This document shows positions 1 through 64,000 of a stretch of 64,000 bases of DNA, piece by piece; position 1 is the stretch's first letter, and every line of letters begins with the position of its first letter. This stretch comes from an uncultured cyanobacterium (GTDB lineage Bacteria > Cyanobacteriota > Cyanobacteriia > PCC-9006 > JAAUQQ01), in contig OY970368.1 in the NCBI GenBank assembly GCA_963718615.1, positions 2,880,001 through 2,944,000 of the forward strand, written 5' to 3'. The notes below the pieces were generated by a model. That model saw nothing but the letters and a program-made list of their open reading frames with translations. It had not been told where the DNA came from and made no database searches. The translations under genes were made by a program, and so were the position numbers.

Positions 1-57
1 CAGATCGGAGTCATGACCGTGATGTTAACACTAGTCTTTTGGATGGTGTTAACATGA
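1..57 (+). CDS. mrpD: Mrp Na+/H+ antiporter subunit D, 3' end (partial)
   Basis: Frame 1 reads QIGVMTVMLTLVFWMVLT*, resembling cyanobacterial MrpD C-termini; its TGA overlaps the next ATG (ATGA). Confidence 0.6.
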   Translation, partial: QIGVMTVMLTLVFWMVLT

Positions 58-467
58 TGCGACTTCTCGACTTGAGCTTGCGATTAACCATTTGGTTTTT
101 GCTGACCGCCGATGGGAGTCCTGCGAATCTGATTATCGGTGTTTGTGTTGCCTTGCTGTTGCCCAGTCGCCCCCAATCCCTGGTCCAATCAGGAGCTGTG
201 ATCAGAGATGGTTTGCAGATTTTGGTGAAGATTCTTCTGGCTATTCCTCAAGCCTATTGGGAGGCGATCGAAATGATCCTGTATCCCCATAAACAAGAGG
301 CGATCGCCCTGGAACGGGTCAAATCCCAGAGAACAGCAGGACTGATTTTCTTGGATATTTTTCTGATTACCTTTACGCCGAAAACGATTGTGGTGAAATA
401 CCACGAAGCAGGGTGGTATGAGGTGCATCGAGTAGAAAGACGGGGAGGTCGTCGAGGCAGCTTATGA
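54..467 (+). CDS. mrpE: Mrp antiporter subunit E
   Basis: Hydrophobic N-terminus (IWFLLT..NLIIG), IFLITFTPKT motif; ATG at 54 coupled to upstream stop. Confidence 0.8.
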   Translation: MMRLLDLSLRLTIWFLLTADGSPANLIIGVCVALLLPSRPQSLVQSGAVIRDGLQILVKILLAIPQAYWEAIEMILYPHKQEAIALERVKSQRTAGLIFLDIFLITFTPKTIVVKYHEAGWYEVHRVERRGGRRGSL

Positions 468-715
468 ACTGGATTATGATGTTGATGCTTTTGTCGTTAT
501 TAATTCCTATTTTTGAGGCGTTACAAGATGAGGATATTTGGCAGAAGCTGCTGGCCTTTGCCAGTGTTTCGACGAAAACATCCATTATGATTTTGGTAAT
601 TTCGGTGGCGAGAGATGACTGGATGATTGGCGTAGTCGGCGTTTTGATCTTGAGTGTGGGGAATGCGGCACTGATGCTATTGGCCCATGTATTAAGACGG
701 ATGAGTGAACGATGA
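464..715 (+). CDS. mrpF: Mrp antiporter subunit F-like
   Basis: 83 aa, three TM helices, between mrpE and mrpG with ATGA overlaps. Confidence 0.7.
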   Translation: MNWIMMLMLLSLLIPIFEALQDEDIWQKLLAFASVSTKTSIMILVISVARDDWMIGVVGVLILSVGNAALMLLAHVLRRMSER

Positions 716-1002
716 TGGATAGTCTATCTCAAGGTTTAAGCTACGGTTTGATGGGGATTGGATTGTTTTTTTGGTTTTGGGGAACCGTGCCGCTTTTGGG
801 CGATCGCTCTCTACTGTTCAAACTCCACAGTCTCTCGATTGCCGACACCTTAGGCTCCATGAGCATTATCTTGGGCCTCCTTCTCAAAATTCCCCGAGAA
901 TGGCCACTGCTCCTCCTCGCTCTAATCTCCCTGGCAATCTGGAATACGATTTTAGGATATGTTTTGGCCTATTGCTCAAGCCGTGGAAATGCCAATGATT
1001 GA
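712..1002 (+). CDS. mrpG: Mrp antiporter subunit G
   Basis: KLHSLSIADTLG motif typical of MnhG/PhaG. Confidence 0.85.
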   Translation: MMDSLSQGLSYGLMGIGLFFWFWGTVPLLGDRSLLFKLHSLSIADTLGSMSIILGLLLKIPREWPLLLLALISLAIWNTILGYVLAYCSSRGNAND

Positions 1003-1606
1003 AAGTGTTATCGATACCACAACCGAAACTTGGATACAATCTTGGGATGGAGTGGCGATCGCCCTTTTGCTGCCCGTCACGGCTTGCATGGTGGTTTCTC
1101 AGGTTAATCCCTACCATGCCTTGGTAATTCGCGGTATTTTTGGAGCCGTTGCGGTTTTGGTTTATGCCATCTTTGGGGCAGCGGATGTGGCTTTAACGGA
1201 AGCTTTAGTGGGAACAATGTTGTCGATTACGCTGTATGCGATCGCGGTTCGAGCCTCCTTAAATCTACGATTGGGCATTGTGGATGAGGCTATTCAAGAG
1301 ACGATGCAGTTCGATGCATTATCCAATTCTTTTAATCAGTTACAAACCACATTGCGACACCCCTTAATCCCCTATCATTTACGGCTGGAATGGGTGAGTT
1401 ATCCAACACAGCAGGCCCTAGAAACGGCTTTGAGTCAGCGAGAAGTTCATGGCATTTGTATTGCCACTCGGGCCGAGTCTGACCCTCGCGGTCCCGTGGT
1501 CTATCAGCTACAGCTGCGGGTGCAGCGGCTCTATGAGATTTTGGCCCCTGGGATTTCGCCTGCGATCGCCCAGGTTACCTACCGTGCGCCGGAGGACTCA
1601 CCATGA
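995..1606 (+). CDS. DUF4040-domain Mrp subunit (MrpA C-terminal/MrpB-associated)
   Basis: GAADVALTEALVG motif; start chosen at ATG 995 (989 also possible). Confidence 0.8.
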   Translation: MIESVIDTTTETWIQSWDGVAIALLLPVTACMVVSQVNPYHALVIRGIFGAVAVLVYAIFGAADVALTEALVGTMLSITLYAIAVRASLNLRLGIVDEAIQETMQFDALSNSFNQLQTTLRHPLIPYHLRLEWVSYPTQQALETALSQREVHGICIATRAESDPRGPVVYQLQLRVQRLYEILAPGISPAIAQVTYRAPEDSP

Positions 1607-2265
1607 AATGGCTTTACATTGCTGCCGGGATTGCGTTCTATCTCAAGATGGTCCTCTTACAAAGTCCTCAGTTGATGGAGACGGAGCTTGCGATTGTTGA
1701 TGCCATTGTCCAAGACAGTGGTGTTCCCAATGCGGTTTCTGGGATTATTTTTAGAAATCGGCTCTACGACACCATTTTTGAGGTTGTGGTTTTTACGATC
1801 GCCATCATGGGAGCCAAATTCTTATTGGCGAACGAACAGCCCTCCTGCCAAATTTATCAATTTACCGATCCCCCTTCCATCGTTCTGGCTCGTCTAGGAG
1901 CCACAATCGCCGCACTGATTGCTGTCGAATTGGCGATTCGCGGTCATCTGAGCCCTGGAGGCGGTTTTGCGGCGGGTGTGGCCGGTGGAACTGCGATTGG
2001 CCTCATTGCTATTACCTCGTCTTCCCAGGTCATGGAGGCCCTCTACCAGCGCTGGCAGGCCGCCGTCCTCGAAAAAGTATCGGTGCTGATTTTCATTGTT
2101 CTTGCGGCTTTGAATCTGATGGGTCTGGAACTGCCCCAGGGAGAACTGGGCAGCTTGCTGAGCGGCGGCTGGATTCCCCTGCTGAACCTGCTGGTTGCGC
2201 TCAAGGTTGCCCTCGGCTCCTGGGCTGTGATTCTGGTCTTTATTCGCTATCGAGGATTACTTTAG
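1603..2265 (+). CDS. mrpB: Mrp antiporter subunit B
   Basis: [19 protein letters not shown] and [12 protein letters not shown] motifs. Confidence 0.9.
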
Positions 2266-3473
2266 GACTTTAAGGCCCCAAAATTAGCGGGATCTTGATC
2301 CCGACGGTGGCGGACGGGGATGGCCGGTCCGGGTTGATCCCCCACCAACGCGGCTGTGGTTTCTAGGGCTGCCCGCAGGCGTTTGGCTGCATAGATCGAC
2401 ATATCGCGGGGGACGGAGATGCGATCGCGCAAATACCGCAACCCCAGGTCAGCACCCTCAGGCGGCAAGCAAGCTTCCCCCGTTATCAGATAGGTTAAAG
2501 CCGCCCGCAATGCCGGTTCAAATAAGGCGTCATCCGCTGGATTCACCCGGATCAGATTGGCCCGATGCTTCAGTACGCGGTGCAAGGCCTCCAGGCGGGA
2601 GGTTTCCGGTTCCGGATAGGCCACATCGGGTAGACCGAGCCAGGGACCGGTATCAACCCGCGCTTGATTAATCGCAGTTTGGGGATCCGCGTTGTCGTAG
2701 CATCCGCCCATTTGCGGGGGTAAATCATGGGCATGGGTATGAAAATCGCTTTGGGTGCCTCGGTAGGTGGAGCGACTCTCTAGGCCATCGAACCAAGCCC
2801 CAAGGCGGGGATTCTCCTCTCTGAGGGAATAGCCCTTGTAGTAATACAAACTGGCATTCATCCGCTCGACGTAGGGCGTAAAAATGACATCAACGGTGCC
2901 AAATTCTTCGAGGAAATAGGGTCCTGGTGTTTGGCTCAAGGCCGCTTCTACTTTTTGGACAACGGCGGTGAACTGCTCCCGATTGCGTTGCTCATTGCGT
3001 GCCGAGCCCGCTGGATAGCAAAGCCAACTGCACCAAGCCCGAAACAGCAATCGCTCTAGCTGGCGCAGGGGGAGAACCTGGCGATCGCCCATTCCCTGAT
3101 TCAAAGGTCCAAAGGCCCGTTCCAAGCCAATCAAAATATCATCGCTCTCCGTCATCATGCGGCCATCCAATTCCAGCGCAGGCAGCATTCCCGACGGCAC
3201 CTTGCGCTTATACCAGGATTCCTTTTCCCCATAGCAAAACATCGTCACCTTTTCGATGCGGTAGGGAATTTTTTTTTCCTCTAACCAAAACCAAACCTTT
3301 TGACAATAGGGGCACCAGGCATGGTGATCCCGATAAAGCGTCACCCGCACCGCTGACTCCGGTTGACCAAACAGCCGCAGCTTAGCTTGGGCATTCGTGG
3401 GGCCATTGATTCGGTCAACGGTATAGGGGGCAAGGGCTTCAAGCTCGGACCAGGTCAGGGGGGCAGCGGACAT
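2262..3473 (-). CDS. Glutathione S-transferase family protein
   Basis: WCPYCQKV thioredoxin-like motif, [14 protein letters not shown]. Confidence 0.85.
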
Positions 3474-3651
3474 AAGTAATTCTACAGAGCAGTTTTATAA
3501 AGTTCACGTAAAGTCTAGCGGCCACTCTCCCGACGTTCCACTGCAACTGAGAAAGGAGAGACAAGGTCCGCTGCAAGCAGGTCAAAACACGGTTAACACG
3601 GAACAAGGTCAACACAGGTCAACACAGGTCAACCAGGGGGAATGCAATCCA

Positions 3652-4779
3652 ATGCGGATAGCGATCGTAGGGTGCGGCTTTGTGGCCGATTACTACCTGA
3701 AAACTTTGCCACGCCATCCAAGTTTGGAGTTGGTGGGGGTTATGGACCGAGATCAGAGTCGATCTGAACGTTTTTCTACCTATCATGCCGTTGAATCTTA
3801 TCGCAATTTTGAAGATCTGCTCAACGATCCTCGGGTTGATTTGGTTCTCAATCTCACCAATCCCCACAGCCACTACGAGGTCTCCAAAGCCTGTCTGGAG
3901 GCGGGTAAGCATGTCTATTCGGAAAAACCGCTAGCGACTAATTTTACCGAGGCCAAAGCGCTGGTTGAACTGGCCGAACGTCGGGGGCTTTACCTTTCCT
4001 CTGCTCCCTGCAATCTGCTGAGCGAAACGGCCCAGGGGGTTTGGCGGGCTTTGCAAGAGAAGGTTGTGGGCGAGGTTCGCCTGGTCTATGCGGAAATGGA
4101 TGATGGCATGGTTCACCGCATGCCCTACGACCAGTGGTACAGCGAGTCGGGGATCCCCTGGCCTTTTCAGGATGAATTTGAGGTGGGTTGCACCCTGGAA
4201 CACGCAGCCTATTACATCACTTGGCTGGTGGCCTTCTTTGGCCCAGTGGAAACGGTGACGGCCTTTTCCGACTGCCTGATTCCCGATAAACAACCCCCCC
4301 AACCCTTGACCCGTAACGCTCCAGATTTTTCTGTGGCCTGTCTCAAGTTTCGCTCAGGCGTAGTGGCTCGGCTCACCTGCGGCATAGTTGCCCCCCACGA
4401 CCATCAGCTCCGCATCATTGGGGATACAGGGGTGCTCTCGGTTAAGGATTGTTGGTTCTATCGATCGCCCATCCACATCCAACGCCCGATTACGATTCGT
4501 CGCCGCCAATTCTGGAATCCCTGGAAACAGCGTTATCCCCTGCCCAAGGGCAAATCTCACTTTGGTTATCGGGGCGCTCAGCAAATGGACTTTGCCCGAG
4601 GGGTGGCGGCTCTGGCTACAGCGATTCAGCGCGGTGAGCCGGGGTTGCTCTCGGCCCGCTATTGCCTGCATGTCAATGAAGTGGTTTTGGCGATCCAGGA
4701 TGCAGGGACTGATGGATCGGTCTACCGCGTCACGACCCCCTGCGAGGCAGAGCCGCTGTTGGCCAGTTTGCCGGGATAA
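3652..4779 (+). CDS. Gfo/Idh/MocA family oxidoreductase
   Basis: IAIVGCGFVA Rossmann fold, AGKHVYSEKP motif. Confidence 0.9.
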   Translation: MRIAIVGCGFVADYYLKTLPRHPSLELVGVMDRDQSRSERFSTYHAVESYRNFEDLLNDPRVDLVLNLTNPHSHYEVSKACLEAGKHVYSEKPLATNFTEAKALVELAERRGLYLSSAPCNLLSETAQGVWRALQEKVVGEVRLVYAEMDDGMVHRMPYDQWYSESGIPWPFQDEFEVGCTLEHAAYYITWLVAFFGPVETVTAFSDCLIPDKQPPQPLTRNAPDFSVACLKFRSGVVARLTCGIVAPHDHQLRIIGDTGVLSVKDCWFYRSPIHIQRPITIRRRQFWNPWKQRYPLPKGKSHFGYRGAQQMDFARGVAALATAIQRGEPGLLSARYCLHVNEVVLAIQDAGTDGSVYRVTTPCEAEPLLASLPG

Positions 4780-4798
4780 TCCTGAGGAATTAAGCATT

Positions 4799-5872
4799 AT
4801 GCAACTACTCATAACAGGGGCCTCAGGCTTTTTGGGGCAGGCGGTGGTGATGGAGGCGCTGCGGCGGGGGCATGAAGTCATTGCAGTGAGGCGATCGCCT
4901 GCTGCTGTTTCCTCCACCCTTGCCCCTCTTCCTCCTACCGCTCAAGACCCGTTACTGCGCTCCCCTTTACTGCGCTGGATTGCCGCTGATTTGCGATCGC
5001 CCCAGGCCCTCCAAGCCCTTCAGCCGGATCTGGCCCAAGCCGATGGGGTGATTCACCTAGCCGCTGCCAAATCCGGTTCCTTGGAACAGCAGTGGTTGGA
5101 TACGGTGGGAGGGACGGAGCGGTTGTTGGAGGCGATCGCCCAGCTTTCCCAGCCCCTAGCCGGTCTAGTGGCTATTAGCAGTTTTTCTGTCTATGACTGG
5201 CTGGCGCTACCTACGGGGGCTTGGCTGGATGAAACTTCACCGTTGGAATCCCAGCCTCAGTACCGAGATGTCTATGCCCAGGTCAAGCTGGCCCAGGAAG
5301 CGCGAGTGCAAGCCTTTGCGGCGGCTCATCCCGCGACTGCTGTAACGATTTTGCGTCCGGGAATAATTTTTGACCAGGCGGGACAGGATGGAGCGCAGAA
5401 CTGGAATGCCCACTTGGGGGCGAAGCTAGGACCGCTGTATTTACGCATTGGTCGCGAAGCGACGTTACCGCTGATCGAGGTGGGGCGTTGTGCGGAGGCA
5501 GTGGTCCGGGCGGCGGAACAGGCGTTGCTATCTTCTGTGCTTAATCTGAAGGTTCCGAATCTAAAGGTTTTGAATCTTGTTGATGACGAATTGCCTACCC
5601 AGGCGGAGTATTGGCAGCAATTAAAGCAGCGGGCAAAACATCAGGGCCAGCCGTTGCCCAGAACAATTCCTCTGGCTTGGTCGCTGTTGCAGCCTGTTGC
5701 TGGGTTGGTCTTTGGGATCCAACAGCGCTTGCTTGGGGGGCGGGTGCCACTGCCGGGGATTCTGATTCCGGCTCGAATTGCGGCCCGGTTTAAGCCGCTG
5801 CGCTTTAGCAATGCCCAGGCTAAAGCTGTTGGGTTTCGCTTTGCTCAACGCCAACCTACAGCACCGCATTGA
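4799..5872 (+). CDS. NAD-dependent epimerase/dehydratase
   Basis: ITGASGFLG, VIHLAA, YxxxK (YAQVK), LRPG; true start ATG 4799 within the 4388 ORF. Confidence 0.85.
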   Translation: MQLLITGASGFLGQAVVMEALRRGHEVIAVRRSPAAVSSTLAPLPPTAQDPLLRSPLLRWIAADLRSPQALQALQPDLAQADGVIHLAAAKSGSLEQQWLDTVGGTERLLEAIAQLSQPLAGLVAISSFSVYDWLALPTGAWLDETSPLESQPQYRDVYAQVKLAQEARVQAFAAAHPATAVTILRPGIIFDQAGQDGAQNWNAHLGAKLGPLYLRIGREATLPLIEVGRCAEAVVRAAEQALLSSVLNLKVPNLKVLNLVDDELPTQAEYWQQLKQRAKHQGQPLPRTIPLAWSLLQPVAGLVFGIQQRLLGGRVPLPGILIPARIAARFKPLRFSNAQAKAVGFRFAQRQPTAPH

Positions 5873-5931
5873 TTTGATGCTTTTTTTGATGCTTTTTGCT
5901 GAGCTCAACTGTTTCTACTTTGCAAGGTCCT

Positions 5932-7131
5932 ATGAAAGTTGCCTATTTAACGGGCGAATATCCCCGTGCTACCGATACCTTCATTCAGCGAGAGATTGCG
6001 GTGCTGCGGCAACAGGGGATTGAGGTGACAACCTTTTCGGTGCGACGGACGGGGGATGAGCATCTGGTTGGACCGGAACAGAGAGAGGAGCGATCGCGCA
6101 CCACCTACCTCCTCCCACCCCATCCTGCCAAGCTTCTCTTGGCCCATCTCACGGGCCTGATGCATTCCCCTTCGCAATATCTCAGCGGCCTCCTCCTGGC
6201 CTGGAAAACCGCTCCACCGGGGCTACGCCATCAGCTTTACCAACTGTTTTACTTCCTCGAAGCGGGCTTATTAGCCTGGGAAATTCGGCGGCGAGAGATT
6301 TCCCATCTGCACAATCATTTTGGTTCCTCAAGCTGCACGGTGGCCATGCTAGCGGCGGAGATCGGCGGATTTGGCTATAGCTTCACACTCCATGGCCCCC
6401 ACGTCTTTTTTAACCCAGAGCATTGGCATCTCCGGGAGAAGATTAAGCGAGCAAAATTTGTGAGTTGCATTAGCCACTTTTGCCGTAGTCAGGCGATGTA
6501 TTTTGCCCCCTGGGAAACCTGGGACCGGCTGCACATTGTCCATTGTGGGGTTGACCCGGAGAAGTTTGAGCCAGTGGAGCATCGGCCAGACCAACAACGA
6601 CTGCTCTATACCGGACGACTGGCCCCGGAAAAAGGCTTGCCGATTTTGTTAGAAAGCTTAGTGAAGGTGCGGCAGCAACACCCAGGCGTAGTTCTGACCG
6701 TGGTGGGGGATGGACCGGCGCGATCGCCCCTAGAATCCCTCGTCCATCAGCTTGGCTTACAAAATTGTGTCGAGTTTGTGGGCTATCAATCCCAAGGGGA
6801 GGTCCGGCGCTGGCTAAACCAAACGGCGGTGTTTGTGTTGCCCAGCTTTGCCGAGGGCGTACCGGTGTCGTTGATGGAGGCGATGGCGGCGGGGGTGCCA
6901 GTGGTGACAACGCAGATTGCGGGGGTGAGTGAATTAGTGGAGGACGGGGTAAGTGGTTTTTTGGTGCCGCCGGGGGATGGGGAAAGTTTGGGCGATCGCC
7001 TCTCACAACTATTAACGGATGCGGCATTACGTCAGCAAATGGGAACGGCAGGTCGAGAGAAAGTTGAGGTAGAGTTTAGCGGTGAGGTTGAGGCAAGAAA
7101 ATTAGGAGAGATTTTTAAGAAGTGCGTCTAG
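5932..7131 (+). CDS. Glycosyltransferase family 4 (WcaL-like)
   Basis: YPRATDTFIQRE, GRLAPEKG, EGVPVSLMEAMA; ATG 5932. Confidence 0.9.
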   Translation: MKVAYLTGEYPRATDTFIQREIAVLRQQGIEVTTFSVRRTGDEHLVGPEQREERSRTTYLLPPHPAKLLLAHLTGLMHSPSQYLSGLLLAWKTAPPGLRHQLYQLFYFLEAGLLAWEIRRREISHLHNHFGSSSCTVAMLAAEIGGFGYSFTLHGPHVFFNPEHWHLREKIKRAKFVSCISHFCRSQAMYFAPWETWDRLHIVHCGVDPEKFEPVEHRPDQQRLLYTGRLAPEKGLPILLESLVKVRQQHPGVVLTVVGDGPARSPLESLVHQLGLQNCVEFVGYQSQGEVRRWLNQTAVFVLPSFAEGVPVSLMEAMAAGVPVVTTQIAGVSELVEDGVSGFLVPPGDGESLGDRLSQLLTDAALRQQMGTAGREKVEVEFSGEVEARKLGEIFKKCV

Positions 7132-7182
7132 ATTGTTGTGTAGACCACGTTTTGGGAATGGAAAAACAGGATTTGATTTTGG

Positions 7183-7908
7183 TCAAGCACGATATTCTAG
7201 GCAGATGGCTTCTCTTTGTTGGCTATTTGAGAGATTCTCGATGTCCCGTTTCCGTTTATTCCGCTTCTTCTCCTCGACAGCTTTGGGATATTTGTCAGAC
7301 AAAAGTAGCTTCACGAACTTTTCAACAGAGGAGTTAGAGGTGTTATTCAGTTGCGGGGAAGCGACAGCTAAGTTTACGTTTTTGATGCCTCCTCCTCCAG
7401 CGAGAAACATAGTGAAGGCACTAAAAATACTGAATGCAGCCATAGCTTTCTCGGAAGACTTACAAGCAGACTTCCAGGCTTGAAGTAGGAGAAGCTGCAG
7501 ATAGGCAGACTCTAGAGTTAAAAATGTCGCTGGGCCAAACGAATTTTGTGTAGGAAGAACAGAAGATTCTTGTTGGCGCAGTTTTGAATTGCTAAAGCCA
7601 CTCTTACGGGACAAAGGAATTTGAAAAGTTGATAGTGGCTTAACTTTTAATGAGATTTCTAGAGCTCTATCAATTTGGGAGGTAAGATTCAGTAAATTAT
7701 CTATTATTGTTTCTTCTAAAGGTTCTAGAAAACCAGACAAAAAAATCTGTTCAAACTCACTAGAATAAGAGTCATCCCAATCACTCTTAAGTCTTTTCCA
7801 GGATAAGACGAGAGACTGAAAGTCTTCTTGAAAAAGACTGTTGACACTACTCATCTCTTGATACAAAACTTGTGCTTTTTCTGACTGAAAAGAAACTTGA
7901 TTCGACAT
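7183..7908 (-). CDS. WXG100-like N-terminal domain plus C-terminal extension (putative effector)
   Basis: First ~90 aa helical with W-x6-W-D-D, paralleling the two neighbouring small proteins; C-terminal part has a hydrophobic segment and basic tail. Confidence 0.55.
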   Translation of the reverse strand: MSNQVSFQSEKAQVLYQEMSSVNSLFQEDFQSLVLSWKRLKSDWDDSYSSEFEQIFLSGFLEPLEETIIDNLLNLTSQIDRALEISLKVKPLSTFQIPLSRKSGFSNSKLRQQESSVLPTQNSFGPATFLTLESAYLQLLLLQAWKSACKSSEKAMAAFSIFSAFTMFLAGGGGIKNVNLAVASPQLNNTSNSSVEKFVKLLLSDKYPKAVEEKKRNKRKRDIENLSNSQQREAICLEYRA

Positions 7909-7918
7909 CTTCTATTTT

Positions 7919-8203
7919 TCATCTCCTTAGCTGATTAAGAGTTGATTGTGATTTCTCAACGATGTCTATTTGTTCCCGAATATACTGAAGTTGAGATTCA
8001 ATTTCTCGCTGAGATTCATCAAGTATTGATTGAATTTTTTCAAATTCAATCTCAAATGAATCAAACTGAGGGTCATTCCAGGAATCCTTGAGATTCTCCC
8101 AGGCCGATATCAAGCTGATATAGTCAGATTTCAGTAATTCCTTGAATTTATCGAGTTCTAAAGAAAAGTCTTTTCCTAGATCGAGATTAAATGTAGTTTG
8201 CAT
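7919..8203 (-). CDS. WXG100/ESAT-6-like protein (WxD variant)
   Basis: 94 aa, all-helical, central SAWENLKDSWNDPQFDSF; TAATG overlap with upstream gene. Confidence 0.7.
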   Translation of the reverse strand: MQTTFNLDLGKDFSLELDKFKELLKSDYISLISAWENLKDSWNDPQFDSFEIEFEKIQSILDESQREIESQLQYIREQIDIVEKSQSTLNQLRR

Positions 8204-8478
8204 TAGCGATTCCCTTCAAATTCTTCTACGATTTCCTTGTAGTCACTAATAAAATTAACTGATTCCTCTAGTGCTTTATTCGCATCTTTACTGTTGAACA
8301 ATACTTCTTCAAATTGAGGCGAAAAATTATCTTTAGCAGTCCCTTTCCAGGTAGAGCTACAGTATTGCCAAGAATTTTGTAGAGAGTTAAGCCGATCGCT
8401 TAGCTTCTCTCGAAATAACTCTAGCTCCGAATGGAAATTCATGAGTTTATCTACATCTACATCAATGTTATTGCTCAT
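8203..8478 (-). CDS. WXG100/ESAT-6 family protein
   Basis: 91 aa, N-terminal IDVDVDKL, central STWKGTAKDNF (W-x-G), helix-turn-helix pattern. Confidence 0.85.
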   Translation of the reverse strand: MSNNIDVDVDKLMNFHSELELFREKLSDRLNSLQNSWQYCSSTWKGTAKDNFSPQFEEVLFNSKDANKALEESVNFISDYKEIVEEFEGNR

Positions 8479-8480
8479 GA

Positions 8481-11400
8481 TTAATTTTGCTCCTGAACTC
8501 GTTTTTGGAATTTTTGGGCGTAGGATTGAAGCTCTTTCGCCAGTGGGACAGCATAGGGCTTAAGTTTTTCTGGTGCATCTACAGTGCTGTAGTCCTTAAA
8601 GTATGCCCTGATAGGCGGTAGTTTCTGCGCATAGGATTCACCAATCAAAGATTTTGAGTCCTCGCCAGACATACTGAGGATAGTTCGCATATCAAATTGG
8701 GCGAGTAAGGATTTGGGTTTGTCGGTAGTCAGACTCGTAATGCTCTTGAGCTCGTCAAACCAGAGAGTTGTGTGAATACCAAGCTCAGGCCCTTCTGTGA
8801 CAAGTTGCAGAAGGGCCTGGGCATCTTCAGACATTTCTTCGTTGCGTTTTCCCATAAGGGGACGAAGGTTGCTGGCTCTGTTGAGACTACCAATAGCGTA
8901 AATAACGAATAGGGAAGGTCCAAACTTATAAGCGTCGGGATCAGCATCACGGATAGTTTTACGGCGTTCAAATTCTTTCCAGATAGTTTGGAGCAGAGTT
9001 TCTGCCTGCACTATTTGTTGGGTCCGGTTTGCTTGCCGCTTGGCGATAAAGGTTGGAAAATATTGACCGAAAGCTTTGCGAAAATAGAGTGAAAAATAAG
9101 TCCAGGGTTTTTCATCGTCATTTTGGGAAAGGTCGATGATGCAGAAGCGAGCCTTTTGGGGTTGGTAGCTATGAACGAGACTAATAAGTATTCCACCGAG
9201 GATGCCGTAGATGGTCTCCTCTGATCTGCCGACGAGGAGCATATTACTTCTGGGACGGCGGCGGAATATGGCCTGGGTATGGTTGCCAATGCGCATGGCT
9301 TCGCCAAGCCATGCCACACCGGGAACATCTTCAACGTCCCAGTCTTCCAGTTTGAGCAGGTGTTTATTGAGATCTTTAGCACACAGCCAACGATTTTGGC
9401 GGGTGAGGGCAACGAGTTGGTGGTTTTGGGAGAGTTTGGTGGGTCTGGAGCCGTTAAAAACGACGAGGGGGGCAGGGCGGAGATATTCCCGCCCTTTTGC
9501 AATTTCTTGAATTCTGATTAGGGCTGCGCGACGAGCAGCTTCGGAAGCATCGGCCACTTGGCCCAGTTCGTTGTAAGCTTTGCGACCAAAGTCGCGGTTG
9601 TAGATAATGCGACCTGGACGATCGAGTAATTCTACAGCATCCACATTGTTTTCATCTAGGATAGCTCCAGCGGTGCGCTGATCCATTTGCTGGGCCATAC
9701 GAAGTTCAATGAAGGAGTAAATACTGCTGCTGATATTAGTGACACGAGGGGATTGGGAGGCGAGGAGCATATGAACTCCAAAGGCGCGTCCGCGTCGGGC
9801 AATGTCTTCAATGATAAGATTGAGTTCTTTTGTAATACTGTCGTTCTCTTGGAACATGTACTGAAATTCATCGATAACAACAAGAATGCGAGGCATATAC
9901 TGATTCGTTTGTTCTCGATATTCTGAGAGTTTTGCAACTCCAACTTTTTTAAATAATTGACCTCGTTGTTCAATTTTTCGTTGAACATGTTGAAGAATAC
10001 TGAGGCCAAACTCTCGATCGCTTTCAATAGAAATAACTTTGGCGTGAGGAAGTGCCTGGCTATCATTCAATTCTGTATTGAAATTTGTGGTCTGGGAACG
10101 AGTCGGGTCAATATAAACTTGAAACTCGACTCCCTCTTTAAAGTCGAGAAGGTAAAGTTCGAGTTCTAACGGTGAATAGCGAAGAGCAAGGCTGTTGATA
10201 ATGGCGTGGAGCGTATAGCTTTTGCCTGCTCCAGGTTTTCCAGCTAGTAGAGCTTGGCTAATCACGATATCATCTTGATTCGTCCCAAGCCAGAAGTCAA
10301 GGCTGTCCATTGCACCCATGATACCAATAGGAGCACGGATTTCATGCCTACTATCGTATGTCCAAGCTCGGAAGGGTTCAGGATAAAGCTCGTTAAAAGG
10401 AACAGTTTCCACCTTTACACTGCGAAATTCATCACCCAGTTTTTTAATAACAGCATTTATGATTTCTTTGTCGGGAGCTTGGTCTAAAGAGACTTCTAAA
10501 ACTGTATCTCGGGCTATGGAATATGAAAAGGATGGTCGTTTTCCAATAACTTTATTAGTTGGGGTCAGAACAGTGCAGTATTGTTCTATTTTCCCTCGAT
10601 TGATATTTCTAGGCCATTCTGCATCTTGGCTAACATGGAGTACAACAGATATACTGGCCCGATGTCCATTTTCAAGAATTGCAATGAGATCTTCAAATGC
10701 TCGATTATTAAAGCCCGTAGGAAAATCAGAGATAAATAAATAATGAAAGGCTTCTGCCGCAAATGGTTTCGCCTGATTAAACTCTTCTAGAGAGGAAAAG
10801 TCTGATCCTAAATATTTTTGAACAACTTGCTCAATGTGATTTGCCAGATTACGTAATTGATCCTGAATTTCATCAGATCTAGTGTAGACTTTAGGCCCTA
10901 ATACAAAGTGCGGGAGTCCCTTGAACGGAAAACTATTGCCCATCGAGATTGGATCAATAAATATGCATTTTAAGAAGCGTGGAGGAGAAAGCGTTAAAGA
11001 TCTGAGTGCCAGAGCTTGTAAATAGCTTATCGCGCAGTTTCTTTCTACAAAGTTTTTACTTTTAATTAAAAGATTGGGTATCCTTATAAAGTCAATACTG
11101 GTATTTCCAGTGTGATTGGCAGGTGACACAAACGCTGGCAATAAAACACGAGCATTGCATTCAATATCATAAAAATTCTCGATTTGTCCTAAGTACAGAA
11201 ATTTAAGCTCATCAAAGGAGAGATTTTCACTATGAGAGACTGCTGTTGGTGACAGGAAAAAAGCATAAGGATCTTTATGATTCTGGCTTAAGGATGACGA
11301 ATAGTATTTTTCATGAACAAATCTAATATTTTCAAGTGCACCAGAAGTCTTTGATAAACTTTCTATGCTGTTTTGATAGAGAAATGAGCGGATAGATATT

Positions 11401-11536
11401 TCATCTATAAAAATGGTCTTTAAGTGTGAGTGAATTGATCGATTGACATCGGCTATTCTACGCCCAACAAAATCGATCTGTTCTTTCTTTTTCTGCCATT
11501 CTATAAAATTTCTTTTGCTCCTGATGAAAAAATCCC
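8481..11536 (-). pseudogene. FtsK/SpoIIIE-family (EssC/EccC-like) ATPase, 5'-truncated by IS1
   Basis: Walker A GKPGAGKS, LYLLDFKEG, Walker B VVIDEFQ, GRAFGVHMLLASQ, flanked by two degenerate ATPase-like domains. The frame stays open ~130 codons upstream of 11141 with no ATG/GTG/TTG, up to the IS1 end at 11537. Confidence 0.8.
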
Positions 11537-11612
11537 GGTAGTGCCTTTAGCTGGGGGATGAGTATGGTGTGGCCATTAGAGAAAGAAAAAGCAAACTGGG
11601 TAAGACCCTTCT

Positions 11613-11936
11613 GTGCCAATTGCGATGACTCAAGAGCTGCTTCATTGTCCTAACTGTCTATCTGAAGATATCAGCCGTAACGGCTTCAACGATCGCGGTA
11701 CTCAAAGCTATAAATGTCGAGATTGCCATCGCCGGTTTGTCCTGACTCCGAAATCCCTTCCCTTGAGCGATGAAGAGATAGCCTTGCTCGAACGTTTATT
11801 GCTTGAAAGGCTAGCCATCGCTGGAATTGCTCGGGTGATGCAGCGCTCCGAGAGCTGCATTCAGACCTACGTCAACGCCAAAGCTAAAACCGTTGCTCGG
11901 GAGGTGGAAGTGACGAAGAAAGTAAAAAAGCTCTGA
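11613..11936 (+). CDS. insA: IS1 InsA (Zn-ribbon + HTH)
   Basis: CPNC..YKCRDCHRRF, IAGIARV HTH; ends at slippery A6G. Confidence 0.85.
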   Translation: MPIAMTQELLHCPNCLSEDISRNGFNDRGTQSYKCRDCHRRFVLTPKSLPLSDEEIALLERLLLERLAIAGIARVMQRSESCIQTYVNAKAKTVAREVEVTKKVKKL

Positions 11937-11944
11937 CGGTCCAG

Positions 11945-12385
11945 ATGGACGAACTCTGGTCGTTCGTGGACCATAAAGGAAATAAACAGTGGGTTTGGAT
12001 TGCTCTAGATGCGGACACTCGCGAAATCATTGGCCTTTATATCGGGGACCGAAGTGCTAAATCTGCCGAAGCTTTATGGCGGTCTCTACCGGGAGTGTAC
12101 CGCCAATGTGCAGTCATCTACACCGATTATTGGGAGAGCTATGCCTGTGTGCTTCCTAGCCAACGCCACCGAGCGGTTGGGAAAGAAAGCGGGCTGACGA
12201 GCTACATCGAGAGGTTCAACTGCACCCTGCGGCAAAGGGTGTCGCGCTTGGTCCGAAAGGCGCTCTCGTTTTCAAAGAAACAAGAGAACCACGAGGCTGC
12301 GATCTGGAATTTCGTTCACCATTACAACCAGCAATTGCGCCTTAAGCAGGCTCATACCGCTTCATTCTCTCCAGCACCCACATAA
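11945..12385 (+). CDS. insB: IS1 InsB DDE domain, fused to InsA by -1 frameshift
   Basis: DELWSFV, YTDYWESY, IERFNCTLRQR. Confidence 0.9.
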   Translation: MDELWSFVDHKGNKQWVWIALDADTREIIGLYIGDRSAKSAEALWRSLPGVYRQCAVIYTDYWESYACVLPSQRHRAVGKESGLTSYIERFNCTLRQRVSRLVRKALSFSKKQENHEAAIWNFVHHYNQQLRLKQAHTASFSPAPT

Positions 12386-12395
12386 TTGGACTACC

Positions 12396-12966
12396 GATTC
12401 ACGACCAGTTGCGAGAAGAGCTACGACAGCTGGATGGACGAGAGCCTCAATCAAGCGTAGCGATTGCCGATTCTCAATCCGTCAAAACGACGGAAAAAAG
12501 GGGGTGGTCTACGGCTTCGATGGGGGCAAGCTTGTCAAGGGTCGCAAACGTCATATCCTCGTTGATTCCCAAGGATTGCTCATCGGGCTGCTTGTGAGTG
12601 AGGGGAATGCATCCGAGCGCCTTGGAGCGATTATTGTTGCTTACCAAGCGCGGGAGAAGCTGACTCGTACCAAGATTGTTTGGGCTGACCAAGGCTATAC
12701 AGGGGAGAAATTTGCTGAGGCTATCAAGCAGATTTGTGGAGCGACGGTAGAGATAGTCAAGCGCACCTCGAAGGAGTTTGAGCAACTCCCTCATCGTTGG
12801 ATTGTAGAGAGGAGTTTTGGGTGGCTCAATCGCTATCGTCGGATGAGCAAAGACTATGAATTACATACGGAATTTAGTGAGGGCATGATCTACGGCGCTT
12901 TCATCCGCTTGATGTTGCGTCGCTTTGATAATTCCGCATCTTAAGCTTTTACTTATAAATTAGCTC
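12396..12966 (+). mobile_element. IS5-family (IS1031-like) element, left part deleted
   Basis: Begins mid-transposase (IHDQLREE..DSQSVKTTEK), A6G5 frameshift, GRKRHILVD, WADQGY, RWIVERSFGWL. Right end ACTTATAAATTAGCTC followed by TAA. Confidence 0.8.
12504..12944 (+). pseudogene. IS5-family transposase C-terminal ORF
   Basis: DDE motifs as above; the upstream ORF lacks its 5' end. Confidence 0.8.
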
Positions 12967-13235
12967 TAATTCCATTCCCTGAAAATGCCACAAAACCGCG
13001 TTCTGGCGATCGCTCGGAAAACACAGTTTTATGGCGAATTGACAACCTATTCAAAGCAAGCGAATGGCCGAAAATCGCATCCATTTGCAATATCAATGCA
13101 ATCCATTTAGAAAGGTCAAGGACTTGGCCCAAGCTTAACCGGTAACTTGACCCACAACTTGACCCACAATCTATCGGTAATTTGGCCCAGGACTAGCCAC
13201 AATGGCTGAGCTGCAACAGTCGTTTTGGTATCGCA

Positions 13236-13739
13236 TCATGCATCGTATTTCGCCACCCGCAACCAGGCATCCTGGGCCGCCGGACGCACATCATCCCAAC
13301 CCATAGAGCGCTTACCATAGCGTGTTTCATAATTGCTGCGTAAATGAGGCTCGGCTTCCTCATAGGTCAGGCCCTGGGGGGCATAGGTCGAATAACCTTC
13401 ATACCCGGTACGGTAGGCCGGAGAATAGTCGTCATAGGTCTGCCCTTTTTTGTAGTAGGGGCGCGACGTATAGGTCTCTTTCCAGTGGGCTTCTTCTACC
13501 GTGGGGTCAACTTTTTCCGCAACCCCTTTACCGGCAAGGCCCCCGGCAACCCCGCCAACCACTGCCCCTACGACAGCGCCGACCGGGCCTCCTACCGCAC
13601 CCCCGATGACAGTTGCCGCAGCGCCCACTCCAGCGGCTCCAACCCCTGTGCCAACGGGATGAGCCCCATGCTCTTGAGTAATCGGATCTTCGTTGTAATC
13701 GACTTCTTCCCGAACAATTTTCTTATGCTGGTCTGCCAT
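13236..13739 (-). CDS. Hypothetical protein with glycine zipper
   Basis: HPVGTGVGAAG..GGVAGGLAGKG followed by Tyr-rich domain ending AAQDAW. Confidence 0.75.
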   Translation of the reverse strand: MADQHKKIVREEVDYNEDPITQEHGAHPVGTGVGAAGVGAAATVIGGAVGGPVGAVVGAVVGGVAGGLAGKGVAEKVDPTVEEAHWKETYTSRPYYKKGQTYDDYSPAYRTGYEGYSTYAPQGLTYEEAEPHLRSNYETRYGKRSMGWDDVRPAAQDAWLRVAKYDA

Positions 13740-13840
13740 TAAATCTGACCTCTAAGTTCTTCTTTCTAACCGTAACTAACACGACTTAGATTCAACTCCT
13801 CTATAGGGCTGACCCGATCTCGCTCGAAAGAAACAATTGA

Positions 13841-15466
13841 GTGGCAAACAAGCACAATTTACGCGGATGCCCAGATGGAGCGTTAGAATCTCTCTCTATG
13901 TGGTGTTCTGTGAAACAGGGGTTTTTCCGATTGTCTGTTCAGTCTTCTACTCAACCGGCATTGTCTTTGCTCGGCTCAACTCAGCTTGCCTCGTCCCAGC
14001 GAACTCATCGCTCCCTACGACGTAGCCTCGCTCTAGCCCTGGGGATAAGCCTGGGTTTGCCCTCCCTAACGCCTCCCCCAGCCCAAGCGCAATTGGGGAT
14101 GAGCTGTAGCATTGCCGCCAACGAAGTCAATGAAAAAAGCGATCTGCTGCGGGCAGCGGTGGGGGGCGATCGCAAATCCCAACGGCGCTACGAAGAACAG
14201 CTCAAAAAACATCGTGACTTTCTCCAGGACTGTCGCCGCAAAAACTGGCCTAAGAATCAAGCGGTTTGGCTGCGGCTTTATCCCTGCGATGTCAAACCGG
14301 GCGTCTTAGAGCAAGTGCTCGACCAGGCCGTCAACATGGGCTACAACCAGGTCTATGTCGAAGTGTTCTACGATGGCCGGGTGCTCCTGCCCCAAAGCGA
14401 AAACCGCACCGCTTGGCCTTCGGTGCTCAATACGCCTGACCAAGCCAATACCGATCTGTTTGCTCAATCCTTGACCAAGGGACGAGAGCGTGGCCTCCAA
14501 ATTTACGCTTGGATGTACACCATGAACTTTGGCCATTCCTATGGCCAGCGCAATGATCGACGCCTTACCCTTGCTCGCAATGGTCGTGGACAGAGCAGCC
14601 GGGAGATCATCCCCAATACCACCCAAACCTTTATCGATCCGTACAATCCCTTGGCGATCAAGGACTACTACGATCTGGTCCAGGCGGTGGTGAAGCGGCG
14701 TCCCGATGGCGTGTTATTTGACTATATTCGCTATCCTCGGGGCTCGGGAGCTGACTCTGCCGTCGGGATTGTCAAGGATTTATTGGTTTATTCTCCTGCT
14801 TCCCGTCAGGCCTTGATCGACCGCGCCACCAACCGCAAGGGCCGGGAGCTGATTAGCCGTTTTCTCAGCCAAGGCTTTCTCTCCGATAGCGATATAAAAG
14901 CGATCAATCAGCAATATCCCCTCGAAGGGGAGCCTCAGTGGCAGGGGCGCATTCCCAGCACTAATAAAAACGATTCGCTCAAAATCCAGCAAGTTCAGCT
15001 TCAGCAGGAGCTTTGGCTTCTGAGTGTGGCCCATGCCTATCAAGGGGTTGTCGATTTTCTCAATATGGCGGCGCGGCCTGTCCGGCAGGCCGGTATTGCA
15101 GCCGGTGCTGTCTTTTTCCCCGGCGGTAACCAAACCGTTGGGCGGCAGGGCTTTGATTCCCGCATGCAACCCTGGGACCGCTTTGCAGACTGGATCGAAC
15201 GACATCCCATGGCCTATTCCACCTGTGGGGATAGCCGCTGTATTGTCGAGGAGATCCAAACGGTGGTACAAAAGTCAGGCTTCAGCATTCCGGTACAGCC
15301 CGCTCTGGCTGGGGCCTGGGGCCGCTCTGAAGGCAATCGTCCTTCCTTGGAACAACAAATGGCCGATCTGCGACAGTTCTCAAACCGGATTGATACGGTG
15401 AGTCACTTTGCCTATTCTTGGCAGCAGCCACAGAACGATACCAATCGTAAGTTCTGTCGCATTTGA
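13841..15466 (+). CDS. Glycosyl hydrolase-like 10 (GHL10) family exported protein
   Basis: WLRLYPCD, YNQVYVEVFYDG, PDGVLFDYIRYP; signal peptide ending AQA, so the real start is probably downstream of 13841. Confidence 0.75.
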   Translation: MANKHNLRGCPDGALESLSMWCSVKQGFFRLSVQSSTQPALSLLGSTQLASSQRTHRSLRRSLALALGISLGLPSLTPPPAQAQLGMSCSIAANEVNEKSDLLRAAVGGDRKSQRRYEEQLKKHRDFLQDCRRKNWPKNQAVWLRLYPCDVKPGVLEQVLDQAVNMGYNQVYVEVFYDGRVLLPQSENRTAWPSVLNTPDQANTDLFAQSLTKGRERGLQIYAWMYTMNFGHSYGQRNDRRLTLARNGRGQSSREIIPNTTQTFIDPYNPLAIKDYYDLVQAVVKRRPDGVLFDYIRYPRGSGADSAVGIVKDLLVYSPASRQALIDRATNRKGRELISRFLSQGFLSDSDIKAINQQYPLEGEPQWQGRIPSTNKNDSLKIQQVQLQQELWLLSVAHAYQGVVDFLNMAARPVRQAGIAAGAVFFPGGNQTVGRQGFDSRMQPWDRFADWIERHPMAYSTCGDSRCIVEEIQTVVQKSGFSIPVQPALAGAWGRSEGNRPSLEQQMADLRQFSNRIDTVSHFAYSWQQPQNDTNRKFCRI

Positions 15467-15506
15467 TTTTGTCGCCTTTAAAACGAGGATAAACCCATCA
15501 GATTGC

Positions 15507-15968
15507 TCAGTCCAAGTTCCTGGGACTGCGGACAATCCAATAGCTAACGGATAGGGTCAAAACTGCTACTCCGAGACCTAGCAGTTGCGACCCATCAACC
15601 TTTTCCAGATCCAATAAAATAATTTTTCGGGCCACTGCCGTCAGCGAGGTGACAACCACCAGCTCTAGCTGGACAGAGTGCTGGCGTAAATAGGCGGTGA
15701 TATTTTGCAGCAGTTCTAAGGCGATCAAAATCGTTAAAAACAGCCCAAAAATCTCCAACAGCGTGGAGTTGAGAAACGGTCGAGCGGTCGTGAGCACATC
15801 TTGCACGAGCACGATCCCTAAGTCCCGTACGGAGATCAAAATGACCCCAATCATGGCCAGCGCCAAGACCTTGGCAATCAGACTCTCAAAGGTTCCCACC
15901 ACCTGACGAAAGCCTGCATCGCTAGCCGCATAGCTAAGAAATCGCACGAGTTTTTGCAGCACATCCAT
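15507..15968 (-). CDS. PsiE-family membrane protein
   Basis: Four TM helices, LIALELLQNITAYL, TSLTAVARKIILLD. Confidence 0.85.
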   Translation of the reverse strand: MDVLQKLVRFLSYAASDAGFRQVVGTFESLIAKVLALAMIGVILISVRDLGIVLVQDVLTTARPFLNSTLLEIFGLFLTILIALELLQNITAYLRQHSVQLELVVVTSLTAVARKIILLDLEKVDGSQLLGLGVAVLTLSVSYWIVRSPRNLD

Positions 15969-16221
15969 GACCTTATTCCCTTCACCTCACCCCGGCGCAT
16001 AACCATTGAAAACCTCAAGGGAATTAATTGAATACCATTGAGATAAGTCAGGTATGCGATCGCTAGTCTAAGGCATTTCCCCAACCCCTAGACCCCTTAC
16101 TCAGAGATTCCATGGCAAACCTTACTTCGAACTGTCCGGGAATTCCCAGAATCTACGGAATAACTCAAACGTAGAGGCACTTCATTGTCCCTTATCTCCG
16201 GCGCTCATTTTTTCCAAAGAC

Positions 16222-17493
16222 ATGCAAGAGGTTCGCTCATCTCTTGGGTCTTCTACCCAAGCCATTCATCCCGAGATTCTTGAAGCTGTGGTGGAGCAGC
16301 GGCTGGATGGGCAGCAAATCTTGGCCCAAGTCCAGGTGGATCGTCAAGCGGCCCATCTCAATCTTCAGGCTCAGGTTTGTCCAGATCCGCTCCTGATGAT
16401 GACCCATCTGGGACAGGATTTGGCGAAGCTACCGGGCGATCGCCTCCAGCGGGTGAGTTTCTGTGGCTATGGCCCGGACAGCTCAAAACCCACTTGGATT
16501 GGGTTTATGAATGTTCAAGCGTTTGCGGACCCTGCGCCATTGATGCCTGCGATCGCCCCCCATACGGTGACCTCCCTGAGCGACTTCATCACCGAGCAGA
16601 GTAGCTGGTTTACCCAGGCCGTAAAGCAAAATCCTCGGCTTCATCGCTTTGCCAAAACCAGTCAGCAGGCACGCATCCTCGAAATGGCCAAGCTGCTCAA
16701 CCGCTGCCTTTCGCCGAAGGAGCAGCTTTTGGACATTTTCCCAGTGCGTTATCAGCGTCGGACCTGTAGCCTTGTCCTGACTGATCAACGGTTGCTGTGT
16801 GCTGGACCCACTTCGCTCTTAGGCCGCCCCTCCATGCAGGGGTTGGCCCTGCTGTGGGAGGAGCTAAAGCGAGTCGAGTTGGCCCCGAATGGTCTGCGGC
16901 TACACTGCCGGACGACCGTCCACGATCTCTATTTCAGCGTGGAAGACCTGGATAGCCTCGAAATTATTTTGGCCTATTTCCTCCCGGTCCAGCGCCGGGA
17001 AACGCTGGAAGAGGCTCAAGCTAAACCCTCCCTCTCCCAACGGCGAGTGGCCGGGGCCGGATTGGTCGCGTCGCTCTTGATCGGCCTGGGGTGGACAACC
17101 CTAGGGGTGTCGGAGTTCTTTGCTCAGCATACGTCTCCCCCTGGCAATCCGCTGCTCCAGACCAGTTTGAGACAAGACGCAGCGGTCACGGGGCTGTTGG
17201 AAACCTCGGTATCGGCCAATGATTCGGCGTCGGCGTCAGCGGTGTCGCCGAGCCAGCGCTGTTTGGAGCAATTTAACCAGGCGATCGCCCCCGCAGGCTA
17301 CGCGGCCCTAAATCGGGCGACCCGAACCCTGTTGCTCCATCTGGAACGGTATGGCGGGACCTACAGGAATGGATTGGAATTTGATGCGCTGGCCAACGCT
17401 CTTGCGGGCGAAGTTTTTCTCTATTGCGATCGCCTTTGGGTCGAGGCCGTTCGAGTTGAAGATGGGCGCTACAGTCTTTTGAAGCAGCGTTAG
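16222..17493 (+). CDS. Membrane protein with bacterial PH-like domain
   Basis: LSPKEQLL..LVLTDQRLL bPH-type motif, single TM near aa 280-295. Confidence 0.55.
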   Translation: MQEVRSSLGSSTQAIHPEILEAVVEQRLDGQQILAQVQVDRQAAHLNLQAQVCPDPLLMMTHLGQDLAKLPGDRLQRVSFCGYGPDSSKPTWIGFMNVQAFADPAPLMPAIAPHTVTSLSDFITEQSSWFTQAVKQNPRLHRFAKTSQQARILEMAKLLNRCLSPKEQLLDIFPVRYQRRTCSLVLTDQRLLCAGPTSLLGRPSMQGLALLWEELKRVELAPNGLRLHCRTTVHDLYFSVEDLDSLEIILAYFLPVQRRETLEEAQAKPSLSQRRVAGAGLVASLLIGLGWTTLGVSEFFAQHTSPPGNPLLQTSLRQDAAVTGLLETSVSANDSASASAVSPSQRCLEQFNQAIAPAGYAALNRATRTLLLHLERYGGTYRNGLEFDALANALAGEVFLYCDRLWVEAVRVEDGRYSLLKQR

Positions 17494-17615
17494 CTAAAGA
17501 TACCAATCAGAAAATCTCATCAAAAAGTTAAATCCTAAACAAAACGATACAAAGTAAATGGGGTATAACAAAAAATACAACGCCTAAACCACAAGGCATC
17601 ACTTAGGGGAAAACG

Positions 17616-18530
17616 ATGGTATTCGCTGCACCGAGAACCTCCCAACGCTGGGAAGCTCAGGCTGAGTTTCAGGACTACATGTCGGCGGTGAATCCGGTTA
17701 TGCCGGAAATTGGGGTTGAGGTCTTTCCGCAGACGCTCTACGCTGCCGGTGAAAGTCGGGTTATTCCGCTCGATCTCTCGGGGGCCTTACAGACGCCCTA
17801 TCCCTGCACCAGTCCGAATCTGTTGGCGAGCTTTGTACGCATTAATGCCGGGGAGTCAGTGGCCTTAGCAACCCCTGCGACTTCGCATATGTTCTACGTT
17901 ATTCGTGGACGGGGGGAGACCCACAGCGAGTTTGGGGCGATCGCCTGGAAAACCGGGGATCTCCTGACCCTGCCAGGGGTAGGCCAAATTCGCCATTGCG
18001 CTAGCGAAGATGCGGCGCTGTACTGGGTGTGCGATTCACCCCTGTTGCAATACCTCGGCGTCACCCCCACCAAAACTCGATTTGAGCCCGTGCTGTATAG
18101 CCGAGAGCGGCTGGATGCAGCATTGCAGGTTGCGCGGCAAGAACATGGTCAGGCCAACCGCAGCGGGGTTTTGCTGTCTAATCCCCATTTTCCCCAGACG
18201 AGGACGCTAACCCATACGCTCTGGTCGCTCTACAACGCCTTGCCCGCTGGCCTAACCCAAAAACCCCATCGCCACAATTCCGTTGCCTTGGATTATTGCG
18301 TGGCGGCGGGACCGGATACCTACACGCTGATCGGCAGGGAACTGGATGACAACGGGCAGATCATCGACCCGATTAAAGCCCCTTGGATTCCGGGCTGTCT
18401 GTTTGTCACCCCCCCTGGTTACTGGCATTCCCATCACAACGAGTCGGAAACCGATGCCATCGTCTTGCCTATCCAGGATGCGGGATTGCTGACCCATATG
18501 CAGGTGCTGGATTTTCAGTTTGTGAACTAG
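17616..18530 (+). CDS. Bicupin (gentisate 1,2-dioxygenase-like)
   Basis: MFYVIRGRG, GDLLTLP, PHRHNS, TPPGYWHSHHN. Confidence 0.8.
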   Translation: MVFAAPRTSQRWEAQAEFQDYMSAVNPVMPEIGVEVFPQTLYAAGESRVIPLDLSGALQTPYPCTSPNLLASFVRINAGESVALATPATSHMFYVIRGRGETHSEFGAIAWKTGDLLTLPGVGQIRHCASEDAALYWVCDSPLLQYLGVTPTKTRFEPVLYSRERLDAALQVARQEHGQANRSGVLLSNPHFPQTRTLTHTLWSLYNALPAGLTQKPHRHNSVALDYCVAAGPDTYTLIGRELDDNGQIIDPIKAPWIPGCLFVTPPGYWHSHHNESETDAIVLPIQDAGLLTHMQVLDFQFVN

Positions 18531-18545
18531 CTGGGAGAATGTGAG

Positions 18546-19853
18546 CTAGCTGGGAGATAAATCTTCCAAATCTGGACTACTGGGATTCTGGCGATCGAGC
18601 CCAAGGGCCTGCTCTAGGGCTCGCTTGACCTGAGCCCGTTGCAAGTAGGGTTCCAGCCTCTCATGGCTGATGCCTGTCAGCAAACTGAGATTCTCCGCGC
18701 TCATCCCCCGCATAAGCATTTCCACCCGCCAGGTGTCCTGGGCTCGTTCAGGTCCGGGAGCGGCCCGACCGGGGACCAAGAGTTCGGCAGTACAGCGTTG
18801 CCAACGATCTGCGAGCTCAGCCGCTGTGGTGGGAGCCCCCTGAACATTGAGAAAGATGGCGGCTTCGTGATCCTTGCGAGTTTTGAGCCATTGGGTCAGG
18901 GGATTTTTGAGATAGGAGCCGTAGCGCTTGCCCAAAATCCACTGGTTGACGGGCACCATGCGGGTGAGATTGGGAGGAACTTGGATGAGGTGCTGGGTGC
19001 GATCGCAAATCTGGTGATACCGCTCAAGCTGGGCAATCTCTTCCAGTGAAAGTCCCGCCGCAAACATCACATAGACCAGCGCATAATCCTGCGGCCCTTG
19101 GGCGCGAGCGGCTTTGAGAATATCGTGAACCAGCGGTTGAGGAAGTTCAATCCCTCGGGAAGCCAAGCTCGGTTCCAATGTAAGCGTTTCCCCTCCAACA
19201 AAATCGCAGGGACGGGGGCTGCCACTGGTGCTGTTACTAGTGCTACTGCTATCGTGCTGGACACCCCCATAGAGAAAGAGTGCGACCAAACAATTCAAAA
19301 AGTCCTGGCGATCGTCCCAAAGCTGGTGAAATTCGCTGGTAAATTCCAGCACGGCATAGCCCAAGAGCAAACTGTTGAGAAAACTGGAGAGCTTTTCCAC
19401 CGGTAGCCGTGTTTTGAACTGACCTCGCAACATCACGGCCTCCAAATACTGGGCCACTAGGCGGTTGGCCTGGGTCAGCTCGCGCCCGAGGGACTGGCGA
19501 TTTTCCGGTGGGTACTGGCCCGATTCGCCTACGAGCGATCGCACAAATTCTGGCATAGCCTCAAGGGCATGAAGACGGCCATCGGCGTAGTCCCGCAAGG
19601 CCTGCTCTAAGCTACTGACCTGGGCTGCTTCCTGGGCCAAGGCACGGGCAAGTCCTGTAAACACCTCGGTTTCTTCGAGTGCGGAGAGCAACAGACCATG
19701 CTTGTTGCCAAATTGACGAAACAAGGTAACCTCATTGACCCCTGCACGCTCCGCAATTTGTCGAGTGGTCGTATCTGTAATGCCTTGGGATGCAAAAAGG
19801 TCTAAGGCTGCATCAATCAGTTTTTGGCGGGAAGGAGAACGTTTGGCTGCCAT
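18546..19853 (-). CDS. TetR-family regulator with C-terminal tyrosine-recombinase-like domain
   Basis: TTTRQIAERAGVNEVTLFRQFGNK HTH; C-terminal DYALVYVMFAAGLSLEEI and DTWRVEMLMRGM boxes. Confidence 0.85.
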   Translation of the reverse strand: MAAKRSPSRQKLIDAALDLFASQGITDTTTRQIAERAGVNEVTLFRQFGNKHGLLLSALEETEVFTGLARALAQEAAQVSSLEQALRDYADGRLHALEAMPEFVRSLVGESGQYPPENRQSLGRELTQANRLVAQYLEAVMLRGQFKTRLPVEKLSSFLNSLLLGYAVLEFTSEFHQLWDDRQDFLNCLVALFLYGGVQHDSSSTSNSTSGSPRPCDFVGGETLTLEPSLASRGIELPQPLVHDILKAARAQGPQDYALVYVMFAAGLSLEEIAQLERYHQICDRTQHLIQVPPNLTRMVPVNQWILGKRYGSYLKNPLTQWLKTRKDHEAAIFLNVQGAPTTAAELADRWQRCTAELLVPGRAAPGPERAQDTWRVEMLMRGMSAENLSLLTGISHERLEPYLQRAQVKRALEQALGLDRQNPSSPDLEDLSPS

Positions 19854-19873
19854 GAAGTCCTAAAACAAAGGGC

Positions 19874-19958
19874 GCAAGCGCTGCTTGCCGATCAGCAAGT
19901 GCTACTTGCATTTTTGAAACTTGCTTGTTAAGCTTGAAGGAATGTAAGTGACACTTGC
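19874..19958. promoter_or_regulatory. Three palindromic operator-like sites GYAAGY-N3-RCTTGC
   Basis: GCAAGCGCTGCTTGC 19874-88, GCAAGTGCTACTTGC 19895-909, GTAAGTGACACTTGC 19944-58, in the divergent tetR/desC gap. Confidence 0.7.
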
Positions 19959-19989
19959 ATCTACTGTAGCAAGTAATAAAGGATTTTTC

Positions 19990-20832
19990 ATGAGCCACAT
20001 CACCCTCCCAGCTTCCCCCCAGCGATCGCAGCTCCAGCTCGACTGGCCTTCTCTATTGTTTTTTATAGCGTTCCACACCCTGGCGCTGTTGTCTGTATTC
20101 TGTTTTTCTTGGTCGGCGCTGGGCGTGATGGTCTTGCTCCACTGGCTGTTTGGCAGTATTGGCATTTGCTTGGGCTATCACCGCTTGCTTTCGCACCGCA
20201 GTTTGCAGGTGCCGCGCTGGTTGGAGTATGTTCTCGCCACGATCGGGGCCATGGCGCTGCAAGGGGGTCCAATTTTTTGGGTGGGTGGCCATCGTCAACA
20301 CCATGCGTTTACAGAGGATTTGGAAAAAGATCCCTATTCTGCCCGTAAAGGATTCTGGTGGAGCCATTTTCTCTGGTTGCTCTACCATCAAGAACCGTTC
20401 TTTGATCGGGAGACCTACTTCAAATACGCACCGGATCTGGCTCGCGATCGCTACTATCAATGGCTCGATCGCAACTTTCTCCTCCTGCAAGTGCCGGTTG
20501 CAATTGTGCTTTATGGGATTGGCGGATGGTCCTTCGTCATCTACGGTTTATTCCTGCGGGCGGTGTTGCTCTGGCATTCTACTTGGTTGATTAATTCTGC
20601 CTCCCATATGTATGGTTACCGCACCCATGAGTGTAATGATTCGTCCCGAAATCTTTGGTGGGCGGCGATCTTGACCTATGGCGAAGGTTGGCACAACAAC
20701 CACCATGCTTATCCGAAGGTGGCAAAGGCCGGTTGGAAATGGTGGGAAGTGGATGTGACCTGGTGGGCGATTAAGGTTTTGGAAACAGTGGGTTTGGCGA
20801 AACGCGTGATCCTCCCGCCGACGCTTTCCTAG
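19990..20832 (+). CDS. desC: Delta-9 acyl-lipid desaturase
   Basis: His boxes HRLLSH, HRQHH, HNNHH; GEGWHNNHH; ATG 19990. Confidence 0.85.
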   Translation: MSHITLPASPQRSQLQLDWPSLLFFIAFHTLALLSVFCFSWSALGVMVLLHWLFGSIGICLGYHRLLSHRSLQVPRWLEYVLATIGAMALQGGPIFWVGGHRQHHAFTEDLEKDPYSARKGFWWSHFLWLLYHQEPFFDRETYFKYAPDLARDRYYQWLDRNFLLLQVPVAIVLYGIGGWSFVIYGLFLRAVLLWHSTWLINSASHMYGYRTHECNDSSRNLWWAAILTYGEGWHNNHHAYPKVAKAGWKWWEVDVTWWAIKVLETVGLAKRVILPPTLS

Positions 20833-20839
20833 GTGTTTT

Positions 20840-21214
20840 CTAATTCAGAGTTTCAGAGGGACTTTGCTGGGCAGAGTCCCTTTTCTTTGCCTGTACCTCG
20901 GGCGATAATGTCGGCGGAGGCAGTGGCTGAGCATAGTTGATCCGAGCATCATAATGCGCCCGTCCCATCAACTCCAAAAACACTGCCTGCAACGCTAACG
21001 TAACCGATTCTTTAAGCTTCAGCGGGATGACCACTGTTGGTATCTCGTCCTGAATCGAAAAACTGTAAAGCTCTGCCTCAGGCCGCTGCTCACTTCGGCT
21101 GACCACTACAGAGTAATCCTTGATGGTTCCCCCCGCCCAAGGCATGGGTCGATTTGCCCTCAACAAATCAATCTCAACTAGATACGGATCCATACCCGGA
21201 AAGGGAGACGCCAT
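20840..21214 (-). pseudogene. DUF4058-family protein with large in-frame internal deletion
   Basis: N-terminal MASPFPGMDPYL joined directly to VEIDLLR, which normally lies far downstream. Confidence 0.65.
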
Positions 21215-21470
21215 AGGACTAAACGAGCTGAGATAGTTGCTTTTATCATATCGTCTGCCACTGCGATGATTTCACGGCAAGCGCTGCGCCTGGGACCATG
21301 GCGCTTTAGTCAACGCTGAAAAATTTTTGGCCCCCGTTGAATAAAATTTTGGTTTCCAACCCATAAATTCATAGCAAAGGAAACACAGCTAACCGATAAC
21401 ACCAGATGGGTTGTTCCCTTTGCTAGAGCATCTACTAACTAGAGCATCTACCCAGATAAGGAGAACGATC

Positions 21471-22049
21471 ATGACATACATCACTGGTACTTACGGAGCC
21501 GACAGCCTTTTTGGAACCAACAACAACGACACAATCTATGGCTACGGCGGCAATGATTATCTCTACGGCGGCAATGGCAATGATTTCCTCGACAGTGGGA
21601 GCCCGAGCAGCTATTACTACGGCAATGCGACCCTAAGTGGTGGTGCTGGGAATGACACACTCATCGGTGGCAATGGCAATGACCTATTACTCGGTGGCAG
21701 TGGGGATGACACAATTTATGGTGGTGCAGGGAATGACCGCATCGATGGTTATGCAACCTCTGGTGTTGAATATGATACACTCACCGGCGGTACTGGTAGT
21801 GATACCTTTGTCCTGGGTGGTGCTTGGGGAGTGTCTTACGCCGATTGGGGATACGCCACCATCACAGATTGGGATTACACTCAAGACTTCGTTGAATTGG
21901 TGGGGAGTGCTTCTCAATACTCCTTGGGCTACAGCGATTTCAATTCCAATGGGTTCCAAGATACGCAACTTTACTATCAAGGCAATTTGATCGCCGTTTT
22001 CCAAGACACAACCAATGTGAATCTTTATCGTGATGCGATCTTTGTCTAA
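21471..22049 (+). CDS. RTX/hemolysin-type Ca-binding protein
   Basis: Repeated GGxGNDxLx nonapeptides; AAGGAG RBS before ATG 21471. Confidence 0.9.
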
Positions 22050-22120
22050 TGCATCTAATGTGCCCTAGCACCTAGACCCCTTAGCCTCCGGAAATGTCCA
22101 AACGCTTTGTCTACAATCCT

Positions 22121-22153
22121 CAGACGCTCCTCCCCCATCGGGTGGGGCGTTTG
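22121..22153. terminator. Hairpin between convergent genes
   Basis: CAGACGCTCC...GGGGCGTTTG stem followed by T-rich sequence. Confidence 0.5.
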
Positions 22154-22163
22154 ATTTGATTTG

Positions 22164-24146
22164 CTAAATAACGCGATCGCTCCCCCCATCAATCGGTACC
22201 TGCGCGCCCGTCGTTTTCGCAAAGGTCTGACCCGCCATCGCCGCCACCATCCGGGCCACTTCTGGAGACGTCACTTCCGTTTTGAGCAGATTACGAGTTT
22301 TGTAAGCCTCTACCGTCAGTCCATAGCGGGCCGCGCGGTTGGCTAGAACGGCTTCGCTCCAGATTCCTGTGTCATAGACACAATCGGGATGGACCATATT
22401 GACCCGAATGCCAAAGGGAGCCAGCTCTAAGGCTGCGATGCGTGCCAGTTGCGTGAGTCCCGCCTTGGCGACGGAATAGGCAGCGGCTCCCGGACCAGGG
22501 GCGAGGACATTGCGGGTGGCGATAATCACGATCGCGGGCTCCAGTCCCTGTTTCAACACCGGAATACAGGCTTGTAGCAGGCGCTGATGACTGGTGAGGT
22601 TGATGGCCAAACTCTGCTCCCAGATATCGGGGGCGATCGCCTCAATCGGTTGGCCATGGGGAAAAATCCCGGCGTTAGACACCAAAATATCGAGGCCCCC
22701 AAACCGGCGAACGGCCTCCGTCACAGCCTGCTGAAGCGCCTGGGTATCGGTGACATCGCCTTGTATGCCCAGGAAATCGGGTTGGTCCATGGCGTTGGTG
22801 ATCTCTGGATTGAGATCCAATCCCACGACGGCAGCCCCCAGGGCGCGCAAATGCACCGCACAGGCTCGCCCAATGCCGCTAGCCGCTCCGGTGACGAGGG
22901 CCACTTTTCCTTGAAATTCCGGCTCAGCTTTGGTCTTTCCCAGCTTGGCCTGTTCCAGTTCCCAATATTCCATGTCGAACAGATCCTGCTCCGGTAAAGC
23001 CGTCCAGCCCCCTAGGGCTTCACCCCCCTGAATGGCGCGCAGGGTGTGTTCCACAATGTCGGTGGTGATCTGAGCCGATTGAAGGGTGCGATCGAAACTC
23101 AGCGTGCCATAACCGGGCCACACCGCCCAGCGAGGGGCTGGATCCAAGCAGGTCAAGGCGTCACCGGATTTGCGGCTACAATTGCGGTCAAAATAGGCCT
23201 GATATTGATCAGCATAGGCGTGAATCTCGCGCTCCGGTGCTTCGCCGAGAATTACGGGAATTGGCTTGGTGCGGATGACATGATCAGGGGTGATGGGGCC
23301 TCGGGTGGCGATCGCCCCAACATTCCCTAGCTTCGAAAAGCCCACCGCCTCAGGGCTCTGATTCAGTTGAGCCAACATCGGTTTGCCCCGCACCTGGGAG
23401 AGGGTTTTGCGGATGGTGGCCAGGGTGACCCAATCAGGGTCGGTGGCAGGGGCCGTTGCGGCAATTCCCATCCCTTCAGCGGCGAGATAAGCTTCGGCTT
23501 GACTGACCCAGTGGATCATCTGGCCATAGGCATCCCGAGCCTCGTTGGCAAAGGTGAAAATGCCGTGGTTCATGAGGATCATGCCGTCGTAGTTAGCCCA
23601 GTCGAGATCGTGGGTCATTTCCCAGATTTTGCGAGCGAGGACGAAACCGGGCATGACGTAGGGGATGAGGAGGAGGCGATCGCCATACAACTCCCGAATC
23701 CGATCTGCTCCATTCGGCGCATTAGTGATGGTCACCACCGCATCCGCATGGGTGTGATCCACATAGGCAAAGGGGATAATAGCGTGCAAAATCGCTTCCA
23801 CGGAGGGGTTGGGGGCGTGGGGGTCGAGCATCGCCGCCCGTTGCTGGGTCACCATGTCGGCATCGCTGAGCTGTTCTCGCTGGGCCAATCGCTGCAACAC
23901 CTTTAGCCGCACCGGGGCAAATCCAGGGGCTTCGATGGTGGCCAGGTCCCAGCCGCTGCCTTTGACGTAGAGAACTTCTTCCGGATCACCAAAAAAATTA
24001 GGGACAGTGGCTTTAACGGAGGTATTACCGCCACCATGGAGGACTAAATCGGGTTCCTGACCCAGGAGGCGTGAACTGTAGACGCGCATGGCCAATGGAT
24101 CGTTGACCCATGTCTGGGCAACCGTGTCATCCCATCGGTTTTTCAT
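22164..24146 (-). CDS. Bifunctional class II aldolase / short-chain dehydrogenase (RhaD/RhaEW-like)
   Basis: LHGGGNTSVK, PSVEAILH, DHTHAD; TGAASGIG, SNAG, YSVAK. Confidence 0.9.
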   Translation of the reverse strand: MKNRWDDTVAQTWVNDPLAMRVYSSRLLGQEPDLVLHGGGNTSVKATVPNFFGDPEEVLYVKGSGWDLATIEAPGFAPVRLKVLQRLAQREQLSDADMVTQQRAAMLDPHAPNPSVEAILHAIIPFAYVDHTHADAVVTITNAPNGADRIRELYGDRLLLIPYVMPGFVLARKIWEMTHDLDWANYDGMILMNHGIFTFANEARDAYGQMIHWVSQAEAYLAAEGMGIAATAPATDPDWVTLATIRKTLSQVRGKPMLAQLNQSPEAVGFSKLGNVGAIATRGPITPDHVIRTKPIPVILGEAPEREIHAYADQYQAYFDRNCSRKSGDALTCLDPAPRWAVWPGYGTLSFDRTLQSAQITTDIVEHTLRAIQGGEALGGWTALPEQDLFDMEYWELEQAKLGKTKAEPEFQGKVALVTGAASGIGRACAVHLRALGAAVVGLDLNPEITNAMDQPDFLGIQGDVTDTQALQQAVTEAVRRFGGLDILVSNAGIFPHGQPIEAIAPDIWEQSLAINLTSHQRLLQACIPVLKQGLEPAIVIIATRNVLAPGPGAAAYSVAKAGLTQLARIAALELAPFGIRVNMVHPDCVYDTGIWSEAVLANRAARYGLTVEAYKTRNLLKTEVTSPEVARMVAAMAGQTFAKTTGAQVPIDGGSDRVI

Positions 24147-24193
24147 GGTTGTCTCCCTCCTGTTATGAATGCTCAAATATTAATGTTCAACTA

Positions 24194-24853
24194 TTAATGC
24201 TCGAATACGTTGCCAAACTGCTGCAAATCCAGCTCCACAATCGTCGGTAAACAGGCAAAACAGTGCTGCGCCAACGTCCAGCGCTCCTCCCGCTCTAGCA
24301 TTTGGGTTAGGGTTTGACAGACCTCGATCAAATAGCGCACATCATTGGCCGCATAGGCTAACTGCTCCTGGGTCAAGGCCATGACGTTGCCCCAGTCGGA
24401 GCATTGGGAAGATTTGTCGAGTTCTACCCCAACCAACTCCTGCACCACTGCCTTGAGGCCATGGCTGCTGGTATAGGTGCGGGCTAATTTACTGGCAATT
24501 TTGGTGCAAAAGACCGGGCTAACCGTAATGTCGAGATGATATTTGAGGGCTGCGATATCAAACCGGGCAAAGTGGAAAATCTTGGTAATTTCTGGGGCTT
24601 CCATCAGCCGTTTGAGATTGGGGGCTGCCGTTTGGCCCCGCTCAATTCGCAGGGCTGAGGCTCGCCCCGATGGGTCGCAGAGCTGGACCAAGCATAGGCG
24701 ATCGCGATGGGGATTGAGTCCCATGGTTTCGGTGTCCACGGCGATCGCCTTGGCCTGGAGATAGTGAGCTAACAGGGGGTCGGAGAGATCGCGATCGCAA
24801 AGCTCAAATTTTTCCAAAGCCATATCTTCCAAAGCCATATCTTCCAAAACCAT
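24194..24853 (-). CDS. rnd: Ribonuclease D-like 3'-5' exonuclease
   Basis: AVDTETMGL, FHFARFD, YAANDV; start ambiguous because of a 15-bp repeat. Confidence 0.8.
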   Translation of the reverse strand: MVLEDMALEDMALEKFELCDRDLSDPLLAHYLQAKAIAVDTETMGLNPHRDRLCLVQLCDPSGRASALRIERGQTAAPNLKRLMEAPEITKIFHFARFDIAALKYHLDITVSPVFCTKIASKLARTYTSSHGLKAVVQELVGVELDKSSQCSDWGNVMALTQEQLAYAANDVRYLIEVCQTLTQMLEREERWTLAQHCFACLPTIVELDLQQFGNVFEH

Positions 24854-24891
24854 GGCACTAGTCTAGAACAGCGTTCAGGGCAGTCTTTCCA

Positions 24892-25863
24892 TCATAGGGG
24901 TTGATGCTCCTGCCGGAGGCGAATGATCTGCTCGGCTTGAGCCCGTTGGTGCACTGCACGGACGTAGGTATTGATATTGTGGTTTTCCACCGCAGACAGA
25001 TCCCAGTCAAACAAGTCACTCAGAGTCACCTTAAAACCATCTAGAAGTCGTGACCCAGCGGAGGAGCGTAGCTGCAGCTGTCCTTTGCCATTGAAGTAAT
25101 AAAGCTGACCCACATGGGCATAGGATAACCAGCGCGGCGGTAGGCTGGGAATTGGATCGTTCTTGTTAATAATACGAAGGGTTCGGAAGCCAAAATGGGT
25201 ATTAAAACAACGGGCAAATTGGCGATCGCCCACCCGAGGAGAGCCAAAGGTATAGAGACCGTTTAACTGCTCATCCTGTTCGTAAAAATGCGCTGCTGTC
25301 AGTGTTGCCAAGGCTCCGCCTAAACTATGCCCCGTGAACCAAACCGCCGGATGATGACCTCGCCACCGGGCTTGGGCTTTGAGGCAGCAAATACTGAGCC
25401 GAATATCTTCCCAAGTTTGGCCCAGGATTTGGAGAAAACCTTCGTGGGTTTTTCCCCTCAAGGGGCCTTGCACTAAGTCCAAATTGAGGTTTTTGATCCA
25501 ATCCTGGGGATCGTCTGAGCCTCGAAAGGCCACAATAATAGCTTGATCATGGGCCAATAAAATGGCCTCGGTACAGCCCATGGGAAAGACTTCTAGGGTC
25601 GTGAAGCCCCAGCTCTTGAGGGCGATGGATTGAATGACCCGTGGGGAGCAGTAGGTGAGTTCTGCAATTTTCGCGAGGGCCAAGGCTGTTTCGGACTGAT
25701 ACTGTCGACTCTGACAATGAAATTTGAAGGTGCTATGGGGAAAGGGATTGGAATAGAAATGATTTAAGTCACAAGCTGTCGCCGATGAGGTTGCGGTTGC
25801 GGCTGCTGTTGAACGGGTTGAACGAGTTGTTGAAATTAGAAAATTGCCCATTGAATTGCCCAT
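24892..25863 (-). CDS. Lipase class 3
   Basis: VAFRGS, HEGF, TGHSLGGALA, YTFGSPRVG. Confidence 0.9.
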   Translation of the reverse strand: MGNSMGNFLISTTRSTRSTAAATATSSATACDLNHFYSNPFPHSTFKFHCQSRQYQSETALALAKIAELTYCSPRVIQSIALKSWGFTTLEVFPMGCTEAILLAHDQAIIVAFRGSDDPQDWIKNLNLDLVQGPLRGKTHEGFLQILGQTWEDIRLSICCLKAQARWRGHHPAVWFTGHSLGGALATLTAAHFYEQDEQLNGLYTFGSPRVGDRQFARCFNTHFGFRTLRIINKNDPIPSLPPRWLSYAHVGQLYYFNGKGQLQLRSSAGSRLLDGFKVTLSDLFDWDLSAVENHNINTYVRAVHQRAQAEQIIRLRQEHQPL

Positions 25864-26000
25864 TGCGCCATCTTGTAAAGCAGGCGCGTCTATTATTAGT
25901 AGCCAATTTCTAAATCAGCTTCCGTGCTTTTACAGAGGAGTCAACCCTAAATTAAAAAGGGCAGCCCCATCGCCACCCCTAAAACTGACCAAAATTGAGC

Positions 26001-27464
26001 TTACACCTGTTCAAAAGCCCCGCTACGCCTTGGATCACCCATGCCCCTAAGCTCACCCGTGGCCAACCGCTGAACCGTGTGAACCCCACCAAAAAACATG
26101 TTGGTGTCAGACCAAGCAAGGGTTGTTTCCCCTGGGTTTACGCAGGCTTGAATTCGCGCATTCACGAAGCCTGGTTCCCAATTTAAACGCCCCTCTTCCC
26201 AATGGAGGCGGGGTGCGCTAACCGCTTCTAGGAGAGGAAGCTGAAAGTCCAAAAGATTACAAAGCACCTGCAAAATGGCCGTGCGAATGCGATTGGACCC
26301 CCCAGAACCGAGCGCCCATACCGGTTGCCCCTCTCGCAGCACTAAGGTCGGAGCCATCATGGATGAAAGCCGCTGATTCGGTTGCCATTGATGAAATCCT
26401 TGGGGATTGAGATCGGCTTCGCCCAGCATATTGTTGAGCATGACGCCGGTACCGGGAACGAGATAACCACAGCCTTCGCCATTGGAAGAGGTGACACTCG
26501 CTGCATTGCCTTCGCGATCGATGACGCTGATATGGGTTGTACTGCCAAGCTTGTTCAGATACCCCTTTTCCCGCGCGAGATTGGTTTGTCGCATAGCCTC
26601 AACCAGCGTGGTCAAATGCTGAGTCGTGCCAAACTGCGGTCCTAAATCCATCTCCGCCAGCAGCTCCAGCGATAGGGCAATCAGGGCACCACCGGCACTG
26701 GGAAGCGGATTGGTAAGCAAGGTATGGCCTCGATACTGAAAGCTGAGGGGCGATCGCTCAATCACCCGATATTGGCTCAAATCCGCCGCCGTCAACCCAC
26801 CTCCTTGGGCCTGACTATCCCGAATCAGTTGTTGCGCAAACTCACCGTGATAAAACCAATCGGGACCGGCTTGACACAACTGGGTTAGGGTTTCTGCTAG
26901 GTGAGGAAGATAGAGGCGATCGCCCATCCCTAACCCCTTTCCCTGGGGTTGATAAATCTCCCGTCCCGCTGCAGTCAGGGCCAAAATGGGCTGGAGAATT
27001 TTGATACAGTAAGCCTGAAAATCATTGAGCTCCACACCGGATTGGGCCAGGGCGATGGCCGGACCAAAGACCACCTCTCGGGGCAAACGACCCAGGCGAT
27101 CGTGGACCTGAAACATGCCGGCGACGGTACCAGGCACCGCGATGGAGCCGAGCCCCACATGAAATTCCTGAACCGCATCCCCAAAGTTAACGTGAATGGG
27201 ATAAAAATCGAGCTGCGAGGCGGGTAAAACCTGGCTGGGGGTCTGTGAGAAAAAGTCAAACAGAACCGGCTCCCCTTGGGCAGGATGGGCCAACAAAAAG
27301 CCGCCCCCTCCAAGGGAGGTGAGCATGGGCTCGGCCACGCAAGCCGCAAGGGTTGCAGCAACCGCCGCATCAAAGGCATTGCCTCCCGCTTCGAGTGCTG
27401 CACGACCGGCGGCAGCAGTGACAGGATGGCCTGTGGCGATCGCACCTTGTGTCATAGTTTTCAA
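26001..27464 (-). CDS. ggt: Gamma-glutamyltransferase
   Basis: GGNAFDAAVA, LGGGGF, TTHISVID, LSSMMAPT. Confidence 0.9.
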   Translation of the reverse strand: MKTMTQGAIATGHPVTAAAGRAALEAGGNAFDAAVAATLAACVAEPMLTSLGGGGFLLAHPAQGEPVLFDFFSQTPSQVLPASQLDFYPIHVNFGDAVQEFHVGLGSIAVPGTVAGMFQVHDRLGRLPREVVFGPAIALAQSGVELNDFQAYCIKILQPILALTAAGREIYQPQGKGLGMGDRLYLPHLAETLTQLCQAGPDWFYHGEFAQQLIRDSQAQGGGLTAADLSQYRVIERSPLSFQYRGHTLLTNPLPSAGGALIALSLELLAEMDLGPQFGTTQHLTTLVEAMRQTNLAREKGYLNKLGSTTHISVIDREGNAASVTSSNGEGCGYLVPGTGVMLNNMLGEADLNPQGFHQWQPNQRLSSMMAPTLVLREGQPVWALGSGGSNRIRTAILQVLCNLLDFQLPLLEAVSAPRLHWEEGRLNWEPGFVNARIQACVNPGETTLAWSDTNMFFGGVHTVQRLATGELRGMGDPRRSGAFEQV

Positions 27465-27597
27465 CTAGAGATCAGTAATATCCGCTGACTAGCACGGTGA
27501 TGAAGTCAGAACAACGTTTCTAGGATACTTTTTTCGACCTAATCTCCGTGGGAGGATCGTCCCACAACAGCTTTCCATCACTTTTTGGCGTTTTCAG

Positions 27598-28083
27598 ATG
27601 ACCACGATTACGGATCTCACCGTTACCACCATCGCGGGTGAAGCACAAGCCCTAGCAGACTATGTTGGGAAAGTCTTGCTGATTGTCAACGTTGCCTCCT
27701 ACTGCGGCTACACCAGCCAGTATCGCGGCTTAGAAAATCTCTATCAAAAGTACAAAGACCAGGGGTTCGAGATTCTGGCTTTTCCCTGCAATGATTTTGG
27801 AGCCCAAGAGCCGGGCAGTAATGAAGAAATTGCCCAGTTTTGTGAGACCCAATACGGCATTAGTTTCCCGATTTTTGATAAGCTGCATGCCAAAGGCCCT
27901 CAACAAGCGCCGCTCTACGCTAGATTAATTGAGTTTGGCCCTGAGGCAGGAGAAGCCGTTGGCTGGAATTTTGAAAAGTTCTTGATTAATAAACAGGGCG
28001 ATGTGATTGGCCGGTACAAAAGCAGTGTGACGCCCGATTCAGGTCAATTACAAGAAGCGATCGAACAGGCCTTGGCCCGGTAG
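27598..28083 (+). CDS. gpx: Glutathione peroxidase
   Basis: NVASYCGYT, FPCNDFGAQEPG, WNFEKFL. Confidence 0.92.
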   Translation: MTTITDLTVTTIAGEAQALADYVGKVLLIVNVASYCGYTSQYRGLENLYQKYKDQGFEILAFPCNDFGAQEPGSNEEIAQFCETQYGISFPIFDKLHAKGPQQAPLYARLIEFGPEAGEAVGWNFEKFLINKQGDVIGRYKSSVTPDSGQLQEAIEQALAR

Positions 28084-28168
28084 CTCCAATGACTGTGGTT
28101 CTTTTGCACAAAATCCTTTTCAAAAAACCCTTTTCAAAAAACTCTTGTTCCAATTTTCATATAAAGAC

Positions 28169-28543
28169 TTAAAAAACCGGCAAAATCGTCTTCAAAAGAT
28201 TCAAAAGCTTGAGCTGAAATACAAGGGATTGTAATTCTGAATCAATTTCGAGGGGATGGATTTGGTTGTGTCTTAAAGCCTCTTCGAGCAGCGCGTATGC
28301 TTCCGGTGTCATCAGACTGCCGTCTAGGGGCGATCGCCCCTCCAAAATCATTTCTGTGCGCAATACTTCTTCTGGAACATCTTCCACAACTCCTTTCATG
28401 CCTTCTTCTGCCACTTCCTGAGGCTGGGGCAAGGTCTGGGCGACAGCGGCATTGCACAAAACCATTAGCTCAAAATAAATTATGCAGAAAGCTGCTGAGC
28501 CAAAACCCAGCAGCTTAAGGCCAATAGGTGGGCTAACCCCCAC
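28169..28543 (-). CDS. Conserved hypothetical protein (exported)
   Basis: EDVPEEVLRTEMILEGRSPLDG segment, N-terminal hydrophobic stretch. Confidence 0.65.
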   Translation of the reverse strand: MGVSPPIGLKLLGFGSAAFCIIYFELMVLCNAAVAQTLPQPQEVAEEGMKGVVEDVPEEVLRTEMILEGRSPLDGSLMTPEAYALLEEALRHNQIHPLEIDSELQSLVFQLKLLNLLKTILPVF

Positions 28544-28548
28544 GATGA

Positions 28549-28692
28549 CTAGGGCGTCGCTGCGGGGGGAGTTTCCTCAGCCGGAGGTGCGTCAGGAGCG
28601 GTGCTAGGGCTACTTCCACAGGCAACCACCGTGGTCGAGAACAGTGCTCCCAGACCTAACAGCAGCAGGGCACGAACGAGCTTCTGAGACAT
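28549..28692 (-). CDS. Small Pro-rich lipoprotein
   Basis: MSQKLVRALLLLGLGALFSTTVVA-C lipobox; AAGGA RBS. Confidence 0.6.
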   Translation of the reverse strand: MSQKLVRALLLLGLGALFSTTVVACGSSPSTAPDAPPAEETPPAATP

Positions 28693-28814
28693 AGCTTCCT
28701 TATCTTTTGCGGTGAATAAAAATAGGTCCGCTAGGGATACATAATTGCACATCTTTCTAGAAAGCGTTTATTTAAAAAGACTGAACCTAATTCCATACTC
28801 CCCCAACAAACCGA

Positions 28815-29576
28815 TCACCCAATGGCTCCTGCCATGTCGGATCCCTGCTGACGATCCATTTCCGAGAGTCGACCATCTTCCATGTAAAGGATGCGATCGG
28901 CCACATCTAAAATTCGGTTGTCATGGGTGACTAGCAAAACCGCCGATCCCTGCTGGCGAGCCAGACGGCGCATAATTTCAACCACCTCCCGACCGGATTT
29001 TTTGTCGAGCGCTGCTGTGGGTTCGTCGGCCAGCACCACCTTGGGTTGACCCACGAGGGCGCGGGCGATCGCCACCCGCTGTTTTTGTCCCCCCGAAAGC
29101 TGATTGGGATAATTCTTAGCCCAGTCCCGCAGCCCAACGGCCTCTAGCATATCCAGGGAGCGCAGCTTTTTCTCCTTCGCAGTCAAATTGGGCTGAAGGT
29201 CCAGGGTCATCTGCACGTTCTGACAGGCCGTGAGCGCATTCAACAAGTTGTGGGCCTGGAAAATATAGCCAATATTGCGCCGCAGTTTGACCAACTGCCC
29301 TTGGCGGGCTTGGTAGAGCTCCTCACCCAGCAGCTTGAGACTGCCTTCATGGGTGGAGCGCAGCGCCCCAATCAGCGTCAGCAGGGTGGTTTTTCCCGAG
29401 CCAGAAGGCCCCATCAAAATGACAACTTCTCCGGGTTCTACCTTCGCTGTGACATCAAACAGTACCTGTTTGCGCAAGCGACCACTGCCAAAGTAATGAT
29501 TGACATGGTTAATGGCAATAATGGGTTCTGGGGTCGCGTTCAGCATGGGATCAGCAGTTGATGCGTACATAGTCAC
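28815..29576 (-). CDS. devA: DevA-family ABC exporter ATPase
   Basis: GPSGSGKT, LSGGQKQR, LADEPT; devBCA gene order. Confidence 0.85.
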   Translation of the reverse strand: MTMYASTADPMLNATPEPIIAINHVNHYFGSGRLRKQVLFDVTAKVEPGEVVILMGPSGSGKTTLLTLIGALRSTHEGSLKLLGEELYQARQGQLVKLRRNIGYIFQAHNLLNALTACQNVQMTLDLQPNLTAKEKKLRSLDMLEAVGLRDWAKNYPNQLSGGQKQRVAIARALVGQPKVVLADEPTAALDKKSGREVVEIMRRLARQQGSAVLLVTHDNRILDVADRILYMEDGRLSEMDRQQGSDMAGAIG

Positions 29577-29629
29577 TAATCATGGTTGCTCAAATCATGG
29601 TTACTCATCATATTTACTAATCAAAGTTG

Positions 29630-30784
29630 CTAGAAAATATCAGCCGGATCAGCCTCTTGAACCTTACGGACGGCGATCGCCCCCGACACCACACACATCA
29701 CTACAGTCAAACAAAACACAATAACGCCTCGGGTGGGGGTCATATAGATGGGCAAGGCAGTGGCGTTATAGGTCATCTTGTAGAGTCCAATCCCCAGAAA
29801 GAAAGCCGGAACATAGCCAATCACCGCTAGAATCACTGCCTCTTGAAAAACCACCGAGAGCAAATAGCGATTGCGATATCCCATCGCCTTGAGCGTCGCA
29901 TATTCCGCCATGTGGTCGGCAACGTCGGTATAGAGGATCTGATAGACAATGATGCAGCCAACGACCCAGCCAATCATCGCTCCCAGGTTGAAAATAAAAC
30001 CAATGGCGGTGCTACTTTGCCAATAGTGACGCTCAAAGGCGACAAACTCTTCCTTGGAAAACACCTTAACGTCTTGGCTCGGCCCAGCAATCTCCGTGCG
30101 AATCGTTTCGAGCACCGCCTCCAGATTGGCTCCTGGCTCCAGCCGAATCAGGCCCACTTCAATTTTGCCTAAATCGCGATCAAAAATGCGTTGAAAATTC
30201 AAATCACTGGTGATGACATTGCCATCGGCCCCAAAGGATGCACCGAGGGCAAACAAGCCGCCCACAGTAATGCGCCGGGAATTGAGCTCCGTGACAACAG
30301 GAGCCCCGGAATCGTACAGCGTGGCGACCGGACCGAATTCATCCCGAGAGTCACGGTCGAACAAAACCACATCTGCCTTTTTAATCGGCTCTAAATCCGG
30401 CAGCATCGCCGCTGGAAAGACTCGTTCCGTCGGTTCAAACCCCATGACAAAGATGCCGCGAGTGCCCTGGGCGTCAGGATCCTTCCACAGACCAAAGTTC
30501 ATGTAAATCGGGGTCACTGAAGCGACTCCCTCTACCCCCTCAGCCTGGAAGAGCCGACGACGACTAAAGCTATCCATCGCAATCAACGAGGAGGACTGGG
30601 GACTCACCAGAAAAACATCCCCTTCAAAAGCCTGGTGAATCCGCACCGCACTTTCAAACAAGGCATCGCGAAATCCGAGCTGGATCAACATCAAAATCAC
30701 GGCAAAGCCAATCCCCGCCAACGCCACCAAAAGGCGGATTCGTTCGCGGATGAGCTGAAGCCAAGCGAGAGGAATCGCAAACAT
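29630..30784 (-). CDS. devC: DevC ABC exporter permease
   Basis: IPLAWLQL, YQILYTDVADH, EYATLKAMGY, ADPADIF. Confidence 0.9.
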   Translation of the reverse strand: MFAIPLAWLQLIRERIRLLVALAGIGFAVILMLIQLGFRDALFESAVRIHQAFEGDVFLVSPQSSSLIAMDSFSRRRLFQAEGVEGVASVTPIYMNFGLWKDPDAQGTRGIFVMGFEPTERVFPAAMLPDLEPIKKADVVLFDRDSRDEFGPVATLYDSGAPVVTELNSRRITVGGLFALGASFGADGNVITSDLNFQRIFDRDLGKIEVGLIRLEPGANLEAVLETIRTEIAGPSQDVKVFSKEEFVAFERHYWQSSTAIGFIFNLGAMIGWVVGCIIVYQILYTDVADHMAEYATLKAMGYRNRYLLSVVFQEAVILAVIGYVPAFFLGIGLYKMTYNATALPIYMTPTRGVIVFCLTVVMCVVSGAIAVRKVQEADPADIF

Positions 30785-30907
30785 GGCAATGGGGAAGGGG
30801 AGAAGGGGTATGGGAGCGTTGAGCGTTTGGCGATGGAGATTTTCGGCAGGTCGTGATCTGAAAGATCTGTAGGATATGAAAGGTCTGAAGATCTCAGGTA
30901 TCGATTG

Positions 30908-32158
30908 TTAGGTATCGATGGTGACGCTGACCTGGAGGTTGGTTAGTCCTGCAACGGGCTTGCCATCCTCTAAACGGATTTTGACCTCAACCACCCGAGC
31001 ATCGGTATCGGCAACCGGATCAGAATTCAGCACATCTTTTTTATTAATTTGAAGACCCACTTCCACCACCCGTCCGGAGAGGGGACTGGCCAGGACCGGG
31101 CTGGTAATAATCGCGGCTTGGCCGGGGCGAACCTTGCCAATATCCGTTTCATAAACCTCGGCTTTGACATTCATGAGCTGGGTTTGGCCAAGGTCCAAAA
31201 TGCCCTTGCTGCCCACAGCTTCCCCATCTTCAGCATGCACTTCCAGCACCTGTCCATCGATGGGAGCCGTGACGGCGGCGGTGTTGAGCTCTACCTTGGC
31301 CTGTTGGAGTGTGGCGAGGGCTACTTGAACCTGGGCTTCAGCCTCCTTAATATCCTCCGGTCGGACTTGGGCCACACTGTTCACTTTTTGCCGAGATTGC
31401 AGCAATTGCTGTTCGCTTTCCCGCAGCCGCTGCTGAGCCTGGGCTTCCTGGGAACGGGCGCTTTGGAGTTGTCGGCGGGCCTGCTCCAGTTCACGCAATT
31501 TGGTCGCGAGGGCCAGCTCGTAGGAGTCGAGTTCGGCGGCGGCGATCGCCCCTTCCTGGGCCAGTTTACGATAGCGCTCAAAGTCCCGTCTGGCCTTAAT
31601 CACCTCCACCTCTAAGCGGGAGACCTGGGCCTCGACCGACGCCGCCTGAGCAGATTGGGAGGCCACCGCCGCCCGCTGCCCCTCAACGGCTGCGGCCTTC
31701 GCTTGGGCATCCGCCACCTGAGCCCCAATATCCCCCGGCTTCGACCCGGCCTTAACCTGGGCAAGCTGGGCCTGGACTTGGCGAACATTCGCCTCCGCCT
31801 TGATGGCATCTGCCCGGAGGCTGTCGTAGGAATCCATCACCGCCAGGGGTTGTCCCTGTTTAACGACCATCCCTTTTTTCACCAAGATCTTGAGGACACG
31901 GGAGTTACTGCCGTTGCGGCCCGAGGGCGGTGCAACATTGTAAACGCCCCCTTCCGGCTCAATCCGCCCTAGCGCCGTCACCCTGCGATCCACGACGGGT
32001 TTAGCCACCTCTGTCGAATTGTCCGACTGACTAGTTGCTTCTGTCGGCGCAGCCCGAAGCATAAGGTAGGTCCCAAAGCCAACGATGCCCAAAGAAAGCA
32101 CCGTCAGACCGGCGATAATGAGGCCGGGAGATTTGGTGAAGCGGATTGGAGAACCCAT
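30908..32158 (-). CDS. devB: DevB/HlyD membrane fusion protein
   Basis: VTALGRIEPEG, long coiled coil, AEVYETDI, DARVVEVKIRL. Confidence 0.88.
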   Translation of the reverse strand: MGSPIRFTKSPGLIIAGLTVLSLGIVGFGTYLMLRAAPTEATSQSDNSTEVAKPVVDRRVTALGRIEPEGGVYNVAPPSGRNGSNSRVLKILVKKGMVVKQGQPLAVMDSYDSLRADAIKAEANVRQVQAQLAQVKAGSKPGDIGAQVADAQAKAAAVEGQRAAVASQSAQAASVEAQVSRLEVEVIKARRDFERYRKLAQEGAIAAAELDSYELALATKLRELEQARRQLQSARSQEAQAQQRLRESEQQLLQSRQKVNSVAQVRPEDIKEAEAQVQVALATLQQAKVELNTAAVTAPIDGQVLEVHAEDGEAVGSKGILDLGQTQLMNVKAEVYETDIGKVRPGQAAIITSPVLASPLSGRVVEVGLQINKKDVLNSDPVADTDARVVEVKIRLEDGKPVAGLTNLQVSVTIDT

Positions 32159-32453
32159 AGGGGACGCGGTAGAAATAGAATTTGAGGAATAAAACAGAAA
32201 CCTATAACAGCTCCCAGAGCCTGGGGAAAGAGGTTTTGGGTTGGCCTGGGAGCTTTTGGGCGGTTCTTGGGAGCTTTTTACAGATTGAGGCTATTGGATA
32301 TTGAGGTTTACGTATTAAGAGATTGTAATCATTATTTTTACATCCTTCTATAAAGTCTTGGCGATCGCCCCCCCAAACTCCGACGGCTCATATATTTCTC
32401 TTTAATAAGCTAAACTCAGGTTCATTTCGCTCCCTGTCGTCGCACCGTCACCC

Positions 32454-33137
32454 ATGAGTAACGTGCAAATCCCCCGTTTCCCTGAGGCCCAGCATCCGCT
32501 CATTCAGCCCCTAACGCAGATGAGCGATCGCGATCTGCTGACTCTCTTTCAGCGGCATCCCGATCAGGGGCGCTACTTTACAGCCATTCTGTGCCGTTAT
32601 ACCCCGATTGTCTATACGCTGATTTGGCACTCAACCCGCTCGGCGGTGCAGGCGGAATATCTCTTTGCCCTGACTTGGCGACATATCTTCTATGAAATGG
32701 GGGGATTGGATCTGCGCACTGATGATTCAAGCGGCGGTGCACCTGCAACCCTGCAGGGATGGCTGATCAATCTCGCGGCGCAATGTATTAACCATATCTC
32801 GCTACCACCGGTTGAAGAAATTCAGTACTCGATGCAAGCCGCACCGCCGCCGCTCTGGTGCTATGTGGAACAAGCGCTCGATCGCCTGCCCCCTCGGCAG
32901 CGGTTAATTACGATTATGGCCCAAACCTATCACTGGAGCGAGACCCGTATTGCGGCCTATCTCCAAGCAGAAGGCGAAAATCTCTCACCCAAGGAAATTC
33001 AGGGAGCCCTGAAAGATGCCTATCAACAGCTCGAAACTGCTCTTCCGTCGGACTTGCGGACCGTTTACTTTGATGAGCCCCTGCCCGAGCACGAAGAATT
33101 GGGAACAGTGGGAGACATTGCAGAGCGCTTGGGGTAG
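32454..33137 (+). CDS. Sigma-70-like (region 2/4) protein
   Basis: SDRDLL, LQGWL, ALDRLPPRQRLI..WSETRIA HTH. Confidence 0.65.
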   Translation: MSNVQIPRFPEAQHPLIQPLTQMSDRDLLTLFQRHPDQGRYFTAILCRYTPIVYTLIWHSTRSAVQAEYLFALTWRHIFYEMGGLDLRTDDSSGGAPATLQGWLINLAAQCINHISLPPVEEIQYSMQAAPPPLWCYVEQALDRLPPRQRLITIMAQTYHWSETRIAAYLQAEGENLSPKEIQGALKDAYQQLETALPSDLRTVYFDEPLPEHEELGTVGDIAERLG

Positions 33138-33202
33138 GTTGTACAAATGACACAATCCTCCTGCTTTGAAGATTAGCCCAATCGATTTAAGCCCCGAACA
33201 CC

Positions 33203-34282
33203 ATGGAGAATTCTATGTCGCCCAAAACGCTGCTGACCGGCCTCCTGGCCCCCGGCCTCCTTGGCCTACTCACCCCAGGGGCGGCGTTGGCTCAGTTTTT
33301 GCCGTCTGATCCCCTACAGGCCCCGCTGCGCCCCAATCTGGATCAACAGCTTCAGGTCCAAGTCAACAATGGTACTCGGGGCCAAGAGCGCGATCGCGCC
33401 GATATCTTTATGACAGAGGCCGCAGGACAGGCCCGACAAGGTTTTCAGCGCAAGGCGATCGCCCTCTGGGAGCAAGCCTACGATCGGTACCGCAAGGCCG
33501 GAGATAGTCAGGGTATGGGCATGGCCCTAGAATATGTGGGTTTGGCCTATGCGGATTTGGGGCTGATGGTCCCGGCGGAAGATGCGCTGCGGCGTCGGTT
33601 GGCGATCGCCCGCGATCAAGGGGATTTTCGCAGTCAGGTGTATGCCCTGAACAATGTCGGTACGGTGCTGCTCCAGCGCGGGTTTGCGCCCCAAGCGGAG
33701 AAATCCTTCCAAGAAGCGCGTCAAATTGCCGGAGACATCAAGCATATTGAGGGTCAAGGGTTGTCCCTGAGCAATCTGGGCCTAGCCTCCGCTCGCCAAG
33801 GACAGCATGGCCGAGCCGTCAAGCTCTATGAAAGCGCTCTGGCCTACCGTCGCCAAACCCGTGATTCCGTTGGCGAGGCCAACACGCTGAATAATTTGGG
33901 GGATTCCTATCAGGTGCTCAATCTCTACCCTGATGCGATCGGGGCCTACGGCGCAGCACTGAATCTCGCACGACTCGCTTCGGACGACAATAACCAATTT
34001 CGCGCCATTGATGGCTTAGTGATTGCCCACCGCGATGCGGGGCGGGATGCCCGAGCCCTAGATCTGCTCGACAAGCGTCTACAAATCGCCCGAAGCCAAG
34101 ACAATTTGCAGCAGCAATTTGTGACGGTTCGATCCCTTGCCGAGTTCTATCAAGGGCAAGGAAACCCCAATGCAGCCAAAAACTTCTATCAGCGGGCGCT
34201 AGTGCTGGCCCAGGCCCTGGGCGATCGCCAGCAGGAAGTGCTGTTGATTGACCAGTTGACCCAAATTGAATTTCCCCAGTAG
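33203..34282 (+). CDS. Exported tetratricopeptide-repeat protein
   Basis: Signal peptide ending ALA-Q; repeats such as GEANTLNNLG. Confidence 0.85.
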   Translation: MENSMSPKTLLTGLLAPGLLGLLTPGAALAQFLPSDPLQAPLRPNLDQQLQVQVNNGTRGQERDRADIFMTEAAGQARQGFQRKAIALWEQAYDRYRKAGDSQGMGMALEYVGLAYADLGLMVPAEDALRRRLAIARDQGDFRSQVYALNNVGTVLLQRGFAPQAEKSFQEARQIAGDIKHIEGQGLSLSNLGLASARQGQHGRAVKLYESALAYRRQTRDSVGEANTLNNLGDSYQVLNLYPDAIGAYGAALNLARLASDDNNQFRAIDGLVIAHRDAGRDARALDLLDKRLQIARSQDNLQQQFVTVRSLAEFYQGQGNPNAAKNFYQRALVLAQALGDRQQEVLLIDQLTQIEFPQ

Positions 34283-34528
34283 CTTTCCCCAGTCGCTTTT
34301 CCCAGTCGCTTTTCCCGTAAATTTTGTAGCATTAGACGCTTGGGAATCTCCTTGCACAAGCTAGAGTAAAAGGGTCAGGATCTACCGGTTGCGACGCATT
34401 GGTTTCGATTCTCCTCGGTTTCTGTGCCTCTTCAAACTCTGTCCATTCGGCAACCGCATCTATACCGAAGTTAAGCAAGATCAGTTAGATCGATTGAAAG
34501 TCCCTTGCTGTGGCGTAACGTCAACTTG

Positions 34529-36925
34529 ATGGGTTATCAAACCGCCGTACAATCCTCCCTTTCACTGCGGGAGGTGTTTGACCAATTTAATCAGGCTCAA
34601 GTCCAGCTCCAGACCTTTTTTGATGCCCCGCTGGACCTATTGTGCTGTCTCAATCGGGAAGGCAAATTCCAGGCAGCAAGCTTTAGCTGGTTACAAACCC
34701 TCGGATGGCGCGAGGACGAACTCCAGGGGCATTATTGGGGGGAATGGGTGCACCCCCAGGATATGCAGCATGCGTTACTGCAGCTCAATAGCCTGCTCAA
34801 CCAGCGCAGTAACCGCAAACAGCAATATCGCTTTGACTGTCGATTTCGCCACCGCGATGGCAGCTATCGTTGGCTCATGTGGCGTTTGGTGCTGGCCAGC
34901 CCGAGCCGCTCCATTGTCTATGCTTGGGTCCAAGACATTACCGAACAAAAAATGTCAGAGCCCCAGGGCTTTGAATATCGGGATGAATTTTTGCAGTTGG
35001 CCGAAACCCTTCGGGATGTGTTTTGGATCTATGACCCCCTTGCCCATCAGCAGCTCTATGTCAGCCCTTCCTATGAGCGGGTTTGGGGACGGTCCTGTGA
35101 CAGCTTATATCAAGACCCTAGCTCCCTCCATGCCGCCATCCACCCGGAGGACCAAGATTATGTCCGCACCGTTTTAGATGACACCCAGCACACGGTTTTG
35201 ACCGGAGCCAACCAGGCGGCTTGTAGCGATTTGGAATATCGGATTGTTCAGCCCAATGGAGAGGTTCGCTGGATTCACGATCGCAGTTTTCCGCTCCTGG
35301 ATAGTACGGGACAAATTTATCGATTCATTGGCGTTGCGGAAGATATTACGGAACAGCGGCAGGCGGAAGAGGAGTGCGATCGCCTCTTTGCCCAGATCAC
35401 CCAGCAAAACCAAACCCTTGAGCAGCGCATTGCCCAGCGCACCGACGAGCTGCGAGCCATTATCGATGCCATCCCTGACCAAATTTGCGTGGTCACGCGG
35501 CCTGACATGCGGATTGACTACTGCAATGCTGCCTTCGTTGAAGCGCTCAATGCCCCCAATCGTCAAGCCCTCGAAGGGAAAACGATTTACGAATGTTTCC
35601 CCGCAGCTCAGGCCGAGTATTCTGCTCAGCAAAACGAGCAGGTTTTCGCCACAGGGCTGCCGCTCCAAATTGAAGAGAGTTTAGTCCTCGGGAACTGGGC
35701 ATCGCTACTGCATTTGGATACGACGAAAGTGCCGCTGCGAACACCGGAAGGGGAGGTTTATGCCCTGGTCAGCGCGGCTCGCGATATCAGTGCCTTCAAA
35801 ATTGCTGAGGCGGAGTTACAAAAGAGCCAGGAATTGTTCCGCGCTATCTTTGAGCAGGCAGCGGTGGGGATTAGTTTAGTCAGCCCAGAAGGAAAGTTTA
35901 TTGCCGTCAACCAAAAATTCTGTTCCCTCTTGGGATATTCCCAGGCAGAGCTGATGACGATGACGTTTCAGCAAATTACGGACCCTCACCATCTCGAAGC
36001 GGATCTCAATCAATATCATCGCTTGCTCAATGGCGAAATCCAGTCCTTTTCCCTAGAAAAGTGCTTTATTCGCAAAGATCAAGGGCTCCAGTGGGCTGCG
36101 CTGACGGTCTCTGGGGTCTATGACGATGGCGGGGAGATGAAGTATGACATTGGGGTATTGCAGGATATTAGCGATCGCAAACAAGGTGAAGTCGAAGTCC
36201 TCAAGGCCCTGGCCAAAGAACGGGAACTCAATGAGCTGAAGTCGCGGGTAATTTCGATGATTTCCCATGAGTATCGAACGCCGTTGACGGTGATTTATTC
36301 ATCGGCAGAGTTGTTGGAGCATTATGGCGATCGCTGGACCGATGAGCGGCGGCGAACCCATTTTGAGCGCATTCAAAACTCGGTAAACCATCTGACGGAG
36401 TTGGTGAATGATGTTTTATTTCTCAATCGAGCCGAGGCCGATCGCCTCGACTTTAACCCAGCGCCGCTAGACGTGGTGGGATTTTTCCAAAAGCTGTTAC
36501 CGGAAATTCAGGATGCCTTTTTCGCCCAGGAAAACTGTGTCCATTCGCTGCGGGTTATGTACCCGGAGGGGCGTCCGATTCTGTCATTAGATGAGCGATT
36601 GCTGCGGCAAATTGTCACGAATCTCTTTTCCAATGCAGTTAAATATTCGCCCCAGGGTTGTCAGATTGAAATCAATATTCGCTATGTGAACGATGAGCTC
36701 CAGTTGGTCATCGAAGACCGGGGCATTGGCATTCCAGAGGAAGAACAGGGTAAGCTCTTTGATTCTTTTCGTCGAGCAGGAAATGTGGGAACCATTCCGG
36801 GAACGGGCCTAGGACTGTCCATCGTGAAAAAATGTGTGGATATTCACCAGGGACGAATTAAGGTGCGGAGCCAGGTAAACCAGGGAACACGGTTTAGTAT
36901 TGCGTTGCCGTCATTTCGGGGGTAG
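34529..36925 (+). CDS. Multi-PAS sensor histidine kinase
   Basis: Four PAS/PAC domains, H-box SHEYRTPL, NAVKYS, DRGIGI, GTGLGL. Confidence 0.92.
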   Translation: MGYQTAVQSSLSLREVFDQFNQAQVQLQTFFDAPLDLLCCLNREGKFQAASFSWLQTLGWREDELQGHYWGEWVHPQDMQHALLQLNSLLNQRSNRKQQYRFDCRFRHRDGSYRWLMWRLVLASPSRSIVYAWVQDITEQKMSEPQGFEYRDEFLQLAETLRDVFWIYDPLAHQQLYVSPSYERVWGRSCDSLYQDPSSLHAAIHPEDQDYVRTVLDDTQHTVLTGANQAACSDLEYRIVQPNGEVRWIHDRSFPLLDSTGQIYRFIGVAEDITEQRQAEEECDRLFAQITQQNQTLEQRIAQRTDELRAIIDAIPDQICVVTRPDMRIDYCNAAFVEALNAPNRQALEGKTIYECFPAAQAEYSAQQNEQVFATGLPLQIEESLVLGNWASLLHLDTTKVPLRTPEGEVYALVSAARDISAFKIAEAELQKSQELFRAIFEQAAVGISLVSPEGKFIAVNQKFCSLLGYSQAELMTMTFQQITDPHHLEADLNQYHRLLNGEIQSFSLEKCFIRKDQGLQWAALTVSGVYDDGGEMKYDIGVLQDISDRKQGEVEVLKALAKERELNELKSRVISMISHEYRTPLTVIYSSAELLEHYGDRWTDERRRTHFERIQNSVNHLTELVNDVLFLNRAEADRLDFNPAPLDVVGFFQKLLPEIQDAFFAQENCVHSLRVMYPEGRPILSLDERLLRQIVTNLFSNAVKYSPQGCQIEINIRYVNDELQLVIEDRGIGIPEEEQGKLFDSFRRAGNVGTIPGTGLGLSIVKKCVDIHQGRIKVRSQVNQGTRFSIALPSFRG

Positions 36926-36965
36926 ATTAGCCACAAAAGTTTGCCATTCTCTCCTATCAGTAGCC

Positions 36966-37190
36966 ATGTCTGACCGCCTCTCCCTGGCCGAGCGCATCAC
37001 AGAAATCAAAAAGATTCTGACCCTGACGCCCCGCGATCGCCTCCACAGTGCAGCCCTACTCGTACAGCTCGGCCAACATATGCTCAGCGAGGCGGAGCTA
37101 GCAACACTGCCCGAAGCCGAGCGGACCGAGTTGTATCACAACCTCGAAGCAGGTATCACCCGCTTGAAACACACTTTAAACTCAGATTAA
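36966..37190 (+). CDS. Small hypothetical protein
   Basis: ATG 36966, 74 aa helical ORF following the kinase. Confidence 0.5.
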   Translation: MSDRLSLAERITEIKKILTLTPRDRLHSAALLVQLGQHMLSEAELATLPEAERTELYHNLEAGITRLKHTLNSD

Positions 37191-37468
37191 TCTTTTGGGC
37201 AAATGCTTTGGGAAAATGTTTCTAGCCAAAGTATTGGCTAAAGGATTGTTGACTAAAATATTAGCTAATGTTTTTGGAATTCCTGATGACCCATAGTAGA
37301 ATTAACGCCTCCGTAGCAATACGGTTTTTAGTCGCTACAGAACTCCTATAGATCAGAGAAAATCCGGTAGATAAAACAAACTAGGGAAAGACTGAAAAGA
37401 GCGATCTAAATCAACGCTAATCTTACAGCGCTGAGAGATTATTTTAAGCCTTATCAGAGCCTTGACCC

Positions 37469-39016
37469 ATGCAGCTCAAATCTCATCCCCTAACCGCTGC
37501 GTTTATTCTTCTCAATCTTTGTATTACAGTACCTCTCGCTGCCAAACTGAATATTTGGATTGATGAAGCCTATTCTTTGAATACAACCGGGGGTGGTTTC
37601 TTTGAGACGATCCGAGCGGCGATCGCCTTCGAAAACCAACCCCCTCTCTATTTTTTACTATTGCATCTCTGGCGAAATCTCAACGGCTCTATTTTCTTCG
37701 CTCGACTGTTTTCTTGTCTCTGCCTTAGCCTCACTCTTTTCTTCGCAGCAAAAGTTTCTCAACGATATCTCAACCGGATTAGTCCCGCTTGGTTCGTGGG
37801 GGCGATCGCCCTGCATCCCTACGCCATTTGGACCGCCCTCGAAATTCGCACCTATGGCTTTGCGGTCTTACTTTCAATGCTGCTGCTCCTGCTTTTTTTC
37901 GATGGCTATCTTGCCGAGCAGCCTCAGAAAAATGCTAGGGTGGTTTATGGGTTTTTGGCGATCGCCGCCCTCTATACCCATTATTTTTTAGCCTGTATTC
38001 TCTTTGCCCATTGGGTCACCCTCTGGCTGCTCCGTCGTTGGCGAGATGCCATTTTTCATAGTCTCGTTTTGGTCGGTGTTGGCTTTACGTTTTCGCCTCT
38101 CCTGTTGGTCTTGGGACATCATCTGGCGGGTCAGGGTGCAGCCATGACGAACCATGCGGATACAGTCCTAGAAAGTGTGCGAACCATGCTAGGTCGCCTC
38201 ACCCTTTACATTTTACCCAGCGATTTTCAGGGCCTTTCAGGTCAGTTTTTTAGCATTTATCGCTATTGCTTTATGCTGGTTTTAGGGGGCTTAATAGTCC
38301 TCTATCGACAGGTCATAGAGCCACGAGCCTTGGCCACATTCATAACGTTTTTAGTCGCCACAGGAACCCTTACTCTTTTACTAGATTTAACCGAGAATGC
38401 CAAATTAACCAGCCGCTACAGTTATCCCCTCTTTATTTTGACGTTGCTGGGGGGATTAACCGTTTTTTCGCTCGTTCCCGAGCACTCAAGGCGCAAAGGG
38501 CTGGAATTGTGGAGTGTGATCATCGTTGTTCTCTATGCAACCTCCCTAATAGTAACCTATGCCCCCCTCGCAAAAGATGGCGACTGGCAACGGGTTGCAG
38601 CCTATATTACGGCCCAAGAAACGCCCAAACAGCCGGTGTTAGTCTTTTCGGCAGAGGGTTTATTGCCGCTAAATTACTATTATCAAGGTGTGAATTCGTT
38701 ACGAGGTGTACCCCGTCAGGTACCTGGAGGTCAATATGATTTACGACGGTTTGCCCTGCAAAACGACTCAGAAATTCAGGAGGCGATCGCCGGTTCCAGC
38801 CAACCCGAAAAGCCCCTGCCCCAACAACTCTGGCTTGTCAAAGCCCCCAGTTATGTCTTAGATGGCACGGGGAAAAAAGCCTGTCAAATTTGGGAGATTG
38901 ATCTAGGCTGCACTCGCTTAGAAGCATTTTTGAACCGTCGCTATGATGTCGTCAATCGTCGAGATTTCTATGGCGCAAATGTTCGTCTCTTCCAAAAAAA
39001 GAGGGACAGCGCTTGA
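37469..39016 (+). CDS. GT-C fold glycosyltransferase (family 39/ArnT-like)
   Basis: WIDEAYS, QPPLYFLLL, EIRTY, LYTHYF; many TM helices. Confidence 0.85.
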   Translation: MQLKSHPLTAAFILLNLCITVPLAAKLNIWIDEAYSLNTTGGGFFETIRAAIAFENQPPLYFLLLHLWRNLNGSIFFARLFSCLCLSLTLFFAAKVSQRYLNRISPAWFVGAIALHPYAIWTALEIRTYGFAVLLSMLLLLLFFDGYLAEQPQKNARVVYGFLAIAALYTHYFLACILFAHWVTLWLLRRWRDAIFHSLVLVGVGFTFSPLLLVLGHHLAGQGAAMTNHADTVLESVRTMLGRLTLYILPSDFQGLSGQFFSIYRYCFMLVLGGLIVLYRQVIEPRALATFITFLVATGTLTLLLDLTENAKLTSRYSYPLFILTLLGGLTVFSLVPEHSRRKGLELWSVIIVVLYATSLIVTYAPLAKDGDWQRVAAYITAQETPKQPVLVFSAEGLLPLNYYYQGVNSLRGVPRQVPGGQYDLRRFALQNDSEIQEAIAGSSQPEKPLPQQLWLVKAPSYVLDGTGKKACQIWEIDLGCTRLEAFLNRRYDVVNRRDFYGANVRLFQKKRDSA

Positions 39017-39054
39017 GCCTGTCCCTACCAGATACTGTATGCCAACTGTTGCGG

Positions 39055-39879
39055 CTAAACCGCTGCCTGCTGGAGTGCCTGTTGTACCAGCAAAATCACC
39101 TGGGCACGGCTCAATTTTTCCTTGCCTTTCATCATGGCATCTAGGGTCCCGTGGGCTAAAACCAGGGGCAATTTGCAAAATTCCTTCACAGGCCCCGGAT
39201 GCAGCGCATCCGTATAGGCGTCCGCTAACAGCAAATTGCGACGGGCATATTCATGCATTTGGCTATCTGTCCAACCCATGGGATAAAAATCAGCCCCTCG
39301 TTGAAGATCTTCCTGATGATTGCGCAAAATATTCACCGCCTGGAGACCCCGACCGAACCCGATCGCCTCAGCGCGATTGGTCTGGGTACCGTCGTACCAG
39401 GCCCAAAGGTCCGAGAGCAGTAACCCCACAGCACCCGCCACGCTAAACGTATATCGATCCAGATCGGTTTCACTGCTAACGACCCAATCCTGCTCTGCCC
39501 AATGGGCCATGCGGTCTGCCATGGCAGCCGTGGCATCCCAAACGCGGGGCGCAATTTCCCCTGGCGCGAGCTGTGCCCAGTCCTGCAATCGCAAGCTGAC
39601 CTCGGGGAGCAAATGCATCGCCGATTCCATACCCCTGGCCCAATCCTCAGGTCCACAGGCCGCTGGAAACCCTTGCAAAGCCAAGCTCATGTTGCGCAGG
39701 ATTTTGGCCTTGGTGACATTGTCCAAGTCCGGGTGGTCTTCGACTTCGTCGATCGCCCGCATGCAAAGATACCCCGAAGCCACCGCTTCTTGCAGGCCCT
39801 CTGGCAAACGACTAATGGGAATAAAAAAGGTCCGACTGGTCGCCTGCAAGACCGCAAGGGCATCCTTCCGAAGGTTCAT
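39055..39879 (-). CDS. Squalene/phytoene synthase family (squalene synthase-like)
   Basis: TSRTF, YLCMRAIDEVED, YTFSVAGAVG, GLQAVNILRN. Confidence 0.85.
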   Translation of the reverse strand: MNLRKDALAVLQATSRTFFIPISRLPEGLQEAVASGYLCMRAIDEVEDHPDLDNVTKAKILRNMSLALQGFPAACGPEDWARGMESAMHLLPEVSLRLQDWAQLAPGEIAPRVWDATAAMADRMAHWAEQDWVVSSETDLDRYTFSVAGAVGLLLSDLWAWYDGTQTNRAEAIGFGRGLQAVNILRNHQEDLQRGADFYPMGWTDSQMHEYARRNLLLADAYTDALHPGPVKEFCKLPLVLAHGTLDAMMKGKEKLSRAQVILLVQQALQQAAV

Positions 39880-40018
39880 AAATTCAGTCTCCTCACACAC
39901 GGTTAACTATACCGAGCAGCACTCATTGTAGACAGTTGTCCCACAAAGCCGCACCTTATAATGTTGTTCTGCGATACAGCACTATCACCAAGCCCTGAGC
40001 GAAAGAAGCAATTAAATT

Positions 40019-40300
40019 ATGCCCAAAGCAATTTGGAAAGAAACAGTGATTGCCCAAAGCGATCGCTACGAAACCGTTGAAGGGAATATTTACTTCCCGC
40101 CCGAAGCCCTCAACGCCGAGTATTTTCAACCCAGCGACCACCACACCACCTGCTCCTGGAAGGGCCTCGCCAGCTACTACAACGTAGTCGTCGAGGGCGA
40201 GGTCAATGCCAACGCTGCTTGGTATTATCCCGAGCCCAAAGCGGCGGCCAGCAATATCAAGGGCTACATTGCCTTTTGGAAAGGGGTCAAAGTGGAATAG
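40019..40300 (+). CDS. DUF427 protein
   Basis: [27 protein letters not shown]. Confidence 0.9.
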
Positions 40301-40973
40301 GAGAAGCCGTTGAAGCGAAGGGAGGGCTGGGCTGGGGGATCCAGCTCAGGCCAAACTGGTCGGCGAAGGTTACGGCAACGCGATCGCGCACGGCCTCAAA
40401 CTCAATGTCGGGGATAAACTGCGCGAGGCTCCCCACCGGGCGATCGCCAATGCCACAGGGCACAATCCGCTCAAACCCGCTTAAATCCGGACAAACATTG
40501 AGCGCAAAGCCATGCATGGTGATCCAGCGGCTGGCCTTGATGCCGATCGCCGCCACCTTGCGCCCTTCCACCCAAACCCCGGTTAATCCCTCAATCCGTT
40601 CTCCCACCAACCCGTACTGGTCCAAAACCGAGATCAGGACGGTTTCAAGCTGCCGCAAATACCAGTGCAGGTCTTGACGATGACGGCTGAGATTCAAAAT
40701 GGGATAGCCGACCAGTTGGCCGGGACAGTGGTACGTAACTTCACCACCACGTTCCACACGATGGAGTTCATAGTCGGGATGATGGGGGTCAAATTTGAGA
40801 AATTCCAGGGTTGCGCCCTGACCCAAGGTGTAAACCGGCGGATGTTGTAAAAGCAGAAGAACGTCGGGCAAGTTGGAATTGAGTTTTCTGGCAGAAAGTA
40901 GCGATCGCTGCCATTCCCAGGCGGTTTTGTAGGGAATGATACGGAGTGAATAGAGGTGGGCAGAGTATCTCAA
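40287..40973 (-). CDS. lipB: Lipoyl(octanoyl) transferase
   Basis: [42 protein letters not shown]. Confidence 0.95.
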
Positions 40974-41223
40974 TACACCAATTGTTTACGTTTGTCATTT
41001 TCGATTGTAGAAAGTCGGGTCAAGAAATATCAAGCCATGCAAAGGATCTTAAAGCTCCTTCAGGTCTGACTGCGAGTTTGCTAGGGTGGGATCAAAGACA
41101 AACAACTAGTCCATCCGGACCTTATGACAAAGCTTCAGAAGTATAGCGTCTCCAAACAAACGCTCTCTTAGCGCTTCTGGAAAGTTGTGGGTCCGGTTCT
41201 GCCTATTGGGGGAGGAAGCTCCT

Positions 41224-41964
41224 ATGAAGCTTGTTATCCAGGGTAAAAACATTGAGATCACGGATTCGATTCGCAATTATGTCCATCAAAAAATTGAGAA
41301 GGCGGTGAGCCATTACCAACACCTCACGATGGAAGTGGATGTACATCTGTCCGTTGCTCGCAACCCTCGGATAGCTTTGCAGCAGCAAGTTGCAGAAGTT
41401 ACCATCTATGCCAATGGTGCGGTGATCCGTGCAGAAGAACAAAGCGAGGATCTGTATGCCAGCATCGATATGGTGGCGGACAAGATCAGCCGTCGCCTCC
41501 GCAAGTACAAAGAAAAACGACAAAGCAAGCGAGACCACACCTCTGTAAAAGCCGTTCCGCCGGAGGTTTTGGAAGAGAGCGCTGGACTCACACCCGATGC
41601 TCTGCAAGAGCTGATTACCAAGGGTGAACCCGTTCTGCCGACGGATGTCGTGCGGATGAAGTACTTCCCCATGCCGCCGATGAATGTGGAGGAAGCGCTG
41701 GAGCAGTTGCAGTTGGTTGGCCATGATTTCTTTATGTTCCACAACCGGGATACGGAGGAAATCAACGTTATCTACAAACGCAATCATGGTGGATTTGGCG
41801 TCATTCAGCCACGTCTGGCCAATCAGACGAATGGTCACCGCAATGGAAATGCCCATCATGCCAACGGCAATGGTAACGGTCACGCGAATGGTCATTCAAG
41901 CTACCAAAACGGCAATTTGACACAGCTCAATGTCCCGGCGGCTCAGGTCCCGGATCGGGGTTAA
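41224..41964 (+). CDS. hpf: Ribosome hibernation promoting factor (long HPF/LrtA)
   Basis: [36 protein letters not shown]; GGAGG RBS. Confidence 0.93.
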
Positions 41965-42001
41965 TCGCAAGTTGAGCCGAACAGCCTAGACCGATAGGGG
42001 C

Positions 42002-42037
42002 ACGGGGACATTGCAGTGCAATGTCCCCGTCTTTTTT
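42002..42037 (+). terminator. Intrinsic terminator downstream of hpf
   Basis: Perfect 14-bp inverted repeat ACGGGGACATTGCA-G-TGCAATGTCCCCGT followed by CTTTTTT. Confidence 0.8.
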
Positions 42038-42064
42038 CCGTTTTTTGGCATTTGGGGGGAGATT

Positions 42065-42646
42065 CTAGAAATAGAGCCAAGTTGTCCAAGCATATTTGGT
42101 ACCTGTGAGAACGGGTAAGGATTGGTGGGGATAGGCATAAAACGACGGAAAAACCAGGACCGCGCCTCGTTGGGGTTTGACCTTGAGTAATTGGCGATCG
42201 AAATAGGTTTCTCCCCCTTCAAAGTCATCATTCAAATAGCCCACCACACTCACATCCCGCGTCGGTACACCCCGCTGGGATTCTTCTAGGCGGCTGGGCA
42301 TAAGCAAATTATCCACATGGCGCTGGTAAAATTCGCCCGTTTCGTAGCGCAAAATCGAACAGGCTTCAGCACGAGTAAAGCGAATACCGTATTCGGCATG
42401 GAGCCAGTCCTGCACATAGCCCACCTGTTCGAGCAGGAGCTCATTAGTTGAGGTCAAAACCGGATCGCCCTCCAGCAGCAGCTTGGTATTACTGCGGACT
42501 TCGGCCTCGACGCGGCCTAGCTCAACCCCAGCGGGTTCGGGCTGATAGAACTGGGTGAGCTGGATGAGGTGGTCACAGAGGCTGGGAGTAATCAAAGATT
42601 GCAGCAAAAAGATATCAGGGGTGAGAGCGGTGATCGTTAAAGACAT
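42065..42646 (-). CDS. 2OG-Fe(II) oxygenase (prolyl hydroxylase-like)
   Basis: HVD, YLNDDFEGGET, H..K.A C-terminal motif. Confidence 0.85.
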   Translation of the reverse strand: MSLTITALTPDIFLLQSLITPSLCDHLIQLTQFYQPEPAGVELGRVEAEVRSNTKLLLEGDPVLTSTNELLLEQVGYVQDWLHAEYGIRFTRAEACSILRYETGEFYQRHVDNLLMPSRLEESQRGVPTRDVSVVGYLNDDFEGGETYFDRQLLKVKPQRGAVLVFPSFYAYPHQSLPVLTGTKYAWTTWLYF

Positions 42647-42707
42647 TGTATTGTTAAGGACATTTTGTAGAATGGGGCTGTTCCGGATGGGTGGAAGGAT
42701 TTAGAGC

Positions 42708-44228
42708 ATGGTTCGGGCAGCTTCTCGGCGCACAGGATGGCAACCCCTCGATCGCTGGGCGATCGCCCTCATGGCAATTCTGGCTTTACTGACGGCGTTG
42801 CTTTGGGGAAGCGGCGACCATAGCCTGCCTCGGGTGAGGGGGTTTAATTGGGAAGGTCGCCAGGTGGGTTCCATGGACCAAGCGATGATCTTTAACTTTA
42901 GCCGTCCCATGGATCGAGAGACCGTGGAACAGGGCTTTAAGTTGGAGCCACCGCTTCCCGGTAAGTTTAGCTGGGCGAGACGGCGGATGGCCTATACGCT
43001 AGATGTACCGCTGCCCTATGGAGATCAGGAATATAGGGTGGCGATAACCGGGGCGAAGGATGCCCTGGGCGGCGCTGGCGCTCGTGAGATGGAGCCGTTT
43101 GTGGGACGATTCCGGAGTCGCGATCGCGCCTTTGTCTATATTGGTGTGGACGGAGAAGAGGCGGGCCGATTAATTCTGTATAACCTGACCCAGCAGGGGG
43201 CTACGGTCCTGACGCCAGAAAATTTAGTTGTGTCGGATTTTGAGCCTGCGCCCGAGGGCGATCGCATTGTGTTTTCAGCGAGCGATCGCCAATCGTTTCT
43301 CCAGGGTTTGCCCGACCAACAGATTTATCAGGTCACCACGGGGCTGAGTGATGGCTCCAATCCAGACCAGAAACCCCAATCAGCGGGGGAAGTCGTGCAG
43401 ATCCTCGATAGTCAAAACTATCTCAATTTAGGCTTTGACTTGGCTCCCAACGGCAAGACACTGTTGGTGGAACGGGCGGAGAAGCAAAATCCAGGCGCGA
43501 GTTTTGGGTTATGGATTATTCAGGGGAATCAGGCGGCTAAGCCCTTTGAGACTGCACCGGGGGGCGAATTTTTGATTACGCCCGATAGTCAATCCCTGGT
43601 CATGGCCCAGGGGGAAGGCATTGCCGTGCTGCCCTTGGAGTCGGGGGCCAAGCCGATTGATTTTTTGCCCAAATTTGGTCAGGTGCTCGATTTTTCGCCC
43701 GATGGCACCCAGGCAACCATGGTCAAATTTAATGGGGACTATACGGCGTCGCTGTTTTGGGTGACGAATCAGGGGATTCAAAAGGAACTCTGGAGGCTCG
43801 ATGGTGCCGTGCTACAGGCCCAGTTTGACCGGACCCAAACGCGGCTCTACTGTTTATTCTCCAAGCGGATTCCCGGCGAGATTTATCAAGAGCAACCCTT
43901 TGTCGCCGTGTTGGATTTAGAAAAAGCTAAAGCCGCTAAGGGCTTGACAGCCCCGAAGACGCTCTATGAATTACCGGTTAATCAGCGGGATGTCACGCTT
44001 AATCTTGCCCCCGATGGTTTGGCGCTGATCTTTGACCAGGTGAAATCAGCCCAGGGTCAGCAGGAAACCGGTGTGCGGGGGAGTGATGGTCGGGCGATCG
44101 CAGAAAGTCGGCTGTGGGTGCTACCGCTGCTCTCGCCGGTTTTGAATGGAGTAGCGGACACCTCGGTGGAGACGCCAGAGGCGGTATCCTTGCCGCTTCA
44201 GGGGTTGCGACCCAAGTGGATGCCCTAG
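42708..44228 (+). CDS. Membrane-anchored Ig-like domain plus beta-propeller protein
   Basis: N-terminal TM, FSRPMDRETVE Ig-like motif, repeated (A/S/T)PDG blade motifs. Confidence 0.7.
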   Translation: MVRAASRRTGWQPLDRWAIALMAILALLTALLWGSGDHSLPRVRGFNWEGRQVGSMDQAMIFNFSRPMDRETVEQGFKLEPPLPGKFSWARRRMAYTLDVPLPYGDQEYRVAITGAKDALGGAGAREMEPFVGRFRSRDRAFVYIGVDGEEAGRLILYNLTQQGATVLTPENLVVSDFEPAPEGDRIVFSASDRQSFLQGLPDQQIYQVTTGLSDGSNPDQKPQSAGEVVQILDSQNYLNLGFDLAPNGKTLLVERAEKQNPGASFGLWIIQGNQAAKPFETAPGGEFLITPDSQSLVMAQGEGIAVLPLESGAKPIDFLPKFGQVLDFSPDGTQATMVKFNGDYTASLFWVTNQGIQKELWRLDGAVLQAQFDRTQTRLYCLFSKRIPGEIYQEQPFVAVLDLEKAKAAKGLTAPKTLYELPVNQRDVTLNLAPDGLALIFDQVKSAQGQQETGVRGSDGRAIAESRLWVLPLLSPVLNGVADTSVETPEAVSLPLQGLRPKWMP

Positions 44229-44244
44229 TGCGACTAGGCTGTGA

Positions 44245-45492
44245 CTAGGGCGCGACTGCTGTTCTCATCGGCTGCGAGGAAGAGATAGATTCAACCTTGA
44301 GGATTGGATCGAGGATTTGATCATAGATCTCTTCCAGGTGGGCGGTATTGATCGCCAAGTCAAAGCGCTGGGTGACATGGACACGTCCGGCTAATCCCAT
44401 GGAGCGCCTAAGCTCTGGCTGGGCCAACAGTCGCTCGATCGCCCGACTCAGTTCTGCCACCGCCCGTTCGGGAACCAGCAATCCCGTTTCGTGATGACGA
44501 ACCACTTCGCGAATTCCTCCGGAGGCGAAGCTCACCACCGGCAGCTCCATGGCCTGGGCCTCGGCAAATACCATTCCTAACCCCTCCAGATCCCCCTGGG
44601 GCGTTGTCACGCTGGGCACACAGAAGAGGGCCGCTCGGTTCATCCAGTAACGCACCGCCGAGGCGGGCTGACGTCCGAGAAACTCGGCTTGTACTCCGCT
44701 TTGCTGAGCTTGCTTTTCGAGTTGCGATCGCAACTTTCCCTCCCCAATGATCACCACCTTCACATCCGGATATCGCTGCTGAACCGCCTCCATAGCCTGG
44801 AGCAAATAGGTACAGCCCTTTTTCTCCACCAATCGTCCGACAAATAACACCACCGGCTCACGGGGTAACAACGGCTCCGGCTGAAATTGCTGGAGATCAA
44901 TGCCGATGTAATGGGTTGTGACTTTTTCCGGTGGACAACCCTGGGCAAGCAAATGCGATCGAATGCAATCCGAGACGGCAATCACCTGAGCCGCTTCGGC
45001 AAAGAGCTGTTGTCGCTGACGAATATAGCGATATTTGTAATAGGTACCTCGATGGTAGAGCAACTGATGGAGATCTCCCCAGGGAGTTCGTCGTTGGGCG
45101 GGAAGCTGGAGTGCCGCATCATAACCGTGGAACGTAACTACGAGGGGAATTCCGAGGCGGCGGGCGATCGGTAACGCCTGGACAGCATCGGGGCCGAAGT
45201 GAGCATGAAGCAACTGGGGCGATCGCCCTTGCAAGAGCCGCAAAAAAGCCCGAGGCGGATGCTGAAGCAACTTAAGCTGGGCCTTCCCCCAAGCAGGCCA
45301 CCGGACCTGGTCTTCGAGCAGACAGAAGCGATCGCCCGGTAGGGCCTCCCACCCCGACTGACGCGAAACCCCCACGTAGTAGCCTTGGTAGCGCTGGAGG
45401 GATTCCGCTTGGGCTGGGATAAAGGTTTCAGAATAGGCGAGGAGGCGATCGCGATAGATCAAAACAGGACGATCAGAAACGCTATCCAACAT
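44245..45492 (-). CDS. Glycosyltransferase family 4
   Basis: SETFI, HAHFG, GRLVEKKG, EGLGMVFAEA. Confidence 0.9.
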   Translation of the reverse strand: MLDSVSDRPVLIYRDRLLAYSETFIPAQAESLQRYQGYYVGVSRQSGWEALPGDRFCLLEDQVRWPAWGKAQLKLLQHPPRAFLRLLQGRSPQLLHAHFGPDAVQALPIARRLGIPLVVTFHGYDAALQLPAQRRTPWGDLHQLLYHRGTYYKYRYIRQRQQLFAEAAQVIAVSDCIRSHLLAQGCPPEKVTTHYIGIDLQQFQPEPLLPREPVVLFVGRLVEKKGCTYLLQAMEAVQQRYPDVKVVIIGEGKLRSQLEKQAQQSGVQAEFLGRQPASAVRYWMNRAALFCVPSVTTPQGDLEGLGMVFAEAQAMELPVVSFASGGIREVVRHHETGLLVPERAVAELSRAIERLLAQPELRRSMGLAGRVHVTQRFDLAINTAHLEEIYDQILDPILKVESISSSQPMRTAVAP

Positions 45493-46474
45493 AAAGAGCT
45501 TTCCAACGACGCAGCAGGTGATAAAACGGGCTCAGCACACTGGTTTGAAAGAGTTCACGCTCACATTGGGTGACCACATCTAGGGACTCAAGATGGCGAT
45601 AGTGCCAACAATGCATCAGCAGTTTGCGCAGATCATTGATCAAATAAAACAGCGTCATCGGGAACCGCTGCCAGCGGGGAAAAACCACCATGCGGGTATA
45701 GTAGCGCCCTAACCCAATGCCGCGAAAAAAGCGACAGAGATATTCCCGCTCAAATCGCCATTGCGGAATCCAATGGACAATGTGCATCTCTGGGTTAAAC
45801 CAAATTTCCCAGCCCGCCTGCTTGAGATAGCTGAGGGCTTCAATGTCCTCCCCCTTCGCCGCCAACCCCTCCCCCACCGGACCACTGAGCACCAACTGCT
45901 CGGGCACCGTTTCAAGCCAAGCCTGCCGCCGAATCATCAGACCGGCTCCCGGCGGTAGCACCTGTTTGCGGGCATAGATCCCGGTGGTAAAACAGACCGG
46001 GCGATCGCGCTCAATCACCGGCAAAAAATGGGCAATGCGCTGAAAATGCTCCGGCGGCTCCACTTCAAAATGACCATGGATCTGACTACCACAGGCTCCT
46101 GCGCGCGGATGGGCCTGCCCAAAGGTGTAAGCAGCGGCCACCCAATCCGCCTCGGGGATATTATCGTCATCCAGAAATCCAATCCATTCGCCCTGGGCTT
46201 CCCGAATCGCTCGCCAGCGGGCAAAGACAGCCCCTTGCTGAGGCTCTTGATAATACCGGAGCGTCCAACCCTTGGGCCAGTTGGCTTGATAGCGCTGAAC
46301 CACAGCGGCGGTGTCGTCCGTACTGCAATTGTCGATAATGACGGTTTCCCAGGTCAAACCGTCCAGGCCCGTTTGAGTCAGAATGGCCTCTAGGAGAGTC
46401 GGTAGCCGGTCCGCCGCATTGTATGCCCGGATAGCCACAGTAAAATTAAGGATGTCCGGAGCCGATGATTGCAT
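45482..46474 (-). CDS. Glycosyltransferase family 2 (HpsE-like)
   Basis: IDNCSTD, FLDDD, LPPGAGL, GED. Confidence 0.85.
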   Translation of the reverse strand: MQSSAPDILNFTVAIRAYNAADRLPTLLEAILTQTGLDGLTWETVIIDNCSTDDTAAVVQRYQANWPKGWTLRYYQEPQQGAVFARWRAIREAQGEWIGFLDDDNIPEADWVAAAYTFGQAHPRAGACGSQIHGHFEVEPPEHFQRIAHFLPVIERDRPVCFTTGIYARKQVLPPGAGLMIRRQAWLETVPEQLVLSGPVGEGLAAKGEDIEALSYLKQAGWEIWFNPEMHIVHWIPQWRFEREYLCRFFRGIGLGRYYTRMVVFPRWQRFPMTLFYLINDLRKLLMHCWHYRHLESLDVVTQCERELFQTSVLSPFYHLLRRWKALYVG

Positions 46475-46788
46475 CTGAATTCAATGGCCAATGGTGCAAG
46501 CTGTAAAAAGCCAGGACTCAAGTTTTGGCTTGAGTAGTGATAGATGCAAAATCAAACCCAACGAATTGATTCTCTCAAACCTGATTCCAGCATGGCTCAT
46601 AAATACGGTATTAGCACGTAGGTTAATAGCTTCTTTCTACACTCTCTATTGTGCGATGAAGCTTTGCCATAGGCTCAGGATTCCCGTTTTCGCCAAAAAA
46701 TAGTCGGTGGACGTTAAGGCCAATGGGGTTTGGGAAATTAGGTTATGTTGAAGAAGCACGAGATTTGGAACAGCACAGGGCAACAATT

Positions 46789-47655
46789 ATGGGATTGGCG
46801 GAGAAGCGATCGCAGCTCGAAGCGATGTTTGCAGACCTGGACCGGGCGCTCATTGCCTATTCAGGAGGCATCGACAGCACGCTGGTGGCTAAGTTGGCCT
46901 ATGACCAGTTGGGCGATCGCGCCCTAGCAATCACCGCCGTTTCCCCTTCGCTGATGCCGGAGGATCTGGAGGAAGCCCAGGCCCAAGCCCAGGCCATTGG
47001 CATTCGCCATGAGCTGGTCCACACCCACGAGATGGATAATCCGAACTACACGAGTAATCCGGTAAATCGCTGTTACTTTTGCAAAAGCGAACTCCACGAT
47101 ACGCTCAAACCCCTGGCCCTGGAACGGGGCTATCCCTATGTATTAGATGGCGTCAATGGGGACGACCTGCGGGATTATCGTCCTGGGATTCAGGCGGCGA
47201 AGGAACGGGGCGCGCGATCGCCCCTAGCGGAGGTGGGACTGAGCAAATTAGAAGTGCGTCAACTCTCCCAGGAACTCGGCCTACCCTGGTGGAATAAACC
47301 GGCCCAGCCCTGCTTGTCCTCGCGATTTCCCTACGGGGAACTGATTACCGTCGAGAAGCTCCAGCGAGTGGGCCAAGCTGAGCAGCATCTGCGGCGGCGG
47401 GGTTGGAGCACGGTGCGGGTGCGGTCGGAAGGAGACACGGCGCGGATTGAGCTGCCGCCGGAGCAGATTGGTGAATTTGTCGCCCAGACTTCGCTGCCAG
47501 AGTTAGTCGCTGCGTTTCAGGACTATGGCTTTTTGTTTGTGACGCTGGATCTGGAAGGATTCCAGAGTGGCAAGCTGAATCGGATATTGACTTTTAATGC
47601 GTCTCCCAATGGTCCAACAATCACAACATCATGCTGCATCCTGCCCGTCCATTGA
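46789..47655 (+). CDS. larE: ATP-dependent sacrificial sulfur transferase LarE
   Basis: AYSGGIDS PP-loop, RCYFCK, DYRPG, PCLSSRFPYG. Confidence 0.9.
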   Translation: MGLAEKRSQLEAMFADLDRALIAYSGGIDSTLVAKLAYDQLGDRALAITAVSPSLMPEDLEEAQAQAQAIGIRHELVHTHEMDNPNYTSNPVNRCYFCKSELHDTLKPLALERGYPYVLDGVNGDDLRDYRPGIQAAKERGARSPLAEVGLSKLEVRQLSQELGLPWWNKPAQPCLSSRFPYGELITVEKLQRVGQAEQHLRRRGWSTVRVRSEGDTARIELPPEQIGEFVAQTSLPELVAAFQDYGFLFVTLDLEGFQSGKLNRILTFNASPNGPTITTSCCILPVH

Positions 47656-47693
47656 TTTGACATCCATTGGATTTAAATCGAACCGAGTTTATT

Positions 47694-48206
47694 TCAGCTG
47701 GGCAAACGGTCCATCAATTGACCAACAACCTGCTGAACCTTAATATCCAAAGCACCCCAGTCTACTTCACCATAGTCATCTAACAAGGTTTCGTCAATTT
47801 CAACCTCATCAGTTGCTTCTGAGCCAGTTGCTTCCGATGACCCCGGTACATAATTTTGAAAACAGACTTGATAGCACAACTGCCAGAGATCAAACTGTAC
47901 AAGCTGATCATCTCGGCTCAAGTTCAATCGATACGCCATCGCAGGCTCCGGCAATGCGGCTAAAGCAGCTTCTAATGCGGGCACTTCATCAGGACGGGCG
48001 CGATCGAGCTGTTGCAGAATGACATCCCGCTGCTGCTGTTGCTCCAATGTGGTTCCCTCAGGCCAAGTCGCGATATCTTCGTAGTGGCTCTGCCAATCCG
48101 ACTCGGATAGCACTTTACGAAAGTTATCCAACAGACGGATAAAGGCTGGCTGCATGAGAAGCTCAGCTTGGTGCCAAGTTTTTACATCGTTAATTTGGGG
48201 CTTCAT
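47694..48206 (-). CDS. Conserved cyanobacterial hypothetical protein
   Basis: AELLMQPAFIRLLDN, DLWQLCYQVCF. Confidence 0.7.
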   Translation of the reverse strand: MKPQINDVKTWHQAELLMQPAFIRLLDNFRKVLSESDWQSHYEDIATWPEGTTLEQQQQRDVILQQLDRARPDEVPALEAALAALPEPAMAYRLNLSRDDQLVQFDLWQLCYQVCFQNYVPGSSEATGSEATDEVEIDETLLDDYGEVDWGALDIKVQQVVGQLMDRLPS

Positions 48207-48352
48207 AGCGATGGATTGCGACCTTGATAGATTGAGACCTTTACCGAGACCGATTAGGCTTGATACTCGATCATACAGGGGTGATACAATTGCAAGTAAG
48301 TTTGCAGCTTAATATCTATCAACTTCATCCACTTTAGAAGAGTTGAAAAGCC

Positions 48353-50995
48353 ATGGGACGTTGCCTCAGTCTCCTGTTTTGCTTATTGTACAGTTTAAGC
48401 AACGGCCTCGTGCTGGCGACTGAGGAGCCCTCTGAGCACTCCAAGGATCAGCCCTCTGAGCAGCCCTCTGAGCAGCCCACGAAGCGCTTCTCCAACGCCC
48501 TGCTGCAAAACGGCATCCAGCGCTATCAAGCCGGACAGACTCAAGCGGCAATTGATATGTGGAAACAGGCCCTTGCAGAAACGGCACAACCCTATCAGCA
48601 GGCTCTGCTGCTCAATTACCTAGCGTTGGCCTATCAACAGCTTGGACAAGTCCAACAAGCCCAGAGCGCTTTAATCCATGCGAAAACCCTGCTCGACGGT
48701 GAGCTCGACGGTGAATTGCCCCACGGCTTCGATCAACATCAAACGGCCTCTATTCAATCCCGTCTTCTCAATACCCAAGGTCGATTATATTGGTCGCAAG
48801 GTCAGATTGAGTTGGCTCAAGCGACCTGGCAAGCTGCCCAGGAGGCCTATGGCATCGCTGAAGATCCGGAAGGTCAACTGCTAGCAACACTCAACCGAGC
48901 GCAGGCGTTGATGGCCTTGGGATTTAATCACCAAGCAGAGGTTCAACTGAGCCAGAGCTATCAGCAATTACAACGTTATGCCCCCGATAACCCTAATCTG
49001 AGCGCCACAGGACTGCAATTGCTGGGCATCGTCTTGCGGCAGGTGGGTCAGCCTCAGCGATCGCAACAGATCCTGCAAGAAAGTCTCAGCATCACGCCCC
49101 CTACAGCAGTAAATCAGCAGGCTAAAACCCTTTTGGAACTGGGGAATGGCGAACAGGTTTTAGGCACTCGCTTGAAAACCCTGGGGAAACGGACAGACTC
49201 GCAAGCAGCGACACAGCAAGCTTTACAGTTTTATCAGCAAGCGGAAACCCTCGCAACGGAGCCGCTGGTGCAATGGCAAAGTCGATTAAATCGGCTGGCG
49301 CTCCTCGTGGATACGGATAATTCGCAGGCGATCGCGATCGCCTCCACCCTCCAAACCCAGCTCCCAGCCTTTCTCGCAACCCAGCCTCCCAGCCATGCAA
49401 CGGTCCAAGCCCAGCTCAATTTGGCAGACCGCCTCATTGACCTCGGACAAAATCCGGAGCCTCTCATTCAATCCACCCTGATTCAAGCCAAAACCCTAGC
49501 GGATTCCACAGCAATTTCCTATGCCCTTGGGCAGCGGGGCGCTTGGTTGGAGCAGCAACAGCAATGGGCTCAGGCTCAATATTGGACAGAGCAAGCCCTG
49601 GTAACACTTGATCCAGTCCAAGTGCCGAGTTTACGATATCGCTGGGAGTGGCAGCTCGGGCGGTTGCTGCGACAGCAACGGAATCTACCGGGGGCGATCG
49701 CCGCCTACCAAGACGCGGTCACTAGTCTCGAAGCGGTGCGGGGAGATTTGCTGTCTATTAATCCAGAACTCCAATTTTCCTTTCGAGATGATGTAGAACC
49801 AGTCTATCGTGAGTTGGTGGGTCTACTACTCGACGAGTCCAAGGCCAAGGACGGTGCTCCCAGCCAGTCCGTGCTTAAGCAAGCCATTCAGCAGGTTGAC
49901 GCATTGCAGCTCGCAGAATTGGAGAATTTTCTAGGTTGCAAACTGGCTCGAACCGTAGCGCTCGGAGCGGTTACCGCTGATCCAAAGGCGGCTAAGCTTT
50001 ACCCCTTGATTCTGGACGATCGCCTAGCCATTATCCTTGAACCCCCCGGACAACAACCGTTGCAGTACCATGAAATTCGTGTAGAACGCCTGATAGTGCA
50101 GCAGCAACTACAACAGCTTCGGCAAGATTTGGCGGCACCGGGACGGACACCAGAGGCGATCGCAGGACTCACCACCGTCTACCAATGGCTCATCCAACCC
50201 TTTGAAGCCCAACTGACAGCCCAGAATGCCGAAACCTTGGTGTTTGTCTTGGATGGGGATCTGCGCAATATCCCCATGGCGGCCCTCTATGACGGTGAGG
50301 ATTATTTAATTAGTCGCTATGCCGTGGCCCTGTCACCTCGATTGCAGTTGTTTGATCCGAGACAGCGATCGCGCAATCTGTCGGTATTTCTCGGGGGCGT
50401 TGGTAAGCCTCAGGATTTGGCTGGGCGGAGTTTTCCGGCGATCGCCAACCTAGAACCCGAATTAGACGGTATCCGCGATCTCTTTTCCACTCCTCAACCT
50501 TTACTCAACGAATCTTTCACCAAACCTCAGCTCACTCAATCGTTATCCAGTCAATCCTTTTCAGCCATTCATCTCAAAACCCACGGCATCTTTAGCTCAG
50601 ACCCTGAAGAAACCTTTGTGGTCGCCTATGAAGGCTTGCTCACGGGGCAAGAGCTAGGGCAGTTGCTGCGGGGACGAGAAACCAAAGCAGGAACGCTCAG
50701 TCCAGTGGAACTCCTGGTATTGAGCGCCTGTTCTACGGCCCAGGGCGATAATCGGGCGGTCTTAGGAATGGCCGGATTGGCTGTCCAAGCGGGGGCGCAG
50801 AGTGTAGTTTCGACATTATGGGAAGCGCAGGATGTGCCAAATACAGCGTTGATGCTGCGCTTTTATGAGGCGTTGAAAAATCCAGCGGTGAGTCGGGCGG
50901 AGGCGTTGCGATCGGCACAGTTGTCGTTGCTGGAAGAGGGCTATACAACGCCCCATGTTTGGGCAACCTACGTGTTGGTGGGCAATTGGCTATAA
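48353..50995 (+). CDS. Exported TPR-CHAT (caspase-like) protein
   Basis: Signal peptide, TPRs, HLKTHG and LSAC catalytic motifs, C-terminal WATYVLVGNWL. Confidence 0.9.
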   Translation: MGRCLSLLFCLLYSLSNGLVLATEEPSEHSKDQPSEQPSEQPTKRFSNALLQNGIQRYQAGQTQAAIDMWKQALAETAQPYQQALLLNYLALAYQQLGQVQQAQSALIHAKTLLDGELDGELPHGFDQHQTASIQSRLLNTQGRLYWSQGQIELAQATWQAAQEAYGIAEDPEGQLLATLNRAQALMALGFNHQAEVQLSQSYQQLQRYAPDNPNLSATGLQLLGIVLRQVGQPQRSQQILQESLSITPPTAVNQQAKTLLELGNGEQVLGTRLKTLGKRTDSQAATQQALQFYQQAETLATEPLVQWQSRLNRLALLVDTDNSQAIAIASTLQTQLPAFLATQPPSHATVQAQLNLADRLIDLGQNPEPLIQSTLIQAKTLADSTAISYALGQRGAWLEQQQQWAQAQYWTEQALVTLDPVQVPSLRYRWEWQLGRLLRQQRNLPGAIAAYQDAVTSLEAVRGDLLSINPELQFSFRDDVEPVYRELVGLLLDESKAKDGAPSQSVLKQAIQQVDALQLAELENFLGCKLARTVALGAVTADPKAAKLYPLILDDRLAIILEPPGQQPLQYHEIRVERLIVQQQLQQLRQDLAAPGRTPEAIAGLTTVYQWLIQPFEAQLTAQNAETLVFVLDGDLRNIPMAALYDGEDYLISRYAVALSPRLQLFDPRQRSRNLSVFLGGVGKPQDLAGRSFPAIANLEPELDGIRDLFSTPQPLLNESFTKPQLTQSLSSQSFSAIHLKTHGIFSSDPEETFVVAYEGLLTGQELGQLLRGRETKAGTLSPVELLVLSACSTAQGDNRAVLGMAGLAVQAGAQSVVSTLWEAQDVPNTALMLRFYEALKNPAVSRAEALRSAQLSLLEEGYTTPHVWATYVLVGNWL

Positions 50996-51035
50996 GTGCG
51001 ATCCAGTGTAATAGATATGCCTTCTCCTGGCTAGA

Positions 51036-51236
51036 TTACGGGTTTACGCCCCTCAGTGCGAGTTCATGGATATAGCTTTGTCCTAAAAATTGAAGGCGAT
51101 CGCGATAGATACTTGACTGAGGTTGGCGATCGGGGTAATACGAATGACCTAAGAATTTCAGCTCAATTGGGGGTGAAGCAACGGCGACTCCGGCTGGGTT
51201 GATTTCGTAGCTGATTCCACGATATTTCAGAATCAT
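51036..51236 (-). CDS. DUF4278-family small protein
   Basis: LKYRGISY plus two L(K/Q)FLG(H/Q)SY repeats. Confidence 0.7.
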   Translation of the reverse strand: MILKYRGISYEINPAGVAVASPPIELKFLGHSYYPDRQPQSSIYRDRLQFLGQSYIHELALRGVNP

Positions 51237-51609
51237 GACTGCTTTTCCTGGCTGTTGTGATAGTACTAGAGATCAAGGGCAACAGATTCAGAGATTGCTG
51301 TATTGCCCTGTAGAAGTCTCCTACGGCTCTCCAATAGAAATTATTCAGATCAAACGGACAAAATCACTCAAAATTACTGCGATGACTGGAGTCGTTCAAG
51401 CATTTGATCTTTTCCCGAATGCTTGCTGAGCTTCACGCTTAGTCTTCCTAAAGCGGCTTATTTATCAAAATTCCATCTCTATCTGAATAAACCTGTTGAG
51501 TGCTTCGTAGGAGGTTGCAGAGGAGAGTGTAGCGCGCTGCTGAACGAGAACCACATCTCTACAGTTTTTCTCCTTTGATTCAACCGATTACCCCACAGGA
51601 GCAAATATC

Positions 51610-52776
51610 ATGGGAACTAAAGTTCTTGGACCTAATGACTACAATTTTTCAGCATCTAAAGAGTGGGATTACTTTCCTTATCCCAGCAAAGTCTGGAAAC
51701 CTTGGACAATTACTGGCAATGCTCGCAATAACACGCTAACGGGAGGTGAAAAAAACGACACGATTTTTGGAGGATTGGGTGACGATACCATCTTTGGTTT
51801 AGCAGGAAATGATTTGCTTTTTGGTCAAGCCGGTGACGATCGCCTATACGGGGGCAGCGGGGATGACTCGCTCTCTGGTTCGGATGGCAATGATGTGCTT
51901 GAAGGAGGAGCAGGCAACGATTATATGGATGGGGGCTCTGGCAACGACTACTATTACGTTGATTCTTTCAATGACAAAATCATTGAACTCAGCGGTTTTG
52001 GTCTCGACACCGTTGAAACCAGCCTGAGTGGCTATAACCTAGCGGCTAATGTCGAGAATTTGGTTGTTTCGCCGTTCTCCAATGGTGGAAGCTTTTTCGG
52101 CAACTATCTCGCTAACACAATGTATGGCAACGCTACTGGCAATGAACTCTACGGTATGGATGGCAATGATACTATCTTTGGCCGGGGAGGAAACGATATC
52201 CTAATTGGCGGTGCTGGCAGTGATGTTCTCTATGGCGATGACGGCAATGATCTCTTGTATGGATCTTACGATGCAGACCAGCTCTATGGAGGCGCTGGTC
52301 ATGATGTGCTGTACGGTGGCGGTGGCAATGACTACCTCGTTGCGGGGACAGGGACCGACGTTCTCTTGGGTGAGTCCGGCAATGATACTCTGGTCGGATC
52401 TGAAGGCTCAGGCTCCGCGATGCTCAATGGCTCTGCCACCGTCGCAAGCAATTACTTTGATCCGGGAGAGTTCGATACACTGATCGGTGGCATCGGATAC
52501 GATACGTTTGTTCTTGGTGGAACTTGGGGTGTTTCCTACTTTGAGAGTGGCGATGGCTATGCCACGATCCAAAACTTTGATTATTCCAGAGACAAAATCC
52601 AGGTAAAAGGAGGCTTGGGCACCTACAGTTTAGAGTTTAAGGAACTCGGCGGCGTTGGCTCTAGTGCGAAGGATACGGAGATCTACTTTACGAGCAGCAA
52701 TGGCGTAAAAGACCGGATTGGTATTGTTCAGGACACGACCAATATCAGCATCAACCGTGACTTTTTGTTTGTTTAG
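51610..52776 (+). CDS. RTX/hemolysin-type Ca-binding protein
   Basis: Many GGxGxDxLx repeats; AGGAG RBS. Confidence 0.9.
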   Translation: MGTKVLGPNDYNFSASKEWDYFPYPSKVWKPWTITGNARNNTLTGGEKNDTIFGGLGDDTIFGLAGNDLLFGQAGDDRLYGGSGDDSLSGSDGNDVLEGGAGNDYMDGGSGNDYYYVDSFNDKIIELSGFGLDTVETSLSGYNLAANVENLVVSPFSNGGSFFGNYLANTMYGNATGNELYGMDGNDTIFGRGGNDILIGGAGSDVLYGDDGNDLLYGSYDADQLYGGAGHDVLYGGGGNDYLVAGTGTDVLLGESGNDTLVGSEGSGSAMLNGSATVASNYFDPGEFDTLIGGIGYDTFVLGGTWGVSYFESGDGYATIQNFDYSRDKIQVKGGLGTYSLEFKELGGVGSSAKDTEIYFTSSNGVKDRIGIVQDTTNISINRDFLFV

Positions 52777-52866
52777 TTTGTAGTCGGTAGTCAGGGTGTC
52801 TAGAATGAGTGCAGGATGGGATTTTCCCATCCTGTTTCTTCGGCTTGTTGTTTGGGGAGATTCAAA

Positions 52867-55800
52867 ATGATACGCGATCGCACCTCCATACACATGACCC
52901 AAAAGGTATTAAAAAGCCTTCTCTCTGGACTGCTAGCCGGAACAGAAATTTGTCTGGGAGCGCCAGTAACTGCACAAAACATCACATTAGATGGATCTTT
53001 AGGACCTGTTAGAGACTTAGGAAATGGTCCGGTCTATGAAATTCAGCAAGCGGATGGAACGACGGTTGGGGAAAATTTGTTTCATAGTTTTGGTCAATTC
53101 AATTTAAGTGTTGGTGAGAAAGCCTCGTTCCAAAGCACGCCGACCATTCAAAACATACTGACTAGAGTAACAGGTGGTTCGACTTCATCGATTGATGGAT
53201 TGATATTTACTGAAAGTCCAGCCGTCAATTTCTTTTTGATTAATCCATCAGGAATTATATTTGGACCAAATGCTCAACTTGACATTGGTGGAACAACAAG
53301 AGGGGATTTCACCGCGACAACCTTAGATGCGCTTGTATGGTCAGACGACAATCGATTTGATGCGGTGAATCCAGATGGAGCAGAGGCATTGTTGAAAATT
53401 GTGGGGGATCCGAGTGGCTTCCTAGGCTCTCAGCGGCGGATGGCAGAAATTGCTTTAGAAGGAAGTTTTTTACAAGTTTATAAGAATCAAGATTTGCGTT
53501 TCTTAGGGGGAGGAATTAACGTAGATGGAGCACTTCTGATTGCACCGTCTGGGAGAGTAGGACTCGGCTCTACAAACAACTTGGGAACAGTCTCAATCAA
53601 TCAGAACGGAAGTTTTCAATTCACGGATCAATTTGAGCGTGGAGATGTGCAGTTTAACAATGGTGCTCTAGTAGATGTAACGAGTGAAGACAAAGGGGAT
53701 ATCCAAGTCATTGGCAAGGATATCAACGTGTTAGAGGGAAGTATATTAAGGGCAGGCATCGCCAGAAACTTAGGAACAGATTTCAGTCAAGCTGGAGACA
53801 TAAAAGTAGATGCGACAGGAACAGTGAGCGTTACTGGGAACTTTAGTCAAGTCGTGAATGATGTTAGAACCGGAGCAAGCGGAAAAGGAGGAAATATTGA
53901 GATCATTGCACGAAATTTAATCGTTCAAGGAAATGGTTCACGATTAAGCACGATCTTATTTGGAACGGGAGTTGCTGGGAATGTTCAGATCAAAACTAGA
54001 GATCTTGTACTTCTTCAAGGCAGTACAAATGGACAATTTCCGGTTGGTATTACCAGCAGTGTGGAAACACTAGGAGAAGGTAAGGGAGGAAATGTAATTA
54101 TTGAAACCTCTGAGCTAAAGGTGATTGATACTGCTCAAATAGATGCTAGCACCAACGGTCAAGGGGATGCAGGAAATATTTTCATTAATGCTCGCGATCA
54201 AGTCCTTTTCAAGGATAACAGTACTGCATTTAGTCTGGTTGGAAAAGATGGAGAGGGAAAGGGAGGGGGTATCACAATCAACACAGGAGCACTAGAGGTT
54301 CGTGATGGTTCTCAACTCGTTGCATCAACTCTTGGCGTAGGAAATGCAGGAAATATTTTCATTAATACTATTGATTCAACAGAACCGATGAAAACAGGTC
54401 ATGTCCTGTTCCAGAATGGCGATGCTTTCAGTAATGTTGGGGAAACAGGTTCTGGAAGTGGTGGTAACATCGTAATTAATACCACTGAATTAGAAGTTCG
54501 CAATGGAGCTCAGCTCATTGCTAGCACCGAGGGCATTGGAAACGCAGGGAATATCCTGATTAATGCTCGCGATTTCGTCATTTTTGAAGGACGTACAATT
54601 GATGGACGATTTGGTAGTGATGCATTTAGTAGTGTGGAAAAGACGGGCATAGGAAAAGGTGGAGACATTGTAATCAATACAAACATTCTAGAAGTAAAAA
54701 ATGGGGCTCAACTAACCGCTGAAACGAAAGGACAGGGGAACGCAGGAAATATAAAATTGATAGTGAGAGATCGTGTTCTGTTTGAAGGAAGCAACACAGC
54801 TGCATTGAGCAATGTCAATAGCATAGGAAATGGTAATGGTGGTGATATTATAATTGTCACGGGTACTCTCGAAATTCTTAGGGGGGCTCAACTAATTGCG
54901 ACAACCCAAGGTGAAGGTGATGCAGGGAATATCAGTCTCGCAGTGCGCGACCGTTTACGTATTGAGGGTACAGACCCCATTCAAGGGTTTTCCAGCGGCA
55001 TTCTTACAAGTAATGCTAATCCCAATCCTAGTAAAAGTATAAGGAGCGGTGGAGATATTTCTATTACAACCCCTCAACTCCAGATTACTAATGGAGCTGT
55101 GATTGATTCTCGAACTGTTAATGATGGACCAGGGGGTGATATCACCCTTAATGTGGATGACCTAACTCTTATCGATGGTGGACAACTTCTCAGCACCAGT
55201 GACGGGAGCGGTCCCGCAGGCACTGTCCGCATCAATGCTACCAATGCTCTCCGAATTACAGGCAGCGACCCCATTTACACCGACCGCCGTGCTCAGTTCG
55301 GCAGTGCCGTTGCTTCCATCTCCGCCAACAGCGGCATCTACGTTCGCTCCACCGACACTGGAGCTGCTGGTCAGGTTATCATCGGCGACCCAAACCTTGG
55401 CACATTACCACGACTTCTATTGCTTGACGACGGTGAGATCGTTGCTGACTCTAATGCAGTAACGGGTGGCGATATCAGCCTAAATTTGGCGCAATCTTTG
55501 GTAATGCGCAACAATAGTCTCATCTCCGCTACTGCAGGACGCAGCGAGGGTGGAGGCGACGGGGGCAATATTACGATCAGCGTCCCCTTTGTACTCTCTC
55601 TTCCTGATGAAAATAGCGACATCATCGCAAACGCTTTTAGTGGTACAGGGGGCAACATTACGATCAACGCCGACGCCATCCTGAACTTTAGTCTCAACGA
55701 AGACAAGAAATCCTTCGAGCAATTGCGTCAGCAATCCACTAACGATATCAGTGCCAGCTCCCAATTCGGCAGCAACGGCACCCTCAACCTTGCTGGACTC

Positions 55801-56160
55801 AACGTAGATCCCACCCGAGGCATTAGCCAACTCCCCAGCACCGTCAGCAGCACCCAACCCAGCCAAGGCTGCCAAACCGCTAGCACCGGCCAAGCCACCT
55901 CAGCCGAATTCTTCACCACCGGACGCGGTGGCCTTCCCCCCAGTCCCAGCGATGCCCTCAGCAGCAACACCATTCTCGACGACCTACGTGTGCCATCCGA
56001 GTTCGCGGTGACAGAAGTAATTCCGACCGCTGCCTCCACTTCACGCCCCATTACCGAAGCCACCCACTGGGAAATCAACGCCCAAGGCAAAGTTATGCTT
56101 GCGGCTCAAACGGCTGCTCCAGCAAAAGTTAATCACTGCAAGTTGCTCAGTCAAGATTGA
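52867..56160 (+). CDS. Filamentous haemagglutinin-family (TpsA-like) exoprotein
   Basis: Signal peptide, NLFHSF, INPSGIIFG TPS motif, ~60-aa GxGGNIxI..GAQL..AGNI repeats, TGRGGLPPSP C-terminus; start 52867 or 52894. Confidence 0.9.
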   Translation: MIRDRTSIHMTQKVLKSLLSGLLAGTEICLGAPVTAQNITLDGSLGPVRDLGNGPVYEIQQADGTTVGENLFHSFGQFNLSVGEKASFQSTPTIQNILTRVTGGSTSSIDGLIFTESPAVNFFLINPSGIIFGPNAQLDIGGTTRGDFTATTLDALVWSDDNRFDAVNPDGAEALLKIVGDPSGFLGSQRRMAEIALEGSFLQVYKNQDLRFLGGGINVDGALLIAPSGRVGLGSTNNLGTVSINQNGSFQFTDQFERGDVQFNNGALVDVTSEDKGDIQVIGKDINVLEGSILRAGIARNLGTDFSQAGDIKVDATGTVSVTGNFSQVVNDVRTGASGKGGNIEIIARNLIVQGNGSRLSTILFGTGVAGNVQIKTRDLVLLQGSTNGQFPVGITSSVETLGEGKGGNVIIETSELKVIDTAQIDASTNGQGDAGNIFINARDQVLFKDNSTAFSLVGKDGEGKGGGITINTGALEVRDGSQLVASTLGVGNAGNIFINTIDSTEPMKTGHVLFQNGDAFSNVGETGSGSGGNIVINTTELEVRNGAQLIASTEGIGNAGNILINARDFVIFEGRTIDGRFGSDAFSSVEKTGIGKGGDIVINTNILEVKNGAQLTAETKGQGNAGNIKLIVRDRVLFEGSNTAALSNVNSIGNGNGGDIIIVTGTLEILRGAQLIATTQGEGDAGNISLAVRDRLRIEGTDPIQGFSSGILTSNANPNPSKSIRSGGDISITTPQLQITNGAVIDSRTVNDGPGGDITLNVDDLTLIDGGQLLSTSDGSGPAGTVRINATNALRITGSDPIYTDRRAQFGSAVASISANSGIYVRSTDTGAAGQVIIGDPNLGTLPRLLLLDDGEIVADSNAVTGGDISLNLAQSLVMRNNSLISATAGRSEGGGDGGNITISVPFVLSLPDENSDIIANAFSGTGGNITINADAILNFSLNEDKKSFEQLRQQSTNDISASSQFGSNGTLNLAGLNVDPTRGISQLPSTVSSTQPSQGCQTASTGQATSAEFFTTGRGGLPPSPSDALSSNTILDDLRVPSEFAVTEVIPTAASTSRPITEATHWEINAQGKVMLAAQTAAPAKVNHCKLLSQD

Positions 56161-56246
56161 ATCAGAACAAGTGCCTCATTAGTTCTTTCATTACCGCTGA
56201 TCATTACCGTTGATAAAGTCCATTACCACATTATCCAGCAGTCCCT

Positions 56247-57071
56247 ATGGCAACTAATATTGAACAACAGATCCTTGTAGCCGAAGAGCGTCTTCAGAAC
56301 GCGATGCTTACTTCAGACATCAATGCTCTTGACGAGTTGATTGCCGCTGAACTCATCTTCACCAATCACCTAGGACAAGTGCTGAGCAAACAGGATGATC
56401 TCGCTCTGCATCACTCTGGAATCCTGACCTTTCATAGGCTTGAGCCCTCAGAAAGACAGATCAAAATCAATCTACCTATCGCAGTTGTTTCAGTTCGTAT
56501 GCAGGTATCGGGTCTATACAACGAGGTCCCGTTTATGGATAACCTGCGATACACACGCACTTGGTGTTTGTCGCAAAACGGTGCATGGCAGGTGGTTGCT
56601 GGCCATAGCAGTGTCGTGCAGGCCGAACCGCCGATCGCAACAACGATCGATATTGGCCTCACGCACCTTGCGCTTCCGGTTGCTGATGTTGACAAGAGTG
56701 TTCAATTTTATGCGGCCTATGCATCAATGCAGGTCATTCATCGTCGCGTCGATTCAGAAACAGGGGTGGCTGTGGTGTGGCTTTGCGATCGCACCCGCCC
56801 CTTCGTCATTGTTCTGATTCAAGCCAACCCCGTCCATCCGATTTTGTCGCCCCTAGGCCATCTCGGAATTGGGTGCGAGAGTCGGGAACAAATGGATGCA
56901 CTTTGCGCGAGGGCACAGCAAGAAGGTGTTCTGATTCAAGCGCCCAAGGAGTCTGGTTATCCCATCGGCTATTGGGCTTTTTTGCGTGATCCAGATGGTC
57001 ATACGCTAGAGCTCTCCTACGGCCAAGAAATTGGCTTGAACGTCGACAAAACTGCTGGATTGCAATGGTAA
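56247..57071 (+). CDS. DUF4440 (NTF2-like) - VOC/glyoxalase fusion
   Basis: RYTRTW..WQVVAGHSS followed by LTHLAL..HLG..RDPDGHTLELS. Confidence 0.8.
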   Translation: MATNIEQQILVAEERLQNAMLTSDINALDELIAAELIFTNHLGQVLSKQDDLALHHSGILTFHRLEPSERQIKINLPIAVVSVRMQVSGLYNEVPFMDNLRYTRTWCLSQNGAWQVVAGHSSVVQAEPPIATTIDIGLTHLALPVADVDKSVQFYAAYASMQVIHRRVDSETGVAVVWLCDRTRPFVIVLIQANPVHPILSPLGHLGIGCESREQMDALCARAQQEGVLIQAPKESGYPIGYWAFLRDPDGHTLELSYGQEIGLNVDKTAGLQW

Positions 57072-57095
57072 AATCGTCTACCCAATCGTCAAAAC

Positions 57096-57818
57096 TTAAG
57101 GATTATAAAATGGTGCATTGAACTGCTCGACTAACCCTAGTTGTTCTAATAGTTGATGCCAGCGATCGCGCACTTCCCCATTCTCCGGCTGGTCCTGCAA
57201 CTGCTGGACAATCGCGTCCACCTCATCATACCAAGCCGCCCCTTCCGCTCCGGATTGCATCCGCTCAATTCCCGCATCCACACTAAGTTGAACCGTGGAG
57301 TTTTCGGCAACACACTGCACCGTCAGATACCAACGGTAGGGTATGCCAGGTTGTAGGCTCACCTCAGGAGGTAGGGTCAGACGGATAAACCCTGGGCTCG
57401 GAGGTAGGGCGATCGCCTGTCGATACAACCGCTCTTTTTCATCGATTCCGGCATTCACCACAAATTCGGCTTGCCGCATTTCGGCTTGAGCCCCAGGAAC
57501 ATACACCCAAATCTTCGGCTGAGGGCTGTGAGTCGTCAGCGGATTTTGGGCCGGGACCAATGCCGATAGGACCTGTTCGGAGTTTTTGCAGGATTCACTT
57601 AAGGATCCCCCAGCTCGGGTTTGGTTAGGTCGCTGGCTTCGAGGTTTCGGGATCACGGTTCGCTGGCGGGTGGGCGTAGACTGGCCAATCTTAGATGTTC
57701 TGGATTGCGATGTTCTAGGGTGTACGGTTTGTGCAATAACTGATAGTCCAGGATAAGACCATACACTAGCCATTAAAGCCACAAGCCCTAACTTCTTCAG
57801 CCCTCTCATCCTATTCAT
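57096..57818 (-). CDS. DUF928 protein (exported)
   Basis: Signal peptide, AGGS..C, LSALVP, WVYVP, YRWYLTVQC, WYD, WHQLLEQLGL. Confidence 0.85.
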   Translation of the reverse strand: MNRMRGLKKLGLVALMASVWSYPGLSVIAQTVHPRTSQSRTSKIGQSTPTRQRTVIPKPRSQRPNQTRAGGSLSESCKNSEQVLSALVPAQNPLTTHSPQPKIWVYVPGAQAEMRQAEFVVNAGIDEKERLYRQAIALPPSPGFIRLTLPPEVSLQPGIPYRWYLTVQCVAENSTVQLSVDAGIERMQSGAEGAAWYDEVDAIVQQLQDQPENGEVRDRWHQLLEQLGLVEQFNAPFYNP

Positions 57819-60297
57819 GATTAGCCTCCTGAACCTTTAAATGGGAACGTAAATCTGAACGTAAATTTGAACGCAAGCCAGAGTGCATACCTAGGCCATA
57901 GCCCAGCATCCAGCCCAGGACAGAGGGCACTAGGGGCAACCAGAGGCCCTGGGCGATCGCCCCTAAACTGACGCCATACAACACCATCACACCACCCACA
58001 CCACTCCCCCAGAGTAATGACTGAAACCGGGGTGGATTTTGTTTCGGGTCACGCTGCAAACCCTGGCCCAAACCACTGCCGAGGAAGGTCCAAGCCATAA
58101 TCCACAGCCCATCTCCCCATTGCCAATCATTCCACTGGGGCAAGGTCCAGATCAGCGGACGGCGATCGAGAACTGCGCTCAGCAACTGGCTGAGCTGATG
58201 GGCATGGACCCAAACCCCCGGCATTTCTCCGAGGGGCGTGGACAGAATATCTTGGCCCACGGGGGCTGTGGTGCCGATCAGGACGATGCGATCGCCCACG
58301 GCTCCCGCAGGCAGTTGCCCTGACAAGACTGTTTCCAAACTCACCCCTTGCCCTGGCTGTGCCCCACGATAGTTGATTAAAATTTGACTGCTTAGCCCCT
58401 CAAGCTGTTGATAGGCCCCAAAGCGGCGGGGTAGGCTCGGCAAAACGGTTTGATCCAACACCCAGTTTTCTCGATCATCGAGGCTAATCTTTCGATCTTC
58501 AGCCCCCAAAAACTCGTGGGCTAACCGCAAACTTAGCCCTTGAATCGCTGTACAGTCTGAGAGTTCGCCTAGATTGGGATCAACAGATAGGAGTTGACGA
58601 CGAATCCTATCGGGAGTGAGCCAGGAAAGGGCAGGGAAGTCCTCCTGTAAATCGCTAAACGCAAGTTGTTGGGTTTGTTGGGTGGAATCAAATTCAGGGG
58701 GCGTCGCAAAGTTAGGGTCGCTCCCCCCACTCCAGCAAACGGTGCTCAAACTGGGATGCAGTCGAAACTGTTCCAGTAATTCTGCTCGACCTTCTCCCCG
58801 AGGCTGAGCTCGATGCATGTCTAGGCCAACCGCTCGGGGCTGATCACTGTACAGTTTTTTCAGCAACTGGGCCAAGAGCTTATCTTCTAGAGGATAGCCG
58901 TAACGGAGAGTATCCGCTTGAGTCACTTCGACGACTAAGATGTGAGGATCTGTTGTTTCGGCAGGGCGCTGGCGCAGCAGCAAATCATAGGCAAAGAGTT
59001 CGAAGGGCTGTAGGAAACCTAGAAACCGTAAACCCAAGAGGAGGAGCGTGGCGATCGCTCCTCGTACAAGAGCAGGAGTGAACCGCCAGGGAAAAGCAGT
59101 CCGTACAGAAGTGAGCGCTGACTCTGTCCGTGTTGGCTCTGTCGGTGACAAAATCACGGGTCCTGAACTTGGACGCAATCGGGTCAGTACCTGCCAAGTC
59201 AGCGACATCGCCGCTGGATTTTGATGAATCACCGGTAGCCAAGAGGCACAGAGAAACTGATCTTCCAGGGCCTGAAGCTTTTCCCGTGCTTCCCGCACCG
59301 CCTTGTAAAAGGGCTGCCCTCCGGCAAAGGCCCGTAAAAAATGCTTCAGGAACGCTTGGGCCACCGGATCTGGCACAGGCTCCCGCATGACGATGAGCTG
59401 AGGCAGATTGAGCGTTGCTAAACCACGGGCTAGCCCAAGACCATCACAGGAGTTAAAAATCGCTAATTGCAGACCTCGGGCGATCGCAGCACCGAGGGCA
59501 TAGTCCAACTGCTCAATCGTTAGCGATTCGGTCGAGTTAATGGCAATTTGCCCCGTGGCATCCCCCAGGTGACTTTGACTGTGCCCCGCGAAGAAGAGAA
59601 TATCCCAGCCTGACTCAGCCCAGAGCGCCTCGTGAAGCTGCGATCGCGAGGGTTCCACCAGGAATTGGGTATCCGCCTGGGGCAGTTGGGAGAGGAGGGT
59701 GCGATCGCCTGCCACATCAATGCCGACAGAATTACCCAATATCGCTAAGATTCTCACCGTACCGGCACGAGCAACGGGTTCTGACATACCCACAGGCCGA
59801 TAGTTGAGACTCCCCAGGGCGAACTCAGCCTGGGGATAATCGCGGAAAAACAGCCATAGATGCCAGGGCAACCGCCTTGTGTTTGGACAATCGGTTTCGA
59901 GAATGAGCCGAATCGGATCTTCCGGGTTGAGGTAGAGCCGTAACTGTTGGTCAATCCGCTGGAAACCCGGCATACCCAGCCACTGATTGAGATCCCGACT
60001 TAACTGCTCCGACAACTGTTCAAACCGTTCCCGCGACACCTGATTCAGAGTATTTTCAGTCACAAGCTGAATTCTTAACCGGTCCTGGAGCGCGAGGTAA
60101 TGGGCCTGCCAGTCGCGATAGTTTTGATCAAGCTGGGGAGCCGGAGGCAGCGTGCCGCTAGCCTTCAGTCGTTGGGAGAGATGCTGATCTAAGCTAGTCT
60201 GCATCGTTACCGCCAGAAACCCTTGCTCCAAGTCTCCCCCGGACAAGGTGAGAATGACCTGTTTCTCTTGAAGGGTGGCAGGCATTCGGCTCTCCAT
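57811..60297 (-). CDS. CHAT-CHASE2 transmembrane protein
   Basis: N-terminal CHAT (FFAGHS, IFNSCDGLG), TM, CHASE2 (ELFAYD, PRAVGLDMHR, IVLIG, MPGVWVHA), three C-terminal TMs. Confidence 0.9.
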   Translation of the reverse strand: MESRMPATLQEKQVILTLSGGDLEQGFLAVTMQTSLDQHLSQRLKASGTLPPAPQLDQNYRDWQAHYLALQDRLRIQLVTENTLNQVSRERFEQLSEQLSRDLNQWLGMPGFQRIDQQLRLYLNPEDPIRLILETDCPNTRRLPWHLWLFFRDYPQAEFALGSLNYRPVGMSEPVARAGTVRILAILGNSVGIDVAGDRTLLSQLPQADTQFLVEPSRSQLHEALWAESGWDILFFAGHSQSHLGDATGQIAINSTESLTIEQLDYALGAAIARGLQLAIFNSCDGLGLARGLATLNLPQLIVMREPVPDPVAQAFLKHFLRAFAGGQPFYKAVREAREKLQALEDQFLCASWLPVIHQNPAAMSLTWQVLTRLRPSSGPVILSPTEPTRTESALTSVRTAFPWRFTPALVRGAIATLLLLGLRFLGFLQPFELFAYDLLLRQRPAETTDPHILVVEVTQADTLRYGYPLEDKLLAQLLKKLYSDQPRAVGLDMHRAQPRGEGRAELLEQFRLHPSLSTVCWSGGSDPNFATPPEFDSTQQTQQLAFSDLQEDFPALSWLTPDRIRRQLLSVDPNLGELSDCTAIQGLSLRLAHEFLGAEDRKISLDDRENWVLDQTVLPSLPRRFGAYQQLEGLSSQILINYRGAQPGQGVSLETVLSGQLPAGAVGDRIVLIGTTAPVGQDILSTPLGEMPGVWVHAHQLSQLLSAVLDRRPLIWTLPQWNDWQWGDGLWIMAWTFLGSGLGQGLQRDPKQNPPRFQSLLWGSGVGGVMVLYGVSLGAIAQGLWLPLVPSVLGWMLGYGLGMHSGLRSNLRSDLRSHLKVQEANHE

Positions 60298-61664
60298 CAC
60301 AAACAAAACTCTTCGATGAAAGTGAGTTGAGTCTCTTGCTCCGGCATCTGAGCAGTTTGACTATCTCCGTCAATGTCCCCGTCAATATCCCCGTCAATAT
60401 CCCCGTGAGCTTCTGGAGACTGCCACTCAACTCGCACTTGAAAGGATTCTCCAGCACTGCCTGTCAGCGGCGTGAGTTGCAGATAGGTATCTGCTGTCCC
60501 ACTTTTGATCGCTTGCAAGTCGATCGCCTGATTCGGATCGTGCAAAATTAGCTGAATTCCCGCAGGAAGATGTTGAGCTTGAAGGGGATGAAGTTGAATC
60601 TGTACCCGCAGAAGAGGAGCATCCTCAAGGATATCCAGAGCAGTTTCGCGAACAACAGAAACTAATAGGACCAAGGTTGTGATATTGTCAGTTTCGCCTA
60701 GAAAAATGCGTTTTGCCCGTTGTAGAGGCACAAGATTGGATGGACGATCGCCCCCACCGCTACGCAACTGAGAAGCGAAGGTTAACTCTGGACCCAATAC
60801 GTCTGCTAGCGATCGCCACCCCGCTTCAAACTGTCCCTCAAACCAACGACTTAACCGCGTCATCTGAGCATCCACTTGGCCAAGCCAACTCTGGCAGCGT
60901 CGCTGATACAATCGATCGCGCCAGTCTCTATCCTGTATCAAAGCCCCCCACTGGGCGAACGGCAGGCTCAAGCGAGGAAACACCAGCGTCGGATCTCCTA
61001 AGCGTTCGAGTAAATTGTCCTGCTGTATGTCCGACAACCTTGGCAAAGCCTCTAGCGCCGTCTGACTGTCTCGAATCCCGCAAAAGCGCAGCGTGGTGCT
61101 CAACGTCGTCATATCCTCCACCAAATTGGGCCGAGCCAGGGAATAGGTTCGCGTTTCCGGGTCATAATCGCCCCATTCCTTCAACTGCCGGTGGCTCCCA
61201 TAGCCCCAAACCCTCAGTCCGTAAGACTCCTCTCCTTCCTCGGTTTCACTGCAGACCTGAACCGCCAGATAATAGTGACCCATCCAATCCGGCAAATCCA
61301 CCCATTCCTGAGGCACAACCAACGTCTCTGAATCAATCTCATCACTAGGAATCACCACCAGGCGCACCCCATCACCTGCGACCCCATCACCCAAAACCTG
61401 CACCACACAACCCCCAACCCCCTCCCAAACCGCAGGCCAATCCGACAGCGGTAAACCGGGCCGAACTGCCCCCATCCCCCCCACCTTGAGCTCCGCCAAC
61501 CCCGGCACCAACCCCACCAAACACAACTGACCTAGATAATCATCCCAGCACCGTCCTGGCTGGCAATGGCGTTGGCTTTGCTGCCAACTGGCCTGGACTA
61601 GGGCGGAATCCAGGGGAATCCACCAATTTCGGACATCAGCCAATAACTCCGCCAACAGCGCCAT
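60297..61664 (-). CDS. DUF1822 protein
   Basis: VPQEWVDLPDW..YYLAVQV, VWGY, LSRWFEGQFEAGW, RAKRI. Confidence 0.85.
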   Translation of the reverse strand: MALLAELLADVRNWWIPLDSALVQASWQQSQRHCQPGRCWDDYLGQLCLVGLVPGLAELKVGGMGAVRPGLPLSDWPAVWEGVGGCVVQVLGDGVAGDGVRLVVIPSDEIDSETLVVPQEWVDLPDWMGHYYLAVQVCSETEEGEESYGLRVWGYGSHRQLKEWGDYDPETRTYSLARPNLVEDMTTLSTTLRFCGIRDSQTALEALPRLSDIQQDNLLERLGDPTLVFPRLSLPFAQWGALIQDRDWRDRLYQRRCQSWLGQVDAQMTRLSRWFEGQFEAGWRSLADVLGPELTFASQLRSGGGDRPSNLVPLQRAKRIFLGETDNITTLVLLVSVVRETALDILEDAPLLRVQIQLHPLQAQHLPAGIQLILHDPNQAIDLQAIKSGTADTYLQLTPLTGSAGESFQVRVEWQSPEAHGDIDGDIDGDIDGDSQTAQMPEQETQLTFIEEFCL

Positions 61665-61673
61665 AAATCCCCC

Positions 61674-62967
61674 TCATTCCCTCTCGTTTGAATCCTCGTT
61701 TGAATCCTCGTTTGAACCCTGGTGTGAGCCATAGTGCAGCATTAACCAAGCCTCGATCGCGTCACCTTGCTGACGTATACGATCTGGGTCCGGGACAATA
61801 TTCAATGACTGCTGACTCCAAACCACAAGTGCGCTTAGCAACGCTTCCCTGGCCCGGAGCAAATAGCGCGCCACCGAGGGTTGAGAACAGCCCATCTGCT
61901 TGGCGATCTGAGATTGAATTAAACCCTGACGATAGTACAGCTCCAGTACCCTTTTCCAGTCGGGTTTAAGGGTGGGAATAGCCTGTTCTAGGACTTGATA
62001 GAGCTGCGATCGCTGCTGCCGTCGTTCGTTCAGCTCCTCCTGAGCAATCAAATTCGTTAACAACGAAGGACTCCCCATAGATCCTTCCAGGGGGAATGCT
62101 GCGAGCGGGATCCGCGACCCGCTCCAAACGCTCTTCTCCCTCCTCGCCAAACTGCATTTGATTGAGCGATTGAACCGGAGGATAAAGATAGTTCCGCAAC
62201 CAACGGGCCGTTTGGGCTAGCCATTGTTCGAGTTGCTGGGGCGTTGCTCGGGGTTGCTCGGGGGATTGGGTTTGGTTGTAGGCTTGGGCGATCGCCTGCC
62301 AATCTTCTGGAGCGGGAGCTACCTGCCGTTTTGTTCCTCCCGGTCCCGGTCCAATCACCCACCCCTCTCGGAAGCAGAGCCAAGCCCACAGATAACGCTG
62401 TTGAAGACTGGGAGAAAGAGATTGTTGATTGAAGGTTTCTTGCAACCGTTTGCGGCTCGTTCGTCGCAATAGGGACCAGTCGCTACAAACATCTAAGGCC
62501 TTTTGCTGTCGCACCGCATCCTTAAGTCGATGGGTAAATGCCAGCTCGGCATAGGTCTCTAAATTGGCACCCCGATCCGGTGAAAACCCCGCAAGAACTT
62601 TCGGAAACTGGGATTGAGCAATCTGAAAATAGTCCGCTAGGGTTTGATACGAAACCGTTACAAACTGTGCCATTTTTTGATGAAACCGATAGCTAGCCCA
62701 GTAGCAGGACTCTTGAACATAGGCGAGCAGATGTTGGGATGGCGTGACGGGGGATGGGGTAGCGGGGGATGAAGACTGGATCTGCTGCCGATACTGCTTA
62801 TACCAGTAATGCTCCCAGGCGATTTTGGCAGTTTGTTGGGGTTGGAGCTGCAACGCTTGTACCATTTTCCGTTTGAGCATTGGATCCCGGCTCCACCGGC
62901 TGGCGGTCCCGGCTTCGAGCTGAAGGAACGTTGAAAAGAGATCAACGAGGTCTTGCCGAGGGCGCAT
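61674..62967 (-). pseudogene. Sigma-70-family-like factor split by one frameshift near 62090-62110
   Basis: ORF 62967-61966 (MRPRQ..FSTFLQ, HLLAYVQESCYW, CSDWSLLRR) continues in another frame as SLLTNLIAQEE..LELYYRQGLIQSQIAKQMGCSQPSVARYL (region 4 HTH). Confidence 0.8.
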
Positions 62968-63067
62968 AGGAGAAAATTAGCCAATCAAAACAACAGACGG
63001 GGATTCCACAACGGTCATCTAAATCGGATTTAGCACAACCTCAGTTTAATGATACGATCGCCAACAA

Positions 63068-63212
63068 GCTAGGGGTGCTCAATTCGGAGGCGCTAAACGT
63101 CAACCTTGCCGCAGACTGTGTGGTTTCGGGCCGTGACGCTTAACAATTCTTCGAACTGAGCTGAGATTACACCCTGAGAACCTGAGACTGGTTAGCACCA
63201 GCGGAGGGAAGC
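63068..63212 (+). ncRNA. TPP (THI-box) riboswitch
   Basis: GCTAGGGGTGCTC...GAGCTGAGATTACACCCTGAGAACCTGAGACTGGTTAGCACCAGCGGAGGGAAGC. Confidence 0.9.
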
Positions 63213-63234
63213 GTTAATTAGAGGTACAGAAAAC

Positions 63235-64000
63235 ATGTCCATGGGTGCTGTAGCGGTGCTAGTCACCGTCGCCACTGCTGCTGTTTTTACATTGCTGGCA
63301 GTGCTTTACGTCAGTCGTCAGCAGTTGAGTTTAGAGGAATACACCACGAGTCGAAACCAGTTCGGCGTTCGTGCCACAACTGCAACGATGGTGGCTTCGG
63401 CCATGGGAGCTTGGATTTTATTTAGCCCCCCGGAGGCCGGATCCGCGTTTGGAGGGGTCAGTGCCATTTTAGGCTACGGCATTGCCTCCGCCCTTGCAGT
63501 GGCTAGCTTTGCGATTTTGGGACCCCGTTTGCGTCGCCTCATGCCGAAGGGACATTCGCTGACGGAATATGCACGCCATCGCTATGGCTGGCCGATGTAT
63601 TGGCTGACCGAAGGGGTGATGGTGTTGTATATGTTTGTTTATTTGGCGGCGGAGTTGACGGCGATCGCCAAAGCCCTCCAACTGCTCGCCGATGTGCCCC
63701 TAGGAATTACCGCCTTAGTCATCATTACCGCCGTATTTATCTACACCACCTACGGCGGTCTTCAGGCGACGATTTACACCGATCGCCTCCAGTTTTTTGT
63801 GATTGTGCCGCTGTTACTGTTAGCCTTTGTGGCTGCGGTGGTTGGCCTCGGAGGCTGGGAATCGGCAACGGCCCCGGTGATTGCCGCAGCGCCGGAGGTT
63901 GCGAATCTGGGCAATGGAGATGGAATTCGGTTTGGCTGGACATTGGTCATTGCCATTGTTGCTGCCGAGCTGTTTAACCAAGGAAATTGGCAGAGAGTTT
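63235..64000 (+). CDS. Na+:solute symporter (ThiV-like thiamine-precursor transporter), partial
   Basis: Absent from the ORF track because it runs off the window. ATG 63235 after GAGG; ASAMGAWILFSPPEAG, YTTYGGLQATIYTD SSS motifs; downstream of TPP riboswitch. Confidence 0.8.
   Translation, partial: MSMGAVAVLVTVATAAVFTLLAVLYVSRQQLSLEEYTTSRNQFGVRATTATMVASAMGAWILFSPPEAGSAFGGVSAILGYGIASALAVASFAILGPRLRRLMPKGHSLTEYARHRYGWPMYWLTEGVMVLYMFVYLAAELTAIAKALQLLADVPLGITALVIITAVFIYTTYGGLQATIYTDRLQFFVIVPLLLLAFVAAVVGLGGWESATAPVIAAAPEVANLGNGDGIRFGWTLVIAIVAAELFNQGNWQRV

Follow-up and report, generated by a model that had tools for sequence, protein, structure and literature searches.

The window, a 64-kb stretch of DNA from an uncultured cyanobacterium, contains four co-oriented genes, which encode an FtsK-family ATPase and three small proteins (WXG1, WXG2 and a 241-aa protein). 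The coordinates of these genes and the features around them are listed in Table 1. A first-pass annotation had described the four genes with gaps of 2, -1 and 10 nt, and this observation was confirmed when the open reading frames and translations were re-checked. The ATPase frame, with its stop codon, runs to 8481 and is followed after 2 nt by the start of WXG1 at 8478; the end of WXG1 and the start of WXG2 share the nucleotide at 8203; and 10 nt lie between the end of WXG2 (7919) and the start of the gene for the 241-aa protein (7908). In addition, the GC content of the module is 0.412, compared with 0.539 and 0.543 in the flanks. Given this low GC content, the module is most likely foreign, a horizontally acquired island.

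Table 1. Features of the locus, with positions in the window, strand and the basis of each assignment
Feature	Position (nt)	Strand	Basis
5′-truncated EccC/EssC-like FtsK-family ATPase gene	8481..11535 (stop-to-stop frame 8481-11546, 1021 codons)	-	PF01580, homology, fold
ATPase domain 1, aa 158-400	10347..11075	-	AF2 model, sequence, Walker A count in relatives
ATPase domain 2, aa 401-690	9477..10346	-	Walker A/B, Pfam, PDB sequence matches
ATPase domain 3, aa 695-1020	8487..9464	-	AF2 model, sequence, Foldseek
WXG1, 91-aa canonical WXG100 protein, W44-K-G	8203..8478	-	PF06013, family profile
WXG2, 94-aa WXG100-superfamily paralogue, W42-N-D	7919..8203	-	hhalign, family profile
241-aa protein, N-terminal W44-D-D hairpin and tail	7183..7908	-	AF2, Foldseek, relative P0123
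IS1-family insertion sequence	11536..12396	+	transpos_IS1 match, terminal inverted repeats
C-terminal fragment of IS5-family transposase	12504..12944	+	profile positions 119-258 of 258 only

The ATPase scored 101 bits against the Pfam family FtsK_SpoIIIE (PF01580; cut-off 24). Its AlphaFold2 (AF2) model (pLDDT 87.3, pTM 0.82) contained three alpha/beta domains at about residues 158-400, 400-690 and 695-1020, in the order degenerate-active-degenerate, and the Walker A and B motifs are kept in the middle one only. By translation, Walker A (GKPGAGKS) occupies residues 436-443 (nt 10218-10241), and Walker B (VVIDE) lies at residues 556-560 (nt 9867-9881) within the segment RILVVIDEFQ (residues 553-562). 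Domain 1 has a P-loop-like fold without Walker A and carries SKN in the loop that joins strand 1 to helix 1, and the degenerate domain 3 has VGRSEETIYG in the place of the P-loop and FVIYAIGS in that of Walker B. Furthermore, exactly one [AG]xxxxGK[ST] motif was found in 112 of the 114 aligned family members, and G436, G441, K442, D559 and E560 were invariant across the 114 sequences. The model and the single Walker A of the relatives bear out the earlier description of one intact and two degenerate ATPase-like domains, and domain 2 is predicted from sequence to be the sole live motor domain.

The best NCBIfam families for the ATPase were EssC (TIGR03928, 87 bits; cut-off 778), EccCa (TIGR03924, 79 bits; cut-off 509) and EccCb (TIGR03925, 75 bits; cut-off 347), against 27 bits for FtsK and 31 for HerA, but the three families matched at the single-domain level only and below their cut-offs. 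In the PDB sequence search, EccC (4nh0, 64 bits), EccC5 and YukB ranked above FtsK (38 bits), TcpA (26) and HerA (23), and the best matches of domain 2 were the D1 regions of EccC (4nh0, 7np7) and YukB. Meanwhile, a Foldseek search with the model returned the three-ATPase cytoplasmic domain of EccC (4nh0; E = 1e-32 over 980 columns), followed by EccC and EssC D2-D3; the E values of the FtsK motor and TcpA were 3e-14 and 3e-12. The rankings by sequence and predicted fold support the kinship proposed in the first-pass annotation, in which the ATPase is EccC/EssC-like and not a DNA-translocating FtsK, a coupling protein or HerA.

All three small proteins were placed in the WXG100 superfamily. Translation gave the expected motifs, with WKG at residue 44 of 91, WND at residue 42 of 94 and WDD at residue 44 of 241. 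WXG1 scored 36 bits against PF06013 (WXG100), above the cut-off of 27.3, and 37.7 bits against TIGR03930, under its cut-off of 44.85. For its family profile (A3), the top solved structure was HP0062 of Helicobacter pylori (3fx7, 2gts; E = 1e-14, 57 bits), followed by EsxB and EsxA, and the comparison with HP0062 made at first reading was therefore apt. The HMM check suggested at that stage (PF06013, PF01580) succeeded for the ATPase and WXG1, but for WXG2 and the 241-aa protein no Pfam family passed both E ≤ 0.01 and its cut-off. Nevertheless, the WXG1 and WXG2 families were matched at 96.4% by hhalign, and the best PDB matches of the WXG2 profile (A4) were Staphylococcus aureus EsxA (E = 2e-4) and HP0062 (E = 5e-4). 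In the AF2 model of the 241-aa protein, helices 9-44 and 47-88 (block-mean pLDDT 74-93) form a hairpin with W44-D-D in the N-terminal ~90 aa; EsxA/EsxB were its top Foldseek matches (TMt 0.69-0.77), although with E values of 0.5-1 these are not significant. The tail has a hydrophobic Gly-rich segment at about aa 155-175 and an end rich in Lys, Arg and Glu. The protein is probably full-length, because it is collinear over residues 1-233 (30-35% identity) with a relative of the same length, P0123. WXG2 and the N-terminus of the 241-aa protein are homologous to WXG1, and the matches and models support the view that the three small proteins are WXG100-superfamily hairpins.

The linkage of the ATPase with WXG-like genes was surveyed in 78 sources (77 related loci and this window), counting those with a WXG-like ORF on the same strand as the ATPase and no more than 4 kb away. 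The linkage was consistent, holding in 67 of the 78, and in 9 of the 11 misses the contig breaks off on the side that matters. The relatives belong to Cyanobacteria (including Nostoc, Lyngbya and Arthrospira), Chloroflexota, Planctomycetota and Verrucomicrobiota. The order ATPase, WXG, WXG and a longer WXG-type protein was also found in three related loci (L001, L002 and L004), and a Deinococcus plasmid has the gene order of the module. A fourth locus (L005) matches partly, its two WXG genes being followed by a 146-aa ORF outside the WXG cluster and then a 79-aa ORF with W-H-G. The three helical partners are all WXG-type in the cyanobacterial relatives; of those in Planctomycetota and Verrucomicrobiota, only two are, the third being a ~200-aa helical protein with no detectable WXG-family similarity (hhalign <3%). 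The recurring set in the relatives is limited to the ATPase and WXG-like genes, together with an anchor or one or two small helical proteins; no other gene cluster was common to more than seven of the loci L001-L080.

Relatives are anchored in the membrane in one of two ways: the two transmembrane helices are either fused to the ATPase or belong to a distinct coiled-coil protein of ~200 aa, whose gene lies immediately upstream. Hydrophobic segments forming two such helices lie ahead of the ATPase domains in 55 of the 62 long ATPases of Planctomycetota and Verrucomicrobiota. An N-terminal hydrophobic segment is missing from 78 of 110 database homologues, mostly cyanobacterial, and three of four cyanobacterial relatives have the separate upstream gene (L002, L003 and L004; the upstream gene of L001 is TPR, not an anchor). 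The window has no such gene, and no 19-aa hydrophobic segment at a Kyte-Doolittle value of at least 1.7, that is, no transmembrane segment, was found in its ATPase. The earlier suggestion that EssA/EssB/EsaA-type genes may have been deleted was not supported. The recurring set of the relatives is without them, and a Pfam scan of the window proteins and of the neighbours in L001-L005, L039, L081 and L082 found no FHA, EssA/EssB/EsaA/YukD or EccB/EccD/EccE/MycP. Missing here are, instead, the ATPase gene's 5′ end and, upstream of it, the gene for a two-helix anchor.

We consider it fairly probable that this is a chromosomal four-gene copy of a minimal type-VII-like module of diderm-type phyla, truncated by IS1 and likely inactive, whose intact relatives would serve export. 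Beside the ATPase, this module comprises a canonical WKG WXG100-superfamily protein closest to H. pylori HP0062, a WND paralogue and a longer WDD-hairpin protein with a variable tail. Homology, domain architecture, conserved linkage and the membrane anchoring of relatives were established here, and from these we infer export. The anchored ATPase would form a ring at the cytoplasmic membrane, its middle domain would power the export of folded WXG-type dimers, and the degenerate flanking domains may serve as scaffold or receptor. The longer third protein could be cargo or effector. In a diderm, delivery would be to the periplasm, unless an outer-membrane step of some kind exists; no outer-membrane component was evident. 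An operon on a Helicobacter plasmid argues for export-type cargo: it encodes a WHH/HNH nuclease protein and a SUKH immunity protein along with a WXG protein, the ATPase and one more small protein. On the other hand, the NCBIfam T7SS scores far under the curated cut-offs of 346-778 bits count against export, as do the many homologues lacking an N-terminal hydrophobic segment, the TPR gene in place of an anchor in L001, the ~200-aa partner with its want of WXG similarity and the lack of an evident outer-membrane component. The interpretation of the first-pass annotation, a stripped-down secretion or conflict system, is thus supported in part, and a function of either kind would be a reading of the sequences. 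The module is a further member of a kind already in print and not a new discovery in cyanobacteria. In a bioinformatic note, footnote 6 to Table 1 of Zhang et al. 2012 (Biol Direct 7:18; PMC3482391), solo WXG genes are set beside an ATPase of three domains, "only the middle one active", with cyanobacteria among the hosts. A 2023 review (PMC10765036) treats such Gram-negative WXG/ATPase loci as functionally unconfirmed, with no secretion demonstrated for any member.

It is unlikely, in our estimate, that the family is instead an intracellular or membrane-associated conflict system (anti-phage or abortive-infection), in which the ATPase would sense or translocate an invader component and the WXG-like proteins would be effectors or regulators inside the producer cell. 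Such a role would suit a low-GC, IS-flanked island with plasmid-borne relatives next to transposases, and the fused anchor is missing from most cyanobacterial ATPases. PADLOC models match the active domain (mad8 65 bits, SspH 54, HerA up to 32), but the matches span the generic P-loop domain only (mad8 residues 432-640, SspH 432-600), the T7SS ATPases outscore the defence and HerA models, the small proteins match no PADLOC model, and the MADS, Ssp and HerA partner genes are absent. Some ATPase homologues have S1 or Hsp70-fragment insertions, or an N-terminal caspase and HATPase_c_4 fusion, which typify secretion motors less than they do cytoplasmic conflict systems, and count against export. 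In addition, 10 of the 11 long forms of the ~200-aa partner found in Planctomycetota and Verrucomicrobiota were run through Pfam, and 7 of them had an Imm33-like domain at E ≤ 0.01 (5 above cut-off), in line with a conflict role. Against it, WXG100 proteins are, to our knowledge, known solely as T7SS substrates or components, and most long forms carry the two transmembrane helices. The Helicobacter operon also speaks against it, since a nuclease toxin paired with SUKH immunity is described as the hallmark of polymorphic toxins that are exported (Zhang et al. 2012, PMC3482391).

The state of the window copy is a separate question. The homology of the ATPase starts at nt 11534 and is directly abutted by the IS1-family element, whose end supplies the first 3-4 codons of the frame. 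This element has InsA-like (11613-11936) and InsB-like (11945-12385) ORFs and imperfect terminal inverted repeats of 25 nt (11536-11560 and 12372-12396, 72% complementary). The IS5-family transposase fragment follows directly beyond it, and the far-side sequence is unrelated to the module. The ATPase had been described as having more than 1000 codons; the 1021 codons stand, but they run from stop to stop, with no ATG, GTG or TTG before codon 136. Relative to P0034 (1018 aa, 47% identical), in which residue 24 aligns with residue 5 of the query, the start codon and ~23 N-terminal codons are absent. A tblastn search of the 64-kb window for an anchor-like gene or an N-terminal remnant found none (all matches E ≥ 0.015). 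The IS1-family element would have taken out the promoter region, the start codon, these N-terminal codons and anything upstream, including any anchor gene. With this loss, the window copy is most likely a remnant of a horizontally acquired island and probably inactive. However, the ATPase frame is uninterrupted and the three small genes look intact, and therefore the element may have inserted recently, or may still drive expression. A still functional copy would be transcribed from IS1 by an outward promoter, begin translation at an internal or non-canonical codon and yield a soluble ATPase, perhaps served by an anchor gene in another part of the genome. Such a copy would also suit the many cyanobacterial relatives that are naturally anchor-less, but the 135 start-less codons, the shortened N-terminus and the lack of an anchor-like gene in the window make it improbable, slightly more so than the conflict role.

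By far the least credible reading, and one already disfavoured, treats the ATPase as a pump for DNA, either a chromosome translocase of the FtsK/SpoIIIE kind or the conjugative coupling protein of a degraded mobile element, with the small genes as unrelated passengers. The Pfam family, the annotation of relatives as 'DNA segregation ATPase FtsK/SpoIIIE' and the adjoining IS elements fit it, but EccC/EssC rank over FtsK, TcpA and HerA by sequence and fold, only one of the three P-loop domains is live, most sources show the linkage to WXG genes, and the part of the window that was scanned held neither an FtsK gamma domain nor a relaxase or type IV secretion gene.

Compared with known systems, the module shares with FtsK/SpoIIIE and the coupling proteins (TcpA, TraD/VirD4) the P-loop motor fold. 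However, only one domain is matched, with lower scores (the FtsK equivalog gave 27 bits, cut-off 1566, and the FtsK gamma family was absent from the Pfam output); the module is without gamma domain, relaxase or T4SS context, and it is WXG-linked. Defence FtsK/HerA ATPases (MADS mad8, SspH, HerA-Sir2 or HerA-DUF4297) resemble its active domain, but this likeness is at the domain level, and their partner genes and any PADLOC match of the small proteins are lacking. Assignment to a known PADLOC anti-phage system was also considered; it requires a full-length ATPase match and partner genes, and neither was found.

EccC and EssC have three nucleotide-binding domains and a DUF domain. The multi-domain FtsK-family ATPases of T7SSb (EssC/YukB and EsxA, Bacillota) and T7SSa (EccC and EsxA/EsxB, Actinomycetota) are the best sequence and fold match of the module, and they share with it the WXG100-hairpin partners and, in its relatives, two transmembrane helices ahead of the ATPase domains. 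In contrast, of the three P-loop-fold domains in the module ATPase one has a live site, the hosts are diderms, the equivalog scores are far under the cut-offs, no FHA domain was found, and the EssA/EssB/EsaA/YukD and EccB/D/E/MycP genes were not found among the neighbours scanned. Garrett et al. 2024 define T7SS by an EccC/EssC ATPase bound to the membrane, together with a WXG100 protein. Here, a WXG100 hairpin lies beside the ATPase, the ATPase stays under the curated EccC/EssC scores, and membrane anchoring is seen in the relatives (55 of 62 long forms, and the split anchors of L002-L004) but not in the window copy.

The Helicobacter loci are also among the nearest known systems. Among solved structures, the WXG1 family profile fits HP0062 best, the plasmid ATPase matches residues 175-645 of the window ATPase at 26.5% identity, and hhalign pairs the 89-aa protein encoded next to it with the planctomycete WXG family at 98%. 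However, the plasmid ATPase is shorter, at 823 aa, and has the WXG genes upstream, in an operon that also takes in genes for a WHH nuclease and SUKH immunity.

Diderm WXG/ATPase systems are attributed to Sutcliffe 2011 and Unnikrishnan et al. 2017, as cited in PMC10765036, and Zhang, de Souza, Anantharaman, Iyer & Aravind 2012 (PMC3482391) refer to a 'mobile version of T7SS' in diderm lineages. The module agrees with the kind described in the latter: solo WXG proteins beside a distinct YueA/EssC-like ATPase, three HerA/FtsK domains with the middle one alone active, hosts among cyanobacteria, planctomycetes and verrucomicrobia, and a mobile context, seen here in the IS1/IS5 flanks, the low GC and the plasmid relatives. 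To the one sentence of anatomy in that footnote, the present analysis adds the three recurring helical partners, the fused and split two-helix anchors and the truncation by IS1.

The four co-oriented genes of the module, read in the first-pass annotation with gaps of 2, -1 and 10 nt, were confirmed by their coordinates (7183-11546, minus strand). The ATPase motifs quoted there were also present, GKPGAGKS at residues 436-443 and RILVVIDEFQ at residues 553-562, and the W-K-G, W-N-D and W-D-D motifs were all found in the small proteins. In Pfam, FtsK_SpoIIIE covered residues 431-645 of the ATPase (101 bits vs a cut-off of 24) and WXG100 matched WXG1 (36 bits vs 27.3); no family was above cut-off for WXG2 or the 241-aa protein. 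The observations of the first-pass annotation therefore stood, and its interpretation, a stripped-down type VII secretion system (T7SS)-like secretion or conflict system, was only partly supported by what follows. The module is a low-GC island (GC 0.412 vs 0.539 in the left flank and 0.543 in the right). The chromosome can be recognised as that of a cyanobacterium: within the window it has DevBCA-type exporter genes as well as a DUF928/CHASE2-CHAT/DUF1822 cluster, and the closest ATPase relatives with a source name were all cyanobacterial. Species and strains with a named relative include Arthrospira platensis, Cyanobacterium aponinum, Geminocystis herdmanii, [Leptolyngbya] sp. PCC 7376 and Lyngbya sp. 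PCC 8106. The window also holds a TPR-CHAT gene and an RTX/TPS (two-partner secretion) gene pair, the latter another putative exported-protein locus.

Coordinates of the module, of neighbouring features and of features in related loci
Feature	Sequence	Coordinates	Strand	Remarks
241-aa gene	window	7183-7908	minus	W-D-D at residue 44
WXG2 gene	window	7919-8203	minus	94 aa, W-N-D at residue 42
WXG1 gene	window	8203-8478	minus	91 aa, W-K-G at residue 44
ATPase frame	window	8481-11546	minus	1021 codons, stop-to-stop
P0001, public version of the ATPase	window	8481-10943		820 aa, starts at an internal methionine
IS1 terminal inverted repeats	window	11536-11560 and 12372-12396		25 nt, imperfect
IS nest	window	11536-12944		IS1-family element and IS5-family fragment
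InsA-like gene	window	11613-11936		IS1-family
InsB-like gene	window	11945-12385		IS1-family
167-aa protein	window	13236-13739	minus	Gly/Ala/Val-rich hydrophobic stretch
TPR-CHAT protein	window	48353-50995	plus	
RTX/TPS pair	window	51610-56160	plus	388-aa RTX calcium-binding-repeat protein, then 1114-aa TPS domain protein
DUF928 / CHAT-CHASE2 / DUF1822 gene cluster	window	57096-61664	minus	
Ankyrin/IMS and beta-lactamase-family pair	L001	8254-10618		downstream of module
Ankyrin/IMS and beta-lactamase-family pair	L002	14151-16583		downstream of module
c1 gene with Imm33-like domain	L010	7064-8143		
Helicobacter sp. plasmid operon	L082, NZ_AP024820.1	2761-7163		WXG, nuclease, immunity, 77-aa, ATPase

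The AlphaFold2 model of the ATPase, based on 114 aligned relatives, had a mean pLDDT of 87.3 and a pTM of 0.82. It opens with a long helix (residues 2-83), which a poorly ordered stretch separates from three alpha/beta domains at about residues 158-400, 400-690 and 695-1020. The Walker A and B motifs are confined to the middle domain, and the P-loop position reads 'SKN' in domain 1 and 'VGRSEETIYG' in domain 3. Furthermore, G436, G441, K442, D559 and E560 were unchanged in all 114 of the 114 aligned ATPases, and exactly one Walker A motif was found in 112 of the 114. We then asked whether the protein sides with conjugative or DNA-translocating FtsK proteins, and it did not. The NCBIfam models for EssC, EccCa and EccCb scored 87, 79 and 75 bits vs 31 for HerA and 27 for FtsK, every family being far under its curated cut-off. 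The PDB sequence search gave 64 bits for Thermomonospora curvata EccC (4nh0), 52 for EccC5 and 46 for YukB vs 38 for FtsK, 26 for TcpA and 23 for HerA, and its match to T7SS proteins was located on the D1 region. With Foldseek, 4nh0 was matched at E 1e-32 across 980 columns, and EccC and EssC D2-D3 at about 1e-20 to 1e-23, vs 3e-14 for the FtsK motor.

The small proteins had been described as members or variants of the WXG100 family, and, as far as prediction reaches, all three are predicted to form helical hairpins. For the WXG1-family profile (20 sequences), the best solved structure was Helicobacter pylori HP0062 (3fx7, 2gts; E 1e-14), followed by EsxB and EsxA. The WXG2-family profile matched Staphylococcus aureus EsxA (E 2e-4) and HP0062 (E 5e-4), and the two families matched each other at 96.4% in hhalign. 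In the model of the 241-aa protein, two helices (9-44 and 47-88) enclose W-D-D at the turn, with block-mean pLDDT of 74-93. The top fold matches of this hairpin were EsxA/EsxB (target TM 0.69-0.77, rmsd 2.2-3.0 Å), at a non-significant E of 0.5-1. Beyond the hairpin the model is of low confidence except for the last ~40 residues, a Lys/Arg/Glu-rich helix (pLDDT 83-93). A word-indexed search for homologues returned the protein itself alone among 503 candidates, and an ESM Atlas search with residues 96-241 gave no usable match. With phmmer, it matched the products of the third genes in the cyanobacterial loci and proteins of ~70 aa from planctomycete loci, and exhaustive HMMER found two relatives besides the protein itself. 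The database protein P0123 (241 aa; identity 35% by phmmer, 30% by BLASTP) is collinear with it; the hairpin, a Gly-rich hydrophobic segment and a KRKR-rich tail are common to both, and thus the 241-aa gene looks full-length. Longer proteins with a WxD domain were sought with the WXG2-family profile; one match among 7996 candidates is too weak a basis for a statement on toxin fusions. Docking of ATPase domain 3 (residues 690-1021) with WXG1 and WXG2, using the ATPase, WXG1-family and WXG2-family alignments (A2, A3, A4), scored 0.01 vs a mark of 0.32 in a run without controls, a result that speaks neither for nor against an interaction.

To collect related loci, a profile scan with one genome per species gave 384 relatives, and neighbourhoods were taken from the best 80 of the 384. 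Four of these 80 loci are cyanobacterial (50-55% identity) and one is from Chloroflexota (42%); the other 75, at ~30% identity, belong mostly to Planctomycetota and Verrucomicrobiota. Three of the cyanobacterial loci (L001, L002 and L004) keep the order of the window, namely ATPase, WXG, WXG and a longer WXG-type protein of 184-214 aa. The Chloroflexota locus (L005) has two WXG genes, a 146-aa ORF outside the WXG family cluster and a 79-aa ORF with W-H-G. The order in the PVC-type loci is WXG (90 aa), c1 (~200 aa, helical), c2 (~70 aa, WxD) and ATPase (~1300 aa). By hhalign, c2 matched the WXG2 family at 90.8%. The c1 proteins were tried as WXG-like partners and found unsupported (hhalign <3%, no tested family related). 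In addition, the gene order of the cyanobacterial loci occurs, with transposases adjoining, on a Deinococcus plasmid; this plasmid is the 1 of 657 plasmid records that covers at least 80% of the query, and no cyanobacterial relative is listed among the 657.

Consistent linkage of the ATPase to WXG genes was borne out by this survey. With linkage taken as a WXG1- or WXG2-family profile match at E<1e-3 within 4 kb on the ATPase strand, a WXG-like ORF was found in 67 of 78 sources, that is, 77 of the best 80 loci and the window; L023, L057 and L074 were left out because clustering had grouped their ATPase elsewhere. Of the 11 misses, nine were cut by a contig end on the gene side, and two (L008 and L073) are real.

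A membrane anchor is either fused to the ATPase or apparently encoded beside it. Hydrophobic 19-residue segments, usually two, occurred in 55 of 62 long PVC-type ATPases among the best 80 of 384 loci, at about residues 200-290 and N-terminal to the ATPase domains; the Chloroflexota ATPase has such segments too. Among 110 database homologues, mostly cyanobacterial, 32 had hydrophobic segments (median 1207 aa) and 78 had none (median 1060 aa). In three of the four cyanobacterial loci among the best 80 (L002, L003 and L004), the gene directly upstream of an anchor-less ATPase encodes a ~200-aa protein whose N-terminal part is a coiled coil and whose C-terminal part has two hydrophobic helices. 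Thus, judged from its sequence and position, this protein would in effect be a split-off anchor. The upstream position of L001 is held by a TPR protein, not an anchor. No hydrophobic segment was found in the window ATPase.

In the window, the anchor-gene position is occupied by an IS1-family element, whose ends were seen by a laxer inverted-repeat scan after a stricter one (seed 9, minimum 14 nt) had missed them. Homology to P0034, a full-length relative of 1018 aa, begins at nt 11534, where query residue 5 corresponds to P0034 residue 24, and ATG, GTG and TTG are all absent from the frame before codon 136. The IS1 element looks complete. On its far side, there follows directly only a fragment of an IS5-family transposase (the C-terminal 140 residues), and blastn found no second copy of either element in the window. 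The queries for a tblastn search of the 64 kb were seven N-terminal regions and four ORFs from upstream positions, of which three encode two-helix anchors and one, in L005, a multi-span protein; no remnant of a lost anchor or N-terminus was found outside the ATPase frame, the best other match being at E 0.015. Because the IS1 element is in place, homology starts at nt 11534, a start codon is absent and no remnant occurs in the 64 kb, the start and promoter region of the ATPase gene are gone, together with about 23 codons and the upstream neighbour. The locus is a foreign island, probably disabled by the IS1 element. The ATPase gene is better annotated as 5'-truncated than as the public 820-aa 'FtsK' (P0001), whose start would fall within the first degenerate domain. 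Beyond the IS nest, a 167-aa protein has a long Gly/Ala/Val-rich hydrophobic stretch (residues ~30-70) and a sub-threshold RTX N-terminal domain match (24 bits vs a cut-off of 26.8); it has no relationship to the anchor proteins encoded in related loci.

Homology to T7SS parts, a conserved operon and anchoring are established here. Export, modelled on EccC/EssC, would be the most economical reading of the function of the ATPase-WXG family. A membrane-anchored ATPase ring, driven by its single live domain, would export folded WXG-type dimers, with the longer third protein as cargo. The layout of the Helicobacter plasmid operon gives the best contextual support, since it is that of an exported polymorphic toxin. 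Its first gene encodes a WXG-like protein of 89 aa (hhalign 98% to the planctomycete family). Next come a 340-aa protein whose C-terminal part is a WHH/HNH nuclease, an immunity protein of the SUKH (SMI1/KNR4) type, a protein of 77 aa and, last, an FtsK-like ATPase of 823 aa. The nuclease N-terminus was tried as WXG- or LXG-like and is unsupported (hhalign <40%). A MazF-type toxin-antitoxin pair lies near this operon.

The main rival is that the family is an intracellular conflict system, and several points against simple secretion keep it in this place. The fused anchor is absent from most cyanobacterial ATPases, and an outer-membrane component is not apparent. Some cyanobacterial or metagenomic homologues carry S1 insertions (P0007, P0011 and P0099) or an Hsp70 fragment (P0082 and P0107), and P0063 has an N-terminal caspase with HATPase_c_4; such parts are unusual for a secretion motor. 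Precomputed Pfam had suggested S1 domains as N-terminal fusions replacing the anchor, which is wrong, as both kinds of insertion are positioned between the degenerate domain 1 and the live domain. In addition, of 11 long c1 forms found, 10 were run against Pfam, and 7 of these (in loci L009, L010, L017, L041, L047, L059 and L077) had a C-terminal Imm33-like domain (PF24719) at E<=0.01, 5 of the 7 being above cut-off. Imm33 is an immunity family of polymorphic toxins. PADLOC defence ATPase models also match the live domain (mad8 65 bits, SspH 54 bits), but the small proteins match no PADLOC model. Downstream of the module in L001 and L002 lies a pair encoding an ankyrin-repeat/ARC6-like IMS (periplasmic) protein and a beta-lactamase-family protein, which may be accessory or immunity genes; the pair is absent from the window.

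Taking the export reading further, we consider it possible, if somewhat short of probable, that the module family is a distinct class of type VII-like export machine across several double-membraned phyla. Such a machine would combine a three-domain ATPase with one live site, a two-helix anchor fused or separately encoded, and a fixed partner set of an HP0062-like WXG protein, a short WxD protein and a longer variable-tailed protein. The last would be exchangeable cargo, the Helicobacter plasmid having its nuclease toxin and immunity gene at the equivalent position. The cyanobacterial periplasm is continuous along filaments, and cyanobacterial effectors might be delivered to the periplasm or onward to neighbouring cells. 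If this is true, cyanobacteria, Planctomycetota and Verrucomicrobiota would have a dedicated putative protein-export route.

To our knowledge, work on T7SS has not gone beyond Actinomycetota and Bacillota. A 2026 review, in its Introduction, calls T7SS "primarily associated with" these two phyla, and Poulsen et al. (2014) placed WXG100 proteins almost only in Actinobacteria and Firmicutes, with few in Chloroflexi. In the T7SSa-j survey of Garrett et al. (2024; PMC11217815), the terms cyanobacteri-, planctomycet-, chloroflex-, verrucomicrob- and diderm have 0 occurrences. The diderm-type module has stood since 2012 in a table footnote of Zhang et al. (Table 1, footnote 6; PMC3482391), which gives it without experiment; Sutcliffe (2011) and Unnikrishnan (2017) are cited in PMC10765036. 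Full-text literature searches yielded no experimental paper on the module in cyanobacteria, Planctomycetota or Verrucomicrobiota. Thus, the kind is known but uncharacterised, and the window adds one damaged member. The class merits experiment, and the window copy is a poor subject for it. The live site between two dead domains, the anchor, the partners and the Helicobacter nuclease/immunity pair are concrete starting points from which function could first be tested in a tractable cyanobacterium. What is added to the module known from 2012 is its comparative anatomy: three helical partners, a fused or split anchor, a toxin/immunity example and an IS1 truncation.

Follow-up and report, generated by a model that had tools for sequence, protein, structure and literature searches.

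How might a membrane receptor with a caspase-like domain control a sigma factor that is encoded beside it? This question is raised by four minus-strand genes at 57096-62967 of the window (the whole 64,000-nucleotide stretch of cyanobacterial DNA that we analysed). ORF and domain searches identified a sigma-70-family protein, a DUF1822 protein, a CHAT/CHASE2 receptor, and a DUF928 protein (Table 1). Reading from the sequence, the sigma/DUF1822 junction is TGA, 9 nt, and ATG; the DUF1822/receptor junction is TGATG (-1 nt, or a 1-nt overlap if the receptor starts at the ATG at 60297); and the receptor and DUF928 genes overlap by 8 nt, at ATGAATAG. This agrees with a preliminary description of the locus, which listed these four genes and junctions of 9, -1, and -8 nt. 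Our preferred reading, to which we give a probability of about 50%, is that the module is a regulated-proteolysis sigma/anti-sigma switch of the HetF-PatU3-HetZ kind.

Table 1. Coordinates of the module and of linked genes in the window.
Feature	Position	Strand	Basis or content
Sigma, 5' part	62090..62967	-	N-terminal extension, sigma-2, helical insertion; first frame up to frameshift
Frame-change zone	62072..62107	-	tblastn of intact orthologues; C5 run at 62090-62094
Sigma, 3' part	61674..62090	-	sigma-4 helix-turn-helix, C-terminal helix, 12-nt repeat tail
DUF1822 protein, 455 aa, proposed anti-sigma	60297..61664	-	PF08852, 2.3e-52
Arg301 codon of DUF1822, candidate CHAT cleavage site	60762..60764	-	Invariant in 81/81 sequences
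CHAT/CHASE2 receptor	57811..60306 (or ATG 60297)	-	Pfam, hydropathy, NF045509 match
Receptor His242 codon (FAGHS), catalytic	59581..59583	-	69/69 sequences
Receptor Cys287 codon (NSCDG), catalytic	59446..59448	-	69/69 sequences
DUF928 protein, accessory periplasmic component	57096..57818	-	PF06051, 4e-32; hydropathy
TPS-domain exoprotein, linked, candidate regulon member	52816..56160	+	PF05860, 1.5e-38
RTX calcium-binding repeat protein, linked	51610..52776	+	PF00353, 7.2e-64
TPR-CHAT protein, linked	48353..50995	+	CHAT, 2.4e-52, plus TPR

Gene order and the split sigma gene

We compared the neighbourhoods of the best 80 DUF1822 loci (the assessable subset differs for each partner). At 73 of 78 assessable loci, DUF1822 is immediately preceded by a sigma gene of the same strand; the other 5 have none at this position. 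If DUF1822 proteins are clustered at 50% identity, then all 14 clusters have sigma upstream in at least one locus. A CHAT protein is encoded within 1.5 kb downstream at 65 of 70 assessable loci and in 11 of the 14 clusters; at 62 of these loci it also carries CHASE2. The module's gene order was found again at 65 of the 80 related loci, which is more than expected by chance, and the sigma-DUF1822-CHAT arrangement is widespread. In contrast, DUF928 directly follows the receptor at just 14 of 61 assessable loci; in the large Nostocales-type cluster it hardly occurs (1/45). The co-occurrence expected by the preliminary description thus holds strongly for the three-gene core but not for DUF928, which is an accessory to the module.

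In the window itself, the sigma coding sequence is split over two overlapping ORFs. The first (62967..61966) is 333 aa long and includes a sigma-2-like stretch (TIGR02937, residues 80-191, E = 1.9e-07; its 30.9 bits do not reach the cut-off of 42.9). The second (62150..61674, 158 aa) matches Sigma70_r4_2 (1.2e-10) and TIGR02937 (57.9 bits). In tblastn alignments to the window, all of the five intact orthologous sigmas compared pass from one frame to another between about 62072 and 62107. This zone includes a homopolymer run of five Cs and corresponds to the disordered linker between sigma-2 and sigma-4 (pLDDT <50 at residues 257-287 of an AF2 model of an intact orthologue). Among related loci, 69 single ORFs of about 395-442 aa match the N-terminal sigma ORF (E<1e-30), and each of them also matches the C-terminal ORF. 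Because related loci carry a single ORF, sigma is broken or mis-sequenced only in this genome: either a one-base frameshift disables the module here, or the base call is wrong. The sigma gene also has a 12-nt repeat tail (61683-61720, found by TRF), and 12-nt repeat expansions lie at the 3' ends of three genes of the module.

The module could therefore be a decaying relic in this genome, with a real frameshift, no sigma made, and the other genes drifting. The switch of frame, the 69 single ORFs elsewhere, and the repeat expansions are all consistent with decay. But the other three genes of the module are full length and retain every conserved residue that we checked, and homopolymers such as the C5 run are common sites of sequencing errors. 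More speculatively, a sigma that is split within a disordered linker might still function. We consider decay possible but rather unlikely.

The sigma proteins share a highly conserved N-terminal extension of ~75 aa (R4, F11, T13, F14, and W25 are invariant in 31/31 sequences). The best structural matches of the sigma model are three-domain sigma factors (for example SigD, sigma-32, and sigma-S; 7 hits at E<=0.001), so, judging from this model, the module's sigma may not be of the HetZ-type ECF class.

DUF1822 as a predicted inhibitor of sigma

In the AF2 model of DUF1822 (pLDDT 83.6), an alpha/beta domain at the N-terminus is joined by a flexible loop to a C-terminal beta-sandwich. There is no membrane span by hydropathy: the sole hydrophobic stretch (328-346) sits within the beta-sandwich. 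When we compared the model to known folds in PDB, there were no hits at E<=0.001 and no known anti-sigma fold. A search of PDB by sequence gave one hit at E<=1, to a trypanosome surface glycoprotein (E = 0.46).

The preliminary description proposed that DUF1822 binds sigma, and complex modelling predicts that it does. For the pair from Elainella (L017), three runs gave ipSAE of 0.84, 0.85, and 0.84, while the controls gave 0.00 (best of 3). Contacts agree between the runs to 92% or more, and the pLDDT of the partner is 81 or higher. ipSAE expresses the confidence of the model in its own prediction. When the tool was calibrated, 116 of 157 solved complexes reached the mark, against 2 of 215 mismatched pairs, counts that apply only approximately here because we used our own alignments. 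On the DUF1822 side, the predicted interface involves only residues 1-212. On the sigma side, it involves residues 93-224 and 325-385, including the recognition helix of sigma-4, so that sigma-2, sigma-4, and the C-terminal helix all lie beneath the N-terminal domain of DUF1822. In this model, the cover on sigma-2 and on the recognition helix should block binding to both core and promoter.

The same contact might instead be made by a positive partner (a chaperone, co-sigma, or second subunit), with the protease processing sigma itself. For instance, the N-terminal extension might be removed, as in the pro-sigma factors of Bacillus sporulation. The conserved extension does lie outside the predicted interface, and two loci (L037 and L062) have a sigma-DUF1822 pair but no CHAT gene within the flanking sequence covered. 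We nevertheless find a positive role quite improbable: the modelled DUF1822 sits on sigma-2 and on the sigma-4 recognition helix, its flexible loop holds an invariant arginine, and PatU3, the characterised precedent, is an inhibitor.

That arginine, Arg301, lies in the consensus A-F-N-F-R|S-S-S and is followed by a serine-rich loop (pLDDT <50 at residues 302-306 in the AF2 model). As a sequence context, it resembles the site at which HetF cuts PatU3 (N-Y-R|S): in both, N and an aromatic residue precede the Arg and Ser follows it. The candidate site is outside the modelled interface, so a single cut alone would leave sigma bound, and we assume further degradation.

The receptor and its linked genes

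In the receptor, Pfam detects CHAT (213-348, 1.8e-13) and CHASE2 (419-743, 9.6e-51). We found no other domain, which fits the earlier claim of a receptor with neither kinase nor cyclase. The CHAT dyad was also said to be intact, and indeed both residues, within FAGHS (239-243) and NSCDG (285-289), are invariant. Two segments exceed the hydropathy threshold (413-431, or TM1, and 770-788). By eye, about three hydrophobic runs follow CHASE2, and then a 20-aa basic tail rich in Arg and Lys. By the positive-inside rule, these C-terminal runs and the basic tail would place the N-terminal constant module and CHAT (residues 1-412) in the cytoplasm and CHASE2 in the periplasm. The only NCBIfam match of the window's receptor is the HetF model (NF045509), which is colinear at about 206-293. 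It is also the sole curated family matched by the N-terminal modules (9 of 12, colinear, E from 5.5e-11 to 0.11). The match falls short of HetF orthology (24 bits versus a cut-off of 1200). As for DUF928, it has a basic N-terminus and then a hydrophobic segment (10-28), a signal-peptide-like start by hydropathy, as previously proposed.

We infer the inhibition of sigma, the cleavage of DUF1822, the signal, and the regulon as follows. DUF1822 would keep sigma inactive, with its N-terminal domain over sigma-2, sigma-4, and the C-terminal helix. The membrane receptor would sense a periplasmic cue via CHASE2, possibly involving DUF928 or the linked secreted TPS/CHAT-TPR proteins, and would then activate its own cytoplasmic caspase-like domain. 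CHAT would cleave DUF1822, most likely after Arg301 in the exposed loop between the two domains. The released sigma would transcribe a regulon, probably with the linked exoprotein genes.

Genes for TPS-domain and CHAT-TPR proteins are recurrent neighbours of the module. Relatives of the TPS exoprotein (whose TPS domain is a filamentous-haemagglutinin N-terminal domain) lie within 10 kb at 30 of the 80 loci; TPR-CHAT relatives are present at 21-23 and relatives of the RTX protein at 6. (The TPR-CHAT gene encodes a second CHAT protease, whose architecture is unlike the receptor's.) We found no promoter motif common to the upstream regions of the sigma genes, or to those of the TPS genes.

A different role for CHAT was proposed by Kaur et al. 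2021 (PMC8195603). In their model, a conflict system, a stimulus leads to autoproteolysis of the receptor; DUF1822 is an adaptor, not a substrate; and sigma drives a counter-invader or cell-suicide type of response. A constant N-terminal caspase module with a varying C-terminal sensor is typical of conflict systems, and the receptor's C-terminus does vary (CHASE2 in 62 loci, long C-termini of another kind at L031 and L064). The same gene set is also annotated on plasmids (pCC7120alpha, pNPUN03, pANACY.04, and a Rippkaea plasmid). However, such extensive predicted cover on sigma-4 and sigma-2 would be expected of an inhibitor more than of a passive adaptor; judged by their domains, the neighbouring genes encode secreted exoproteins and not known defence effectors; and DUF1822 is described there as a TPR protein, unlike the AF2 model. 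We view a conflict system as unlikely, and we favor the sigma/anti-sigma switch.

Comparison with known systems

Part of the earlier interpretation is supported, given the co-occurrence, the complex model, the dyad, the loop arginine, and the recurrent TPS/CHAT-TPR neighbours, but its claim of novelty needs qualifying. In regulated intramembrane proteolysis of ECF anti-sigma factors (RseA/DegS/RseP type), a signal at the envelope causes the anti-sigma to be proteolysed and so sets sigma free, as proposed here. The differences are that DUF1822 is soluble and that the sensor of this module carries its own protease, in the form of a cytoplasmic caspase-like domain. In the type III-E Craspase (Csx29/Csx30/CASP-sigma), a CHAT-family protease cleaves a sigma-binding protein, as we propose for this module, but the trigger is the RNA-guided gRAMP. 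The parallel to CRISPR III-E drawn previously is useful as an analogy only: we saw no cas genes among the annotated ORFs, and the III-E sigma model matches at 22-24 bits, versus a cut-off of 100.

The mechanism had been called not established, but the regulatory idea had in part been published before. Kaur, Iyer, Burroughs and Aravind described caspase (EACC2) proteins beside an ECF sigma and DUF1822, which is the same gene set, and proposed that stimulus-induced caspase activation feeds sigma (PMC8195603). As here, a constant N-terminal module and caspase precede a variable C-terminus, including CHASE2 with TM helices. They propose activation by autopeptidase activity, whereas we propose that DUF1822, with its alpha/beta domain and beta-sandwich, is a cleaved anti-sigma. 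The passages of theirs that we consulted do not mention linkage to DUF928 and TPS genes.

A close parallel is HetF/PatU3/HetZ of Anabaena sp. PCC 7120, an experimentally demonstrated protease-inhibitor-sigma pathway (PMC9457339 and PMC13342950). In HetF, as in the receptor here, an N-terminal cytoplasmic CHAT domain is linked through a TM segment to a periplasmic domain; HetF cleaves PatU3 after R117 (2022, PMC9457339). PatU3 inhibits sigma-HetZ (2026), with cross-links at the i1, i3, and sigma-4 regions of the latter (PMC13342950), and its binding is lost in HetZ without residues 289-401 (PMC7377430). Contact with sigma-4 and the C-terminal region is also predicted for DUF1822. HetZ and the sigma here are also alike in length (about 400 aa), in carrying additional parts at the N-terminus, in the middle, and at the C-terminus, and in being co-transcribed with a downstream gene for an inhibitor (a proposed one here). 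The Atlas links sigma to a "HetZ-related" cluster (0.90) and DUF1822 to a "putative PatU" cluster (0.82). Neither HetZ nor PatU was matched in Pfam, in NCBIfam, or in PDB by sequence or fold, and neither was among the matches listed in three sequence-database searches; we treat a common origin with HetZ and PatU as a lead only. The module differs from the HetF system in having a CHASE2 sensor (HetF has TPR), in encoding the protease within the sigma/inhibitor operon, in its linked DUF928 and secreted TPS/CHAT-TPR genes, and in being found in non-heterocystous lineages and on plasmids. We consider it probable that the module operates in the manner of this heterocyst switch.

The operon and its interrupted sigma gene

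The operon lies on the minus strand, and its five open reading frames (ORFs) represent four genes, in the order sigma factor, DUF1822 protein, CHAT/CHASE2 receptor and DUF928 protein. A convergent gene and a divergent gene mark its two boundaries. As read from the sequence, successive genes are separated by 9 nt, overlap by 1 nt (TGATG, if the start is the ATG at 60297) and overlap by 8 nt. ORF calls, domain searches and sequence all agree with the gene order and junctions in the preliminary description. Consensus scans for promoters and terminators across 56900-63400 gave hits at chance level only.

Features of the operon and of the genes at its boundaries
Feature	Position	Strand	Evidence
Gene block (5 ORFs, 4 genes)	62967-57096	minus	ORF calling
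Sigma-70-family 5' ORF, 333 aa	62967..61966	minus	sigma-2-like: TIGR02937, residues 80-191, E 1.9e-07, 30.9 bits (under the 42.9 cut-off)
Sigma 3' ORF, 158 aa	62150..61674	minus	sigma-4: Sigma70_r4_2, 1.2e-10; TIGR02937, 57.9 bits
DUF1822 gene	61664..60297	minus	PF08852, 2.3e-52
Receptor gene, 831 aa	60306..57811	minus	CHAT, residues 213-348, 1.8e-13; CHASE2, residues 419-743, 9.6e-51
DUF928 gene	57818..57096	minus	E 4e-32
Convergent DUF4440/VOC gene (boundary)	56247-57071		
Divergent sodium:solute symporter gene (boundary)	63235 onward		

The two sigma ORFs overlap and are in different frames. In related loci, the sigma factor is a single ORF of about 395-442 amino acids that matches both pieces (69 such ORFs match at E < 1e-30), so the gene is disrupted, or misread, in the window alone; for the same reason, we set aside programmed frameshifting. 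All five intact orthologues that we compared align to the window in two frames, with the switch at about 62072-62107. This zone contains a run of five Cs (62090-62094). In the orthologue from Elainella saxicola, the break falls in a linker that is modelled as disordered (residues 257-287, pLDDT < 50). Upstream of sigma-4, the 3' ORF offers a TTG start of its own as well as an in-frame ATG (62150-62080). We speculate that, with a genuine frameshift, sigma-4 might in principle be produced as a separate fragment.

The AF2 model of the E. saxicola sigma factor (pLDDT 82.0) has an N-terminal beta-hairpin and helices (residues 1-61), sigma-2 (about 69-150), a helical insertion of about 100 amino acids (153-252) that separates sigma-2 from sigma-4, the disordered linker, sigma-4, and a C-terminal helix (374-395). 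A fold comparison with the PDB gives 7 hits at E <= 0.001, the best of them to sigma factors with three domains, such as SigD, sigma-32, sigma-A and sigma-S. Against TIGR02937, the sigma-70 family/ECF model, three intact orthologues of about 400 amino acids score 96-103 bits (cut-off 42.9). (Longer sigma-like proteins of 507-627 amino acids hold the sigma slot upstream of DUF1822 at L056, 8107-9933, L059, 2219-4102, and L082, 5410-6933. They belong to Microcoleus loci and to a plasmid of Anabaena cylindrica, whose annotation calls the gene simply hypothetical.)

In the receptor, CHAT is the sole output domain: searches of Pfam and NCBIfam found no kinase, cyclase or other output. His242 (in FAGHS) and Cys287 (in NSCDG) are kept in all 69 sequences. 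Conservation is also strong over the 200 residues that precede the CHAT core; in these sequences, many of positions 1-200 reach 95% conservation or more. Hydropathy segments lie at 413-431 and 770-788; by eye, CHASE2 is followed by about three hydrophobic runs and then a 20-residue tail rich in Arg and Lys. Because of these transmembrane (TM) segments and the tail, the positive-inside rule implies that residues 1-412, with CHAT, should be cytoplasmic and CHASE2 periplasmic. As in other CHASE2 receptors, the CHASE2 domain is extracytoplasmic and has a TM segment on its N-terminal side and further ones on its C-terminal side. Unusually, the output comes before CHASE2, at the N-terminus, and no kinase or cyclase follows at the C-terminus. 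A sequence search found no relative of the receptor with a solved structure.

Two side observations concern the operon and its border. Tandem 12-nt repeats lie near the 3' ends of three consecutive genes (61683-61720, 60362-60406 and 57845-57873), with 3.2, 3.8 and 2.4 copies that encode repeats of SNED, GDID and RSxL, respectively. The repeat in DUF1822 sits inside a window-specific, low-confidence insertion. The convergent gene encodes a fusion of DUF4440 with a VOC/glyoxalase domain. It has sub-threshold NCBIfam matches to FosA-type models (29 bits versus cut-offs of 180-310), which we attribute to a shared fold, and we rejected it as a FosA-type resistance gene.

Conservation of the gene order and linked genes

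An alignment of DUF1822 picked out at least 588 relatives across the genome collection. We kept the best 80 loci and queried their ORFs with the proteins of the window and with profiles derived from the matches. (This sample is biased towards close relatives: 52 of the 80 are in one cluster at 50% identity, and many are from Nostoc and other heterocyst-forming genera.) A sigma gene is directly upstream of DUF1822, on the same strand, in 73 of 78 assessable loci and in all 14 DUF1822 clusters at 50% identity. The constant N-terminal module with CHAT is encoded within 1.5 kb downstream in 65 of 70 assessable loci (62 with CHASE2) and in 11 of 14 clusters. If incomplete loci are counted, 65 of the best 80 have sigma, DUF1822 and CHAT contiguous and in that order. 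DUF928 directly follows the receptor in just 14 of 61 assessable loci (7 of 14 clusters): 1 of 45 in the large Nostocales-type cluster versus 13 of 16 outside it. In the lineages closest to the window, DUF928 is an accessory; it does not belong to the core. Co-occurrence across genomes, which the preliminary description had proposed as a check on the operon, holds for sigma, DUF1822 and CHAT and extends to DUF928 in a minority of loci.

The exceptions are few. Four loci have no sigma gene in the available flank (L015, L052, L055 and L063), and in L020 it comes after the receptor. Two have sigma and DUF1822 with no CHAT gene in the available flank (L037 and L062), and in L031 and L064 the receptor has a C-terminus other than CHASE2. 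Annotated plasmid copies are on pCC7120alpha (Nostoc PCC 7120), pNPUN03 (N. punctiforme) and pANACY.04 (A. cylindrica), and on a plasmid of Rippkaea PCC 8801, a gene annotated as "caspase domain-containing protein" lies upstream of sigma-DUF1822. Two contigs labelled as Flavobacteriales and Rhizobium MAGs (L029, 3663 bases, and L038, 20204 bases) carry a cyanobacterial-type sigma factor (484 amino acids) and DUF1822; these are probably mis-binned.

Relatives of the window's plus-strand neighbours are often near the core. Among the best 80 loci, 30 have a TPS exoprotein (with a filamentous-haemagglutinin N-terminal domain), 21-23 a TPR-CHAT protein and 6 an RTX protein; 37 have at least one gene of the first two kinds, which often comes with a DUF928 of its own. 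Close to two of the plasmid copies there is, in addition, a gene annotated "filamentous hemagglutinin N-terminal domain". We judge TPS and TPR-CHAT genes to be enriched beside the core, based on these counts rather than on a background rate for such genes. This linkage singles such genes out as the likeliest candidates to belong to the regulon or to supply the signal. We found no usable bipartite motif shared upstream of the sigma genes (51 dereplicated regions; the best pair was in 7 sequences versus 4-5 for shuffled regions) or upstream of the TPS genes (24 regions; 5 versus 3-5).

DUF928, TPR-CHAT and TPS genes also form a recurring cassette of their own that adjoins the core (L018, L042, L043, L048, L061, L069 and others), so DUF928 is linked to two different CHAT proteins. 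In the window, the region of the TPS gene (52500-55000) has a GC content of 0.42-0.44, versus about 0.53 around it, and a strong positive GC skew. The TPS-domain gene may have a separate origin.

DUF1822 and its predicted complex with the sigma factor

The AF2 model of DUF1822 (mean pLDDT 83.6) has an N-terminal alpha/beta domain and a C-terminal beta-sandwich. This is not a TPR fold, and we rejected the idea that DUF1822 is a TPR protein. The model has no fold match in the PDB at E <= 0.001, and the only PDB sequence match at E <= 1 is a trypanosome surface glycoprotein (E 0.46). Neither PDB comparison, by fold or by sequence, found a known anti-sigma domain (ASD and others), and Pfam gives only DUF1822.

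Arg301 of DUF1822 is invariant in all 81 sequences, with the consensus A-F-N-F-R|S-S-S. In the AF2 model, a short helix ends with it, and a low-confidence stretch rich in Ser and Thr comes next (residues 302-306, pLDDT < 50). From this sequence context, Arg301 is a candidate for the site at which CHAT would cut DUF1822.

We modelled the complex with the intact sigma and DUF1822 pair from E. saxicola, with a 31-row alignment for each chain. Three runs gave ipSAE values of 0.84, 0.85 and 0.84, while the best of three controls gave 0.00. The runs share at least 92% of their contacts, and the pLDDT of the partner is at least 81. (In the calibration of the tool, 116 of 157 solved complexes and 2 of 215 mismatched pairs attained the ipSAE mark, but because we used our own alignments, these counts are only rough here.) Modelling of this pair, proposed earlier as a check, did return a predicted complex, which supports binding of DUF1822 to the sigma factor.

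On DUF1822, the predicted interface involves only residues 1-212. On the sigma factor, it has two parts: residues 93-224, from sigma-2 and the insertion, and residues 325-385, which cover sigma-4, recognition helix included, and the C-terminal helix. If the model is correct, DUF1822 at this interface would be expected to block contacts with core polymerase and with the promoter. In the model, the candidate cut site is not part of the interface but lies where the sigma-binding domain gives way to the beta-sandwich, so something more than the cut, such as breakdown of the resulting fragment, would be needed to release the sigma factor.

Overall, our best reading is that the caspase-like receptor gates the sigma factor through DUF1822, to which we give a probability of about 0.5. 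The preliminary description had proposed that DUF928 or a ligand activates CHASE2, and that CHAT then cleaves DUF1822, as an anti-sigma factor, to free the sigma factor. The conserved core, the predicted interface and the invariant candidate arginine favor the latter part; DUF928 turned out to be only an accessory. If DUF1822 is an anti-sigma factor and the CHAT receptor is its protease, then a domain found in hundreds of cyanobacterial genomes would have a role, and a whole class of sensor-protease-sigma pathways could be tested by simple assays. It would also suggest how secreted TPS and CHAT-TPR proteins are regulated. The system is on plasmids of model strains (pCC7120alpha and pNPUN03), so the genetics should be straightforward.

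Relation to known systems

The module belongs to a family of gene neighbourhoods that was already described in 2021. Kaur, Iyer, Burroughs and Aravind (PMC8195603) describe proteins with a constant EACC2 domain, a caspase and a variable C-terminus, CHASE2 included, next to genes for an ECF-like sigma factor and DUF1822, and propose stimulus-induced activation of an autopeptidase, with the sigma factor as the last step. In the window's operon, similarly, a CHAT domain with the His-Cys dyad follows a constant N-terminal domain, the variable C-terminal sensor is CHASE2 with TM helices, and an ECF-like sigma gene and the CHAT gene adjoin DUF1822. The receptor's constant N-terminal module fits EACC2, and we infer that name for it.

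We rejected membership in the type III-E CRISPR Craspase system (gRAMP/Cas7-11, the TPR-CHAT protein Csx29, Csx30, Csx31 and CASP-sigma). There is no cas gene among the annotated ORFs, and the III-E sigma model (NF041236) scores 22-24 bits, far below its cut-off of 100.

In the full-text literature that we searched, we found no experimental study of the sigma/DUF1822/CHAT module, no statement that DUF1822 is an anti-sigma factor, and no mention of CHASE2, a CHAT domain and a sigma factor together. The earlier remark that the mechanism is not established is correct in that no experimental study was found, but the 2021 proposal exists, and the HetF-PatU3-HetZ mechanism is experimentally established. 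What we add is counts for the synteny, a predicted interface between the sigma factor and DUF1822, an invariant arginine as a candidate cut site, the rejection of a TPR fold for DUF1822, the recognition of DUF928 as an accessory, the repeated association with TPS and CHAT-TPR exoprotein genes, and the frameshift in this genome's sigma gene.

The comparison with heterocyst development involves three proteins. According to Xing et al. 2022 (PMC9457339), HetF has an N-terminal CHAT domain, a TM segment and periplasmic TPRs; it cuts PatU3 after R117 (T-N-Y-R|S-P-E-T), and otherwise PatU3 sequesters HetZ. Hu et al. (PMC13342950) describe HetZ as a sigma factor and PatU3 as its likely anti-sigma factor, with contacts to i1, i3 and sigma-4. 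HetZ has 401 amino acids, and loss of residues 289-401 abolishes PatU3 binding, according to Du et al. 2020 (PMC7377430).

Homology searches gave mixed results. The only curated family that the receptor's N-terminal module matches is the HetF model NF045509 (9 of 12 modules, E 5.5e-11 to 0.11). These matches are always colinear and cover the CHAT core only (model positions about 206-293), with 10.7-41.5 bits versus a cut-off of 1200, so by sequence, the module is a relative of HetF and not an orthologue. Searches of Pfam and NCBIfam with whole sigma factors, their N-terminal parts and DUF1822 found no HetZ or PatU match at E <= 10. (The HetZ family PF28104 was met only in an Atlas row citing Pfam 38.1, not in the Pfam set searched.) In the PDB, the sigma profile matched only generic sigma-2 and sigma-4 by sequence, and HetZ was not matched by fold. 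Against a set of 5.8 billion proteins, the sigma profile had 1492 matches, of which the best 120 are all from the same family, with no HetZ; similarly, the best 150 matches among 50%-identity representatives (all E <= 5.8e-69) include no HetZ or PatU. A profile of the C-terminal part of DUF1822 had 29 matches among proteins of 76-329 amino acids; all are PF08852, and none of 7 inspected has the PatU3 cut-site context. As leads only, the Atlas feature search linked the sigma factor to a "HetZ-related" cluster (0.90, 174 shared features) and DUF1822 to a "putative PatU" cluster (0.82). A weak lead, by eye, is that the C-terminal V-V-H-S...L-P of the PatU3/HetZ peptides (Dataset S3 of PMC13342950) recalls V-Q-L-H-P...L-P in DUF1822.

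The module mirrors HetF-PatU3-HetZ. Like HetZ, the sigma factor has about 400 amino acids, with extra N-terminal, middle and C-terminal parts, and a putative inhibitor gene (DUF1822) lies directly downstream, as with HetZ and PatU3. The predicted interface of DUF1822 on sigma-4 and the C-terminal helix resembles that of PatU3, and N-F-R|S in DUF1822 resembles the N-Y-R|S at which PatU3 is cut (N-aromatic-R|S). Like HetF, the receptor is a membrane protease with an N-terminal CHAT domain. The two systems may be paralogous. More tentatively, and with the odds somewhat against it, there could be one large cyanobacterial family of caspase-gated sigma/anti-sigma switches, paralogous to HetZ/PatU/HetF, with DUF1822 as a general anti-sigma fold that is cut at the conserved arginine. 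In that case, the heterocyst commitment switch would have branched off, as a specialised form, from an older cascade that senses the envelope or exoproteins and controls exoproteins of the two-partner-secretion type. The scale behind this idea is the at least 588 DUF1822 loci, and the 344 sigma representatives at E <= 1e-30 (609 at E <= 1e-10) in a 50%-identity library. If DUF1822 and the CHAT receptor do act as anti-sigma factor and protease, the HetF-PatU3-HetZ switch would be tied to a broader and older signalling family.
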